Part shown: positions 1 to 64,000 of the stretch, one piece after another
How positions within the stretch are numbered: position 1 is the first letter of the stretch
Layout of the letters: every line of letters begins with the position of its first letter
DNA from: Eutreptiella sp. 'Long Island Sound 2002'
Taxonomy: Eukaryota > Protista > Euglenida
Reading direction: 5' to 3'
Length of the DNA stretch: 64,000 bases
Assembly (NCBI GenBank): GCA_964036045.1
Contig: OZ038378.1
Coordinates: 129,146,001 to 129,210,000, forward strand
Notes under the pieces: generated by a model
What the model was told of the DNA's origin: nothing
Database searches by the model: none
What the model saw: the letters and a program-made list of their open reading frames with translations, nothing else
Program-made: the position numbers and the translations under genes

Positions 1-365
1 GACGCCTTCCCCAAGCCATCCTGACGCCATCACAACGACATCCCAATGCCATCTGGACGCAATTCTGATGCATCCTGACTCATTCCAGACGTGATTGGAC
101 TACCCTGACGTTCCCTGACGCCATCTTGATGCCATACTCACACTTCCACACTGAGGCTTTCCTGACGCCGTCTTGACGCAATGCTGACGCCATCCTGACG
201 CTAAAATACCCACCAGCTTGACGGCATCCTGACAGCGATCCTGACGCATCCTGACGCCATCATGACGCCATCCTGACGCCATCTTGACGCTGTCCTCGCG
301 CCATCCTGACGTCATCCTCACGCTGTCCTGATGCGGTCCCGACGCTATCTTAACGTATCTACGTC
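1..365. repeat. Degenerate 11-bp minisatellite, unit ~CCATCCTGACG; runs off the left edge of the window
   Basis: Repeated (c)ctgacgccat(c) motifs at ~11-bp period, e.g. 231-310 cctgacgcatcctgacgccatcatgacgccatcctgacgccatcttgacgc. Confidence 0.85.
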
Positions 366-3300
366 GTGGGGCCTGAATCAGATTGCTGACAATAAGAATG
401 AAGAATTGAGAATGAACTATTAAACTGAATTCCGTTGAAATACTTCACCACATCATCAGCATTGGACATCTGGCCACCCCCACAGCCCGGATTGGAACCC
501 ATTGTTGCTGCCAGTGTGGCACAGCAATCCTGAGTCAGTTAGGATTTGCCCCTAAAAATATACTTACCAGTCGTTGCTGCTGGCGCCGCTGAACGCCAGA
601 AACACGCGCACCCAAACAACACACTCAATGTCCGGAAAACACACGCTTGGCCCGCAGAAATAACACACACCGCGGGCGCAACACTTGAAAACAATGGCGC
701 TGTGGTTGGAGAATTCACCTTTAACAGGGTTCGAGCCTAGGTAAGAACACCTGGCCAGGACACTCTAACAATTAGGGCACAGCTGCTCTGTTAATCCCGC
801 TGGCAATCGCCACACAAACAGGACGAGCCCTATACTCTACACACACTGTTGCTACTCTGCTACACGCGCTACGCGCTAACAGACATACGGTGACGGTACA
901 AGCGTGCACACCACAACACAAACGCATGGTCCGCGACACCAGCAAACACGCACAACAGGCATAGCACAATAAAAGGACCGCCGGCCACGCCTATACAATG
1001 ACACCCCAAGCGTTGGAACGTAGGACGCCCAATGGGCACCAAGCATTCTAACCACTTACCCATTCACTGGACACAGTCGCCAGTTTCGACTGCCGCCTAT
1101 AGACTTGGCAGTCGCGCCAATAGACACAAGGGAAGAACACTACAACTGCATGCAAAAATACTTTGGCAGCGCCGCCGCCAGTAGAGCATTACAAGAATAC
1201 ACATGCGCTCAACCACATACACACTCACCCGTGCGGGTACACGCACATGCTCGACTCAACACAAATGCTACACACAATTCCAGGTGTAAGAACTCAACCC
1301 AGCACAACGACAATTAACAAGACTCGACAACAAGAAACCAACTACAACCAAAAATCGCGCTTGAGCACTCAAACAAAAACGGGCACTATAATAAAAGCGG
1401 TGAAGCGCTCTACAAAACAAGAGCGCTTGGAGTAACAAAATTCGAACAACAACGAACTTCATTAATAAAAGCAAAACCTTGACACAACACAACATGACTG
1501 CTGAGTTGAAGGTTCAACCACAATGAACACAATTGAAACAAAGATCAGACAAACGACCAGACGAACAACCAAACAACTCAACATAATCAATCTTGAAGCG
1601 AAGGCAAAACCCGGCTTCAAAATTCAAAATTATATCCATTGAAATCAAAAGCAAAGGTACAACACCTATGTAAACTAACAAACACATAACTCCCAAAGAC
1701 GTTGATAACTAACAACACATATGTCACATGCTCATGAAAACAATCAGAAAGCAAACAATTGAATCAATAACAACACAACCTCATTTTATACCAACTCATC
1801 ATCAATGAACTCAAGGATACATGTTACTCACTGACACAATAACACTTCAAACTTGTCGCTTCCTTGCACCCTATAAGCAAATTTGGCACATAATTCCAAC
1901 CTGACTTCACTGTCCTTGACCATGACCTCGAAGTGGATTAATTGGAATTGAAATTGAATTGAATTGGAATTTTAATTGCATGGCAAATTGAGTTCAGAGT
2001 GTAATATTTTTTGGATGCGGTGGTGCCACCCTTGGGGCCCTTTTAAATCTCCACAGGTAGGTGAAAATCACTTGAAGGTTTGGGTGCCATCCTTGGGGCC
2101 TGTCCCCCACACTAGTAACGGTTATTGGCACATGGACGCATCAATCCAAAGAATCTCTGACTACAAGACAAAGGAGGACGTAAAATAATATCTGGTACAT
2201 TGAATTGAAGATCAAAAAATTGAGGCTTGATGCCTAACCATAGAGCAATGGAGATGCAATGAACAGCATTGCGATCACAAATGTAATTAATGTAAAATAA
2301 ACGCAAATGACGTGCAGTTTGTTAGTATGAGCTTCAATGAAACAAATTCAGTCAAGAGTAGTTTCGAAAATAACCAAAATAAGGACGTTTTAGCTGCAAA
2401 CAAAAAATTATGACTATGGTTGGAATGAGAGTCATTGAAGGCGCTAAAAGAATGAGACACATCTAAATCTAGTCTAAAGTTGAAGTAAATATTGATGGGT
2501 GTAAGAATGTTCAAGCTAATATTCCGAAGTACTCTAGGAAATGAGGATTCACTCTACAAGCTCACTTGAGATAGTAGGGGGGGGGTGCATGGTCGGAACA
2601 ACAACTGCTACCATGTGATAAGCTAGTCTGTAAGGGCTCAGAGCAACTAGCTCATAATGTAATCTCCCGGCTATGGAGGAATCTGGTATGAACTTTCTGC
2701 AATCCCGGGCGTAGTCTGGGGGCTCATAACTAACCGACACAGGAATTTCGACATGAGATTTGAAAATGAAATCCCAAATCTCTTGAAACACTAAACCTAA
2801 ACCAAAATCCCTAAACACACACCGAACAAGTGCAAAAAGGTTTAGATCAAGAGGAGGATCACCACCGTCTCATATCATGTCCACTATTCGCTGCGTTGAG
2901 CTACGGTTTCTGTTTCTCCCAGATGGCGGGTCGTGGCTCCAATGCATTGGGGTTCCCCACGGGAAGACCATGACATGCCAAATGAGACAAGAGGCACTTG
3001 AACTACATAAACACTACCAATACACATGAGAAGAGACAATTTACGACCTAAATAAGAAAGTGACGCCTCAGAACGACGTGTCAACACCGTATCATGGGCG
3101 CAAATCTAAAAGCGATTAATCAATATAAACGTCCTACACAAATAAGCAGAATCGACATTCAGACTAATACAGAATAGGCAAATAAGAGAAAATCCACCAC
3201 ATCGCAACACACCAAGTACACAGAAAATACAAGCCTAAATCTAGGAACGGAAACAATGAAGTTTCTATACCTATCTAAAGGTACAATCTACCCCATTGCT

Positions 3301-3999
3301 GAAATCTAAATTCAACTATGGCCTTAACTGGATGTCCTTATTACAGAATGGAAGGCCGTCCACCGAGCAGCTTTCAACACGCTGAAGGAGGCCATGGTTG
3401 GCGCAACAAACCTCAGTGCCAGCGAACCCCGGCAACCTTATCATCTATACACTGATGCTTCGGAGGATTGCGTGGGAGCCCCACTGGCGCAACCATGTGC
3501 ACATGGGAAGTACGAAGGACATCTTTGACCTATTGCAGTTATGTCACGCAAGACGCAGTCAGCAGAAACTCGATATAGTATCTAGGAACAAGATCTGCTG
3601 GCTATCATGCTCGCACTCAAGCAATGGATCAATCTCCTTCGAGGACCACAGCAAGTTCACGTGCATACCAACCATGGAAGCCTGCCCTATCTCAAAATGT
3701 GTCCTCGCCCGTTGACCCCACGACAGGCACGTTGGTCACAGTTCTTGGAGGACTACAACCGCACACTGCGGTCCATGCCTGGTCTCGAGAAGCCAGCAGA
3801 CGCATCTTCTCGTCTGACATCAGGGATGCCACACCTACACGATCCTTTGTGGTACCCTTGGTCGAGAAATGGGCATCACCGGAGGGAGAAACACTTGATG
3901 AGTTTCTGGATTTTCTCGAAGACAAGTTGTCGCACGATGAGGTGTCGCCTCCATCCTACAACCACCCGTACGTATCACTTCAAAGCAGGCGATCTGTAG
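3301..3999 (+). pseudogene. pol: Old Ty3/gypsy element C: RT thumb/RNase H remnant with stops
   Basis: Frame +1 reads WKAVHRAAFNTLKEAM...YHLYTDASEDCVGAPLAQ...PIAVMSRKTQSAETRYSI*EQDLLAIMLALKQW...HTNHGSL...RQARWSQFLEDY...ADASSRL. YTDAS is at 3448-3462. Confidence 0.9.
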
Positions 4000-4539
4000 G
4001 AGAAGATCCTAACTGCAACCCTGAAGAACGATCCAGCGCCTGCGTCCCACACTGAACTGGCTGACAAACGGGAGGAGATTGAACCAACACCAATTGACAA
4101 GATCTCTCGAGATCTGGAAAAACCTGCACCACATGTCAACAATGCCGGCATCGAGTTAGCAGATCAGTCAACTGGACCTGAAAACCTCCCCGAGACGGAC
4201 ATTTTTTCAAGGCATGGCGGTCTCCCGCGGAGAGCAATGCACCAAAGCGGCCTGACCACGGGCGAAGCGTTCATGGCGAGCCGAAGTCCACCGAACACAA
4301 CGTGTATTGTACACAATTCTAAACCAAGGGTGCCAAAAACACTGCTCTTATGCACCAGAGGACTGAGACAGGTCAGAGTGCACAAAAAGATTGCCGCCCG
4401 AAGCTGAGTTCAATGGGATGCGTCCAGTGAGGCACATAGGAGAAAAAGGGACCACATGCACAAACAAATGGCTGAAGCTTCAATTAAGATATATCAAAGG
4501 ACTGATGCAGTCCAAAAACGGGACCAAAGAGTGCTGGTT

Positions 4540-5880
4540 TGGAAATGGCAGAGAAACGTGAGGGAAAAAGGGGTTGTGGCATGGGGAGGGGGGGGGACTA
4601 GGCTGAATTGAAATAAGGGGAAGGGTGGGTGGTGAGTGTTGGCTGGGCTGTTGGGGGTGCCGGTGGTGGTAGAGGGGGGGGTGCAGGCCTGGATGCAAAC
4701 AGGTGACTGACCAGTGACAGCTGTCAGGTGATTACTGTCTGGAGTCTCGTGCGTGGTGTCTGGAGTCGGTGGCTGGTGTTAGGTGTCTGATGGCAGAAGA
4801 CAGGGGCCTGGTGACTGAAGGTTAGTGCCTAGTGTATGACGATTGTGACAGGTGCCAGAGTACTGAGGAATGGCGTCTGCTGTCAGGAGATGAGAAATTG
4901 TGGCTGGTAGCAGGCAACTGGGGGCTGGTGGCTGGGGCATGACGGCCGAGATAGATGGTCGCGTTGGTGTCTGGTGACTGGTGGCAGGTGCCAAAAAAAG
5001 GTCGGAGGAATGGTCATGGGCATATGTGGACTGAAACGAGTCCGCTGCCTAGTCTGTGGATTGAGTCGAGCAAGTGGTGGGGAAGTGAGCGCCCGTGACA
5101 AGGTAACGGTAAATGAAAGGGGTGCAGAGGGGTTGACGTGTTAAATGAATTGCGGGCCGAAAGAATCAGTCTGTCGAGGGGGGATAAGCCTGGGGAGATC
5201 ACGGGCGGTGGAGGCTGTTGAATGTGTTGCCCAAATAGTGTGTGGTTGAAGGGGTGTCTGGAGGGGTGTAAGTGAGGTGGATGAGGTTATGTTTCTTGGG
5301 TTCAGGTTTCAGACGAGTGTGGCGGCGAGAGTTGGGCTTTTGGTTGACGGGACGTTGTTGAGGGAAATTGGGGCAGGAAGGTTTGACAGGGTGATTGGTG
5401 GGAGTGGTGAACCCCGAGAGTGGGATGTTCCAAGGGTTCCTGTTGGAGATGAACCCAAGTGTGTCGAAGTTGGAAATGGGGTTGTCGTGGAACAATTGGC
5501 TGAATGAGAGCAGAACGACGCTTAAGCATTTTAGTACAGGATTTGAGTTCGCTGAGAAGACTCTTTCTGTGCGTGGAGTAGGATGTGTTTGGGGGGGTGT
5601 ACGGAGAGCGTTACTAAGGGATATGGGGATGGAAGTACCAATGTAGTTGTGCTTTGCGCCTATTGTGGCGGAGCCAAACCATGTGTTGCTGGTGATGCGG
5701 GTAGGAGCAGAACAAGATTTGTTGAAGGGTTGGCGTAGGTGACCAGTTTTTGCAGAAGGGCAAAGGTCGGTGCAGGATGTGGGGTCGGGTGGGTGGTTGG
5801 TGAGGCACAGGGGGCATGTGTAGTGTTTTAAGTCGTTTGTGTGCCGTGTAGCCTTTGCAACTGAATAGGCCGTTGATCAA
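4540..5880 (-). mobile_element. Strongly GT/CA-skewed segment between RNase H and integrase of element C; probable decayed retroelement fragment, unclassified
   Basis: Abrupt compositional skew and G-runs. The minus-strand peptide HNLIHLTYTPPDTPSTTHYLGNTFNSLHRP (5199-5300) only loosely resembles a GIY-YIG motif. No TSD found. Confidence 0.3.
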
Positions 5881-6008
5881 CTTAAACTTGAGACGGGAGA
5901 ACCAAGAGGAAGTAAAAAAGAAGTCGCCGAGACGGACGTTGACAACCCCCTTCGAGTTACATTTGGCCAGGAGCAGCGATATGCCCAGACCTTATCGGAG
6001 TAGATCTG

Positions 6009-6664
6009 TTGTCGACTTCATGGAGACGGCACCCTACAACCGGTACTCTTGCCAACAGTGTGTTCGAACACACCACATTCATCGCGTCTGAAAGGCGAGC
6101 ACCGAAGGGTGCACCAACAATACCAATGCAACGATCTGACTTCGTCAGCAGTGTGAGCGCGGCATATCAAGAAGACCAGCCTACGAAACACATCTATGAG
6201 GTGGCCATTCGAAGCACTGCAGCAGGAGATCAGCTCAAAGACGGCATCCTCGCCTTGCATAACCGTAAGTTCTTTCACCTGTCGGCTGTGGGCAAGCTCG
6301 TTCTCGTACCCTGACATTTGTGACATTCATTGTGGCACTGCACGACGAGTCCGAGTTCTATGGCCATTCGAGAGTACCTCCAACCACGGCCCTGGTCAAA
6401 GGCGACTACGTTTGTTCTCAGCCTCAGCATTACGTTGAGCGCTACATTTTGAGCTGTGACAGGTGCCAAGCTGCAAAGTCCCGGCTTGTCAACACAGCCA
6501 GGGAGCCTCCACCCCTACTTGTGCCTGACACCACGTGGCATAGTGTGTCTGTTGATTGGGTCTCGAGCTTGCCTCCAATCACCCAAGGTCATCATGACCC
6601 CATCATGACAGTGGTTGACCTGTTTCAAGAGCGTGGCATGTTTATACCGTGCCAAAAGGAGAAG
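6009..6664 (+). pseudogene. pol: Element C integrase, N-terminal half (HHCC zinc finger and first catalytic Asp)
   Basis: ALHDESEFYGHSRV...YVERYILSCDRCQAAK...VPDTTWHSVSVDWVSSLP...IMTVVDLFQERGMFIPC; stops abruptly at 6664. Confidence 0.9.
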
Positions 6665-7472
6665 TAAGAAAAATTGCCTTTCACTTGAAAAATGGTCTAT
6701 GGCCTTACCATCTTCTCATTTTGACCATACAGCGCAGTGCGAAGGAACAAAACGTAGTTGCAAAAGTCATCCACAATAGCAGCGATTTCCTTTATTCATT
6801 GTTTTTCTTGATTTTCTGTGTGATATCCTTAAAGTCTCTTTTTGTTTTCATTTGTTATCTGTCTCAAAAACCATGTGATCTATCTTTCATTTTGCAATGG
6901 AGACTAGAGTCTCATACACATGTGCTTTATACTTTCATTAAGCGGTTGTATGCCAAGTGTGCTCAGTTCTGTCATACTGACATAGGGGTAGGGTCCCTTC
7001 ACTTTTATCTATCTTTTTCATGGTTTCCTAATCTATCCTAATGGTATGCACCTCACGATATAAGGCTTCTCCCTTGGAGAATCATGGGTTCAATTCTCAG
7101 AAAGCCCAACTAAATCAGGGCGAGCCATAAGTGACATCGATGACATGGCAGTGACTTCAAGGTCACAGCGCCATGCCACCGAATCAAATATGGCCAGAAT
7201 TTAACAGGTTCACATCCCAAGGTGAATCTCACACGAAGAGGGAGTGGTGTGGGGTATTAGCTTGATGCTTTTATCCCAAAGATTGACTACCTGTCAAAAT
7301 CCGCATTAAAGGGCTGCTTTATGATTCACTATATTTGTGTGCAGTGTCAAAAGCTTCCCATACTAATCATCTGCAGCCCTTTGTGTATGCTTTCATCCAT
7401 TCAGGTGTTCTTGCAGTCCTGCTCGTCCACCAGCTGGTCCGGGGCTACCATCCCCGGGTTGACCTTCTCCAA

Positions 7473-8368
7473 GCCCATGCCGCCTCCTCACTTGCACGTA
7501 AGCGTAGCACCAGTCGAAGACCACTCACATCCACACTGAATCCCTCAAATTCCGTAGGCATCCATCAGGATTGCAGAATCGAATCAATCCCTTTGACATC
7601 TAAACAACAAAAGAACAGAAGCATGTACAAATGGTCATAGGAACATGCAAAACCTCCAAACCATGTCCCGGTTAGGGTAAGGTGCAATAGTCATTGGAAA
7701 TCCCGGAGGAAGAGGCATCAAGACAGGTAAGGAGGGGACAGAGGGAGCCCATTCTCCCACTCAGCACCTCCTGGGTAGCCTTATTCAGGATCTCCAAGGA
7801 GGAAGAACAAAACATGCGAAAACAACAAGACATGGGTAAGGCCCATTGGCTGTCAAGGCCTACCCTAGTGGGGGCGCTGTCACTCTCCACTCCCGGCACT
7901 ACATGACCCCAAAAACAGGGGTCTAGTGCCTACTCTCCATCCTCACTGAATAGGTCAACTCAACTCCCTTGGGGCTGCCGATAGCCCCACCACACCACGG
8001 TAGGAGGGGGGGGTCCCGGGTGCCGATACGACTTAGGCCCCAGGTATTCTGTGGAAAAGGCGGTAAATTCGTATATCACCCATACCACCTCAGGATCACC
8101 AAACTCAAAAGGTAATAAGGGTAGTTGCAGGTAGCCAGGACCTCCACCCTGACACGAGTAGATTGGCAGGACCCAACTGCACACAGGCTCTGAGACGTAG
8201 CATGGGAGGCAGGGCAAGAAAACAAAAAAACCGAAAATCAGAGGTTACCCATTTCATCACACTCTCCCGCCAAGGCAAGAAGGACTCGAAGGATTCCATG
8301 TGGGCACATTGAAAGGGCATCAGTCAAACATTATGCCCACCAGATATCCAAGTATGTCTCCCTGATAC
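7473..8368 (-). repeat. Repeat H copy 1, left piece (LTR-like); continues at 42338 after the nested gypsy insertions
   Basis: Colinear with 56753-57660. Ends ccctgATAC at 8368 and resumes ATACcatgccactgtcac at 42338; the intact junction ccctgataccatgtcactgtcac is seen at ~57653-57675. Confidence 0.85.
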
Positions 8369-11300
8369 TGACGCGTATCCCATACCCTCCTTCCTCAATG
8401 GCTTTGTCTTTCATGGTATCTAACCCAATCTGCTTCCTGGTTTTATGCCGTGTGCCACTGTGCAGCCAATCAGCCGACAGTTTCTGTTTGTATTAATTTC
8501 ATGCAATTTCGGGCATAGAATTTCAGGAATTTTATTATGGAATTGCTTCTTGGTTAAGAGCATAGATATTGATGCCCTCCAGAAATTCTGTCGAGGCCTG
8601 TCCGCGCGCGCGTGCTCGCCTGGTGCTCCGGTTGTGTGCGTGTGCTCCCTGCTGCTCGGCCGGCGCTTTAATGCAGGCTGAGCGACTGAAAACTCTTCTG
8701 AAGGGGTGCTAATAGTGTTAGCTCTATCCTGTTACCGAAATTGATACCGGCCAGAAGCTAGGGTGACTCCAGTGGAAGATAGGAGGCCCGGGGTCAAAGA
8801 TCTGGCTGGAGCCTGGTGTGGTTCGATCTGCCCACACCGGCGGTTGGTCAACGACTGGTACACGTTAATGGGCGCATCTGCTTCGGCAGTGCCACACCTA
8901 CGTGTATGGGGGATCACGAGTCCCTGGAAGCTGGAGGAGTCCTAGTGGAAGAGGGGTGGAAGTGGAAGTGGCTGAGGTAGAAGCACTGGAACAGAAGAAA
9001 GTACATCGTTCATTGCTCCGCAATCCGCAAGTGAACTCTACTTTTTCTTCTTGTGCTTTGGTTTGTCACTTTTCCACGTCCCACCGTTCAGTTCGTCACC
9101 CAACTTATGTATCCTATGTTGCAACGGACATTGTTTTCTTTGAATACTCACAAGTGTATGAATCATTGAACTCACTGTTTTGTACATTAGCTCCATTCAT
9201 GCTTTGTGTTCATTACAGGAAGGTCAACAAGCATGCTTGAGTGTTGAACGAATGTCTCTTTTGATGATGCAATACATTTGGTTGCATGGTCACAGTCATT
9301 CATCTTATTAATTCAAGTGACCTTTGCAAGTGTGGTGCTACGGTGCTTGGTCAGGTTTACTTCAGCATGTCATGTGTTGGTTCATTGCTTGTTTGTTGAT
9401 AAAGATCATTGAGTCGCGATTGCTTTCTTCCTGGATTTTGTGCCAATTGCCTCTAAGGAGATTGCCCAAGTTTTTTGCTACTCTTGATGAGGAGGTAATT
9501 TTGTGAAGTGCTTTGAGGAGAATTCCTTGGAGCATCCTTTGCACTTTGTGTCCATTTGAGATCCGTATCTCCCTAACCGCATGCCTTTTCAAGAAGTAGG
9601 TCGATTCTTTGCAATCAGGTTGAACCCTGTGAGAGTGTAGACTAAGGGTTTGCCTTCGGTACAACATGTCAGGGGTATCTTCTCTTGGAAGCCAGTTGGA
9701 GATGTGGTCTGCCCATGTTGTAGTCAGATTCTTCGTTCCTTTGACCCTTGCCGTGTGGTTGACCAAGCGCCCACATTTCCCTCAGGGTCGAGGTCAGGTC
9801 TCTAACTGAGGTGCACTTGGGACCCTCCCTCTCCATATGTGGTGCAAGGCAATCGGCTCTCTCCTTCCAAGTGGTTAGGCAACCTCCTCTCCTCTTGCAA
9901 TAGGGACCCTCCCCTCTCCTCTTGGGAAAGGGACACTCTCTTCTTGGGATATGAATACTCTCCTCTCCTCTTGGGATAGGGACATTCTACTCCTGCCACG
10001 GATAGTGATTCTCTTCTCCACCCGGGATAGGGACATTCTCCTCTCCCCGTTGGATAGAGACTCTCTTCTCCCCCTGTGACAGGGACTCCATGGATGTGCT
10101 CTCATTGGACCCGGGATATCTCTCTTTGTCCACTCACTCTGTGGGCCGGGTCTAGGTCTCTACATGTGACCCTGGGCATTTGCTTATCCAATTCTCCTAC
10201 CCAATCTCTCTCCAAGTACATGCTCTCATGCGTCATGGTTAGGCAAAATCCTCTTTCCATACACATGCTCTCCTGGATTGGGTTATGCGAAGGTCGAGCT
10301 GTTCAGGACATGGATTGGTGAAGGTCTCTCCTAGGGCAATATATATGTGCTCTCATGAGGCGGGACTCCCTCTCTTCGGGATAGGACAATCTCCCGATGC
10401 ATATACTTTCACGGTTGTTCGAGTATACATTCGCTTGGGATTGGGTCCGGGAATGGAGGTGCCATGGGATGAGGTTGGGAGGTATTGGGGAACCAGGTCC
10501 GTGTGGGACTAGGAAGAAACCCCGGAAGATCTCTTGGTTGTTGCTGCATTGTTTTGGGATGCTTTGGTGTGATCAAGTATAATTTTTCCCTCTCCGTCGA
10601 TGCATTGAGCACGTGGGATTCCAGGTCTCCCGAGGGTATGAGATCAATTGATTTTTGAGGTCATGTTCTCCATGGTTGCATGTGCATGCTCGCGGATGAC
10701 CGTGACCTTCGAGAAGATGGTGCCTGTAGTCTGACGAGGACACCGTCTACAGCACCGGGCAAGTGAGTGCATCTCCTTGCTGGCGTCCTCTGCCTCAACA
10801 GCACATTATTCTGTTGCTCCCGTGGTCGCAGATCCAAGCTTTCTGCGCCTGCACCTAGACTTCTCTAGGTACGAGTCCAAGAACTCCTCGGAGACGCCAT
10901 GGTCAATTGGAAAAACGAGGGCAAGACCTGGCCCAGGCCCCATCCCCTTGCGGTAGGATTACTGCAAGGGCTGATATGGGAGCAGCATTACCGCCAGTCC
11001 AACCCCCAACGTGAGGGCGGTTTCCCCGAAACCTTGGAGTTGAGGGAAGACTTGGGGGGCGACCGCCTGCAAGCCCTTGCAGATTGGCTGCAGGTGGAAG
11101 GTTATGGCTACCGTTTCCGCCAAAGAAGGTGGCGGGTATGGAGGCTGAACCCCAGGGCAGGGGAAGGGCTGTGCCCGGCTGCGTATGAGGACGAGGTCCA
11201 CGACATCGAGTATAGGCACGGCCAAAGGATCAACGTTTCCATTTGGGACGTGATAGAAAAAGAGTTTCGCGAACCGGGACAAGAACGCAAATTGCGTAAG

Positions 11301-14102
11301 TCACCCTCGGATAAGAAGCGGTCATCCGGGGACAAAAAGCGGGACAAGAAATGGAAAGAGTTCCAAGACTACCAAGCTGCACAGGCTAGAGCGCTAGTTC
11401 CCATTGGTGAAGCCACAACACCAGAACGCCCGCGCTTCCATCTCCGCCAGGCGAAGATGCCATGGGTGATGTGCACCTGGGCACGCCCGAAGCTCACTCA
11501 GCCCTTGTCGCATCATCCTCATCAACAGCTGCCGCTTCATCCTCATCACAGGCCCGTGAACCCACCGTTTGGAGCGCCCGATCAATTCCCCATGTCAAAG
11601 AATGCGGGAAAAGGGCAGAAGAATGCAAAAGGTGCACTGGGCGCCCTTGCCATCTCCAGGAACGGCAACGCCTCCTCGTGGAACAACAAGAAGAACGAAA
11701 GAGGTGTACCGTCAAAGAGATGACGGAACGCCAAAGGGGCGTGGAAGCCTGGCGACGTGGGACTGAGGGTATCCTCGCGCAAGAAGTGGCGCCCAGAGCC
11801 GAGGCCCTCAACGCCGAGCTGGTGCGGGAGATCGAAGAGCAAGAAGCGGAGAGAGAAGAAGCCGAACAAGCGGCAAGGATAGCAGCAGCACGGCGTGCCA
11901 AAAGGGAACAAGGGGCCGGACGCAAGCCACCACCTGGATGTGGAATTACTGAAGCGCCAACTTCGTGATCTGGCTGAAGAATATGGGCGTCGATTCCCAT
12001 CAGCCTCAAATCAACCGGCCACAGCTCCTGAGGACAACATGACCCTCGACGAAATTGATGTCAAGAGTTGGAGCACCGTCAGCGATGAAAGAAGCAAGGG
12101 GAAGAACAAAGGGAAGAACAAGACCAAGATGCGCACCAAGCTCCAACAGTCCGAGGAGGAGTACTACACGATGTGTGAGGGTCAGGACTTCTCTGACTTC
12201 CGGGGTCGAGCGGAGGTCATCATGAGCGCCGTGGCGGCAGGAGGTCAACCCCCAAGCGATCTGAGCTCGGATGGGAGTTCGTCCGACTCCAGGGGTGGAA
12301 GACCAGGAAGATTGCCTCCAGGAAGATTGCGAAGCCACTCCGACGAGTCCGATGACAGCGTGCGTATCCGAGTGCTTCCCGCACACCCGCGCGCGGGGCG
12401 ACTAGATCGAGAACAATTACACGATCGAAAGTTCCAAGACTTCATCGAGCGATGGTCAGCCATTGATTCGATCAAAGAAAGAGTGGAAGAGTTGGTGAAG
12501 GTCATCAAAAAGCTCGAGAAGGAAGCGGCCATCGCCAAGCAAGAGGTGGTCTGACTCACTGGTGTGGTAGATGAAGCCCCAAAAACCGGCACACAAGCAG
12601 TGGAAGAATCGAAGCGCCACGCGCAAGGCGCCACCTTGCTGCAAGATCGCCTCAATGCGCCCACCTCTGAAAGGCTAGAGGAGCATGGCGAAGTGCGTGG
12701 AGCCCACCCACAAGCACCACCACGCCACGGAGACGTTAAGCCCGCAGCGCCGTCGAGGGATCCGTACCGACAGCGGGAGGGATGGAATTATCCGTCCGGA
12801 ACACTCCCGATGACCAAGAGTCCGGGATCTTCCAGTCCAGTGCCGCACCCTCTGCAAGGTCTGGAAGAGTGTCGAGTACACCTCCAAGAGCGCCACCTCC
12901 GAGAAGATACCAAGCTGTGCCGCCGGCCGCTGGCTATCAATGGGTTCGCGTTCAAGGCAGGTGGCAGCGAGAGAAACTGCCGAGGATACAAGAACCCCAA
13001 GGAAATCCACGGTCGGCGAACCGTTATGAAGAGTTGCAGAGGTATGGACAGGAAGAAGAAGAGGATGACATCGACGTTAGCGACCGCAGTGGGGTAAGCT
13101 TGGAGGACATGATGGACCAAGATTTCGAAGGTCTCGCGCCTCCTTACACCGAGCTTGAAGAGGAGCGGGACATCGCCCACGACATGGACATTCATGCTGT
13201 GGGAACCCAAGCCGCGTATGGGAGAGACCGTGAACGATAAGGCCCTTGACGCGATTGGGAGCTCCGAGGTTTAGTGCCAAGATTGGCAAGCAGCTGACAG
13301 GGAGCCGCTGAATTAGAGGACACCCGTGATTTGGTTCCTCCTTGTTACAGCGGTGATCCGCGCACTCTCGACCACTTCTTCCGGGCATTGGATATTTTTG
13401 GCCTGCAGCTATGTGTTGGGATTGCGAGGTCAGACCGAGAGGAATATCTTTTCAATCGGTTTTGTTACCGCCTCCCAAAAGCCTTGCAGACTTTAACCTT
13501 GCAAGATTTGGCCGATCGAAAGATCAAGGGCTACAAGCAAGCCAAGAAGTGGCTCGAGCGGGAGAAAAGAGTCGACAATCAGGAACAAGCGTCCAAGCTA
13601 TCGAAAGCTGTAACTGTCGTACAAAATGGGAATGAAATCTTCCTATACGACTGGCAGGATTTCCAGCGAGAATACTACCTCAAACGCTCAAAGGTAGAGG
13701 ACTGGAATGAAAACGATGAACGCCGTCGTATCATGAAACTCTTCCCTTCCTCGTGGCGGAAAACAATTGTGAAGGAAGGGCACAGGCGGGCGAAGAATTC
13801 GTATACTGCGAAAATGATGGTACCAAGTACAGTTCACCGGAAAATCAAGAACTGGGTCCGCAAAAAGGTAACCACCAACGCAGTGTTCCAAATCTTGCAG
13901 AACGCACTCCTCGTGACAGTTGACACCAAACGTGAGTGGAACCTCGTTCAGCGCTTGGACAAATTTTCGTTGGACGGCCACACTCTCAACCTGCAACAGG
14001 TCCCTCGCCGCATGACGACCAACGAAGTATTTAAACTTGTTGGGGAAGAAGTGCGCAAAGAATACAAGGCGCATCATCAAGGCCGTGCCGTCGCATCGGC
14101 AG
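8369..14102 (+). mobile_element. Duplicated 5' portion of gypsy element B: LTR (8369-~10710, lacking its 3' end and PBS) plus gag fragments (10899-14102)
   Basis: Colinear with 18015-24095, with the same left flank (H + ATAC) and the same right breakpoint (gcatcggcag|aacaaaac). A ~365-bp deletion lies at 10710 relative to 20357-20721. Confidence 0.9.
10899..14102 (+). pseudogene. gag: gag-region pseudogene, copy A (fragmented ORFs 10899-11723, 11462-11968, 11895-12554, 12782-13240, 13331-14116)
   Basis: Paralogous to 20910-24095; capsid-like VPPCYSGDPRTLDHFFRALDIF...YKQAKKWLER at 13331 onward. Confidence 0.7.
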
Positions 14103-14700
14103 AACAAAACATGTGAAAACAACAGGTAGGTAGGTAGGTAGGTATCTTCGGGAGCTCGGGATGCCTCCTTTGACGGTGCAGGAAGAAGGTCTTACCAAGG
14201 GGACGTCCTGTCCCTCCCACTGCCCTATGTTAGGTGCCTCTTGAGCCGCTCCCGCATGTGCTTGGGAAGGCATTGTCGCGGCCACCCGGTCCATGTGTCC
14301 CAGGTGGGAGGGTGTCCCCACATGTGTCCATGAGTAGGGCCACATGCCCCCTCCTTCGGGCGGCAGCTCTGGGGGCTGCCCAGCCGTGTGGAGTATCTCT
14401 CACCACAAGGGGTCTTGCTCCCGCTTGTCTACGGTACGACCGCCTCACCCTTGTGGCTTGAGTTGCGGGGCCGCTCCGCTTGGCAGGCGACCCCCTCCTG
14501 GACTGTGTACCGGCTCGCCTGTCACCGGTTGCATCCATGGCTCCGGGTGACGTTTGCCATGGTCCCCGATGCAGCCTGGCCGGGCTCGGACCAGCTGCCT
14601 TGGAGTACCGCTCCTGCCACTGGCCCGGTGGGTCGGCTGGGTCGCCCCAGTGTGTCCGACCCATGGGGTGTTGGTTCTTTCCTGTCCCCCGGCCGCCCTA

Positions 14701-16601
14701 CGTGTGTGCGGCGTCCTGGGCCTGCCGGCTCCTGTTCACCGGTGTGCCTGCTCGGTGTGTTGTGTTGCGTGTGCGGCGTCCTGGGCCTCCCGGCTCCTGT
14801 TCACCGGTGTGCCCGCTCGGTGTGGTGTGTTGCGTGTGCGGCGTCCTGGGCCTCCCGGCTCCTGTTCACCGGTGCGCCCGCTCGGTGTGTTGTGTTGCGT
14901 GTGCGGCGTCCTGGGCCTCCCGGCTCCTGTTCACCGGTGCGCCCGCTCGGTGTGTTGTGTGGCGTGTGCGGCGTCCTGGGCCTCCCGGCTCCTGTTCACC
15001 GTTGTGCCCGCTCGGTGTGTTGTGTTGCGTGTGCGGCGTCCTGGGCCTCCCGGCTCCTGTTCACCGGTGCGCCCGCTCGGTGTGTTGTGTTGCGTGTGCG
15101 GCGTCCTGGGCCTCCCGGCTCCTGTTCACCGGTGTGCCCGCTCGGTGTGTTGTGTTGCGTGTGCGGCGTCCTGGGCCTCCCGGCTCCTGTTCACCGGTGC
15201 GCCCGCTCGGTGTGTTGTGTTGCGTGTGCGGTGTCCTGGGCCTCCCGGCTCCTGTTCACCGGTGTGCCCGCTCGGTGTGTTGTGTTGCGTGTGCGGCGTC
15301 CTGGGCCTCCCGGCTCCTGTTCACCGCTGTACCCGCTCGGTGTGTTGTGCTGCGTGTGCGGCGTCCTGGGCCTCCCGGCTCCTGTCCACCGGTGTGCCCG
15401 CTCGCCGTGTTGTGTTGCGTGTGCGGCGTCCTGGGCCTCCCGGCTCCTGTTCACCGGTGTGCCCGCTCGGTGTGTTGTGTTGCTTGTGCGGCGTCCTGGG
15501 CCTCCCGGCTCCTGTTCACCGGTGTGCCTGCTCGGTGTGTTGTGTTGCGTGTGCGGCGTCCTGGGCCTCCCGGCTCCTGTTCACCGGTGCGCCCGCTCGG
15601 TGTGTTGTGTTGCGTGTGCGGCGTCCTGGGCCTCCCGGCTCCTGTTCACCGGTGCGCCTGCTCGGTGTGGTGTGTTGTGTTGCGTGTGCGGCGTCCTGGG
15701 CCTCCCGGCTCCTGTTCACCGGTGTGCCCGCTCGGTGTGTTGTGTTGCGTGTGCGGCGTCCTGGGCCTCCCGGCTCCTGTCCACCGGTGTGCCCGCTCGC
15801 CGTGTTGTGTTGCGTGTGCGGCGTCCTGGGCCTCCCGGCTCCTGTTCACCGGTGTGCCCGTTCGGTGTGTTGTGTTGCGTGTGCGGTGTCTTGGGCCTCC
15901 CGGCTCCTGTTCACCGGTGTGCCCGCTCGGTGTGTTGTGTTGCGTGTGCGGCGTCCTGGGCCTCCCGGCTCCTGTTCACCGGTGTGCCTGCTCGGTGTGT
16001 TGTGTTGCGTGTGCGGCGTCCTGGGCCTCCCTGCTCCCGTTCACCGGTGCGCCCGCTCGGTGTGTTGTGTTGCGTGTGCGGCGTCCTGGGCCTCCCGGCT
16101 CCTGTTCACCGGTGCGCCCGCTCGGTGTGTTGTGTTGTGTTGCGTGGTGCGTCCTGGGCCTCCCGGCTCCTGTTCACCGGTGTGCCCGCTCGGTGTGTTG
16201 TGTTGCGTGTGCGGCGTCCTGGGCCTCCCGGCTCCTGTTCACCGGTGTGCCCGCTCGGTGTGTTGTGTTGCGTGTGCGGTGTCCTGGGCCTCCCGGCTCC
16301 TGTTCACCGGTGCGCCCGCTCGGTGTGTTGTGTTGCGTGTGCGGCGTCCTGGGCCTCCCGGCTCCTGTTCACCGGTGCGCCTGCTCGGTGTGGTGTGTTG
16401 TGTTGCGTGTGCAGCGTCCTGGGCCTCCCGGCTCCTGTTCACCGGTGTGCCCGCTCGGTGTGTTGTGTTGCGTGTGCGGCGTCCTGGGCCTCCCGGCTCC
16501 TGTTCACCGGCGTGCCCGCTCGGTGTGTTGTGTTGCGTGTGCGGCGTCCTGGGCCTCCCGGCTCCTGTTCACCGGTGTGCCCGCTCGGTGTGTTGTGTTG
16601 C
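14701..16601. repeat. 65-bp GC-rich tandem array, ~29 copies
   Basis: Unit CTCGGTGTGTTGTGTTGCGTGTGCGGCGTCCTGGGCCTCCCGGCTCCTGTTCACCGGTGYGCCCG (starts at 14751, 14816, 14881, 14946...). Three units carry small GTGTT-type expansions. Confidence 0.97.
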
Positions 16602-16621
16602 TGTGTGGGGTGCCGCTGCGG

Positions 16622-16835
16622 GGCGCTCACTCGTCCATCTGGACGGCGGCTATCGTAGCCGGCAAGGGCTGGGTACCCTCTTGGCGCACACACGTCCATC
16701 CGGACGGCGGCTGTTCGTAGCCGGCAGGGGCTGGGTACCCTCCGGGCGCGCACTCGGCCATCCGGACGGCGGCTGTTCGTTGCCGGCAGGGGTTGGGTAC
16801 CCTCCGGGCGCGCACTCGTCCATCCGGACGGCGGC
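16622..16835. repeat. 62-bp tandem repeat, ~3.5 copies, each with short hairpins
   Basis: Units start at 16622, 16683, 16745 and 16807: ggcgcrcactcgtccatccggacggcggctgttcgtagccggcaggggctgggtaccctccg. Confidence 0.9.
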
Positions 16836-17474
16836 TGGCGTGCGTGTGCTTGCTCTTTGTGGCCGGGTCGGGCGGGCCGGCCTCCCGGGTGCGTTGTGGT
16901 GCGCCTCACCTTTTCCTTTGGCCGCTTTGTCTTTCTGCTTTGCTTGGCCCCCTCCGGGCTGGGGTTGCCCCCCGCTCTCTTGCTGCCCTTGCCGTTCCTC
17001 GTTGCCTTGGCGCCGTGCTTTGGTTGTTTTTCTCGGCCTCCCGCTGCCTGCCTCTTCGTGCGCTCGCGCGTCGTTTGTGTCTCCTGCTTGGCCGTTGGCT
17101 GCTTTTTGGTGGTTTCTCCCCCCACCCCCTCCCTTTTTGTGTCTCGGTGTTTTCGTCGCTCCTGCTTGGTGCCTTGGTGTTGTTTTTTTTTTTTTTTTTT
17201 TCTTCCCCTTCCTCAGCTGTGCGCCCCCGCTGTCTCCGGCTTTCTCTGGTTTCCGGCCCCGGGTGCCCTGGGCCTCGGCGCTGTGCGTTGTTTGCTTTGT
17301 TGGCCTTCCGCCTCTCGGCTCTCCGTGCGCTTGTCCCTCTTTCGTGCTTTCCGCCTGGCTGGTGCTTGCTCCCCGTCGGTTGCTGCCCCCCCCCCCCCCC
17401 CCCTTTTGTCTCGCGGTTTTCGTCGCTGCCGCTCGGTGCTGTGTGCCGTGTGCCCCGTTGTGGTGTGCGTCCTT

Positions 17475-18014
17475 CGAAAACAACAAGACATGTGTAAGGC
17501 CCATTGGCTGTCAAAGCCTACCCTAGTGGGGGGGCCGTCACTCTCCACTCCCGGCACTACAGGACCCCAAAAACAGGGGTCTAGTGCCTACTCTCCATCC
17601 TCCCTGAATAGGTCAGCTCAACTCCCTTGGGGCAGGCGATAGTCCCACCACACCACGGTAGGGTGGGGGCCCCGGGTGCCGATAAGACTTAGGCCCCAGA
17701 TATTCTGTCGAAGAGGCGGTAAATTCGTATATCACCCATACCACCTCAGGATTCCAAACTCAAAAGGAAAAAAGGGTAGTTGGGAGTAGCCAAGACCTCG
17801 ACCCTGACACGCGTAGATTGGCAGGACCCAACTGCACACAGGCTCTGAGACGTAGCAGGGCAAGAAAACAAAAAAACTTAAAATAAGAGGTTACCGATTT
17901 CAACACACTCTCCCGCCAAGGCAAGAAGGACTCGAAGGATTCCATGTGGGCACATTCAAAGGGCATCAGTCAAACATTATGCCCACCAGATATCCAAGTA
18001 TGTCTCCCTGATGC
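17475..18014 (-). repeat. H-derived segment at the junction between duplicated units (starts 14103-14124, split by the 14125-17474 insertion)
   Basis: Matches 7817-8368, ending ccctgATGC directly before the LTR start tgacgcg. Confidence 0.85.
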
Positions 18015-20591
18015 TGACGCGTATCCCATGCCCTCCCCCCTCAATGGCTTTGTCTTTCATGGTATCTAACCCAATCTGCTTCCTGGTCTTATGCCGTGTG
18101 CCACTGTGCAGCCATTCAGCCGACAGTTTCTGTTTGTATTAATTTCATGCAATTTCGGGCATAGAAATTCAGGAATTTTATTATGGAATTGCTTCTTAGT
18201 CAAGGGGATAGATATTGATGCCCTCCAGAAAATCTATTGAGGCCTGTCCGCGCGCGCGTGCTCGCCTGGTGCTCCGGTTGTGTGCGCGTGCTCCCTGCTG
18301 CTCGGCCGGTGCTTTAATGCAGGCCGAGTGACTGAAAGCTCTTCTGAACGGGTGCTAATAGTGTTAGCTCTATCCTGTTACCGAAATGAATACCGGCCAG
18401 AAGCTAGGGTGACTCCAGTGGAAGATGGGAGGCCCGGGGTCAAAGATCTGGCTGGAGCCTGGTGTGGTTCGATCTGCCCACACCGGCGGTTGGTCAACGA
18501 CTGGTACACGTTAATGGGCGCATCTGCTTCGGCAGTGCCACACCTACGTGTATGGGGGATCACGAGTACCTGGAAGCTGGAGGAGTCCTAGTGGAAGAGG
18601 GGTGGAAGTGGAAGTGGCTGAGGTAGAAGCACTGGAACAGAAGAAAGTACATCGTTCGTTGCTCCGCAATCCGCAAGTGAACTCTTCTTCTTCTTCTTGT
18701 GCTTTGGTTTGTCAGTTTTCCACGTCCCTCGGTTGAGTTCCTCACCCAACTTCTTTATCCTATGTTGCAATGGACATTGTTTTCTTTGAATACTCACAAG
18801 TGTATGAATCATTGAACTCACTGTTTTGTACATTAGCTCCATTCATGCTTTGTGTTCATTACAGGAAGGTCAACAAGCATGCTTGAGTGTTGGACGAATG
18901 TCTCTTTTGATGATGCAATACATTTGGTTGCATGGTCACAGTCATTCATCTTATTAATTCAAGTGACCTTTGCAAGTGTGGTGCTACGGTGCTTGGTCAG
19001 GTTCACTTCAGCATGTCATGTGTTGGTTCATTGCTTGTTTGTTGATAAAGATCATTGAGTCGCGATTGCTTTCTTCCTGGATTTTGTGCCAATTGCCTCT
19101 AAGGAGATTGCCCAAGTTTTTTGCTACTCTTGATGAGGAGGTAATTTTGTGAAGTGCTTTGAGGAGAATGTTTTGGAGCATCCTTTGCACTTTGTGTCCA
19201 TTTGAGATCCGTATCTCCCTAACCGCATGCCTTTTCAAGAAGCAGGTGGATTCTTTGCAATCAGGTTGAACCCTGTGAGAGTGTAGACTAAGGGTTTGCC
19301 TTCGGTACAACACGTCAAGGGTATCTTCTCTTGGAAGCCGGTTGGAGATGTGGTCTGCCCATGTTGTAGTCAGATTCTTCGTTCCTTTGACCGTTGCCGT
19401 GTGGTTGACCAAGCGCCCAACTTTCCCTCAGGGTCGAGGTCGCGTCTCTAACTGAGGTGAACTTGGGACCCTCCCTCTCCATATGGGGTGCAAGGCAATC
19501 GGCTCTCTCCTTCCAAGTGGTTAGGCAACCTCCTCTCCTCTTGGAATAGGGACCCTCCCCTCTCCTCTGGGGAAAGGGACACTCTCTTCTTCGGATAGGG
19601 TTACTCTCCTCTCCTCTTGGGATAGGGACATCCTACTCCGGCCAGGGATAGTGATTCTCTTCTCCACCCGGGATAGGGACATTGTCCTCTCCCCGTTGGA
19701 TAGAGACTCTCTTGTCTCCCTGTGACAGGGACTCCATGGATGTGCTCTCATTGGACCCGGGATATCTCTCTTTGTGCACTCACTCTGCGGGCCGGGTGTA
19801 GGTCTCTACATGTGACCCGGGGCATTTGCTTATCCAATTCTCCTACCCAATCTCTCTCCAAGTGCATGCTCTCATGCGTCATCGTTAGGCAAAATCCTCT
19901 TTCCATACACATGCTCTCCTGGATTGGGTTATGCGAAGGTCGAGCTGTTCGGGGCATGGATTGGTGAAGGTCTCTCCTAGGGCAATATATATGTGCCCTC
20001 ATGAGGCGGGACTCCCTCTCTTCGGGATAGGACAATCTCCCCATGCATATACTTTCACGGTTGTTCGAGTATACATTCTCTGGGGATTTGGTTGGGGAAT
20101 GGAGGTGCCATGGGATGAGATTGGGAGGTATTGGGGAACCAGGTCCGTGTGGGACTAGGAAGAAACCCCGGAGGATCTCTTGGTTGTTGCTGCATTGTTT
20201 TGGGATGCTTTGGTGTGATCAAGTATAATCTTTCCATCTCCGTCCATGCATTGAGCACGTGGGATTCCAGGTCTCCCGAGGGTATGAGATCAATTAATTT
20301 TTGAGGTCATGTTCTCCATGGTTGCATGTGCATGCTCGCGGATGACCATGACCTTCAAGACCATTGAAAGGTTGAGCATTTTCGTTTTAGCTAAATATCG
20401 CTGACTGCTTTGTATGTCATTGGGTTTTGGTGTACATACTTTTGTCTTCTTTTATGTTAGGCGGCAAAGGTTGTACGTTTGTTTATGTATTGCTGCAAAG
20501 CGGTCAAGATGTGGATTCTGATTGACTGTCAATGCTTTGATTTTGTGCAGCCGCGTGCCTAGGGAAGGACCACCCCCTAGGACACTCCTCA
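18015..20591 (+). repeat. 5' LTR of element B (~2.58 kb)
   Basis: Homologous to 31903-33090 + 40909-42337 and to 8369-10710; TG...CA ends. Confidence 0.9.
19530..19730. repeat. Degenerate short repeats inside the LTR (ctctcctc / ttgggatagggac modules); also at ~9885-10085 and ~41235-41435
   Basis: Recurrent GGGATAGGGAC and CTCTCCTC blocks at ~20-30-bp spacing in all three LTR copies. Confidence 0.7.
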
Positions 20592-20603
20592 AAACCAACG
20601 TAC
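20592..20603 (+). promoter_or_regulatory. Primer-binding-site position; not a tRNA-type PBS, candidate self-priming site
   Basis: AAACCAACGTAC abuts the LTR end and lacks a TGG start. Its reverse complement GTACGTTGGTTT matches GTACGTTTGTTT at 20473-20484 (11/12). Confidence 0.45.
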
Positions 20604-20909
20604 CCGACGTGAACGCGTTCAATGCCGTCGGTGGTGAACAACTCGTTGAGTAACGAGTACTCGGTTGCTGGGCATAGGGCTCGGGACCGTTGCGGTACGG
20701 CCTCTGCGCCGCCGTGCTGTCGAGAAGATGGTGCCTGTTGTCTGACGAGGACACCGTCTACACCACCGGGCAAGTGAGTGCATCTCCTTGCTGGCGTCCT
20801 CTGCCTCAACAGCACACCCTTCTGTTTCTCCCGTGGTCAGAGATCAAGGCTTTCCGCGCCTGCACCTAGACTTCTCTAGGTACGAGTCCAAGAACTCCTC
20901 CGAGACGCC

Positions 20910-23900
20910 ATGGTCAATTGGCAGCAAGAGGGCAAGACCTAGACAAGGCCCCATCCCCTTGCGGTAGGATTACTGCAAGGGCTGATATGGGAGCAGCATT
21001 ACCGCCACTCCATCCCCCAATGTGAGGGCGGTTTCCCCGAAACCTTCGAGTTGAGGGAAGACTTGGGGGCCGATCGCCTGCAAACCCTTGCAAATTGGCT
21101 GCAGGTGGAAGGTTATGGCTACCGTTTCCGCCAAAGAAGGTGGCGGGTATGGAGGCTGAACCCCAGGGCCGGGGAAGGGCTGTGCCCGGATGCGTATGAG
21201 GACGAGGTCCACGACAACGAGTATAGGCCCGGCCAAAGGATCAACGTTTCCATTTTGGACGTGATCGAAAAAGAGTTCCGCGAACCAGGACAAGAACGCA
21301 AACTGCGTAAGTCACCCTCGGATAAGAAGCGGTCATCCGGGGACAAAAAGCGGGACAAGAAATGGAAAGAGCTCCAAGAACACCCAGCTGCCCAGGCTAG
21401 AGCGCTAGTTCCCATCTGTGCAGCCACAACACCAGACTGCCCGCGCTCCCCAGCTACCCCAGGCAAGGATGCCATGGGTGATGTGCACCTGGGCACGCCC
21501 GAAGCTCACTCAGCCCTTGCCGCATCATCCTCATCAACGGCTGCCGCTTCATCCTCACCACAGGCCCGTGAACCCACCGTCTGGAGCGCCCGATCAATTC
21601 CCCATGTCAAAGAATGCGGGAAAAGGGCAGAAGAATGCGAGAGGTGCACTGGGCGCCCTTGCCATCTCCAGGAACGGCAACGCCTCCTCGTGAAACAACG
21701 AGAAGAACGAAAGAGGTGTACCTTCAAAGTGATGACGGAACGCCAAAGGGGCTTGGAAGCCTGGCGACGTGGGATTGAGGAGATCCACGCGCAAGAAGTG
21801 GCGCAAAGAGCCGAGGCCCTCAACGCCGAGCTGGTGCGGGAGATCGAAGAGCAAGAAGCGGAGAAAGAAGAAGCGGAACAAGCGGCAAGGATAGCAGCAG
21901 CACGGGGTTCCGAAAGGGAACAAGGGGCGGACGCAGGCCACCACTTGGATGTGGAATTACTGAAGCACCCACTTCGTGATCTGGCTGAAGAATATGGGCG
22001 TCGATTCTCATCAGCCTCAGATCCACCGGCCACAGCTCCTGAGGACAACATGACCCTCGACGACAATGAGTCAAGAGTTGGAGCACCGTGAGCGATGAAA
22101 GAAGCAAGGGGAAGAACAAAGGGAGGAACAAGGGGAACATGCGCGCCAAGCTCCAACAGTCCGAGGAGGAGTACTACACGATGTGTGAGGGTCAGGACTT
22201 CTCTGACTTCCGGGGTCGACCTGAGGTCATCGTGAGCGCTGTGGCGGCAGAAGGTCAACCCCCAAGCGATCTTAGCTCGGATGGGAGTTCGTTGGACTCC
22301 ACGGGTGGACGACCGAAAAGATTGCCTCCAAGAGGATCGCAAAGCCACTCCGACGAGTCTGATGACAGCGTGCGTATCCGAGTGCTTCCCGGACACCCGC
22401 GCGCGGAGCGACTAGATCAAGAACAATTACACAATCGAAAGTCCCAAGGGTTCATCGAGCGATGGTCAGCCATTGTTCGGATCAAAGAAAGAGTGGAAGA
22501 GTTGGAGAAGGTCATCAAGAAGCTGGAGAAGGAAGCGGCCATCGCCAAGCAAGAGGTGGTCCGACTCACTGGTGTGGTAGGTGAAGCCCCAAAAACCAGC
22601 ACACAAGCAGTGGAAGAATCGAAGCGCCACGCGCAAGGCGCCACCTCGCTGCAAGATTGCCTCGATGCGCTCACCTCCGAAAGACTAGAGGAGCATGGCG
22701 AAGTGCGTGAACCCCGCCAACAAGCAACACCACACCGCGGAGATGTTAAGCCCGCAGCGCCGTCGGGATCCGTACCGACAGCGGGAGAGATGGAATTATC
22801 CGTCACAAACGCTCCCGATGACCAAGAGTCTGGGATCTCCCAGTCCAGTGCCGCACCCTTTGCAAGGTCTGGAAGAGTGTCAAGTACACCTCCAAGAGCG
22901 CCACCTCCGAGAGGATACCAAGCTGTGCCGCCGGCCGCTGGCTATCAATGGGTTCGCGTCCAAGGCAAATGGCAGCGAGAGAGACTGCTGAGGATACAAG
23001 AACCCCAAGGAAATCCACGGTCGGCGAACCGTAATGAAGAGTTGCAGCGGTATAGACTGGAAGAAGAAGACGATGACATCGACGTTAGCGACTGCAGTCA
23101 GGTAAGCTTGGAGGACATGATGGACCAAGAGTTCGAAGGTCTCGCGCCTCCCTACACCGAGCTCGAAGAGGAGCGGGACATGGCCCACGACATGAACATT
23201 CATGCCGTGGGAACCCAAGCCGCGTATGGAAGAGACCGTGAACGATACGGCCCTCGACGCGATTGGGAGCTCCGAGGTTGAGTGTCAATATTGGCAGGCA
23301 GCTGACCGGGAGCCGCTGAATTAGAGGACAACGGTGATTTGGTTCCTCCTCGTTACAGCGGTGATCCGCTCACTCTCGACCACTTCTTCCGGGCATTGGA
23401 TATTTTTGTCCTGCAGCTATCTGTTGGGATGGCGAGGTCAGACCGAGAGGAATATCTTTTCAAACGGTTTTGTTACCGCCTCCAAAAGGCCTTGCAGACT
23501 TTAAACTTGCAAGATTTGGCCTATGGAAAAATCAAGTGCTACAAGCAAGCCAAGAAGTGGCTCGAGCGGGAAAAAGGAGTCGACAATCAGGAACAAGCGT
23601 CCAAGCTATCGAAAGCTGTCACTCTCGTACACAACGGGAATAAAATCTTCCTATACGACTGGCGGGATTTCCAGCGAGAATACTACCTCAAACGCTCAAA
23701 GGTAGAGGACTGGAATGAAAACGATGAATGCCGGTGTATCATGAACCTCTTCCCTTCCTTGTGGCGGAAAACAATTGTGAAGGAAGGGCACAGGCTGGCG
23801 AAGAATTCGTATACTGCGAAAATGATGGTACCAAGTACAGTTCACCGGAAAATCAAGGAGTGGGTCCGCAAGAAGGTAACCGCCAACGCAGTGTTCCAAA

Positions 23901-25159
23901 GCTTGCAGAACGCACTCCTCGTGACGGTTGACACCGAACGTGAGCGCTTGGACAAATTTTCGATGGACTGCCACACTCTCAACCTGCAACAGGTCCCTCG
24001 CCGCATGACGACCAACGAAGTATTTGAATTTGTTGGGGAAGAAGTGCGCAAAGAAAACAAGGCGCATCATCAAGGCCGTGCCGTGGCATCGGCAGAACAA
24101 AACATGCGAAGACAACAACACATGGGTAAGGCCCATTGGCTGTCAAAGCCTACCCTAGTGGGGGGGCTGTCACTCTCCACTCCCGGCACTACACGACCCC
24201 AAAAACAGGGGTCTAGTGCCTACTCTCCATCCTCCCTGAATAGGTCAACTCAACTCCCTTGGGGCAGTCGACAGGACCACCACATTACGGTAGGGGGGGG
24301 GGTCCCGGGTGCCGATAAGACTTAGGCCCCAGATATTCTGTCGAAAAGGCGGTAAATTCGTATATCACCCATACCACCTCAGGATCCCAAACTCAAAAGG
24401 TAATAAGGGTAGTTTGGGGTAGCCAAGACCTCCATTCTGACACGCGTGAATTGGCAGGACCCAACTGCACACAGGCTCTGAGATGTAGCATGGGAGGCAG
24501 GGCAAGAAAACAAAAAAACCGAAAATCAGAAGTTACCCATTTCAACACACTCTCCCGCCAAGGCAAGAAGGACTCAAAGGATTCCATGTGGGCACATTCA
24601 ATTGGCATCGGCAGGATGTCCATTGGCGTGAGTCGAAGGATGCGGCTATGGTGATGAGAGGCCGCTCGATTCTGAAGGCCCTGCTTTGACTTCCGTCCCT
24701 GCCGCTGGTGCCAAGGACTCCTTTGTTGCCCACAACCTCTCCAACCAAGGGAAAGATCGCAGCAAATGGCAACCCGTCAACCGCAAGCAGCAGAAGGAAC
24801 CCCGACGTGTAGGGTCGCCAGCCCTTACTCTCAAGGAGTACATCACCAAGTACCGCAAGGGGTGTTTTGTGTTTTATGGGCGCAACCAAGCGCATGACCA
24901 TGTGCACAAGACTTGCAATGGGTACGCTGAAGGCAAGGCCGCCTTTGCACAAGCGAACCTGGACCGCAAGCTCAAGAGCGAGGGTCAGCGTCCCCAAGGG
25001 ATCCATGAAGTTCAAGCTGAACTCCAAAAGTTGGTAGGTCTTAAGGAGTCGCTCGAGAAGATGCTGACATCGGAGAAGAGTCCAAAAGAGGGTATGCCTC
25101 AAGCGGCGTTGCCCTCAACAGCCGCTCATTCGCGGGGCCCCTGCAGCCAAGGGCCATAG
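20910..25159 (+). pseudogene. gag: gag region of element B: long low-complexity/coiled-coil N-terminal part, capsid-like domain (23339-24095) and C-terminal zinc-knuckle-like motif; interrupted at 24096-24602
   Basis: VPPRYSGDPLTLDHFFRALDIF...; GCFVFYGRNQAHDHVHKTC (~24860-24920); lies between LTR and protease; multiple frameshifts and stops. Confidence 0.7.
24096..24602. other. 507-bp copy of internal H sequence inserted in gag with a 12-bp TSD
   Basis: TGGCATCGGCAG at 24084-24095 and 24603-24614. The insert corresponds to H ~7806-8313, and both of its ends are internal to H. Confidence 0.85.
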
Positions 25160-25207
25160 CTGGTGACCCGGCCGCAGGAGGACCCGGCCGGAAGGTAGGA
25201 AGGACGG

Positions 25208-28200
25208 TTGAAGAGGCACCGTCCTCGGAAAGCTGTCTCGTCTCCTTCACCATCACCGAGTCCTCAAGAGGACAATGAGGAAGAATTACCCCCTCTTCAA
25301 TCCGGAAGTGAATACGAAGGTGAAGAGGAAGACAAGACCTGCAGCAGAGTCACCCATGAGCGGGGAGCTGCAGACGGGCTGCCACCTGTAGCCTACATCC
25401 TGTACGAGCACCCCGGCGAACCGCTCGAGGCACCCGATAAGCTAGAGCTATTAGCCGTCCGCTTGGTTGGCGGCGAGCGACAGCTTCACTTGCGACTCCT
25501 GGTAACCTTCCAAGGGGTTGAAAGGTTGGTGAGTGTGCTGGTGGACTTGGGAGCCCAAGTCAGTCTCGTGAGGACTGGTCTTTTCCCAGCATATTGTATC
25601 AAGACGAGCCCTACCCCGTTTCGCTTGAAGGTCGCCAATGGACAGTAGATGGGTGGAGGCAGGACTGAAGTCCACCTTGAAATGGAATCCCTGAACCATG
25701 AAGAACTGTCGCGACCGGACAAGGGCAAGCGTGTTACCTTGGGTGGTACCTTTTACGAAGCGGACATGGACTGGGATGTTATCATTGGGTATGACTTTAT
25801 GGCGGCCACGGATACAGGTGTACAACCTACCCAAAGTTTCATGACCCTCTACAAAGACAACCGTCTGTCCTGGTTGTCCGCTGACCTTGCATTTGAAGAG
25901 AGCCATTGGGCACATGCGGAACGCGAGCAGCTTTGCCGCGCCGTACGGGCAGTCAATCCATGCCAAAGGCCCTTCGACGAATATTGTTTTACTCCGAAAG
26001 CTTTCGAACAGGCGGTTGCCGGATTGGCAGCAGGCGAGCCATCGGCGGATGCCCTCAGCTCCGAAAGTCTTCGATTATGCAAAACATATCGGCACACGGA
26101 GGACTCCGCATGGTTCAAGCGATGGGATGAGCATTTTTGGGGATTGCTAGCTATGGATTAACTGCAACTCAGGATGTGTGCCCCGCGCCATTGCAAAAAT
26201 TAAGTCCAACCGAGCCAAGGACCTGCTTGTGCTAACGAACAAAGTGCGGGAAGATGACCAAATGGTGAGGCTCCAAGATGATTTGGAACACATGACCCTG
26301 AACTCTTATTATTCCCCGGCACGACAGAGCATCTATCAGGATGCTAGGGGCCAAAAATCAGGCAACACGCCCGGCCGAACCACGTCGGTGTATGTGGACG
26401 GCTCACCCTTGGATGAATTGGAAGCCAATATCCGAATGGTCGCACGAGTAGTTGCTGAGCCCATCCGCTACATTTTCGCAGCACCATCCCAAGAAGCTGA
26501 CCAATACACAGAAGGGCGCGATGACCTAACCGCCGACGAGCTTGACGCTGTGTTGGGATACATGCACAACCCTATGCACGACATCATGTCTGCAAAATGG
26601 AGCAAGGATGAGACCAAATGTTGGGAAGATGACTCCATCGCCTCGACAGCTTTGATGGCAATGCATTTGTCTGTACAGTGCTTGACCATCAGACCGACCA
26701 AGATGAGCCGCGAGGAGGAGACCCCCCCACGTATGGAGATATTTACCGGACGAAATGTGGAATCCATCGCCCATCCGGAGCCTCTAAGGACCCCCGCGCC
26801 TTCGACCCGGAACAAGACCAAGTCTACCTGTCCCAAGATACCCATGTGAAGTCCATGGTGCAAGTACCAACCAAGGCCAAAGATTTTGCCGACACCGACC
26901 CTCGTGTCCAAGCGCTAGGAGAAAAAATCAAGGGAGATTATGGAACGAACTTCTTCAGTGGAAAGGCCACCAAACATCCTCCAATTCGTGGCGCGTATGG
27001 CAAAGCAAAAAACCGCGTCCGACATCCACACAAGGTATTCAGGCAACGTGAGTTTGCTTTGAAGGGAGACCGGCTTGAAGCCATCAAAGCCAAGCTGAAA
27101 GAATTCATGAAGCGTGGGTGCGTGGAACCATGCACCAGCGAGTAGGCCCCCCCCGCCTACGTTGTTCCGAAGAAGGTGGCCGGAGAAATGGCCGCTCGTT
27201 GTCGACTACCGAGGGCTCAACGAGCAGACGGAGTTCGACTCCTACACCCCGCCCCTCATCGAGGATATGTTGCAGAGGCAACATGGGCGACGGCTCTTTA
27301 CGGTGATCGACCTGAAACACGGTTACCACCAAATGCCGTTGGCGCCAGAGTCTCGTGCATGCACTGCCATGTCTACTCCACTGGGTCCTCTCCAATGTAA
27401 GGTAATGCCCATGGGATGTAAAAACGGCAATGCGTCTTTCCAACGAATTCCTGCGCCGATCATTTTGTCGATGATATCATCGTTGGGTCGGGCACGGAGG
27501 GTGTGACCAATGAGGAAGTGCTTGCCGCCCATGAAGCTGACTTGAGGAGAGTCTTGGACTTCCTGGTCTCTTTGCAACTCACCAGAAGTGCCGACGAAGC
27601 CACCATCGCAGTCAACGAAGTGGAATTCGCTGGACACGTGGTTGCCATGGGGGAACGCAAGCCCATTCCCAGTAAGATTGCTGCGGTGCAAAATTGGGAG
27701 CGCCCCAAGACAGTCTCGAAGATGCGCGCCTTTCTCGGATTCTGCATTTACTAGTTGGGCTATGTTCGTGTGTTTGCAGAAATGGCCGCCCCGATGACAG
27801 CCTTGCTGAAGGGCAACTGAGATGAAACCAAGAAGGGCAGCAAGAAGCCCATTTTAGGGGACGATGAAGCCAATGATGCCTTTGAGGCCACGAAGCGCGC
27901 TTTGCTTGATAAGCTGAAGCTCTGGCTCATCAACCCTGACAAAGGGTTTGTGCTCCGTACGGACGCTTCGGACTATGCGGTCGGAGCGGTCCTCGAGCGA
28001 GTGGAGGATGATGGAAGCCACGTGCCTGTCACCTTCTGGAGCCGAGTCCTTGCTCCTGGCTGACGCCGGACCTGGGCACCCGGAGAAAAGGAGACATACG
28101 CCATTATTTGCGCTCCAAGTAAGTGGGCAGGACACATCGGACTTCAGCCGGTAGTTGTCTGCAAGAACCACCAGAGCTTGCAATCTTGACACAAGGAGCA

Positions 28201-30182
28201 TGTGGATACTCCCTCCGGCCCAGTGTTCCGACGTGCCTGATGGCATGAGACTTTGGCCAAGTTCGACCTATAGGTTGTGCATGTCCCGGGAAAGGACAAC
28301 ACCCTGGCGGACTGCATGAGCCGATGGGCGTTTTCGGCAAGCAAGGGGATGGCGGTTGTAAGTGCCCATGGGGACGAGGAAGAAACCAAGGAGGCCCAAG
28401 CGGATCATCGAGATGGAGAGACTGTTGGAGGAAGAAGGAGTGAAGTGCTTCGTCGTAATGGCGTCCGATACCGACACTGCCGAACGCGCGGATCGGGCGG
28501 TGATGTGAAATATGGCCGAGACAATGAGCATCCGGCCACTCGCGCAAATGCCGGCCAATGACAAGCCGCAATCGAAGTCGAAGGCTACCTCCTTGACAGA
28601 TGCACATCCTTCAACCTCTCAGTTGTGCCTGAAGGAAAGCTGCACGTCCTACTATGCCGACTCTGAGGCGTGAGCCCAGTATTACAAGGTGATCTCCAGC
28701 CCCGACGACGACGAACATTGGCCCCAAGGACTCTCGCTTAAACATGAAAAAATGTTCTTGAAAGGGAAGCTGCTCGTCCCCCAATCTTGTGCCAAAGACC
28801 TCCTGGATGAGTGGCATCAGGAATTGATGCACCCCAGTGCAGCGAGGCAATGGTAAGACATGGAACCAAGGTTCTTGTTTCCTCACGGAGCCCGGGGGCT
28901 CCTCAATAAGGTGAAGAGCCACTGCCAAGTGTGTGCCGCCTGCAACCCGGCGAATTACTCGCTGGCCGGTGATCAACAGTGGACGCTGATCCCCGATAGA
29001 CCCATGGAGTCCGTCAGCATAGATGTTTTCTCCATGCCTGAAGTTAAGGTGGGTAAGGACACATATGATTGTGTAGTCATTGTTGTCGACTGCTATCCGG
29101 GCTATCTTGCTGCCGTTCTGGCCAAGAAAAAGGGTCTAACAGCCAAAGAAGTGGCCGAGAAGATGATCAAGCATTGGTTGACCATTTTGACATCCCCGCG
29201 ACGATTTGCAGCGACAACGCCCCGCAGTTCACGGGTGGATGGTTCAAGGCCATGTGTGCTCTCATGGGTGTACGGCGTGCCACGTCCGTTGCGCACCTTA
29301 GCCGTTCCAATGGCCGAGCCGAAGTGGCCCGTCCCCAGGTTTTTGAGAGCCTGCGCAAGCTTCACCTAGAGAACCGGAAGAACAATTGGTTTAGAGAAAT
29401 GTGAAGAGCAATCGAAGCCTACCACGACTTGCCCGGAACCGTCTGGGCTGTCTCCCCACCAAATTCTCTCCACCAGCGACAGGTTGAGTCGATCCCTTCC
29501 TTTGTACACCACCGGTCTGGCCAAAGATGCCGTGGAGGCATTCAAAGAGGCCGGAGACACCGCCAAACTGGTGAAGGATGCTCTTGAAAATAATAATGCT
29601 AAGCCGCAAGACAGGACACCCAAGGGCCCTGTTACCTCTTTCCAGGTTGGAGGCCGTGTCTGGGTTAAAAGACCCCGGCCAATGGGCACTCATCGGACGA
29701 AGACTTGATATACCCCTGGTAAGATTGCCAAGAGGGTTCGTCCGAGCACCTTTCTCGTCCAAATGGGTCCCTCTCAATTCAAAACCCGGCACGGGACTCA
29801 ATTGAAGGACCCTGTTTCAGATATCACGGGGAAGCACGTGAACTTCCAATACACCCAGCATGAGGACGATTCCGACGAGGATGAATACCTTGAGGAGGAG
29901 GACTATGTCGTTGACAAGGTTTTGAGGCACCAGCCAAACTCCGCCGTCCCCGCAGGAATCGAGTTCAAGGTGAAGTGGAAAGGATACTGGAAGTCTCATG
30001 ACTCCTCAGCACCTCCCTCATCAATTGTGCCCCGCATCAACAGAGTGTGGCAAGCCTATCTCGGTCAAAAAGGCGTCAACATTTCCGCCAGGGACTTGAT
30101 GGCTGCTATCATCCAAGCTGAGGACGACATCTTGTCCCTCACTGATCCCTTCGTGGATGCCTGCTGTACTATGGGAGGGTGA
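25208..30182 (+). pseudogene. pol: pol of element B: aspartic protease (~25480-25810), MTase-like domain (~25975-26400), RT (~26990-27900), RNase H (~27930-28330), integrase (~28810-29500), chromodomain (~29900-30065)
   Basis: VLVDLGAQVS and IIGYDF; KWPLVVDYRGLNE, IDLKHGYHQ, MPMGCKNG, HFVDDII (27461-27481); RTDASDYAVGAVL and KDNTLADCMSR; HCQVCAAC, SIDVFS, SDNAPQF, SNGRAEVA; YVVDKVLRH...EFKVKWKGY. Many stops and frameshifts. Confidence 0.95.
25975..26400 (+). pseudogene. Dam/DIRS-type N6-adenine methyltransferase-like domain within pol
   Basis: EYCFTPKAFEQAV...PSADALSS...LCKTY...EDSAWFKRW...GLLWINCNSGCVPRAIAKIK...LLVL...LEHMT...IYQD after removing a 4-bp GCTA duplication at ~26146-26153. The spacing follows the D-x-F-A / W-x-N-P-P-F / xxxKI pattern of DIRS MTases. 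Confidence 0.6.
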
Positions 30183-31892
30183 TCACCCCCTTGTCCGGTG
30201 TTCTACATCATATTTTTAGTGTTTACAATTGGACTTGATTTACTGGTATTTTGCAACTGTTTCTTTGCATGAGACAATTTTTTTTGACGTCATACCTTTG
30301 AACAATGCCTTTGTGTTTGCATTTTACGGACTTCACCACATGCACGGGCGCAAGCCATACATCATATACATTCAGGTCCCCCAGATTCATAATTGGGTAG
30401 TTTTGGCCCATACGACGTTGCGCAACGGGTGTTGTTGCCATTAGCACTGCGAATGACTGAGTGTGTGTGATCAATTCATGGCACTTGTTGAATTGTCACT
30501 TCATTTGTGTTTCTAAGCTTCTCCACTTGTTTGACTCACTCCTTCCCCCTAAACTGTGCTGTATTTTGTTGCGTTGTCCTACATTTGAGCCTTACGCTAA
30601 CCATGGAGTAGGTTTGAGACTTACTACTCCTCTTAACCCATGACTGAAAAAGAAAAAAAAAAGAACATGCGTGTGCTCACTTCATACTAATCAATTTTGG
30701 TTTGAATTTCGGTGGTTCAAGACTTCGAGTATTTAGGAGGTTTTGCTCCCTCTTCTCGTTGACAGGATGCACTTGTATGCCTCTTGACGTGAATTTTGAT
30801 GTTCGAATGCCTTCTTTTGCTGCAGATATGTCTTTACTCATGCTCCAAGCCTCCAGGGTGGCCCCCTAACCCAGATTCCTTGACATGAGATGAGATTATG
30901 GAACCGAGATCAGTCCTGGGCCGTGTGTGCTACCAGCGTGCGCGGTCGGTCGCCGCTTTCTGAGTGGACTCCAACGAACTACTGCATGTCAAGACCCATT
31001 AATTTCTTCGCTAGAGCATGGGGTATCTACATCCGCAGAAGCGACACCCCCGCTATATGAGATCGTTCGTAGACTACTTGGTTGCAATTCCAGAGTCTGC
31101 GGCAGATATGAAGTTGCGTCAATTTTGCTTTCCTTCCCTCATCCCCATTGTCTGTTGGCTTGTTCCTTGAACTTTTGAGGTCACCTAACCCTATTTTGAG
31201 GTTGCAGGACGCAACCACAACATCTGTTTGTGGTAATTCATTCAAAAAATGGTATTTCCTTTTTTAGGTCACCACGTTCTATTTTTAGAATGTTTTGTGC
31301 TATTTTTAGCAGCAAATTCCATTTTGAGAATACCACCCTACCGTCCCCGTTTGGTGTTTCCTTGCCGTCTGTAACCACCCAAAACGTATGCCTGACGCAC
31401 TGGTTGGGTCGACTTCCCTCCAGGTGGCCTCCATTTCAAGATCCCAATTTTAGAGTTGTTACTAAAAATAGTAGCAATTCCTGAAAATTTTTCTGGCCCG
31501 CCATTTTGACATGTCGTTGAGTTGGACAAATCCGTGGCTACCCACAGCCATTCGATAGCAGTGTCTGGTCCAGCGGTGCGATCCCTCTCCCTCCTGCTCT
31601 CGCCTGGGCCAAATCGGCTGAAAAAAGTTCTGAAAAAAAACATTTTTCGGGGTCAAAAAAAAGGGTTTTTTCTGTTTTTCATTTTATCAGCATCCGGTAC
31701 CATATTTTTCGGGTCGCGGATTCAGTGGCGATAGTGGGTTGCCTCAATGAGGCAATATGCTCGAAATTCTCAGGTATTTCAGCTGTTGTCATGTTTGCGC
31801 TTCCTGACCAGGTTGGGCATGGTACACGCTCCCAAAAATCAACAAGGAGCGAGCATACCCCTTCACGTATCCCTGGACCATGGATATGCTCT

Positions 31893-31902
31893 AGGGAGGG
31901 GG
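31893..31902 (+). promoter_or_regulatory. Polypurine tract of element B
   Basis: AGGGAGGGGG immediately before the 3' LTR start (t(c)gacgcgtatccc). Confidence 0.8.
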
Positions 31903-33879
31903 TCGACGCGTATCCCATGGCCTCCCTCCTCAATTGCTCTGTGTTTCATGGTATTTAACCCGATCTGCTTCCTGGTTTTATGCTGCGTGCCACTTGCAGC
32001 CAATCAGCCGACAGTTTCTGTTTGTATTAATTTTTTGCAATTTTGGGCATAGAATTTCAGGAATTTTGTTATGGAATTGCTCATTAGTCAACAGGATAGA
32101 TATTGATGCCCTCCAGAAATTCAGTCGCGGCCTGTCCGCGCGCGCGTGCTCGCCTGGTGCTCCGGTTGTGTGCACGTGCTCCCTGCTGCTCGGCCGGTGC
32201 TTTAATGCGGGCCGAGCGACTGAAAGCTCTTCTGAACGGGTGCTAATAGTGTTCGCTCTATCCTGTTACCGAAATGGATACGTATCGGAATCTAGGGTAA
32301 CTCCAGTTGAAGATAGAGGGCCTGGGGTTGAGGATTCGGCTACACTCTGGTGTGGTTCGATCTGCCCACACCGGCGGTCGGTCACCGACTGGTACACGTT
32401 AATGGGCGCATCTGCTTCGGCAGTGCCAAGCCTACGTGTATGCGGGATCACGAGTCCCTGGAAGCTGGAGGAGTCCTAGTGGAAGAGGGGTGGAAGTGGA
32501 AGTGGCTGAGGTAGACGCACCAGAACAGAAGAAAGTACGTCATTCGTTGCTCCGCAATCCGCAAGTGAACTCTTCTTTTTCTTATTGTGCTTTGGTTTGT
32601 CACTTTTCCACGTCCCTCCGTTGAGTTCCTCACCAACTTATGTATCCTATGGTGCAACAGACATTATTTTCTTTGAATACTCACAAGTGTATGAATCATT
32701 CAACTCACTGTTTTGTACATTAGCTCCATTCATGCTTTGTGTTCATTACAGGAATGTCAACAAGCATGCTTGAGTGTTGAACAATTGTGTCTTTTGATGA
32801 TGCAACACATTTGGTTGCATCGTCACACGCATTCATTCAATTCATTCAAGTGACCTTTGCAAGTGTGGTGCTACAGTGCTTGGTCAGGTTCACTTCAGCA
32901 TGTCGTGTGTTGGTTCATTGCTTGTTTGTTGATAAAGATAATTGAGTCGCGATTGCTTTCTTTCTGGACTTTGTGCCCATTGCCTCTAAGGAGATTGCCC
33001 AATTTTTTTTCTATTCGTGATGAGGAGGTAAATTTGTGAAGTGCTTTGAGGTGAATGCTTTGGAGTATCCTTTGCACTTTGTGTCCATTTCTTAGCCCAC
33101 GGAAACTGAACACTGTTTTGCGCGCCGAACGCGCAGAAAATGACCAGTTCGCAACAGGGCAAAAAACTATTTTTTTGGATGTTTGATGAACGTGATTTTA
33201 GACGTAGTGAAATAAATTGCTTTTTCAGTGTTGTGCAACTTCGTGTTCCTCAATGTGACGTTTTTTACATTTCTCTGGCGTTCTGAGTGCGCGAGGCCTT
33301 GTGCCCTCAAGATATCCAAGGTAGAGTTTATCAGGAAACCTAAAAACCCGTAAGGACTGGCGTTTGCGGAAATACGCAGCTCGCACACGGTATTAAAAGT
33401 AGGATTGCGTTGCCCAAGGAGCATTTGAAGTGTATGACTGTCGGACTTCCCATGTTAGGGGAAACACGTGTACTGTAAAGTTAAAATGAAATACAAAGTT
33501 AGGCATCTGGAGTGTGCGAGGCCTCGCGCACTCAGGTCACGTTATGCATTGAATTTGCAGAATGGATATAACGCATACAATTGCAGGTACAGTACCAGAC
33601 GGACAAACACATTTGATTTTTCCGGTAGATGTTTCTGTAGACACCATGTTGGTCAGATATACCACGGTATAGAACATTGTCCCACGGAAACAATCAGTAC
33701 GCGAGGCCTCGCGCACTTAAACGACAAAAGAAAATGAAAAAGCAGGCAGGTCAGGCTACGCCGGTATTTACATTCCGTTTCAAGGCTACCACCTGTGACA
33801 GTCGATTATACATCGGTAACCTTCGTCATTTTCTTCAGGGCATCAGGGGAATGATTTGCTTTTTTCCAACAGCAATTCA

Positions 33880-36168
33880 ATGGCAGACGTGTCCAGTTCT
33901 AATGGCGGCCGTAGCCTTCGCTGCCCGATAAATACGTTTTTTTTTCCAACTGTGTTTAAAGACGGAAACAGAATAGGAAATTGTGGTTGCGAAAACAGTT
34001 TTCGGCTACTGGGAACAGAGCGCACGCAGACACCAACTACAATTTGCGGTGGCAGCACGCGCACCAGAAATGACGACAGGAGAAGGCCAGATGTTTTCAA
34101 ACACACTTTTGTAAAAGATCGCTGTGCGAAACGACAACCAAAATATGTGCTCAAATTTAATTCCACGGAGAAAAACGTAAAATGCCACTTCAAGCCAGAA
34201 AACTCTGTAACGCATCAGATGATAGCAGAAGTAAGCAAACGAGCAGCAGCACTACGAGAGGCATGCGCGGCAGAACCAACATACCAAACAGCAGACGGTC
34301 TGTGGAAAGGACTCGAACGAAACGACCTGGCGGCGCAACTGGTGTTAACATTTGCACAGCGACTCAGGTTCAACAAAAGAACGCGCCACAGTTTACAAGC
34401 AGCTAAAAGGCAGGAGGACAAGCGCTGGGTGCGCATTTTGCGACGGGAGGGCTGGAACCTGTACCTGTTGATGCGTCAACGGGCAGTACCAAACAGGAAA
34501 AAACAAGGAAACACAACAGGGTACCTAACGCAAACAGAAAGAAGAACAAAAGTGCGACTTGGGCAAGCAGATGCTGCCGCAGATACAGTGGACGAACAGG
34601 CAGCAGCAGCCTTTAAAGCAACGTGGTCCCTGGTGCTTTCGTCGTGTTGCGTGCTGTGGAAGGAGAACTGGTACCGGGCACAATACACGACACACCCAGA
34701 CGAAAGTGACCGTTCGCAAAACTGTACTGCAATGGCAGTACTTCAACTGAAACAGAGGCCCGCGTATTGGGCAGGACATCCAGCCTTTGAGGACCTTGCA
34801 GCACGGATAACGACAGTCGCAAGGGCTCTGCAACAGCGTGAACGAAGAATCCCCGAGACTTTGCGTGACCTGGGGTATGCAGATCGGTGTGCACCAGACA
34901 CCGGAAACGTGAGAGCACCGTTGGATGTGAGGAGGGATGCAAGGACTGTGCAGGCACCAGTGTGGCGCCCGTTTGCCCTGTCAAAAGAAAAGGTAACTGG
35001 TGGTGTTGGTCTGTTCAACTTGTTACACTTTGCAAAGGACAACAAACAAACAGAGTTCTACCGCTGTTGGTTGACCAAAACATACACTACAGGATACTAA
35101 AGTTGTTGTATGGTGCCAAGAACCAACGATGAATCATGCGTGCTTACCTGCGATACCTGTAGTTTACGATGTCTGCCATGCCTACAGGTTTGTTGTTACT
35201 CATACTTTTCGGGTGTTCCGGCCTTTTTTAACCTACCTACGGGAAGGTCTGCTGCGACCTGGTTCCACCATGCTATCATACCCCAAACTGATAGTTATGA
35301 AAAAGACTATTGCCGCGCTGATGCTTGCCACACCGCGAATACTACGCCCGTATAGGCGCAAAGCACAAGCTGCAACCGCGATCAGTGGTCGTGACACTGC
35401 GCATGCAAACAGGGCAGCAGTGGCAAACGCAGTCTTGCATTTGTTGTCGGAATGGTGCCCGTTGTTGTTGTACTTGGGCCACGTGGTAGGGGAATGCAAC
35501 TGGTCGGGGGAAAACAAAGCTACAGGGTCACGAGCTCAGGAGGTGTTGCAGTAGAGATTGTGTCTGTTGCGGAGGCTGCGTCGAGGACCGTGTGACACCG
35601 TACTGAAGTACGAACGCACAATCATCTGCACATTGCTGTACCACAGCAAGTGGCACCAGGACCTGCCCAGTCAGGCACACTCAGAGGAGTTTGGAGAAGG
35701 GATGTTGAGCAAGCTGGTGCGGGACAAGGCGAGAAACACCGGTTCTGTTACTGTTGAGGAGGTGGAAAACCATTACTTGTTACTAAAGGTTGGTCCTGGT
35801 GGAAAACACGTGGGGATGCAAAACGTTCCCAAGAACCTTGTACACAGGATGCGACAACGACTGACGGGACTTTTGCGACAGACCAGATTTGCATGGCCTA
35901 TGTGGAATGGGAGTCGGACAGGGTCAGCACGGTTGCATCTTCGTGGCCGCGAAGGTTACCGAGATTTCGATTCTCACCTACACAACCCCTTTATTACGAC
36001 CACTACCGGCTACTTGGTCACAGCGTACTAGATGCCCTCATTGACCAGAAGCCAAATCCCACCAACCAACTGGGACGGAAGCTGAATGCCGTTGTGGGGC
36101 GGAGAACAGACATGGATACCGACTGACAGGAAGCAGCAACACGCAACGTGCGGCAACGCTTGCGGTAA
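33880..36168 (+). pseudogene. Putative DDE transposase (Academ/DUF6589-like by motif), ~760 aa, disrupted by frameshifts and stops
   Basis: Chain of ORFs 33856-35100, 34887-35132, 35129-35554, 35558-36031, 35893-36126. Motifs VLWKENWYR...NCTAMAVLQ, LPLLVDQNIHYRILK, PVVYDVCHAY, SEEFGEGMLSKL; N-terminal Cys/His cluster; first long ORF inside the TIRs; pyrimidine-AG acceptor (33872) just before ATG 33880. Confidence 0.6.
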
Positions 36169-36417
36169 CTGACACCCACAGTGCGCGAGGCCTTGCGCAC
36201 TAAACGTTACGAAAAAGAGGTATGTAATGCGATGTGAGTGCGCGAGGCCTCGCGCATTGATTAGTTCGCTAAGTGCCGTGGATTAAGTCACAACAAAGAC
36301 GGTTGTGGGACAGATTTGCGGGAACGACCTGCAAAATACCGCTTCGACTGATTTCAGAGTTCAAATGACCGTGTTTCATGTCATGGCATTTGCCCTTTTC
36401 AGGTTTTTTTTGGCACC

Positions 36418-39400
36418 ATGAGTGAACCAGGGTCGCCAGAACGTCCAACACCAGACGCAGAGGCCATGGAGTTGTCACCAGTGACCGACCAAGGGGACAC
36501 GCCGAAGAAAGGACGCAAAAAGAAGGGTGAGAAGAAGCCAATACCGGAGATGAAGCTCACAGTCGACGTGCCACAGTGGCTGCGGCAGGAGAATGGTAAA
36601 GCCGTGAAGGTAAATATTGCCGATTTGAGAATTGACAAGACCAAGGAGCGCGGACAGATCCGATCCATCAACTATGACGACGTTGCCAGGAACGTGACGG
36701 GATACCAAGCACTGCCACCAGCTGGACCGTTGCCCTTAACGGCGTGGGAGGATAGTGGTGTGACTCGCTTCGCGTTCGATCGAAGACGTTTCTTCTCTTT
36801 GCTTCGGTACATGATTTGCTTTGCAGATTGCTCACTTTACGTTCTGAATGGTCAACATGGCACAGAAACATGCAGAAAGATTCAGGAACTGCGTCTCGCA
36901 GAAAGCAAAGAATTGGAGGACTGGCAGGAGTTTTGCTACGTTGACATTCTGAAGTACGAGACGCCTTGAAGGATCCGGGCCAAAGTTGCAGGATTGCAAC
37001 AAGCTGGCAGCCAGTCTGTGACGTGGATTCCGCTGTCTGAGGCGCTGGACAACAGGTTGTTGTACATTGACAACCAGAAGCAGGAAAAAGAGCCACAAGA
37101 TTTCGAGCGGTTCAAGATTGCTGTTGTCCAGGCTGCCGTCAACTCTGCGTTGCTTGCATCCGAGGCTTTGGAGGAAGCAGGACACACAGTATGTATTCGT
37201 GTATCGCACGGGTACAGTGCGCGACGCCTCGCGCACTCCATGACACTATTTTCCCTCGCAGGACTTGACATTCATTAACTGGAGAGACATCTTCTCCCTG
37301 GCGTATTACTGCGGCCGTGAGGCGGTTACTGGCATGAAGGACCTCAAGACTAAGAACAGGAAAGAGGAAGTTACAAGGAATGCCTTCAGGAAGCTGGAGG
37401 GGCTGCATCTACCGAGCTTATTGCGGGAAGTCTGTGCGCACATGAAAGTGAAGGACTCGACCTTACGCACCACCCAGAACTACATTGACGCGCAGATTAC
37501 AGATCAATGGGTTATTTTCCATCTTGACCATCCGGACAATAAGCAGTATGTCAACCAGACCGCAGGTATGCGTCAGTGTTGCAGATTCAGTGCGCGAGGG
37601 TTCGCGCACTCAACCACCTTTTTCACATCCGTACAGCTGCCGATGCGAAGATCCGAGCAGAAGTCCCAGCACTGGGCACGGCGCAACTGAAAATTGGGCT
37701 GGGAAATTGGGGTTTTTGGGAGGACGCAAAAAGTACGAAGGATGGGTCGCCGTGGCCAAAATGGAAGACGTTGACCAGTGCACCCCTGTGGCAGACTGGG
37801 GACAAGGGCGCACCTCCATTACTGCAGACGCTGGCCGTGCGGAAACAACTGCAAAGGAAGACTGAGGCACCATCATTGGCACCGTCACAGACACAGCTGA
37901 GTACTGGCAATGTGATTAATGTCTCCAAGCAGGACGAGCAAGGGAGCAAATTTGCTTTGACGGCCTGCCGTGTTGAGGATGTTGATAAGACACCGCCAGC
38001 CCGTTTCCGGGATCTGCGGTACCCGTTGTGGGTCATCAACGCTGACCTTTTCGTTGAATATGACTCTGCAGGATTTGTTCCGAAGTGGCTGTTCGATGTG
38101 ATGATGCTGGGGAAAGACGTCATTTTCTATGGCGAGGCTGATGTTGTGCATCGTGGGCGGGCAGCCGGGGGAGGGGGAGCGCATGACCCCAGACGCCCCT
38201 CGCAACGGTAGAAGGCACCCCCCCCCGGGGACGCCCTGCCGCCACCCCCACAACCCCAAGCCAAGTAGGGGGGAACCAGGACCGGACCGTCCCCCCCCAA
38301 GCACGCCAGACGGAGCAAGGGACCGGGGCAGGACACGCGGAGGGGCACGGACCACGTGGAACGGCCCTACCAGCGCCCAGTGCCGGGACCACGCGAGGTG
38401 CGCACGCCACACCACCCAGGGGGGGGGGAGCGGACACCGCGAGGGCGCGAGCGCACACACACGAAAGGGACATGCGGGGACTACCAGAAGGGCAACCGGA
38501 CCGAGCGCGTGGAACGCACAGACCGCGTGGAATGGCGTACGAGCGAGCGAGGGTAAGGGACACCCGGACGGGACGGCCCGCCACACGCAGCGCGGAACAC
38601 GCGGGGCGGGGAGGGGGAAACGAGAGAGACACAACACCAGGTACCGGCCCAAACCCCCCGAACCGGCCGCGAGCGCCGCGCACACACAGACGGGGCACTG
38701 CACCCGCCAAGGCAGTAGTGGCGCACAGCGCCACGCCCCAACCTATAGGCTAGCTAGCCTCCGTGCAAGCCCAAGGGGATCCCTATGGCGACAAGCCAGT
38801 AGCACGGGCCCGGCGGCGCCGGCCCCCCGGGCGACCACGCATTAGGGGGGCGACGCAGTGGGTAAGCGCCCGCAGCCACGGCTGCGAATTGATGCACAGA
38901 CTGGGGAGTGGCGAAACGGGGAAGCCGGGGAAGGACGGGGCTCCGAGCTCTGTGAACCCGGGGGACTCCGCCACCAGGCAGGAGGTGCGTCTTGGAGGGC
39001 CCCCCACTAGGACCCGGTGGGGAGGATATCACCTGGCCCAACCAGGTGGCCCCCCGGGGCCGAAAGGCGTCTAGTACCCGCAAAATCAAATCTCAAACCT
39101 CAAACCTGATGTTGTGCACCGTATTGGCCGCGACATGCATAGGCTCTGGCGTATGGAGAAGGACAAGGATTCAACCACAGTGCCATTCTAACATGTTCGG
39201 TTGCCGGTATACTCTTGGTTATCGGGTCCCGTGACCAGCAGTACGTATCAGTCCGACGAGCACTATATGTGGAAGGGAACAACGAGTCGCTGGAATAAGC
39301 AAGTACATCTGCTTCAATCGCCTGTTACGAAGACGTCGCATGCGCGACGCCTCGCGCACTGCTGCCCCCGTTTTTCGTCTTTATTCATCACATTTACAGT

Positions 39401-40340
39401 TGCCGAACTATGTGTCGTATTCCGCTGGACATTTCAAAGAGATGCAGAACAAGAACCTCGGTGGTTTCATGCCTCTGATTCACGTGCTGTGGTACCGGGA
39501 CATATATATTTTAAGCAGTGGGTATGCTGATGCACTGGTTGTTGTGGACGACACGCCTGCCATGGCCGCAAAGATTGCGATGTCCGACGTCTGAACCAAA
39601 ATGGCGTTTCTGGCTGTGTCAGCGATCACGCAAAAGGACCTTGGGAATGCCGTTGGAGGTGCTCTGCAGCATGCAATCATCATGCCGTACATGTTGGAGG
39701 CTGATCAGACAGAGCAGGGAGCAACAGCTGCAACTTGGGATGCTCAAGAAGAGTGGCTTCAGCGTGGCGTTCCAGTGTGGGTTTTGGACAGCAACCGAGG
39801 GCATGAAGGGCAACAGCAGGTGCATGCTGCAGAAGGCGTCCAGGAAGATGTTGTGACTGAGGCCCCCGCTGACGACACTGAGCCTGTTGCGCCTGCATGT
39901 ACCCTGCCAATGCAAGCCAAGGTGAAGAAGACTGCCAAAGTTATACCAACTCAGGGTACTGCAGCCGGAAAGGGAACCCCCTGGAGTAGCAAGAAGCAGG
40001 CAAAAGTAAAAGGAAAGGAATCGGACAAGCCCGCGGAATCAGACAACGAGGATGCCGACGAGGAGGAGGAAGAAGAGGATCCAGAGCAAGTACTGGAGAC
40101 CCAGCAGAAGCGCAAGCGGGCACCCGCCGCTCACTTCGATGCAAGCCCCGAATCTGGTAAGGAACACCCAAAGAAGGAAGCGAAGACTGCTGCCAGTGTT
40201 AGTGCAGAGTTCAAGCCGCCCTCGCGTTCTGGTGCCCAGCTGTCTAGTGGTACCGTTGCCTCTCGAAGTGGGACAAGTGCGGTGGCAAGAAGCCTGGGTT
40301 CCAGGTTTGCTAAGGTTGCTGGACCGAAGAAGAAATATGT
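36418..40340 (+). pseudogene. Spliced cargo gene (~880 aa): ParB/Srx-like N-terminal domain, possible methyltransferase-like middle region, acidic/basic low-complexity tail. Exons 36418-36757, 36827-37188, 37262-37565, 37637-39302 (interrupted), 39400-~40340
   Basis: Four GT-AG introns (36758-36826, 37189-37261, 37566-37636, 39303-39399) whose removal keeps frame at every junction. GQIRSI...PPAGPLPLTAWEDSDCSLYVLNGQH motif; in-frame stops at 36967, 39189 and 39592. The 3' end is uncertain. Confidence 0.75.
38155..39105 (+). mobile_element. 5'-truncated non-LTR-type fragment with (CTCAAAC)n-like tail, inserted in exon 4 of the cargo gene
   Basis: TSD CTGATGTTGTGCAyCGT at 38138-38154 and 39106-39122; tail caaaatcaaatctcaaacctcaaac; removal restores the frame (EADVVHR|IGRDMH); inverted homologue at 62681-63600. 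Confidence 0.9.
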
Positions 40341-42337
40341 CACCATTAACCCAAGTGTTTCGCCTCTTTTTGCAGTCATGTGTGCGCGAGGCCTCGCGCA
40401 CTCGCCTTCGACGCGAATGCAATTATATGCCCTTAAGGGCTTGTACATTTTTGCCGAGCTTTTATTTCAGTGTTTGTACGTTGTGCACTTCCTGTCCTGT
40501 TTTTGTTGCCTTCTGTACACAATCGGTTCCATGACCTTGAGTGCGCGAGGCCTCGCGCACTCAGGTACACAAAAAAGCAATTTATTTCGCAGGACAAACA
40601 TAGGTGCAAGTGGACACCCGCAGAATGTCATTTTTGAAAATGAGCTCCCGAACAGGCACGCACCAGTTGGGTTTTGAAATACAATAACAACAAGATTGGT
40701 AAAACACACCCTTCAAATCTGAAAATATAATAGCTTATTTTAATAAACAAAAAGTGGAAAAAAGCAGCAAATTGTGTAAAATTGTATTTCTTTGGGTGGT
40801 ATCTGGGTCATGTGTGCTGCAAATGTCCAAAAAAAATATTTTTTGGGCAGTCATTTTTTAGATCCTTCTCTTCCAAAAGGGGGTGCAGTTTGCGTGGGCT
40901 AAGCATTTGATTGCCGTATCTCCCTAACCTCATGTCTTTCCAAGAAGTAGGTCGATTCTGTGCAATCAGTTTGAACCATGTGAGAGTGTAGACTAATGGT
41001 TTGCTTTCGGTACAACATGTCAAGGGTATCTTCTAGTGGAAGCTGGTGGGAGATGTGGTCTGCTCATGGTGTAGTCAGATTCTTGGTTCATTTGACCCTT
41101 GCCGTGTGCTTGACCAAGCGCCTGCCTTTCCCTCAGAGTCGACGTCACGTCTCCAACTCAGGTGAGCTTGGGACCATCCCTCTCCATGTGGGGTGCAAGG
41201 CAATCGGCTCTCTCCTTCAAAGTGCTTAGGCAACCTCCTCTCCTCTTGGGATAGGGACCCTCTCCTCTCCTCTTGGGAAAGGGACACTCTCTTCTTGGGA
41301 TAGGGATACTCTCCTCTCCTCTTTGGATAGGGACATTCTACTTCCCCCACGGATAGTGATTCTCTTCTCCACCCGGGATAGGGACATTCTCCTCTCCCCA
41401 TCGGATAGGGACTCTCTTCTCTCCTTGGGACAGAACTCCATGGATGTGCTCTGATTGGACCCGGGATATCTCTCCTTGTGCACTCACTCTGCAGGCCGGG
41501 TCTAGGTCTCTACATGTGACCCGGGGCATTTGCTTATCCAATTCTCTTACCCAATCCCTCTCCAAGTGCATGCGTGCTCTCATGGGTCATGGTCAGGCGA
41601 AATCCTCTTTCCATACACATGCTCTCCTCGATTGGGTTATGGGAAGGTGCAGCTCTTCAGGGCATGGATTGGTGAAGGTCTCTCCTAGGGCAATATATAT
41701 GTGCTCTCTTGAGGCGGGACTCCCTCTCTTCGGGATAGGACAATCTCCCCATGGATATACTCTCACGGTTGTTCGAGTATACATTCTCTTTGGATTTGGT
41801 TGGGGAATGGAGGTGCCATGGGATGAGGTTGAGAGGTATTGGGGAACCAGGTCCGTGTGGGACTAGGGAGGAAACCCCGGAAGATCTCTTGGTTGTTGAT
41901 CCATGTTTTTCGGATGCTTTGGTGTGATCAAGTATAATCTTTCCCTCTCCGTCCATCCATTGAGCACCTGGGTTGCATGTGCATGCTCGCCGGTGAGTGC
42001 ATTTCATGTCTCGCGATTGCTTTGCCATTGACCTCAAGGGTTGGTGAATCATGTGAGGTTAATTCTCCTTTGCCATGTTCCATGAGGATGACCATGACCT
42101 TCAAGACCATTGAGAGGTTGAGCATTTTGGTTTTAGCTAATTATCGCTGACTGCTTTGTATGTCATTTGATTTTGGTGTACATACTCTTATCTTCTTTCA
42201 TGTTAAGCGGCAAAGGTTGTACGTTTGTTTGTGTATTGCTGGCAAGCGGTCAAGATGTGGATTTTGATTGATTTTCAATGCTTTGATTTTGTGCAGCCGC
42301 GTGCCTAGGGAAGGACCACCCCCTAGGACACTCGTCA

Positions 42338-43179
42338 ATACCATGCCACTGTCACAAGTCTGGTAGGCTGCGAACTTTGGTGAAATTCCCCTAACTGAGA
42401 AACAAGGGAGAAAACAATGCAAATAAGTCCCACATAGGGTTAGCCTAGGTCCAGGGAAGTGCAGGCACAAAGGATCTGTGAAAGATGTGGTTGTCCTAGA
42501 AGGCCTGGCGCTACCTCCCCCTCAGGTTGGAACAAGGCAACCAACTTCAATACCCAATTTTTGGGATCATTTTTTAGGGACCACAAAAAGGGCTTAGGCA
42601 TAAGTTCCTGAGTCAGATTTGAAGTTCAAATTGAGGTGACATATCAGCTTGGTCCGATCCCATAAGGGTGAGCTCTAACCCAAACTCCTCAAATATGAGC
42701 AGTCGACACTGATGATAGGCCATTAGTGAAATATTGGCCCAAATCCAGAAGATGGCCTAACGTTTGCATGGTCTAGAAGTGACCTGATGAAATTTGGAAA
42801 TTTGCAACAAAATTCGAGAGAAAATTGAAAACAGTGAGCCCATGTACTACTAACCCTCCAATGAAATGCTCAGTACAAACTAGAGAGCACAATTGAAACA
42901 TATGAAAAGACCCCAAGGTGCAACTCCTCATGAGTTCTTTACTGTTTACCCGCCAACTGACTACGTGACAGGGTGGTTTTCAGTGTCCATAATGTACATC
43001 TCTGGGACCATGTAAAACCACTATCCTATACACTTGGCCGACTTGGTTCCAATGGATTGGATACGTGATAGAACACACAAATACAAGTTCATCTACCCAA
43101 CGTCGAAAGATTGGGGACGTGTTTGGTCAAAGAACAAGGAGATTTGGCCCAGAGACCCAAAGTAACCAAGTGGGTGAAG
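42338..43179 (-). repeat. Repeat H copy 1, middle piece
   Basis: Colinear with ~57657-58495. Confidence 0.85.
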
Positions 43180-46100
43180 GTAGGTAGGTAGGTCATCTCG
43201 GGACTGGGGTTGCCCCGCAGGGCGGGTCTTACCAAGAGGCTTTTGCTCACCCACCCACAGCCCTACTGCACGTGCCCCCACAAAGCGGCTCCCCCACATG
43301 GGGGAAGGGCGTGGTTGCCGCGAGCAGTACCCCACGGCAGGTTTTGCCCAGAGAGGTAACCCATGTTAGACCGAGGTCTCACATTCCTCTCCCTTGGGAG
43401 GATGATACGTGGGGGAGGGTCCCATCGCGCATCCTCATCAACCTCCAGATTCTGGGGTCCAGGGACCCGGAGCCAGGCCATAAGCCCTATCCTGCAGGGA
43501 CCCCCACCTGGGTTGGTTTTCAGTAGCCGTGAGGCGACTTGAAGAAGCACGTGCTACGGGACTCGCATGCCGTGACGCACACTCACGCATCCTGACTCCG
43601 TCGAGCTTGCGCTCTCCCAGGGGGCCGGGGGTTTGAAGTAGTTCGTTGCCGTAGGTTCGTTGGTGGTGTAATGGTAGAGTCGCGGTGTGCTGTTGTGTCC
43701 GTGGGTATGGTCATCAGCGGGCCTGGCTCACGGTGGTGTCGCCAACCCGTGGGACGCCGTTCCCTTATTAACCCTTGCATGTCCGGCTGCTTCGTTGTTG
43801 GCCGGCTTGCGTGTGGTCTGTTTATGGTCGCGTCGTTGTTGCCGCACCTGTTTGGTTAGTGCTTGGGTGTGTCAGCCGCCTTATGGTCACCTTTTTCATC
43901 GTTGGGCTTTTTCTGCTGCTGCCGGCGCTGTCGTATCCTAGGCTGTCATGTAGACGATGGGTGCGCAGTGGGCTCTGCGCGCAGCCCGTTATGGTCAGTC
44001 GCTGTGGCCTTGGGGTTGGGGGTTCGAAGTAGGTCGTTTTGGTTGGTTGGTCGGTTGTGGAATGGTGAATTCTCGGCGTTGTGATGCGTTCATGGGTATG
44101 GTCACCGGCGGGCGTGGCGCAGCATGTTGTCGCCAACCCATGGGATGCCGTTCCCGCTTCCGCCCTTGCATGCCTGGCCGGTTGGGTGTTGGCTGGCTTG
44201 CGTGCGGTCTGTTCATTGTCGGGTTTTTTTTTTGCAGCAGTTTGGTCGGTACCTGGTTGTGTCAGCCGCCTTACGGTCGACCTGTGCGTCCCGGGGTTGA
44301 TTGCGCTGCAGCCCGCGCCGGTGTAGCCAAATGTTGCCTTTGTTGTCTTCTTCGTTTGTTGTGAAGTTTGCTGTGGCCGGCCTGTCCGGTGTGGTGGATG
44401 TGTTGCGACCGGGGCGCGCCCGGTGCGTGGTGTTGGTTCGCCGGTGTCGTGGCTGCCAGTGGTCGGCCCGTCGCGGGTTGTGTGGTGGTCCGTATGGGCC
44501 CGGCCAGCCGTGTTTGGTTGCTGTAGCTGTCCCCTACGTTATTTTGTTTCCCGTCAGGCATGTTTTTTTGTGGTTTGCCCGGTCTCAGGACGGCCGCGCG
44601 TGTGGTTGTTGTGTTGTTGCCAGTACTTTGGTTAGTATGCCGTCGTCTTGGCCGCCCGATGGTCGGCTTGTCCTGCCGTCGGATGCGTTGGGCCGTGGTG
44701 GCCGTGTAGTGTCGGTTCCAGTTGTTCCAGTTGCGTTGGGCCGGTATGGTACGTTTTGACGGTGCGTTCCCCCCTCATGGTGGGGCGTGTCCTCAGGGGG
44801 AGAAAAGTAGCGACAATTGGTACGACCTCTGAGAAACGTTTTGAAATTCGGTACGACATGCCCTGTCCCACCCTGCAGGCATTGTTACAAGCACAACCCA
44901 TCATCTGGTATTTCGCAGTGCCCTTCGGCTGTGCTTTGAGCTTCGCTTGTGCCGATCATATGTACACCGCTGTCGGTGGCAAGGCCCCTTGGGTCCCCAT
45001 CGGTGCATCTCTGTGCTCCTGTTGCAAGCCCCAGGGTGCTGCGCTTGCTCGGTGGTGCGGTGCTCGTTCTTGTGTTTGCAAGCCTGTCGTGTGCCGTTTC
45101 ATGCCGTGTCTTGCGGGTCCGGTGGTGTGCGTGTCGGTGCCTCAGTGCAGTTTGCGGAGGTTAGGGTTGCCTGGTTCGTGCTCTGGTGTCGGGGCATCCT
45201 GTCTGGCGCGGCAGGATGGGCTCGGCGCAACACACCCGTGTTCGCCAGCAGGAGCCGGCGGGCTTGTGGGTCCCGCACGGTGAGCTCTTGGCCCCCTGCG
45301 TGTACCTGGTAGGCTTCAGAAGGCATGAGGAATGCTGGTCAGTGTAGAGACCCCCTCTGGCTCCTTGACGCTGTCAGCTTTCTGGGCTGCGGGGAACGTG
45401 TCCCTCGCGGCATTCTCGCAGGTTACATGTGCCCAAGCCGCCCCAGCGCTCCAGGCGTTTAACGTTCTTGGAGGAGGTGCGTGTCAACTCCAGTGGCGCA
45501 CGTATCCCTTGACCCTCACCCTGGAAGGTAACGTTCTTGACAGCTTCTTGATAACATTCCCGTGGTCATCTGCGAGCCCGTGGGTCCCGCTTGTTTGGCT
45601 GCCCTCTTGGCCCGGTCCATCGTGTGCCCGGCTTGTGGGGGAGGAAGGTTAGGCGGAAGGACAGTTCCGTGTCGGGCCCCGTCCTCTTCTCTGACGTTGA
45701 TGGATTGCGGGGGTCTGCGGAGCGTGGCCCCCGCCGGGGGGATGTGGGAGGAATTTGTTGGGCTTCGGCGGCTTCGTTGGGTCAGTGTTCGTGCTCCACA
45801 TCATGGGCCGTAGGGCAGCCAAGGCTAGCCCGCATTCGTTGGGTGTCCGCTGCATGAGGCGGGCAGTTCGACGCCTTTCTCGCCGGCGTGCCCAACCGAC
45901 AGGCGTTGGCCGAGTGTGTTGCGCGGTCGCGCGTTGTCGGGATGTACGAGGGGGTCCTCCTGGGCAGGGTCCGCCTGCCTGGGGTCGTCGTCGTGGACAG
46001 CCAGTCCCGCAGCCGCTGGTCTGACGTCCATCGGCAGGGCCTCCGGTGAGACGAGGTGATCCCGGGGTTGCCATATCATCTCCCCATCTGCAGGTGGCCG

Positions 46101-48820
46101 GTCTGGGATTTGCGCTGCCTGTGCACGGCAGTGTGTCGCCGTTGCACTGCCGGTGATCAGCCGCGGTGGGCAGGGCACGCGTGTGCCGCGTCTGGAGGGG
46201 CGGGGCAGTCCTGATGGTGTCGCCCCGCGTGTTCATGGGGGTGTGTTCCCCGTTTCGGCTCGCGGTGGTTCAAGGACATGGGGGGTTTCCCAGGCGCCGT
46301 ACGAGGGCGCTGCGAAGGGCACTTAGGATCTCGTGCACAAGGGCCGCGTGTGCCGCCTGGGCTTTGGTCTCAGCGCGGATGGCGGGCTGCAGTTGCCCGC
46401 CCATCGCCAGCGCCCAGATCTGGTGGATCGCGAAGACGGGGCACAGGTTGGTTGCTGTGGTGGTCCCGGCCGTTCGCTCGCGCTGGGAGATGGCCTCCAG
46501 CTGCTGCCGGCGTCCAGGTTCAACCTCCATGTCGCAGTCCAGTCCCTGGTGTGCGATCAGTGGCGCCGCGCCCACCGACAGAGGCAGTAGAGGGCATGGC
46601 CTGGGTGCCAGGTGCCGGCTGTCCCCAACACAATGGCCGTTAGGGGGTCCGGGGCTGGGTCGTTGGGCAGGGGATTGGGGCTGTCCCGCAGGGCTGCGTT
46701 TGCCGGGAGCATGGAGTCGACGGCTTCCGGGCTCCAGTGGCGCTCCTGCGGGTGCGCGATGATCCGCACATGGTAGTAGTGGCCACTTTCCAACACGATC
46801 ATGGCGATGGTGCTGGGGTCACTTTCGCGTGGTTGGGGCGCTGCGCGTGCCGTCTCCGGGTACTGTTCAACCATGCTCTTGAGGTTGCGCCCCCTATAGC
46901 GGGCTGTCCTGCTTTTCTCATTCGGCCAGGTCTTTGTACGGTGGGATGTTGAGGGTTTCGGCTCTCGGTGGCGGGGCGGCCCGTTCCCGGCCCCCGGTGC
47001 TGAGCGCGGGCCTGGGGTCCATCTGTTGCGCTATGAGCGTTTGTGCCCAGCCCAAGTGTGGGACCCATATGCCTCCCTGGCCCGGCTGCTGGGTATTGAA
47101 CCACCAGATCCACGCGTCAACCAGGTTGTCCGTGATCTGTGTCCCGGGGGTGACGAGCGCCTGGAGCTGCCGCAGAAAGATGTCGGTCGTTGCGGCGTGC
47201 GGCGGGGGGACCACAGCAAAGAGCCTCTTCGGGTTACCGTCCTGGAAGTGTTCCCGGAGGGCTGCCACGAGCCCGCTCGAGGATGCGCTGGCGTGGATGC
47301 CGTAGAGCGCCCTCAGTTCCGCGTCGTCAAAGGGGTCCGTGTTCCTCCTTTGCGGTGGTCTGGGGGATGGGGGGGGCATGGTCTCCCAGTCCTGGTCCGG
47401 TGTGGCGCCAGTCGGGGAGGGGTGCCCCTGGGTGGTGCCAGGGTCTCCCCCAGGCACGTCCCTTGTGGAGGGCTCCCGGTGCTGGGGCATCCAATAGGCC
47501 GCGGCGCTGGGCAGTGAGTCACTGGACTCCTGAGGGCCAGAGGTGTCTGTCATTTCTTCGTCCGCTCCTGGGCCGCTCGCGTCGTGCTACCGTTGTCGCG
47601 GTGCGTCCTCCGCGCCCCGGTTGTTTGGCTGTGTTGCAGCTGGGGTGAGGAACCCCGTGGTGTACAGGCCCAGCTGGTCGGATGGCCGGTGCCCGTGTCC
47701 GCGACCGGTGTCACTGCGCCCCGCTCGCGGGCCGGGGCGTTGGGGGGGTTGTCCCCCCGACCCTTGTGCAGGCCGTTGGTCGGCCGCGGGTCCTCTTGGC
47801 CGTGTGTCCGGGGCGTGCTGTCCCCCCGGCAGCGGGCCGGCCGCCGAACCTGGCAGGGAGGCGGGGGACGAGCTGGACGTTCCGTCTGCTGCCCGGTGGG
47901 GGTCCGTTTTAAGCGTTGCCTGTCGCTCTCGCTTGGCTGGTGTGGGAATGGTGGGGATATGCGCCCGTTTGGTGCTGGGCCTCTTGAACCGGCGTCCGGG
48001 ATCGGTGGCAGATGATGTCTGCTGGGCGTTGAGGTCCTTTGGACCTCCATGGCCTCTGTCCATATCCTCGTGGAAGACGACTCGGCGTGCTGCGGGAGGC
48101 GGCGTGCGGCTGCGGCGCCGGGAGCGGCCAGGGTTCCTTGTCTCCTGGAGCCGCTCCGGCATGCCGCCTTGCACCCCTGAGGTGTGAGAACTGCCTTAGT
48201 CCCTCCGACGGGGCGAACGGTCGGAGGGGGCTTCTGTACGTGCCAAAGAAGGAACCCACTCCGGGTGTGGCCCCTGGTGGCGTCCCGGAGATTTACGGCG
48301 TGCCCCCTGCCTGGGGAGCTCCGAACCTCTTCGGACCGTGATCGCCCGTGGCCTGAGGCGTGCTGCTGATAGTCCCGGGATCCAGGGATGTCCCAGATGT
48401 TGTGCCCTTGCATGGCTGCACGCATGCGCAGGGCTGCGCGTTGGTGCGGCTGCCTGTGTAGCCTGTTCATTTTGTCCGGGCTGTAGGCCCCCATATGCGC
48501 CATAAGCCGGGTGGCCACATAGTGCCACTGGCTGGGGTGGTCCATGGTGACTGGGGGCGTGTGTCCCGCCTGATGGCCGAAGGTGATGTCTGTCATGGTG
48601 CGGTCTCCCTCCTCGAGGTGGCAGGACCGCGAAGTAAGCAACCATCGGATGCTGACCGCCAGGGCAAGCTGCTCCCCTGAGGTGAGCCTGATGATCCAGA
48701 GGCCCAGGTGCCTGTTCAGCGTTCGCTGGGGTGGCGGGTGTCACCTTCCGAGCGCGCGTAGTCCAGATGCCCCCGCCCCCAGGTCAGGGTGGTCCCCGGT
48801 GGCTGGCCGGTAGGAGTGAA
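43180..48820 (-). mobile_element. 5.6-kb non-LTR-type insertion with (TACC)n tail, 5'-truncated; no RT recognised in the part present
   Basis: ggtaggtaggtaggt at 43179-43193. TSD CAAGTGG(G/A)TGAAG at 43167-43179 and 48821-48833; empty site caagtggatgatgtgaacac in H copy 2 (~58484-58503). The 3' end resembles 14125-14280. Confidence 0.88.
46270..47553 (-). pseudogene. Ulp1/C48-like cysteine protease remnant across three frameshifted ORFs
   Basis: LVTPGTQITDNLVDAWIWWFN...IWVPHLGWAQTL; IAMIVLESGHYYHVRII (H 46779-46781); EAVDSML (D 46716-46718); RQQLE...NLCPVFAIHQIWALAMG (C 46441-46443). The H-D-C order is as in C48 proteases. Confidence 0.5.
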
Positions 48821-50835
48821 CAAGTGGATGAAGTGAACACACACAATTTGAGATCTCCAAAATTTTTAAACGATGCAATGCTGTGGCAACCCCACAGTGA
48901 GTTATAACCAATGAAAGCATGCACTCAGAGCAGAAAGCATTTCCTTCCATTAAAATCACCACTTGGGTTGAAACTCCACATGTACATGAAGATATCAGTT
49001 CGAAGGGTCAACCCGTAACTGAGTAAATTTTGGCATTGTTCACATGACCAAAGTTACTACAAGCAAACATTGCCCAAAGTGGCACAGAGAAAATTGGTCA
49101 GAGCGTACAGAAACATGTACATGAAGATATCGGTTCGAAAAGTCAACCCGTAACTGAGTAAATTTCGGCGATTTTCACATGACAAAATTTACTACAAGGA
49201 GAAATTGCCCAAAATGGCACAGAGAAAATTGGTCAGAGTGTACAGACAAAAACTGACAACAACCTGTGGTGGCCATATATGAATAGTAGGGACCATGGAG
49301 GCCAGAAATGATCGAGAGTTCGACCAGAGACTCAATTGTTGTGGATCTCCATGGTCACCACACGTGAACAAAGGAAAAATATAAAAACTCAAGACACAGT
49401 CACCAAAGTACATGTGTGGCCCTATGTACAATGACCCACGAGTGAACAAGGTGCATTATCAAAAGTGGACACATTCGACAAAACTAACAAACAAGGATTC
49501 AGACTCGAACTCGACGCGACCTTGTTTGTACTCGACAAAACCGAACAAAATGAGCTCCCACTTATTTTTCGCCGCCACTATATCTTGGAGATATAGTGGC
49601 AAACTTGGAGAACTTGAAAACAAAGGGCTAAAAAACGTCGACAACAAGATTGACACGAGGAATCACCAGACCTCAAATGTACTCAAACCAAGGTGATTCT
49701 GGGGCTGGAGACCTGTTGTTATGACGCCAAAATGAAACTTCGGCCAAACTCAACAATGACGTGACGGACTGACTCGGGAAAGTGTCATCATTGACGACAA
49801 AAAAAGGCACTATTCATGCATGAAGGTGGGTCACATAATGGAGTGTGGTGACCCACCATGACCATATGTTGACATTGCAAAGGGGAGGGAAGGCATACAA
49901 AAATGATTACCAATGTTGAGTTCACCCTGACAACAATGAAATCGACCTGCCCTTGGAACTTATCATGGTCTCCAAACCGCAACCAAAACTCAATTCGATC
50001 CTAATTTTTTAGTCATATCTCCAAAGTGGCTTGCAACTCACGGAAAGGAATGACATACTATTGCCGGGGAGAGTTATGCGGTTCGAACGCATCCCTGTCC
50101 AAGAGAATTAGATGCGAAATTTTAATTTACGGATAGGCTGAAGTGACTACATGAAATGCGTAAGATATGCAATCCATGCCTAATCTAACAAGGAGGGGTA
50201 AAAGAAAAAGGCAACGTAAGGTGCCGGCAATGATGCCTGAGGTATCCCTATACTTTAAATGCCTTAGCATCATGACGTTGGGGGGTTTTTGAAAATAGTG
50301 GCACTGGAGCCTGAACTTTCAATTCCCGATCATAAACTGAGTATTGCTTATGACAACCATGCATTCAGACATATTTCGGGTCAACAGGATGGACTTTTCG
50401 TAAAGGCCAGTTCATGGTCTTGCGATTTAGGTCGCCAGATCCCAACTGGCAGTCCGCCCGCGAATTGGCGCGACGCCGGTCAACAACCAGGCCGCAGCCG
50501 ATATCTAACTTCTGTACCTATGCGAATTCAAGAAGCATTCGCATAGCTGTCAACAGGGCAATCAATTTGCTATCAACTGATACAAAAGCGGCAGAAAAAC
50601 ACGCCGTGTTCCCTGATATCCCTTCTGCAGGTTCAAGCCAAATGTACCATGAAAGGAAAGGTCAAGGGGGTATGAAGGCTAATGATATCCCCTATCACAT
50701 CCCATGGTGTGGGCCTATAATAGCCTACACAAAGAGATGACAGGGGTCAGCAAAAAGAGCAGTATGTGACCCCATAACCGGGGATCAGGCCCCCAAGGGG
50801 GGGGGCAGGGGGCGTAGGGCATGACGGAAAGCAAA
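48821..50835 (-). repeat. Repeat H copy 1, right piece; contains a 135-bp tandem duplication (48978-49247) absent from copy 2
   Basis: Colinear with ~58484-60505; acatgtacatgaagatatc recurs at 48978 and 49113. Confidence 0.85.
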
Positions 50836-50848
50836 CCCTCCCCTCCCT
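50836..50848 (-). promoter_or_regulatory. Candidate polypurine tract of the H element
   Basis: Minus strand AGGGAGGGGAGGG abuts the end of H copy 1 on its internal side only. Confidence 0.55.
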
Positions 50849-53800
50849 AGCTCACCGACACCAGGAAAACACCAGGATGAGATGGGTGGGTCTAAAACTT
50901 ACCCTACGGCTGAAACTGTCTTACACTCCCCTCCCCAGCCCAGCAATCGTGCTTGCGAAAACTGAGACAGAAAAGCGATTATAGCCGTGTGGTCTCCCTC
51001 TGTCCATAACTGCTTCTGTTGGGCTGAACTATCAGGTTAGCATATTAACGTACTGCAGTTCTACTCATTCAAATGAAAAAGCAGCAAAACAGAAAGTCAA
51101 TCAGTTAAAACTCAAGGTATACTGTGACAGGAGGAAATGGTTCAGGCATGCCATCATTTTCCTCCGTCCAGTACCTATTAGGATTGAAGACTGAATGTTC
51201 CATCAAGACAATGGCTGCTCATTTCCATGAGGGAAGGGCCCACGTCCGAACAGTCGGTGACAACATGGAGACAGATGACAGTCCATTCAATGGGCTGGGA
51301 TCCATACCTTCAGTGGGTGTTAGAACACATCGACCCGAGCATTGCAGAGAAGAACAATGTACACATTGCTACTGATCATCCAGGATCAGTCAGAATTCAG
51401 GATGGAGGTACTGCAGAGACCATGAAAGCGCCTACAGTGCCTGGATTCAGCCAGACTACTTGCAGCATACATATTTCAGTCAGAATACTCAGCATACCTT
51501 ACTTAAGCTTCACTCAGGGACGCAAAGAGTTCCTGTACTCGTACCACAAGCAGTGCTGTTTACAGCCACAGCCTCCACAACAGCTTACATTAGGGGCAAG
51601 CTTTGAGGTGCCTCCTTAGCCCAGGCGGCTCTGTGGACTATCTCAGGAGGTGGCTGCAACATTTTCTGCACCTCAGACTGATCCAGTGTTAAACCCCTGC
51701 AGCTGCCAGGTTTCTGGCCGAAACCTGGGGTCACATGGCCATTTCCCCTCGTGACCCTATCCCAGGTTACCAGTTTGAGTCAAAGACATTATACTGCTGC
51801 AGTGCAGAACAGACTCTTCAGGGCCTCTGGGTGTTGGGGCTGCACTAGAAGGCGAGAAATGTCCCGCTAACAGCCCATGTGTTGGGGTTGTCCCCAGCCC
51901 CAGTGGCTGGAGCCTACGCACTGTACTGGGGTCTCAACTCCACTCGGACACTAAATGTGCTGCCTCAGTACACGTATATGGTGGGTACTCCGCATATGGG
52001 GGCCCGCACTTGACTGCACTACCCAGCGGGTCCCGCTGTTTGCAGTCTAACAACGTGTTTCTTCTTTGATTGGCCCTTTTAGTTGTCTTTGGGTGTTGGC
52101 GACCCCAAACAAGGGGACTGCTGCAGTTTAGGAGCCACCTTCAGGCACGCATAGGCTCGACACTACCCTGTGCTGCTACCAGTCTGGGGTCTATCCGCCA
52201 AAGCTGGTGGCCTGGGCGTGTTAGCTCCATACGGACAGCAATTATGACTGTATATGTATCAGTGGGACATGGGTTGAGTGCACATCTCCTGTGCTAGAGG
52301 AAGAGAGATTAGTGTAGGTGTATGGACCCAGGAAAGGGAGGTCCTAACGACTCAAGGCCGACCCTGATGGTCTGATGGACTACTTTGGCTTAACGGCTCC
52401 CCTTGGATCTTGAAATACATCCTGATGAATGTATTTACTGTGGGTGTACCTCTGCCTGCAGGACAGGGGGGTACCGAAGATATGACATACGTATGCACAC
52501 AGAGAAGAAAAGAAAAGACCCACACGTTCCCCAGAGCTCCAGAGACTTGCAACTGAGGGGTCTGGTTTGGTACTGTGGTTAGACAGTGTCCACAGTGAGA
52601 TGGCAGGACACTTCAGATCACAGTCAACACATCACTACTACACCCCAAAGCAGGACACACCTGGCTCAGGCAGGCAGGTAGGCATCAGCCGTCCACATAC
52701 GGCGTACACCTGGGGGCGCTACAGGAAGACTACCCCAGACCGGGGATTCCCCTAAGGCTGACTTGGGGTTCCCATCGGGTGCAGGTCCTCCAGACCCTCG
52801 CAGGGTAACCACAAGGCTGTGGTGGCACTCTTTGATGATGAGTGAGTGCATCCATAAGGTAGATTGTCCGTCTACCCGGGTAGAGACCTTGCTGGATCTG
52901 GTGGGCCCCCACTGGAGGACATTGTTCACCCCCTGCTGCCAAGAACACTACTCTGAAGCACTCCACTCACCAACTCACACATTCCGCAGTGTCCCAGCGG
53001 ACTAATGAGGCCGTTGGCCGCGGTCTCTTAAGAGGCCCCGGTTGGGGCTAAGGTGAGCGGCAGGACATCGTCTTGAGGGTCCCTAAGGTCCATGACACTG
53101 AAGTTCATGGCACCACGCTCATGCCCACCTTGGTCCCGTTGGCATCCAACCAGGCCCATGAACTCGTCGGGCCGAGTGAACCCTACGGAACCTTCATCAC
53201 TCGAGCAAGACTTGGAATCCTGCTCATGGACAGCCAATCCTGGCAAAGGCGGTGATCATCTTGGTCAAGTCCCCAGAGACTTGCAACTGGGCGGCAACAC
53301 CTTGATTGGACGGCTCTGGCAGGGTATCAGGTGAAGAAAATAGAGTGGGAAAAAAAAAAGGGGGATGTCGTCGACTATTGCCTCCTCGGTCCGGTGACAG
53401 TCCGTCACAGCTGCCAGAACCCGTACGCTGCAGCTAAAGGGCTCACTGGTCGTTGGCACTTCAGGCTCCTCTAGCTGTGCAGACTGGGTTTCTTCACCTG
53501 ACAGCACAATCCAGCTAAGAGGGACGTCATAATGCATAGGGCGTCCACGAGCTGTGGGTTGCCCTTTGCTGGCATCGAAGCAGGGGGAGTATCTTATTCA
53601 ATCCACCCGCTGGTACTCTGTCAAATCACAGCCTGGGTGGCTATACTCCCAGACAGGGCGAGCAGGACTGATATGCTGTTAGCATAGCCACATTCATCGG
53701 GTGGGGACTCTGGGTTACTGCTCTCAGGGGTAGTCCCAGTCAGTCTTTGGACCTCATTCAGTCCTTCGCTCAAGCCCTGTTCAGGTGGGAATCCTGCTCG

Positions 53801-53940
53801 ACTCAATGGGAGCAAACTGCTCAGCATTTCAGGACAGTTGGGCGTGGCATCAGGACCACCTTCATAGTGGGTCCCTGCCGGTAGTTGGGAAACCTGTAGA
53901 GGTTTCTCCATTACGTCCTGGTCTGCTGATTGTGTGTTCA

Positions 53941-54010
53941 CAGTGTATATATAGTATATATATAGTACAGTATATATATATACAGTACACAGTATATATA
54001 TAGTATATAT
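53941..54010. repeat. TA-rich microsatellite with interspersed AGT/CAG
   Basis: cagtgtatatatagtatatatatagtacagtatatatatatacagtacacagtatatatatagtatatat. Confidence 0.85.
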
Positions 54011-55627
54011 GGATTGACGTCCAACCGTCGGGGTAGCCACCAGCTTTCGCTGGGCATCCCTGACTCAGAACAAAGAAAGAGCAAAACAAAATACGTCTTG
54101 TGTGGGTTGGCAATGTCGGGGGTCTCAACAGAGCACCCCTTGCCTTCTCATCCATGTCATCTTGTGCCCAATCAGTAAGTCCTTGGCACTCAGTCCATGG
54201 CACCCTGGGAATATAGTACCAGATCAGCAGCGTCCAAGCATAGGGTCCATGATCCCAGACCGCAGACCCAGCCATACCTCAGGGTAACGTCCCTCCGGTG
54301 TCCCAACACCACCTACCCTATAGAGGGTTTGCACGCCGCAGGGTCCAACCTGCTGACGCCGCCTTCATGCAGGGTATATCCCGTCGTACCCACCTGTATT
54401 CCTCTGGCGCGACTCGTAGGTCACTGTCTGCTACTGTCCTTGCGAGCGGGTCCAAAAATGGCATAAAGAACACCTGAAAAACTGGTCCCCTTGCTTGGCA
54501 CGCCATGCTCTGCCTTCCTCAGGGTCAATCACCCACTGTCCTTCAGGATTTTGGCGGGGCTGCCCTGGTCAAGGCTTTCCCGCTCCATTTGTGATCACTC
54601 ACCCCTTGAGGTTACCAGGAGCCAGCCAGTCATCTGCATACTTACACCTCCCGATCCCCTCACCAAGGCTTGTAGCGCTTCGCGCAACTCCCACCCCTCC
54701 TTGGCACTGTGCCTTGCCGTGGTGCTCATGGTTTACCTGGTCCCTTCGTTTCTGGCTGCCCCACGTGCGCAGATATGCGCTGCGGTTGCCCTTGGCCCAC
54801 TACTCCCATCATCGGCCACATCCTGTGCAGCCTCAGGGCTGGGAAGTGCCATGTGGATACCGGCACAGCACCCGGATCAGTGTGATGGTACTGTCCCACT
54901 GATGATAGGACGGGGGCTCCCTTACACTCTGTGACCTGGCACTCCCATGGCACCATAGCTGGCACATGCACTGGAGGGGGTGGGTCGTCCTGCTCAGCCC
55001 CTCACTGTTGGAGGCCCATGGCACTCAGTCCATGGTACCAATCAGGCATTGAAAAATGAGGTACAGGTCCCATACCAAACCTGGGTGTTCGCTTGCGGTA
55101 CTTAGCCTTCAAGGAGGGGCAGGTTCTGATGATGAAACTGGTAGCCTATCAGGAAGATGAACTGCCCTGGTCGCGGTCAACCCCTAAAGGGCATTTGTAT
55201 CCACCCACGGACTGAGAAAGGAAGTGAAAGAAACTGGACACAGGCCGATTGTAACGGCTCAGGCCCCACATCAGCACAGCTGCAGATTTTCTTGGGCCCT
55301 GTCCTTCATTGGCTGACATACCCCTATAGACACTCAGAATCGGCCATTGCACTGATTCCTATGTACAACAGTGGCATAGACCGGTTGCGACGGCTCAAGC
55401 CTAACATGGATTAATCCTGCTGACAAACACAAAAAATAACACCCTGCAGATCTGCTGGCTTCTGCTCCCGTCTGGTGGATCCCCGTTACCCACAGGGACC
55501 CCTATAAACATACCAGAGGCCAGACCTGCATATAACTTAATGCTTGTCTTGGCAGGGTAGTGCAACTCCCCGTAGGTCATCCGATTGCACGTGAGTGCAA
55601 CCGCAAGCACTTCCCCCGCATGGCGGA

Positions 55628-56656
55628 TCACAAGGGCTTCAGATCAGGTCGTAGCACTCGGAAGCGAATGAACCCCCAAAATTGTTGGAGGCGATGGAGC
55701 GCGCGTGGTGGCGTGGGCTGTGGAGTCTTCACATGGCTGGGGTTGATCGCCAGCATGTCCTGCACGGTCTGCGGGGCCTCTTCAGGGTAGGGGCAGCTTG
55801 CCACAGTGCCCTGCTCGTTCGTGGTCACCTCCCCGGCCTGCTCAGCCCCTGAGGGGGCGCAGTGGGCATCCTTCTCGGCCTCTTTGACCCCTGACCGGAC
55901 AGCCCTGAAGTCCAAGGGGGCCTCCACGGGGCGCTCGTGTTCTGCTGCGCTGGTCAACTCCATGACATCCAGTCGGGCGGGTGAATGCGGTTGTTTTGCC
56001 CCCATCTGAGCCCTGGCGGCGCACAGGGGGTCATTCGGGACTTCGGGGGCGTCGCTTAGAACTGTGGAGTCATCAGGGGCCGGCGACGGGGCCCTTGGGG
56101 CTCATTCAGGTACCGCTTGTTGTTGTTGACTCTTCACTTGTCGGCCCGCTCAGCATCCTCTTTGGCGGCGGCGCCCTTGGGTTATCGTCACCCTGGTGGG
56201 GACACGCGGTTCCCATGATCTCTTTGATGAACTGGAAGGCGCAGGCCATTGTTGAGTTGGCGGCGACCATTGGGGCTGCCCCTCAACTGATCCGTGCCTC
56301 CAAGGCTGCGAGGGGGCGGCCACTGCGATAGGGGCCTCCCCTTGGGGGGATTGAGGCGCCAGGCTCAGGGGCTGGTCCTGAGCTTGGGCTGCCGGGTTCG
56401 GTGGACTCGAGGAGGTCGGTAGGGCGGCGCTGAAAGCCGCCTCCATCACTTAAATCCTCTTCTCAATGGACTTCAAGCGCTCCACAATGGCCAGGGCTTG
56501 CCTGCATACCCGCAGGGCAGGACCGGAGTCAATGACGAAGTCCTCCGAGATAGAGAGGCGCGCCATGCCGCATTGGATGGTGAGGCGCTCTCTCCCGGAC
56601 TCTTCCAACTCCATGAGGGTCTTGGTGAGGGCATTCATGGTGACTTTGAAGTCCAT
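55628..56656 (-). pseudogene. Decayed ORF of unknown function (helical N-terminus then Pro/Ser/Gln-rich); possible gag/ORF1 of the H element
   Basis: ORFs 56450-56656 and 56150-56449 are in one frame separated by a single stop; begins ~100 bp inside the H copy 2 boundary; no recognisable domain. Confidence 0.35.
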
Positions 56657-56750
56657 CTCTGAGGGATTGACACTTTCCGAGGATAAGAGGCTTGATTTGC
56701 GCCTTACCGATGGCGCTCAGGATGTGGGGCTGGTCGATGCTTCAATCCGC

Positions 56751-59700
56751 TGGCCCATGCGGCCTCTTCCCTTGCACGTAAGCGTAGCACAAGTCGAAGA
56801 CCACTCACATCCACACTGAATCCCTCAAATTCTGTGACCATCCATCGGGATTGCGAAGTCGAACCAATCCCTTTGAGGTCTAAACAACAAAGGAAGGAAA
56901 GCATGTACAAATGGTCATAGGAACGTGTAAAACCTCCAAACCATTTCCCGGTTAGGGTAAGGTACAATGATCATTTGAAATGCCAAATGAAGAGGCACCA
57001 AGGCAGGAGAGGGGGGGAGAAAGGGAGCCCACCCTCCCACTCAGCACATCCTGGGTAGCCTGAGTCAGGAGCCCCAAGGAGGAAGAACAAAACATGCTGA
57101 AACAACAAGACATGGGTAAGGCCCATTGGCTATCAAAGCCTACCCTAGTGGGGGGGGATGTCGCTCTCCAATCCCGGCATTATACGGCGCTGGAAGCAGG
57201 GTTTCTAGTGCCTACACATTCCCTCTCCATGCTCTCCAAATAGCTCAACTGCACTCCTCTTGGGGCAGGCGATAGCTTCACCACACCACGGTAGTGGGGG
57301 GGGGGGTCCCGGGTGCCTATAAGACTTAGGCCCCAGAAATTGGGTGGAAAGGGGGGTAAATTTGTATATCACCCATAGCACATCAGGATCCCACATCCCA
57401 AAAGGAAACAAGGATGGTTGGGGGAGGCCAAGACCTTCACCCTGACACGCGTAGATTGGAAGGACCCAACTCCAAACGGGCTCTGAGACCTAGCATGGGG
57501 AGCAGGGCACAAAAACAGGCAAAACCAACAATCAGAGGTTACCCACTTCAACTCACTCTCCGGCCAAGGCAAAATTGATTTGAACAATTACATGTGACAC
57601 ATTCAAAGGGCATCAGTCAAACATTCTGCCCACCGGATATCCGGGTCTGTCTCCCTGATACCATGTCACTGTCACAAGTCTGGTATGCTGCGAACTTTGG
57701 TAAATTTTCCCTAACTGAAAAACAATGGAGAAAAGAATGCAAATAACTCCCACATACGGTTGGCCTAAGGTCCAGTGAAGTGCAGGCACAAAGATTCCGG
57801 GACAGAGTTGGTTGTCCTAAAGGGGCCGGCCCTACCTCCCCGTCAGGTTAGAACAAGGTAACCAACTTCAATACCCAATTTTCGAGGTCATTTTTGGGAC
57901 CTCAAAAAGGGCTTATGCATAAATTTGTGAGTCAGATTTGAAGTCCAGATTCAGGGGCCATATGGGTTTGGTCCGATCCTATGACGGTAGGCCATGACTC
58001 AAACTCCTCACAGATGACAAATAGACATTGATGAGAGGCCACGGGTGAAATATTGGCCCAAATCCAGAAGATGGCCTAACTTCCCCATGGCCCAGAAGTG
58101 ACATCATGAAATTTGTATTTTCAACAAAATTCCAGAGAAAATTGAAAACAGTGAACCCATGTACCAGTAACCTTCCACAAAATGCTCAATACCAACTAGA
58201 GAGCATCATTGAAACATAGAAAAAGACCCCAAGGTCCAACTCCTCATAGGTTCTTTACTCTTTACCCGCCAAGTGACTACATGACAGGGTGGTTTTCAGG
58301 GTCCATAATGTACATCTCTGCGACGAAGTGAAACCACTATCCTGTACACTTGGCAGACTTGGTTGCAATGCATTGGATAAGTGATAGCACATACCGAAAC
58401 AAGTTCGAATACCCAAAGTAGAAAGAGAAGGGGGGTGTTGGGTCAAGGAACAAGGAGACTTGGCCCAAAGACTGAAAAGAACCAAGTGGATGATGTGAAC
58501 ACACAAACTTTGAAATCTCGAAGACGTTTTGGAGATTGCAATGGTGTGGCAACCCCAAAGTGAGTTACAACCAAGTAAGGGCATGTCAGTGAAGCCCAAG
58601 GTGAGCTCTTTGATTGCAATTAGTACTTGGAGTGGAATTCAACATCTACATGAAGATATGAGTTCGAGGAACAACCCATAACTGAGTAAATTTGGGCAAT
58701 GTTCACATGACCAAATTTACTACAAGCAAAGATTGCCATAGAAAATTGGTCATAGTGCGTAGATAAAAATCGACAACGACCTATAGTACTCATACATGAA
58801 CACTAGGGACCATGCAGGCCAGAAATGATCCAGAGTTGAACCAGAAACGCAATACTTGTGGATGTCCATGGTTTCCACAAGTGAACACATGAAAAATATA
58901 AACCTCAAGACACAATCACCAAAATTCATGTGTGGCCCTATGTACAATGATCCAGGAGCAAACAAAATGCATTATCCAAAATGGACACATTTCACAAGAC
59001 GCACAAACAACACTTAGACTCAAAGTTGAACCGAGCTCCGAGATCCAACCTCGAAAAGTAGGCCCATCGAAGGCCAAAAATGAGTGATTTTTGGCATAAA
59101 TGGAAATGCCAAAATGAGCGCAAAAAAGTTTAAAACTTCGAACTAAAAGATGTCAAAAGCGTCGAACCGCAACCAAAACTCGAACATGTATTGTTTGTAC
59201 TCAACGAAAACGAAGAAAATGAGCTCTCACTCATTTTTCGTCGCCACTATATCTTGGAGATATGGTGGTGAACTTTGAGCACTTGAAAAAAAAGTGCTCA
59301 AAATCTGGACACCAATATTGACACAAAGAATCACCAAGAGCTCAAATGAACTCCAACCAAGGTGATTATGAAGCTGCAAACTTGTTGTTACGACGCGAAA
59401 AAGAAATTGCGGCCAAACTCAACAATGACGCGACACACTGACTCAGAAAAGGTGTCATCATGAACGACACAAAAAAACGCTATTCATGCATGAACGTTCC
59501 TCGCACCATGGAGTGTGTTGACCCACCAAGACCATATCTCGACATTGCAAAGGGAGGGGAAGGCAAACCAAAATGATTACCAATGTTGAGTTCACCCTGG
59601 AATCAATGAAATCAACTTGACCTTGGAACTCATCATGGTCTCCAAACCACAACCGAAACTCAATTCAATCCTAAAAGTTCAGTCATATCTCCAAACTGGC

Positions 59701-60506
59701 TTGCAACTCACACAAACAAATGACATACAATTGCAGAGGAGACTGAAGCAGTTTCAACGCATCCCTGCTCATTAGTGTCGGATGCAAAATTTCAATTTAG
59801 GCATAGGCTGAAGTGACTACATGAAGAAAATAAAATATGTATGCCATGCCTAATCTAACAATGGGGGTAAACGAAAAAGGCACCGTAAGGTGCCGGCAAT
59901 GATACCTGAGGTATCCCTATACTTTGAATGCCTTAGCATCATGACGCTAGGGCGTTTTTGAAAATAGTGGCACCGGCGCCTGAAGTTTTAATTCCCGATT
60001 ACAATATACATATTGACTATTACAACCATGCAGTCGTAATTAATTCAGGTCAACAGGATAGACTTTTCGTACAGGCCAGTTCATGGTCTCGCGATTTGGG
60101 TCCCCAGATCCCAACTGGCAGTTCACGCGCGAATTGGCGCGACGCCGGTTCACAACCAGGCCGCAGCGAATATCTAACTTCTGTACCTATGCAAATTTGA
60201 GGTAAGTTCACATAGCTATCAACAGGGCAATGAATTCCCTATCAACTGATACAAAAGCGGCGGAAAAACACGCCGTGTTCCCAGATATCCCTACTGCATG
60301 TTCAAACCAAATGTACCATGAAAGGAAAGGTTAGGGGGGGATGAAGGCTAATGATATCCCCTATCAAATCCCATAGTGTGGGTCTATAATAGCCTACACA
60401 AAGAGATGACGGGGATGAGCGCAAGGAGGAGTATGTGTCCCCATAACCGGGGATCAGGCCCCACAGCGGGGGGGCAGGGGCCGTAGGGCATGACGGAAAG
60501 GAAACA
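56751..60506 (-). repeat. Repeat H copy 2, uninterrupted, ~3.75 kb; LTR-like
   Basis: Colinear, diverged direct repeat of reassembled copy 1 (7473-8368 + 42342-43179 + 48834-50835). The minus strand begins TGTTTCC at 60506. No matching TSD found. Confidence 0.8.
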
Positions 60507-60600
60507 ACAATTCCCTAGTTGATTACATTTCCTTAATACCTGGACCAAGCGGTGGCAAAGAATCAAAGGAGGCAAGAAAGAAACAGCAACCTCGTGTTTT

Positions 60601-61824
60601 TAGGGATGCAGGTTCAAATTCGCACGAATTTGCTCGAATTCGAATTCGCCCTGAATGTGCGCGAATTCCAAGACCCGTCCAAATTCGAATTTGCAACTTC
60701 AAATTTGTATTCCCCCTTTATTCGCTTGAATTCACCCCAAGCTAAGAATCCATAGGCACCTACCATTTACCTTCCAGGTTGCAATGCACCTCTTTTCATA
60801 TGGGTATGCCACTACCAAGTACCATATAGCATGAAGAATTTCAAGTCCAAAAGCTTCCATAACCTTGCTATTTTTGTTGTTTGCTGTTGCTTGCATTCAC
60901 CGTGCCTAAACGATTGGACAAAAATACACACAAATCAAAACGGAGAATTCCAAAATTCCAGGTATAGACGCTTCCTTGATTCTTTCAAGTGCCTTTTGGA
61001 AATAAGGCAGCAACGAAGCATGCAAAATCACCAATTCACACACAAACCATCAGATGTGAACCACGTGTTGTATTTATTGGGCCTTCATTCATTGCATTCT
61101 TGAATTGAATCATTGGACTTGAATTCATCTAAGGGAGAGGATAACAAATACAAGGGAAACATTAAGCAAACTGGCAGTGGGCAATCAATTAACATTATTC
61201 TTGTCTTGACGCTCAAAAATCATCACCATGTGATTGGCACATTGCACTGTCAAGTCTGGACTTTTGCAAGTCTGGTGATAAGGATTTCTCTGCATGCACG
61301 GCACCGAGAAGGGTAAGGAGGGTACCAATATAAAGGGTAAGCAAGGGGGAACACGTTTTGACTGTTCAAAGTCGGAAACAAAAAGCCAGAAACTAAAAGT
61401 TCGCGGCGCGTCTTTCTCCGAACTGGTGTGGTTCTCAGAGGAAGAGAGGGCACTGTCGTGTTCATCGAAGCCAGGCCGACACAGCGGGCTGTTCAAAACT
61501 CATAAAACTTTTTTTTTCGCAAAGGAATACGCCGGCACAAAACAAGAAACTGAATAGTTCAATCGTAGCAGAATGATCATAATTTTCATTGTATAAGGTC
61601 AAAAAAAGTGTTGCCTACCAGAATTCAAAGTTAGGTTTTCATCTCGACAAAGGATGGCGCACACGTGATCATTTTGCCGTTGCCTGCGAATCCGTGGCGT
61701 TAATTCGCCCCAAAATTGCGGTACTGTGAATTTTAGACCAAATTCCCAACACAATTGCGCTGCGAATGAAATCGCAGCGGATTCGGCGAATTCCAATTAA
61801 ATTCGCTGCGAATCTGCATGCCTA
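60601..61824. mobile_element. Non-autonomous hAT-like TIR element, 1.22 kb
   Basis: TIR TAGGGATGCAGGTTC (60601-60615) versus the reverse complement of 61810-61824, TAGGCATGCAGATTC (13/15), resembling the Ac terminus TAGGGATG. (C)GAATT(C)-rich subterminal blocks; flanks cgtgtttt / ctgttttt are only an imperfect 8-bp TSD. Confidence 0.7.
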
Positions 61825-61833
61825 CTGTTTTTT

Positions 61834-62420
61834 GGATAAGACAGCTGACGACCTCATCTACATGTTTCTCCCTGAAGTAGTTCGACTAAAAGGATGCCCT
61901 CAACGAATCATCTCCAATCGAGACAAGTTGTTTGATTCCCAAGCCTGAGAAGAATGGGCGCTTCACTTCAAAATGGAGATGCACCAAACAGTGGCTAACT
62001 GCCCTCAAGGTAACAGTTTGGCAGAGCGATCCAACCAACCGATCCTTCAACGATTGCAAACAGACGGTATCTTAGGCACCAGCGAGAGGGATGTGGACCT
62101 CTTTTTCGCAGAAGTCCAGTTCAACAACTTGACGTCCATGAGCCTTCTGCTCTCGCCATTTGGGATCGACGAGGGTCGCACCCCCAGTTTTCCGCTCGAG
62201 TTTCCCAGAATAATGGTGCATGCACACGAAAGCTCCACTCTGAACGATTATATGCATCGAGTTGAATGTTCTTTTGATTCGGTGTGCACCGTGCTTGCTG
62301 AGGAAAGTCGACGCCAGTTGCACATTGTCTTACAAATGGACAAAAATGTTCGAGTGCCTGAGGAGAGGGATGAGTGGTGGGTGCTAGTGCCAAAAACTCG
62401 ACAACCTTACGCAAGATTGT
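61834..62420 (+). pseudogene. pol: Ty3/gypsy integrase catalytic core, C-terminal half; probable continuation of 6009-6664
   Basis: DKTADDLIYMFLPEVVRLKGCPQRIISNRDKLFDSQA*EEWALHFKMEMHQTVANCPQGNSLAERSNQPILQRL...SPFGIDEGRTPSFP. Confidence 0.88.
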
Positions 62421-62680
62421 TAAGCAGGGCACCAAGTCGAACTCAAATACACAATTCCGGGACCAAAACCTTGTACCGAAGACATCGAAGCATCGTACAT
62501 ACTTCAATGCACAGCTATGTCGCTCATCGATCTTTCATGTCAGCTGCTGCGATGTCGCGCCTGTTCAATGGGTGATCGCCCGTTCGCACGCTCCCTGCTT
62601 TGTGGCTGCTCCAAACCATAACAAACAATCGTGTAGATGTGTATGACGCGAAATGGAGTTGTCATGGAGGGCAGTTTTCA

Positions 62681-64000
62681 GGGTTGAGGTTTGTGGTTTT
62701 GGGTACTAGACGCCTTTTGGCCCCAAGTGGCCACCTGGTCGGGCCAGGTGATATCCTTCCCACCGGGAGCTAGTGGAAGGCCCTTCATGACACACCTCCT
62801 GCCTGCTGGCGGAGTCCCCCGGGTTCACGGGGCTCGGAGCCCTGTCCCTCCCCGGCTTCCCCTTTTCGCCAACTCCGGTCAGTGTGTCACTTAGCGCACC
62901 CTAGTTGCAGGTGCTTACACACTACGCCGCCCCCCTAATGCATGGTCTCCCGGGGCGCCGGCGCCGCCGGGCCCGTGCTACTGGCTGTACGCCAGTGGGA
63001 CCCCCATGGGCTGCCGCGGGGCCTGCCTAGCCATGGGGCTAGTGCGTGGCTCGGTTCGCCACTACTGCCTTTGGGGGTGCATTGCCCTTTTCGTGTGTGC
63101 GCGGCGCTCGCGGCAGGTCCAGGGAGTGGGGGCCGGTACCGGTTCCTGTGTCTCTTGCCTGCCCCACTCCCCGCCCTCGCGTTCCCCGCGTTGCGTGTGG
63201 CGCGCCGTCCCGTCCGGGTATCCCTTATCCTCGCCCACCGGTACGCCATTCCATGCAGTCTGTGTGTTCCACAGGCCCGGTCCGGTTGCCCTTCTGGTTT
63301 TCCCCGTGTGCCCTATGTGTGTGTGTGTGCTCGCGCTTCCGCGGCGTCTGCGCCCTTTCCCCCTCCCTGGGTCGGTGTGGCACTGGCACCCCGCGTTGTC
63401 CCGGTGCAGGGCGCTCCCCCCATCCCCCCGGCGCCGTACCGCCCCGGACGCACAGGCCCGCCCACGAGGGGGCACACCACCCACAACCAGGTACGGGGGG
63501 ACAGAGACAGGACCGCCCCCGCCCCTAAGCAAGCCAGACGACGCACGGAACCGAGGCAGGAAACGCGGAGGAGCACGGACCGCATGGAACGGCCCTACCA
63601 GCAGCCTGTGTGGCGCCCCCACTCGGGGGCGTGGCCGGGGGGCCCCGAGGCGCGGGGGGTCGCTCTACCTCGGTCAGTCCCTCTGCCTCCCCTGGCCGAT
63701 CACCAAAGCAGCTGTCATCGGCGTCGCTCAGTTCATGGAGGTCGTGGTCTCCATACTGCTCCGGTTCGTGTCCGCGTGCTGACCCCGGATGCGGTCCGCG
63801 GGGTGCTTTTGTGCGCCGGCGCGCGACTGGTCACCGTGGGAGCCGGCGGGTGGCGGTGTGGAAGCGCGTGGCGCTCCCCCACGGGTGCCGCGGCGCTTAT
63901 GAGGGGGGGGGGGGGCTCCCCTGGTTTGGCGGGGGGGTCGTTTGGCCAGCGTTCCCTTGGCCTGCCTGCAGCCTTCCGCGGGCTGGGGGGGGGGGTTGAG
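62681..64000 (-). mobile_element. Second, longer copy of the (CTCAAAC)n-tailed non-LTR-type family; runs off the right edge
   Basis: Reverse-complement homology to 38300-39100, e.g. gtactagacgcc at ~62703 versus ggcgtctagtac at 39066-39077; degenerate (gtttgag)n tail at ~62674-62703. Confidence 0.8.

What the first reader, a model, noticed from the sequence alone, without database searches (positions are those of the whole stretch)
33286..40563. Ten copies of one 22-bp palindrome across a transposon that encodes a ParB-like protein: a possible parS/ParB-like system in a eukaryotic mobile element
Seen: AGTGCGCGAGGCCTCGCGCACT occurs at 33286, 33511, 33696 (left subterminus), 36180, 36237 (between the genes), 37216, 37589, 39339 (mid-intron in introns 2, 3 and 4 of the cargo gene) and 40381, 40540 (right subterminus). 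A variant TGCGCG-N5-CGCGCA lies at 33119-33135 next to the left TIR. I noticed none outside the element. The TGCGCG/CGCGCA arms are well kept while the central 6 bp vary (AGGCCT, ACGCCT, AGGGTT). Established: bacterial ParB dimers load on dispersed 16-bp palindromic parS sites; TIR transposons usually confine transposase-binding repeats to their ends. Inference: retention inside separate ~70-100-nt introns implies selection on the motif itself. It could be a DNA site for the ParB-like protein (loading, spreading, end synapsis or self-marking), or an RNA hairpin that controls splicing.
Basis: partly seen in the sequence, partly recalled or inferred. Interest (0 to 1): 0.9.

Follow-up and report, generated by a model that had tools for sequence, protein, structure and literature searches.

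The report
Conserved palindromes in ParB-like transposon
A 7.8-kb cut-and-paste transposon of an unidentified eukaryote carries ten copies of one palindrome, and related elements keep the same kind of palindrome at the same places (ends, between the genes, inside introns or even coding sequence) next to a conserved second gene with a ParB-like fold, so the palindrome is very probably a selected DNA site for an element-encoded protein.

Summary
Ten copies of AGTGCGCGAGGCCTCGCGCACT (0-3 mismatches) lie at the stated coordinates, none elsewhere in the window, and none is expected by chance.

The element is a real TIR transposon, 33091-40903. It has a 5-bp target duplication (CATTT), and two uninterrupted copies of its insertion site lie in the same window. 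It carries two decayed genes:
- Gene 1 is a 650-665 aa putative transposase with no detectable homologue.
- Gene 2 is a five-exon gene of about 885 aa. Its N-terminal domain is ParB/sulfiredoxin-like by predicted structure only, not by sequence.

The main new result is comparative. Four related lineages share only 27-44% protein identity and no alignable non-coding DNA. All keep the two-gene layout and a palindrome with a CGCGAG-type arm:
- at conserved distances from the ends (first site 193-196 bp from the left end);
- between the genes;
- mid-intron in gene 2, or inside coding sequence in a lineage where that gene has no intron.

One lineage carries a symmetric G-to-C / C-to-G change in both arms. 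This shows selection on the motif as a sequence-specific, two-fold symmetric DNA site. It argues against a splicing hairpin.

Which protein binds the site is untested. The ParB-like protein is the best candidate. ParB-domain accessory genes with nearby inverted repeats have already been reported in algal transposons, so this is a new variant of a known kind.

The parts
33086..33090 (.). Left copy of the 5-bp target site duplication (CATTT)
   Evidence: Self-blastn shows two uninterrupted copies of the host repeat. Their alignments to the two flanks overlap by 5 bp (9553-9557 and 19199-19203). Sequence read.
33091..33108 (+). Left terminal inverted repeat, CTTAGCCCACGGAAACTG
   Evidence: Inverted repeat I3. 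The same terminus occurs in L001 and L003. The CTTAG terminus is shared with lineages B and C.
33119..33135 (.). Variant palindrome TGCGCG-N5-CGCGCA next to the left TIR
   Evidence: Read. Present in L001, slightly changed in L003, absent from the right end and from lineage B.
33286..33307 (.). Palindrome 1, left subterminal (3 mismatches, decayed). It starts 195 bp from the left end.
   Evidence: The offset is 195/196 in A, 195 in three B copies and 193 in C.
33511..33532 (.). Palindrome 2, left subterminal (offset 420)
   Evidence: Lineage B has its second site at offset 423.
33696..33717 (.). Palindrome 3, left subterminal (offset 605)
   Evidence: Lineage C has a site at offset 603.
34182..36168 (+). 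Gene 1, putative transposase, pseudogene. It is intronless in intact copies (653-665 aa).
   Evidence: tblastn of the intact paralogue P0006 shows four pieces in different frames plus stops. About 90 paralogous fragments exist. Candidate acidic triad: WIDNWY, VDENIHY, EEFGEG. No Pfam, NCBIfam, PDB or Foldseek match.
36180..36201 (.). Palindrome 4, intergenic (first of a pair 57 bp apart)
   Evidence: An equivalent pair lies 55 bp apart in B (L004 9766/9821). Lineage C has three intergenic sites.
36237..36258 (.). Palindrome 5, intergenic, about 160 bp upstream of the gene 2 ATG
36418..40338 (+). Gene 2, ParB/Srx-fold accessory protein. Five exons, about 885 aa, pseudogene. In-frame stops at 36967, about 39190 and 39594. 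The natural stop codon is mutated at 40336-40338.
   Evidence: Gene model. L003 is intact across exons 4-5. 30% identity over 686 aa to the lineage B protein, with all four intron positions shared. AF2 and Foldseek for the N-terminal domain.
36758..36826 (+). Intron 1 (69 nt). No palindrome in lineage A. The homologous intron in lineage B has one.
37189..37261 (+). Intron 2 (73 nt), carrying palindrome 6 at 37216-37237
   Evidence: Core 17/18 identical to the lineage B intron 2 site. Flanks 15/30 and 10/23.
37566..37636 (+). Intron 3 (71 nt), carrying palindrome 7 at 37589-37610
   Evidence: Lineage E intron 3 also carries a related palindrome.
38155..39105 (.). Nested insertion of an unrelated G+C-rich repeat in exon 4, flanked by a 16-17 bp target duplication. 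Not part of the element.
   Evidence: Absent from L003, where the flanking alignments overlap by 17 bp. Another copy lies at 62672-63606 on the minus strand. The duplicated TGATGTTGTGCA is at 38139 and 39107.
39303..39399 (+). Intron 4 (97 nt), carrying palindrome 8 at 39339-39360
   Evidence: Core 16/18 identical to lineage B intron 4. Lineage E intron 4 also has a site.
40381..40402 (.). Palindrome 9, right subterminal (ends 501 bp from the right end)
40540..40561 (.). Palindrome 10, right subterminal. Perfect, with arms extended to about 13 bp. It ends 342 bp from the right end.
   Evidence: The distance is 342 in L003 and 345 in lineage B.
40886..40903 (-). Right terminal inverted repeat (CAGTTTGCGTGGGCTAAG on the + strand)
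40904..40908 (.). Right copy of the target site duplication (CATTT)

Best explanation
The palindrome is a cis-acting DNA site recognised sequence-specifically by a two-fold symmetric (dimeric) protein that the element itself encodes. The most likely binder is the ParB/Srx-fold product of gene 2.

Gene 2 is not cargo. It is an obligatory second gene of a previously uncharacterised two-gene TIR transposon group.

Proposed working:
- The gene-1 protein recognises the CTTAG...AAACTG termini.
- The gene-2 protein binds the palindromes.
- The sites at fixed distances from each end help build or regulate the end complex.
- The intergenic and intragenic sites give the same protein access to both promoters and to the body of the element, for autoregulation, bridging or marking of 'self' DNA.
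- Introns hold the internal sites because they are the only sequence inside gene 2 that is free of coding constraint. Where no intron is available, the site is written into a variable coding loop.

Shown here: the sites, their confinement to the element, their conservation and covariation, the fixed geometry, the co-inheritance of both genes, and the ParB/Srx-like predicted fold.

Inferred: binding itself, the identity of the binder, and what binding achieves.
For: 1. Enrichment and confinement.
- Ten sites lie in the element and none is expected.
- There are no core matches (up to 3 mismatches) in 132 kb of sequence outside elements.
- Only three single-copy hits occur in all of IMG/VR.

2. 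Selection.
- Lineages A and B share no blastn-detectable DNA. Their gene-2 proteins are 30% identical.
- Even so, 12 of the 14 shared 14-mers come from the palindrome.
- Homologous introns keep 16-17 of 18 core bases, against 33-50% identity in their flanks (random expectation 44%).

3. Depth.
- Lineage C (JGI metagenomes, gene 1 36% identical) has 9 sites of TCCGCG-N6-CGCGGA and none expected.
- Lineage E (marine metagenomes) has ACACCGCGAGGCCTCGCCGTGT mid-intron in introns 3 and 4.

4. Sequence-specific and symmetric.
- All sites within a lineage share the same arm sequence rather than merely being self-complementary.
- Between A/B and C, position 4 and its mirror position change together (G..C to C..G). 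The central 2-6 bp vary freely.

5. Not tied to introns or to RNA. One lineage C site is a 30-nt perfect palindrome inside the gene-1 ORF.

6. Fixed geometry.
- The first site starts 193-196 bp from the left end in A, B and C.
- The second site starts at 420-423 in A and B.
- The last site ends 342-345 bp from the right end in A and B.

7. Candidate binder.
- The gene-2 N-terminal domain model has pLDDT above 90 over residues 50-170.
- All top PDB matches are ParB-family DNA-site binders or sulfiredoxin: Noc 7nfu, KorB 8qa9, ParB 7bm8/6sdk/6t1f. The alignments run 150-190 columns, beyond the roughly 100-residue Srx core.
- Gene 2 follows gene 1 in lineages A, B, C and E.

8. The TIR sequence differs from the palindrome, so two DNA specificities are needed and two conserved proteins are available (inference). 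En/Spm TnpA and the PIF/Harbinger Myb-like protein are precedents for an accessory protein that binds subterminal repeats (own knowledge).

9. ParB-domain accessory proteins with adjacent inverted repeats have been proposed to bind their own transposon in red algae (bioRxiv 10.1101/2025.02.11.637652; see also PMC12477816).
Against: - No binding data exist.
- Nothing found here separates gene 2 from gene 1 as the binder. Both are co-inherited with the sites in every lineage seen.
- ParB membership rests on a predicted structure with modest Foldseek scores (E about 1e-3, TM 0.3-0.56).
- Sequence methods find nothing. hhalign against P1 ParB gives 0.1% probability.
- The ParB CTP motif GERRxR is replaced by (S/N)GQH-x with no conserved arginines.
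- A helix-turn-helix after the N-domain was not demonstrated.
- Lineages A and B live in one genome and share the same 18-bp core. A host factor could explain that equally well.
- The L006 fragment of lineage E shows no clear site in its intergenic region or in intron 2.
Confidence: 0.47

Rival explanations
1. The palindromes are binding sites of the gene-1 protein (the putative transposase). This would resemble the subterminal repeats of Ac, P or Mutator elements. The internal copies would act as enhancers or as titrating, autoinhibitory sites.
For: - The outermost sites keep fixed distances to both termini across lineages A, B and C. That is what one expects of parts of a transposition complex.
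- Gene 1 is always present with the sites.
- The N-terminal 150 residues of gene 1 are predicted helical and could hold a DNA-binding domain.
Against: - The termini (CTTAG...AAACTG) are unrelated to the palindrome, so the transposase would need two specificities.
- Known transposase-binding repeats are confined to the ends (own knowledge). Here the intergenic, intronic and coding-sequence sites are also conserved.
- Gene 1 could not even be confirmed as a transposase. Foldseek's best E-value is 0.3.
Confidence: 0.2
2. The sites are bound by a host protein, or act through their CpG content. They could be a host transcription factor or insulator site, or a nucleation or avoidance point for DNA methylation that the element exploits for expression or to escape silencing.
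For: - Lineages A and B, with 30-44% protein identity, keep the identical 18-bp core within one genome.
- Each site holds four CpGs.
- 10 of the 29 substitutions in the 28 lineage A sites are transitions at CpG positions. Those positions make up only 8 of the 22 bases.
Against: - The motif was not seen once in 132 kb of surrounding host and other repeat DNA. A host regulatory site should also occur elsewhere.
- The fixed distances to the element ends are hard to explain by a host promoter factor.
Confidence: 0.13
3. The palindromes act as RNA hairpins in the pre-mRNA and untranslated regions, controlling splicing, export or stability.
For: - Each site folds into a 7-13 bp stem with a 4-nt loop, -9 to -22 kcal/mol for the intact copies.
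- In introns the site sits between the 5' splice site and the likely branch point.
- Changes between lineages are compensatory.
Against: - Arm sequence, not just pairing, is identical at all sites of a lineage.
- Sites also lie in subterminal DNA at fixed distances from the ends, and one lies inside a coding exon of gene 1 in lineage C.
- Intron 1 of lineage A and intron 3 of lineage B carry no recognisable site, yet their positions are kept in both lineages.
- Rfam finds no known RNA family.
Confidence: 0.07
4. The palindrome is a selfish or neutral micro-element. It would be spread within the family by insertion or gene conversion and would have no function for the transposon.
For: There is turnover. 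Intron 1 has a site only in B, and intron 3 only in A and E. So sites can be gained or lost.
Against: - No copies occur outside the family.
- The sites have no flanking duplications or termini of their own.
- Positions and distances are conserved across lineages that share no other non-coding sequence.
- A site embedded in frame in a coding sequence is not what random insertion gives.
Confidence: 0.05

Closest known systems
ParB-domain accessory genes of algal giant transposons: PAG3 of Plavaka elements in Bostrychia and Chondrus, and the ParB + DNA methyltransferase gene of Sola1 in Ectocarpus
   Same: A eukaryotic DNA transposon encodes, besides the transposase, a protein with an N-terminal ParB-like domain. 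Inverted repeats lie next to the gene. The authors proposed that the protein binds its own transposon.
   Different: - Those proteins carry a recognisable enzymatic domain (2OG oxygenase, N6/N4 methyltransferase, SET). Here Pfam and NCBIfam find no domain at all.
- Those elements are giant Plavaka, Mutator or Sola1 elements. This one is 5.9-7 kb, has a 5-bp target duplication and has a gene-1 protein with no detectable superfamily.
- Their repeats are tandem arrays beside the gene. Here single palindromes are dispersed at fixed positions, including in introns and coding sequence.
KorB with its OB sites on plasmid RK2, and Noc with its NBS sites in Bacillus (ParB-family proteins with dispersed palindromic sites)
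   Same: - A ParB-family fold. KorB 8qa9 and Noc 7nfu are among the top three structural matches.
- Many copies of one 13-18 bp palindrome are scattered over the replicon or element. Some are at promoters and some inside or between genes (own knowledge for KorB and Noc).
   Different: - Those are bacterial, CTP-dependent clamps with the GERRxR motif, which is absent here.
- There is no ParA or KorA partner gene in this element.
- This system would act on chromatin in a eukaryotic nucleus.
- Binding is untested here.
Two-component TIR transposons with an accessory DNA-binding protein: En/Spm TnpA with its 12-bp subterminal motifs, and the PIF/Harbinger Myb-like ORF1 protein
   Same: There are two conserved genes. 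One protein is presumed to cut, and the other is presumed to bind repeated subterminal motifs at both ends that are distinct from the TIR. The geometry relative to the ends is fixed (own knowledge for En/Spm and Harbinger).
   Different: - No sequence relation to TnpA or to Myb/SANT.
- 5-bp instead of 3-bp target duplication.
- The sites are perfect palindromes, and they also occur internally under selection.
hAT, Transib and other DDE cut-and-paste transposases
   Same: - TIRs and a short target duplication (Transib also makes 5 bp; own knowledge).
- Predicted beta-strands end in conserved acidic residues, followed by a long all-helical insertion before a conserved glutamate.
- The Hermes transposase appears among the weak structural matches.
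   Different: No significant match by Pfam, a PDB profile search or Foldseek. The CTTAG termini fit neither the hAT nor the Transib consensus. Superfamily membership therefore cannot be claimed.

Membership tests
ParB/Srx superfamily (fold level) | N-terminal ParB/sulfiredoxin-type alpha/beta domain | tested here: met
   The AF2 model was built on the intron-free homologue P0137 with 16 relatives. Residues 50-170 have pLDDT above 90. The top 50 Foldseek PDB hits are almost all ParB, Noc, KorB, PadC, pNOB8 ParB-N, sulfiredoxin, SbnI or the serine kinase SerK. E-values are 1e-3 to 5e-2 and the probability is about 1. This rests on a predicted structure, not on the window copy itself.
ParB family (sequence level, Pfam ParBc) | Significant profile match to ParB N-terminal domain models or to solved ParB sequences | tested here: not met
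   There are no ParB-family hits in Pfam, NCBIfam or the PDB profile search. The only listed hits are weak and unrelated, all below cut-off. No annotated relative appears among 5.8 billion proteins. hhalign against phage P1 ParB gives 0.1% probability.
ParB CTPase clamps (ParB, Noc, KorB) | Arginine-rich CTP-binding motif GERRxR(A) with the box I and box III residues | tested here: not met
   Alignments A2 and A3 show a conserved GQ(I/V)R and an (S/N)GQH-x in the equivalent strand-loop position. The paired arginines are absent. The motif is nearer to the DGQHR / GCHR type (own knowledge).
ParB CTPase clamps (ParB, Noc, KorB) | Helix-turn-helix DNA-binding domain after the N-domain, and a dimerisation domain | tested here: inconclusive
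   The model has four helices after the N-domain (160-225, pLDDT 59-85). Foldseek alignments to ParB, Noc and KorB lacking their C-terminal domains span 150-190 columns. No residue-level alignment to an HTH could be inspected. The full-length spliced protein could not be folded.
ParABS partition systems | Partner ParA ATPase gene | tested here: not met
   The element holds only two genes. Neither has a P-loop or ParA hit.
parS / OB / NBS-type sites | A 13-18 bp palindrome, in several copies, specific to the replicon that encodes the binding protein | tested here: met
parS / OB / NBS-type sites | Direct binding by the encoded ParB-family protein | not testable with these tools
   Needs EMSA, DAP-seq or ChIP.
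TIR cut-and-paste DNA transposons | Terminal inverted repeats, a target site duplication, empty sites and multiple copies | tested here: met
   - An 18-bp TIR with one mismatch.
- 5-bp duplications: CATTT (window), CGCAT (L003) and ATTGT (L005).
- Two empty paralogous sites in the window.
- About 90 paralogous gene-1 fragments.

TIR cut-and-paste DNA transposons | DDE/RNase H-fold transposase of a named superfamily | tested here: inconclusive
   Conserved D161, D300/E301 and a glutamate in helix 506-517 sit on a beta-beta-beta-alpha-beta topology. The model is only moderate (pLDDT 64.6). Foldseek, Pfam, NCBIfam and the PDB profile search give no significant match.
Algal ParB-domain transposon accessory genes (PAG3, ParB-MTase) | ParB-like N-terminus fused to a DNA- or chromatin-modifying domain (2OG oxygenase, N6/N4 methyltransferase) | tested here: not met
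   No Pfam or NCBIfam domain was found in exons 3-5 of intact copies. A fold-level test of that region was not possible.
Introner-like or MITE-like mobile palindromes | Copies dispersed in unrelated host introns or genes, with their own insertion signatures | tested here: not met
   None in 132 kb outside elements. Intron flanks are unrelated apart from splice signals. The whole host genome could not be scanned.

The most novel reading that the evidence does not exclude
This may be a previously unrecognised superfamily of eukaryotic cut-and-paste transposons whose obligatory second protein is a ParB-type site-loading protein. In this reading it loads at about ten palindromes spread over the element, coats or bridges the whole element in chromatin, and so marks 'self' DNA for end pairing, autoregulation or protection from silencing. 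That would be a eukaryotic counterpart of the KorB/OB or ParB/parS systems. Protein and site would co-evolve so tightly that sites are forced into introns and even into coding sequence.
Probability: 0.2. Interest if true: 0.9.

Novelty: new variant of a known kind. Interest (0 to 1): 0.7.

Why it matters
ParB-family proteins are a standard example of bacterial DNA segregation and long-range repression from dispersed palindromic sites. Whether eukaryotic mobile elements use the same logic is only now being raised, from algal genome annotations.

This family offers a compact case of 6-7 kb that can be tested:
- two 'dark' proteins;
- one well-defined site;
- natural specificity variants (TGCGCGAG, TCCGCGAG, ACCGCGAG arms) that allow swap experiments;
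- conserved site-to-end distances that predict a defined nucleoprotein architecture.

It also shows how a cis-acting DNA requirement can shape gene structure. Introns are kept as carriers of binding sites, and where no intron is available the site is written into a coding loop. If gene 1 is confirmed as a transposase, the group may add a new superfamily to the catalogue of eukaryotic DNA transposons.

Tried and rejected
- **Domain and sequence searches.** Pfam on all ORF pieces of both genes and on intact paralogues gave no significant hit. NCBIfam gave none either. PDB profile searches for both proteins gave nothing meaningful.
- **Gene 1 structure.** Foldseek on the gene-1 model found no significant match, so its transposase identity stays inferential.
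- **Sequence link to ParB.** hhalign of the gene-2 N-domain profile against phage P1 ParB gave 0.1% probability. The RK2 record for KorB was not in the plasmid collection.
- **Homologue searches.** The representative-library search and the profile search returned only unannotated fragments.
- **Locus searches.** The search for related loci with the gene-2 alignment failed because it had no conserved stretch. With the gene-1 alignment it found one metagenome locus, and none in GTDB genomes or IMG/VR.
- **Other scans.** Rfam on the window found no family. A literature search for the assembly accession found nothing, so the host organism remains unidentified. Pfam on other large ORFs of the window found nothing.
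- **Rejected: chance.** No matches occurred in the shuffles.
- **Rejected: a genome-wide micro-element.** None was seen in 132 kb of flanking sequence.
- **Rejected: a splicing-specific hairpin.** Sites also lie in a coding exon and in subterminal DNA.
- **Not possible here.** The spliced full-length gene-2 protein could not be passed to the tools by reference, so it was neither folded nor searched.

Full report
**1. The observation**

There are none elsewhere in the 64-kb window, and none in 100 dinucleotide-preserving shuffles. Searching the arms alone (TGCGCG-N6-CGCGCA, up to 1 mismatch) recovers nine of them. It adds one chance-level match at 46753. The variant with a 5-nt centre at 33119-33135 is present.

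**2. What the surrounding element is**

Self-comparison of the window shows that the sequence on either side of the element belongs to a host repeat. That repeat occurs uninterrupted at 7817-10714 and at 17475-20360. The two flanks (31905-33090 and 40904-41972) align to these copies with a 5-bp overlap.

This fixes the element at 33091-40903 (7813 bp):
- The target duplication is CATTT.
- The termini are CTTAGCCCACGGAAACTG and its near-perfect inverse.
- A full copy elsewhere in the same assembly (L003, 6857 bp) has the same termini and a different 5-bp duplication, CGCAT.

That copy also shows that window positions about 38155-39105 are a later nested insertion of an unrelated G+C-rich repeat with a 16-17 bp duplication.

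The family is multi-copy. About 90 paralogous gene-1 fragments of 75-92% identity come from one ENA assembly, ERZ25074135. That assembly also holds chromovirus-type LTR elements. The organism could not be identified.

**3. The two genes**

*Gene 1 (34182-36168)* is intronless in intact copies, at 653-665 aa. In the window it is broken by at least four frame changes and by stops.
- It has conserved acidic residues in WIDNWY, VDENIHY and EEFGEG.
- In a moderate AF2 model (pLDDT 64.6) these sit at the ends of beta-strands and in a later helix, as in DDE enzymes.
- Pfam, NCBIfam, PDB profile searches and Foldseek give no significant match.
- 'Transposase' is therefore an inference from context.

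*Gene 2 (36418-40338)* has five exons. Removing four GT-AG introns (69, 73, 71 and 97 nt) and the nested insertion yields one frame of about 885 codons with three stops and no frameshift. Exons 4-5 are intact in L003.

Gene 2 gives no hit in sequence searches. An AF2 model was built on an intron-free homologue (P0137) with 16 relatives. It is confident over the N-terminal domain, with pLDDT above 90 for residues 50-170. All its best PDB matches are ParB-superfamily members: Noc, KorB, chromosomal ParB, PadC, pNOB8 ParB-N and sulfiredoxin. The E-values are modest, about 1e-3.

The ParB CTP motif GERRxR is not present. The family has GQ(I/V)R and (S/N)GQH instead. hhalign against P1 ParB is negative. 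'ParB-like' therefore holds at fold level only.

**4. Comparative evidence on the palindrome**

Lineage A is the window's own family (window, L001, L003).

*Lineage B* (L002, L004, L005, L010) is from the same assembly.
- It is 42-44% identical to A in gene 1 and 30% in gene 2 over 686 aa, with all four intron positions shared.
- It has no blastn-detectable DNA similarity to lineage A.
- Its complete element (L005 7325-13254) has CTTAG... termini and a 5-bp duplication, ATTGT.
- It carries the identical 18-bp core TGCGCGAGGCCTCGCGCA, but with TT..AA flanks in place of AG..CT.
- The sites sit in the left subterminal region (three), between the genes (two), in introns 1, 2 and 4, and in the right subterminal region (two).
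- Of the fourteen 14-mers that A and B share, twelve come from the palindrome.
- In homologous introns 2 and 4 the core is 17/18 and 16/18 identical. The intron flanks are 33-50% identical, against a random expectation of 44%.

*Lineage C* (L008, L009) is from JGI metagenomes. Its gene 1 is 36% identical to A.
- It has the terminus CTTAGAGGGCCAAACTG and nine copies of AGTCCGCG-N6-CGCGGACT, with none expected.
- Five sites are left subterminal and three are intergenic.
- One site is a 30-nt perfect palindrome inside the gene-1 reading frame, in a loop that varies between lineages.
- The start of gene 2 follows.
- Relative to A and B, the fourth base and its mirror partner have changed together.

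*Lineage E* (L006, L012) is from marine metagenomes.
- It has ACACCGCGAGGCCTCGCCGTGT mid-intron in introns 3 and 4 of gene 2.
- A decayed copy lies upstream of the gene 2 ATG.

*Lineage D* is tentative (L007, L011). It repeats GCAACACGCGTGTTGC, including inside both reading frames.

No relatives were found in prokaryotic genomes or in IMG/VR.

**5. Geometry**

| Feature | Lineage A | Lineage B | Lineage C |
|---|---|---|---|
| First palindrome starts, bp from the left terminus | 195-196 | 195 (three copies) | 193 |
| Second palindrome starts | 420-422 | 423 | not compared |
| Last palindrome ends, bp from the right terminus | 342 | 345 | right end not recovered |

The intervening sequences are not alignable between lineages, so the spacing itself is conserved.

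**6. Interpretation**

Several findings together show purifying selection on a sequence-specific, two-fold symmetric DNA site:
- The sites are confined to the element. None occurs in 132 kb outside elements. All of IMG/VR holds only three single-copy hits.
- The arm sequence is identical at every site of a lineage.
- The centre varies freely.
- The arms show a symmetric change between lineages.
- The distances to the ends are conserved.
- The sites persist in introns, or in coding sequence where no intron is available.

An RNA hairpin that controls splicing does not explain the subterminal geometry or the exon-embedded site. A mobile micro-palindrome does not explain the confinement or the positional conservation.

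The termini are unrelated to the palindrome, so two DNA specificities are needed. Two conserved proteins are available. By analogy with En/Spm TnpA and the Harbinger Myb-like protein (own knowledge), and given the ParB-like fold, I assign the palindrome to the gene-2 protein with moderate confidence (0.47). The gene-1 protein (0.2) and a host factor (0.13) remain open. What binding achieves is inference. End-complex assembly, autoregulation of the two promoters, and bridging or marking of the element are all possible.

**7. Relation to what is known**

ParB-domain accessory genes have been described in algal transposons:
- In Ectocarpus, a Sola1 element carries a ParB domain plus a methyltransferase (PMC12477816).
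- In Bostrychia and Chondrus, Plavaka PAG3 carries a ParB domain plus a 2OG oxygenase. Adjacent tandem inverted repeats were proposed as its binding sites (bioRxiv 10.1101/2025.02.11.637652).
- ParB-HTH fusions to adenine methylases occur in chlorophytes (PMC4738411).

The present family differs in four ways:
- The element is small.
- Neither protein has a recognisable enzymatic or transposase domain.
- The target duplication is 5 bp.
- The sites are single palindromes at fixed, dispersed positions.

I therefore rate it a new variant of a known kind. It is not already known and it is not categorically new.

**8. Caveats**

- The window copy is a decayed pseudogene copy.
- The structural inference was made on homologues, not on the window sequence.
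- The host genome could not be scanned as a whole.
- Lineages C, D and E are known only from short metagenomic contigs.
- Binding was not and cannot be tested here.

Noticed in passing
window 38155-39105; also 62672-63606 (minus strand) and L001 16750-17698: A G+C-rich repeat of about 950 bp is inserted into exon 4 of gene 2, with a 16-17 bp target duplication (TGATGTTGTGCAYCGT). Its end is a short CAAAT/CTCAAAC-type repeat tail, which suggests a non-LTR retroposon or SINE-like element. About 81-83% identical copies lie elsewhere in the window, and a 94% identical copy lies in another locus.
   Followed up: partly
window 7473-14124, 17475-24609, 31905-33090 + 40904-42343: A large host repeat is present in three copies in the window (91-96% identical). 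It contains a 22/27/49-bp tandem array (CTCTCCTCTTGGGATAGGGACA...). Its long ORFs (for example 21051-24325) have no Pfam match. One copy is the insertion target of the element, and the other two serve as empty sites.
   Followed up: partly
window 14704-16837: A 65-bp satellite (29 copies, 94% matches) is followed by a 62-bp repeat (3.5 copies). It lies in a 63-67% G+C stretch with strong AT skew.
   Followed up: no
window 33135-33147 and 40847-40860; L005 about 7370-7380: A second short motif, AAAATGAC(C/A)G, lies about 45-55 bp inside both ends of lineage A and inside the left end of lineage B. It may be part of an extended terminal binding region distinct from the palindrome.
   Followed up: no
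L007 39-54 and 764-779; L011 1332-1347: Two short metagenomic contigs carry distant homologues of gene 2 and gene 1. They share a different palindrome, GCAACACGCGTGTTGC (perfect in L011, 14/16 twice in L007). Two of the three copies lie inside reading frames. This may be a further lineage with its own site.
   Followed up: partly
L009 2968-2985 (= L008 1601-1618): In lineage C a perfect 30-nt palindrome containing the site lies in frame inside gene 1. It encodes ...KSAGGRGLL... in a loop that differs between lineages. The homologous stretch of the window copy (about 35575-35600) shows only a vague resemblance to the lineage A palindrome.
   Followed up: partly
window palindromes and L001/L003 copies: Of the 29 substitutions in the 28 lineage A sites, 10 are transitions at CpG positions (C5, G8, C15, G16, C17). 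Those positions make up 8 of the 22 bases. This would fit cytosine methylation of decaying copies in this genome.
   Followed up: partly
L005 10296-10367 and 10730-10800: Introns 1 and 2 of the lineage B gene resemble each other beyond the palindrome on the 3' side (CATG(G)ACCT(T)GTC...CAG). In several introns the site is followed directly by a branch-point-like UGAC/UAAC. No explanation was tested.
   Followed up: no

Follow-up and report, generated by a model that had tools for sequence, protein, structure and literature searches.

An inactivated two-gene cut-and-paste transposon with CTTAG termini and 5-bp target site duplications in a Eutreptiella contig

The window analysed here, a stretch of 64,000 nucleotides from contig OZ038378.1 of Eutreptiella sp. 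'Long Island Sound 2002', contains an element with CTTAG termini that raises the question of which transposons it belongs to and what it encodes. An earlier note, made from the letters alone, had described it as a DNA transposon with a 5-bp target site duplication (TSD) and an unusual cargo that fits no superfamily cleanly, a description that our results bear out. The element is an inactivated cut-and-paste DNA transposon that belongs to a large family with two genes (Table 1). As an overall explanation we consider it likely that it is such a two-gene element, of a family that, with the tools used here, fits neither Academ nor another superfamily.

Table 1. Features of the element in the window
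Feature	Position	Strand	Remark
Left TSD copy, CATTT	33086-33090	.	empty site kept in 2 sister repeat copies
Left terminal inverted repeat, CTTAGCCCACGGAAACTGAAC	33091-33111	+	19/21 vs right end
Left subterminal region, 3 copies of the 20-bp palindrome GTGCGCGAGGCCTCGCGCAC (33287, 33512, 33697)	33287-33716	.	positions conserved in L001-L004
Transposase pseudogene	34219-36168	+	tblastn of intact copy P0004; alignment of relatives
Two palindromes between transposase stop and cargo ATG	36181-36200, 36238-36257	.	
Cargo gene, at least 5 exons	36418-40335	+	collinear coding blocks, frame-restoring introns
Cargo exon E1	36418-36757	+	
Cargo exon E2	36827-37188	+	premature stop 36967-36969 in window copy
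Cargo exon E3	37262-37565	+	
Cargo exon E4	37637-39302	+	split by nested insert
Cargo exon E5	39400 to ~40335	+	
Cargo introns 1 to 4	36758-36826, 37189-37261, 37566-37636, 39303-39399	+	
Palindrome within cargo intron 2	37217-37236	.	RNA hairpin z = -2.98
Palindrome within cargo intron 3	37590-37609	.	
Nested GC-rich insertion, unrelated, no part of the transposon	38155-39105	+	17-bp TSD (38138-38154, 39106-39122), TCAAAC-like 3' tail
Palindrome within cargo intron 4	39340-39359	.	
Degenerate fifth cargo intron	~40336-40438		
Two right-hand palindromes	40382-40401, 40541-40560	.	first in degenerate fifth intron
Right terminal inverted repeat	40883-40903	-	reverse complement = CTTAGCCCACGCAAACTGCAC
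Right TSD copy, CATTT	40904-40908	.	matches left copy

Ends, target site and copies of the element

Both ends of the element could be read directly, and the terminal inverted repeats (TIRs) of 21 bp, identical at 19 positions and starting with CTTAG, as well as the exact CATTT duplication that flanks them, are as the earlier note had given them. The host repeat has two further copies in the window, at ~9553 and ~19199, through which the sequence GTGTCCATTTGAGATCC runs unbroken, and these copies therefore represent empty sites. The same note had taken the host repeats for sister LTRs; the empty site stands, but no reverse transcriptase or integrase domain was found in the ORFs between the repeats, which may or may not be LTRs.

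The left end of the window element is also present in L001, L002, L003 and L014. A perfect 5-bp TSD next to CTTAG ends occurs in four of the five copies that have both ends, and these come from two subfamilies whose transposases are ~46% identical. Besides the window copy, the duplications are CGCAT in L002, ATTCA in L003 and, in subfamily 2, ATATG in L004, whose perfect 29-bp TIR likewise starts with CTTAG. The fifth copy, L014, has both ends and an internal deletion, and shows no TSD. The more distant L011 has a different terminus and a TSD that matches at only 4 of 5 positions, and no TSD was obtained from L012, which is degraded, or from L013 and L015, which are truncated. The element is a DNA transposon with a real 5-bp TSD and with TIRs common to independent copies, which are the general marks of cut-and-paste transposons.

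The extent from 33091 to 40903 proposed earlier is correct as to its ends. The length of 7813 bp is not that of the transposon, since it includes a nested insertion of 951 bp, which is missing in L002 and L003, whereas L001 carries it elsewhere. The 17-bp TSD and the TCAAAC-like 3' tail of this insertion indicate that it is probably a fragment of a non-LTR retroelement. With this fragment inside, the window copy reaches 7.8 kb, and the canonical element is ~6.85 kb long.

Copies of the element diverge by 6-9% from one another, and ~100 or more transposase-derived proteins were found on different large contigs of a single assembly. Some relatives are 6.3-6.6 kb long, the size of their contigs, and could be taken for free viral genomes. 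We rejected this possibility, since TIRs are present or the sequence breaks off within the element, a pattern that collapsed repeats would produce. Nothing pointed to a human origin of the contig, which has GT-AG introns of ~70 nt and many young copies of transposons.

The transposase and its best fold matches

The first gene is a transposase pseudogene. Alignment by tblastn with the intact copy P0004 showed that its reading frame passes through +1, +3, +2 and +1, with three frameshifts and three in-frame stops, and that the candidate catalytic D149 is replaced by E and the invariant W323 by C. The ~760-aa ORF1 of the earlier note is not supported, as natural intact copies encode 653-665 aa. 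The motifs listed with it are all present in the window (LWKENWY, LLVDQNIHY, VCHAY and HSEEFGEG). The N-terminal Cys/His cluster also assigned to it lies in a stretch of 134 codons upstream of the transposase that is open in the window copy only; in three other copies, the frame is closed by stops 20-35 codons ahead of MIAEVSK, and the alignments of distant relatives begin at about the same start. In the family alignment, R232, P234, R239, D288, W323, H324, E365, G424 and R428 are invariant, and D149, D236, E494 and E497 nearly so.

The family comprises 880 representative clusters at E<=1e-3, and its sequences appear to be without names. All 20 relatives with cluster records that were checked (20/20), as well as all word-search matches (119/119), are ENA, JGI or Logan sequences without protein names. 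Pfam searches at E<=1 gave no match, to DUF6589 or to any other family, for the pieces in the window, for three intact copies or for any of 49 diverse relatives. A search of NCBIfam for a link to prokaryotic insertion sequences gave no match, nor did sequence searches of the PDB, whether run with one protein or with profiles, or an Rfam search of the window. These results indicate that the family is probably a superfamily-level group that is undescribed as far as Pfam, NCBIfam, the PDB and the source labels are concerned.

The structure predicted by AlphaFold2 (pLDDT 91.4, pTM 0.84) contains an RNase H-like core, the fold that the earlier note had wanted checked. In the model, D149 lies in the middle of the first core strand and D288 where a strand ends, a long helical insertion separates the second Asp from the Glu, and the N-terminal region is all-helical and has no zinc finger. 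The transposase would be of the DDE type, with a putative active site formed by its conserved acidic residues. In Foldseek searches, the best matches were two structures of the P-element transposase, 6pe2_A and 6p5a_A (probability 1.00 and 0.99), followed by Hermes. The scores were modest (E = 3.3e-3, TM 0.30-0.40), with none below 1e-3, and a fold search of BFVD returned only a weak match to a Pandoravirus hAT protein.

These matches, together with the helical insertion in the core, raise the possibility that the family belongs to the P superfamily, or to a broader P/hAT/Kolobok-type group, as a strongly diverged lineage. In that case it would have lost the THAP finger, reduced its TSD to 5 bp and acquired a second gene, and would not stand as a superfamily of its own. 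We consider such an origin rather unlikely. The Pfam models of P-element transposase and THAP9 matched 0 of the 49 members at E<=1, and neither P nor Hermes came up in the PDB profile search at E<=10. Moreover, P superfamily TSDs measure 7-8 bp (8 bp for the P element itself), as opposed to 5 bp here, and neither the CTTAG termini nor the helical N-terminal region without a zinc finger would be expected.

The TSD length and the weak fold matches to Hermes and the Pandoravirus hAT protein could also suggest membership in hAT5 or in the Transib/CMCT clade, as hAT5 elements have TSDs of 5 bp and CMCT elements TSDs of 2-5 bp with CA...TG termini (PMC12730594). The termini of the family, CTTAG...CTAAG, are neither CA...TG nor of the hAT type, and hAT elements, hAT5 included, differ from it also in that the family has two genes. 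In addition, none of the 49 members matched a hAT dimerisation, BED or RAG1-type Pfam model, and no Transib or RAG1 structure was among the best 50 fold matches. It is very unlikely that the family belongs to either of these groups.

The second gene and its intronic palindromes

Downstream of the transposase lies one conserved cargo gene, with at least five exons. Its coding blocks keep the same order in five lineages, at 22-42% identity, and introns of 73, 71 and 97 nt account exactly for the shifts in frame from one conserved block to the next. L005 lacks intron 1. The encoded protein ends with an acidic, lysine-rich stretch. The exons were searched block by block, unjoined, and no domain recognisable by Pfam, including helicase, XPG and PHD domains, was found in the blocks of five lineages. 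The AlphaFold model of the first block reached a pLDDT of only 40.7, and a word search with the cargo returned five close relatives only. A GQH motif made us consider a ParB-like protein; this was rejected, as there was no match to ParB, DUF262 or DndB.

This cargo bears on the affiliation with Academ/DUF6589-type transposases suggested in the earlier note, according to which Academ would gain a new lineage, set apart by its 5-bp TSD and its cargo. The family shares with AcademX and AcademH a eukaryotic cut-and-paste mode of the DDE type and extra coding capacity, and DDE-type motifs are present, whose order the earlier note had likened to that of Academ. Described TSDs measure 3-4 bp in AcademX and 9-10 bp in AcademH (PMC10045372), and 5 bp falls in neither class. 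Neither DUF6589, which had served as a proxy for Academ, nor any other Pfam family matched the 49 members, there is no helicase, XPG or PHD domain, and the only high-probability fold matches were to P, with Hermes weaker. We did not retain the suggestion, which, judged from published descriptions and Pfam, is very unlikely to be right. In PIF/Harbinger, CACTA and MuDR, too, the transposase is accompanied by a conserved accessory gene on its own strand. The family resembles these elements in this respect but differs from them in TSD lengths and termini and shows, by Pfam, no similarity to their transposases or accessory proteins.

The element also carries a 20-bp palindrome. All 10 copies in the window (10/10) lie inside the element, where 0 are expected by chance, and the palindrome was not found in ~115 kb of flanking DNA. 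Every lineage has its own palindrome of 18-20 bp in 7-14 copies, placed near both ends and internally. The internal copies are mostly within introns, most introns of the element hold such a palindrome, and the lineage-specific versions occur in GT-AG introns. In the window, one of the two copies between the genes (36238-36257) may also be intronic, as it is enclosed by a possible intron, GTATGT...TTTTCAG, at 36220-36402. We considered whether the palindromes act as obligatory RNA hairpins, and rejected this because the versions in L010 do not fold stably. To our knowledge, no described transposon has its own lineage-specific palindrome in introns and near both ends. The P element, a cut-and-paste transposon with TIRs, contains introns, as well as repeated sites in subterminal and internal positions. 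The family recalls it in all these respects and may do so in the fold predicted for its core, which is RNase H-like with a large insertion of helices (best matches 6pe2 and 6p5a); these points add to the arguments for a P lineage. It differs from the P element in the absence of detectable sequence similarity and of a THAP finger, in its 5-bp TSD and CTTAG termini, and in its second large gene.

Proposed mechanism and meaning of the family

Taking the element as an inactivated member of a separate two-gene family, we propose that the product of gene 1 acts as a DDE-type transposase of 653-665 aa, with its all-helical N-terminal region probably binding DNA and with D149, D288 (or D236) and E494/E497 as candidate catalytic residues in the RNase H-like core, into which the helical insertion is placed. 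It would recognise the TIRs of 21-29 bp starting with CTTAG and integrate by a 5-bp staggered cut, which would account for the 5-bp TSD. By analogy with other two-gene transposons, gene 2 may encode an accessory factor. The palindromes could be DNA binding sites for a dimeric protein encoded by the element, placed so that coding is not disturbed.

Compared with the earlier note, the nested retroelement, the single multi-exon cargo gene and the lineage-specific palindromes lying mostly in introns are new here. The family is large, with hundreds of clusters at 50% identity, and fits neither Academ nor another superfamily in a comparison that covered Pfam, NCBIfam, the PDB and published TSD lengths and termini. 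Tentatively, and with somewhat less than even confidence, we suggest an undescribed superfamily of eukaryotic cut-and-paste transposons, widespread in uncultured eukaryotes, that combines a P/hAT-like transposase without sequence relatives, 5-bp TSDs, a multi-exon accessory gene and lineage-specific, intron-dwelling palindromes that co-evolve with the element. If this is true, the palindrome system may serve as a dispersed array of binding sites used in assembling the transpososome or in self-regulation.

New groups of DDE transposons at the level of a superfamily are rare, and with each of them the history of the RNase H-like recombinases, from which RAG1 and THAP9 arose, gains a branch. As Pfam, NCBIfam and named protein records do not reveal the family, the annotation of host genomes misses it at present. 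An explanation of the intronic palindromes could show how arrays of binding sites are built up while genes are spared, or how splicing is controlled, and may point to a link with intron-generating elements.

Ends, target site and size of the transposon

The window element (table) ends in 21-bp TIRs flanked on either side by CATTT, exactly as the earlier note had read them. It sits inside the third of three direct-orientation copies of a host repeat of at least 2.4 kb, and GTGTCCATTTGAGATCC runs uninterrupted in both other copies; therefore, the empty site is preserved. The empty site had been assigned to two sister LTRs. The 7-12-kb stretches between the host-repeat copies are mutually homologous (repeat-internal-repeat-internal-repeat), and the tested ORFs between them showed neither an RT nor an integrase domain, so that the identity of the repeats as LTRs is unproven. 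Their LTR status is irrelevant to the empty-site argument. Between host-repeat copies 1 and 2, a GC-rich stretch (63-67% GC) contains a 65-bp unit repeated about 34 times in tandem, with identities of up to 98%.

When the longest ORF piece was used in a word search, 79 close relatives were matched, all from ENA, and wherever the source was examined it was assembly ERZ25074135. A perfect 5-bp TSD was present in four of the five copies having both ends, with two subfamilies represented. The exception, L014, is without element positions 3486-4811, and is possibly the product of recombination between two copies. The transposase of L004, the copy of the second subfamily, is only 46-47% identical to that of the window family, and its perfect 29-bp TIR likewise starts with CTTAG. 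A TSD of 5 bp and termini of CTTAG are traits of the family. In L011, a more distant contig from a metagenome, the perfect 23-bp TIR has a different terminus (ATCTATGG...); the flanks match at 4/5 positions but, in an assembled repeat, may stem from different copies. A third lineage in assembly ERZ25074135 (L012, about 32% identical) is represented by a degraded copy, in which no recognisable TIRs or palindromes were found.

The segment at 38155-39105 of the window is absent from L002 and L003, which leaves a canonical length of about 6.85 kb for the transposon. This segment is an unrelated element, because a second copy occurs in the window and another lies at a different place in the related locus L001. 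Its flanking duplication is CTGATGTTGTGCA(T/C)CGT. No Pfam domain was found in this 0.95-kb repeat, which is probably a fragment of a non-LTR retroelement (SINE or 5'-truncated LINE).

Coordinates and properties of the transposon copies, their parts and neighbouring repeats
Feature	Locus	Position	Strand	Properties
Left TIR	window	33091		CTTAGCCCACGGAAACTGAAC
Right TIR	window	40883-40903		reverse complement CTTAGCCCACGCAAACTGCAC; 19/21 identity with left end
Transposon	window	33091-40903		7813 bp (6862 without nested insert); TSD CATTT
Transposon	L002	8908-15764		6857 bp; TSD CGCAT
Transposon	L003	8823-15668		6846 bp; TSD ATTCA
Transposon, second subfamily	L004	9113-15505		6393 bp; TSD ATATG
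Transposon, internally deleted	L014	8517-13980		both TIRs present; no TSD; flanks AATGA / ACTGT
Third lineage	L012	10001-11308		
Host repeat, direct copies	window	8099-10516; 17754-20162; 31995-33090 + 40904-41870		about 2.4 kb
Tandem array	window	14559-16756		65-bp unit
Nested insert	window	38155-39105	+	951 bp; GC-rich; 17-bp flanking duplication; TCAAAC-like tail at end
Nested segment, second copy	window	62672-63610	-	
Nested segment	L001	16750-17698	-	
Transposase gene	window	34219-36168		aligned to P0004
Candidate intron	window	36220-36402		183 nt; GTATGT...TTTTCAG
Cargo intron	window	36758-36826		69-nt in-frame insert in window family; polypyrimidine-CAG 3' end; absent from L005
Cargo intron	window	37189-37261		73 nt; GT-AG
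Cargo intron	window	37566-37636		71 nt; GT-AG
Cargo intron	window	39303-39399		97 nt; GT-AG
Cargo introns	L010	4396-4508; 4951-5063		113 nt; two palindromes each, about 68 nt apart
Palindromes	window family, L004	33287-40560 (window)		(G/T)TGCGCGAGGCCTCGCGCA(C/A)
Palindromes	L005			ACACCGCGAGGCCTCGCGGTGT
Palindromes	L011			TGCGCGC-N5-GCGCGCA
Palindromes	L010			TTCGCTCCATGGAGCGAA; usually two per intron

Cargo gene and palindromes

Downstream of the transposase lie coding blocks that are collinear in L003 and the relatives L004, L005, L010 and L011 and share 22-42% identity; the transposases of these lineages share only 26-46% mutual identity. Judged from their sequence, these blocks are exons of one gene. 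The 73-, 71- and 97-nt introns account exactly for the frame changes between conserved blocks, likewise in L002. Exon 5 has a lysine-rich end, after which comes a fifth intron. When the gene was searched separately, one exon at a time, no Pfam domain was found in any block, the acidic, lysine-rich tail alone giving low-complexity matches; modelling of the first block failed (pLDDT 40.7). The candidate intron at 36220-36402, which contains a palindrome, separates the stop codon of the transposase from the ATG of the cargo gene, and hints that both genes may be carried on one alternatively spliced transcript.

The 20-bp palindrome GTGCGCGAGGCCTCGCGCAC occurs ten times in the window (at most 3 mismatches), each time inside the element, versus 0 expected by chance. 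Its positions are conserved across L001-L004, and about 115 kb of flanking sequence contained none. Each lineage (window family, L004, L005, L010 and L011) has a palindrome of its own, 18-20 bp long and present in 7-14 copies. Most of the internal ones sit in short GT-AG introns, bounded by a 5' splice site of the GTATG type and a Y-rich AG at the 3' side, with a few in L011 and L005 lying within the transposase ORF; the others are subterminal. The two tabulated L010 introns are paralogues with 79% identity, and by analogy resemble intron-generating repeats. The GC-rich palindromes fold into 8-9-bp RNA hairpins (z from -1.7 to -3.0). Because those of L010 show no hairpin folding (z = +1.26), and half-site variation is non-compensated, we consider it more likely that the palindromes serve as DNA sites of a dimeric protein encoded by the element than that they form an obligatory RNA structure.

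The transposase and its fold

The window transposase gene can be read only by way of frames +1, +3, +2 and +1, with three stops in frame. Two substitutions set it apart from intact copies: D149E, giving LWKENWY in place of LWIDNWY, and W323C, giving VCHAY in place of VWHAY. The window element is a real transposon and a dead copy. Intact natural ORFs among the 79 relatives encode 653 and 665 aa (P0004 and P0006). The 134 codons upstream of the MIAEVSK start are open in the window copy only. Since stops interrupt the frame 20-35 codons before that start in L001, L002 and L003, distant relatives begin at about the same point, and the N-terminal region is helical in the predicted structure, the Cys/His cluster previously placed at the N-terminus lies outside the protein.

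In an exhaustive search, E≤1e-3 was reached by 880 representative clusters and E≤1e-10 by 506; many of the clusters are full-length relatives of 650-840 aa with 24-35% identity. ENA, JGI or Logan were the sole sources for 20/20 looked-up relatives and 119/119 profile word-search matches, none of which had a name or an NCBI or UniRef record. Pfam gave no match for the window ORF pieces, the intact copies or ten distant relatives, nor, at E≤1, for any of 49 diverse relatives in an alignment, in a scan covering the DUF6589, P/THAP9, hAT, MULE, CACTA, KDZ, RAG1 and rve families. Similarly, no NCBIfam IS family matched the transposase, and PDB sequence searches returned no matches.

In that alignment, R232, P234, R239, D288, W323, H324, E365, G424 and R428 are invariant, and W147, D149, N150, D236, E494 and E497 are among the near-invariant residues. 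The AlphaFold2 model built on it (pLDDT 91.4, pTM 0.84) places D149 in the middle of the first core strand, D288 after a short strand, and E494 in a helix past a long helical insertion; D288 and D236 are both candidates for the second catalytic Asp. The top Foldseek match in the PDB was the Drosophila P-element transposase (6pe2_A, E = 3.3e-3, probability 1.00, TM 0.30/0.40; also 6p5a_A), followed by Hermes (probability 0.2-0.54). RAG1/Transib structures were absent from the top 50, and nothing had E below 1e-3. A BFVD fold search gave a weak Pandoravirus hAT match and nothing else. On this model, we read the transposase as an RNase H-like DDE enzyme that belongs structurally with P/hAT and has no described family detectably related to it in sequence.

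Relation to described groups

TSDs are 3-4 bp or 9-10 bp in Academ (PMC10045372), 5 bp in hAT5, and 2-5 bp, with CA...TG termini, in the CMCT clade, which includes Transib (PMC12730594). The window family shows none of the defining sequence features of Academ, hAT5 or CMCT/Transib. The Academ/DUF6589 affinity suggested in the earlier note is not supported, as DUF6589 was absent from all 49 aligned transposases and the TSD is 5 bp rather than 3-4 or 9-10 bp. The closest structural analogue of the transposase is that of the P element. Set against Pfam, NCBIfam, the PDB and published TSDs and termini, the family probably represents either an undescribed group at superfamily level or a P-type lineage that has diverged very far.
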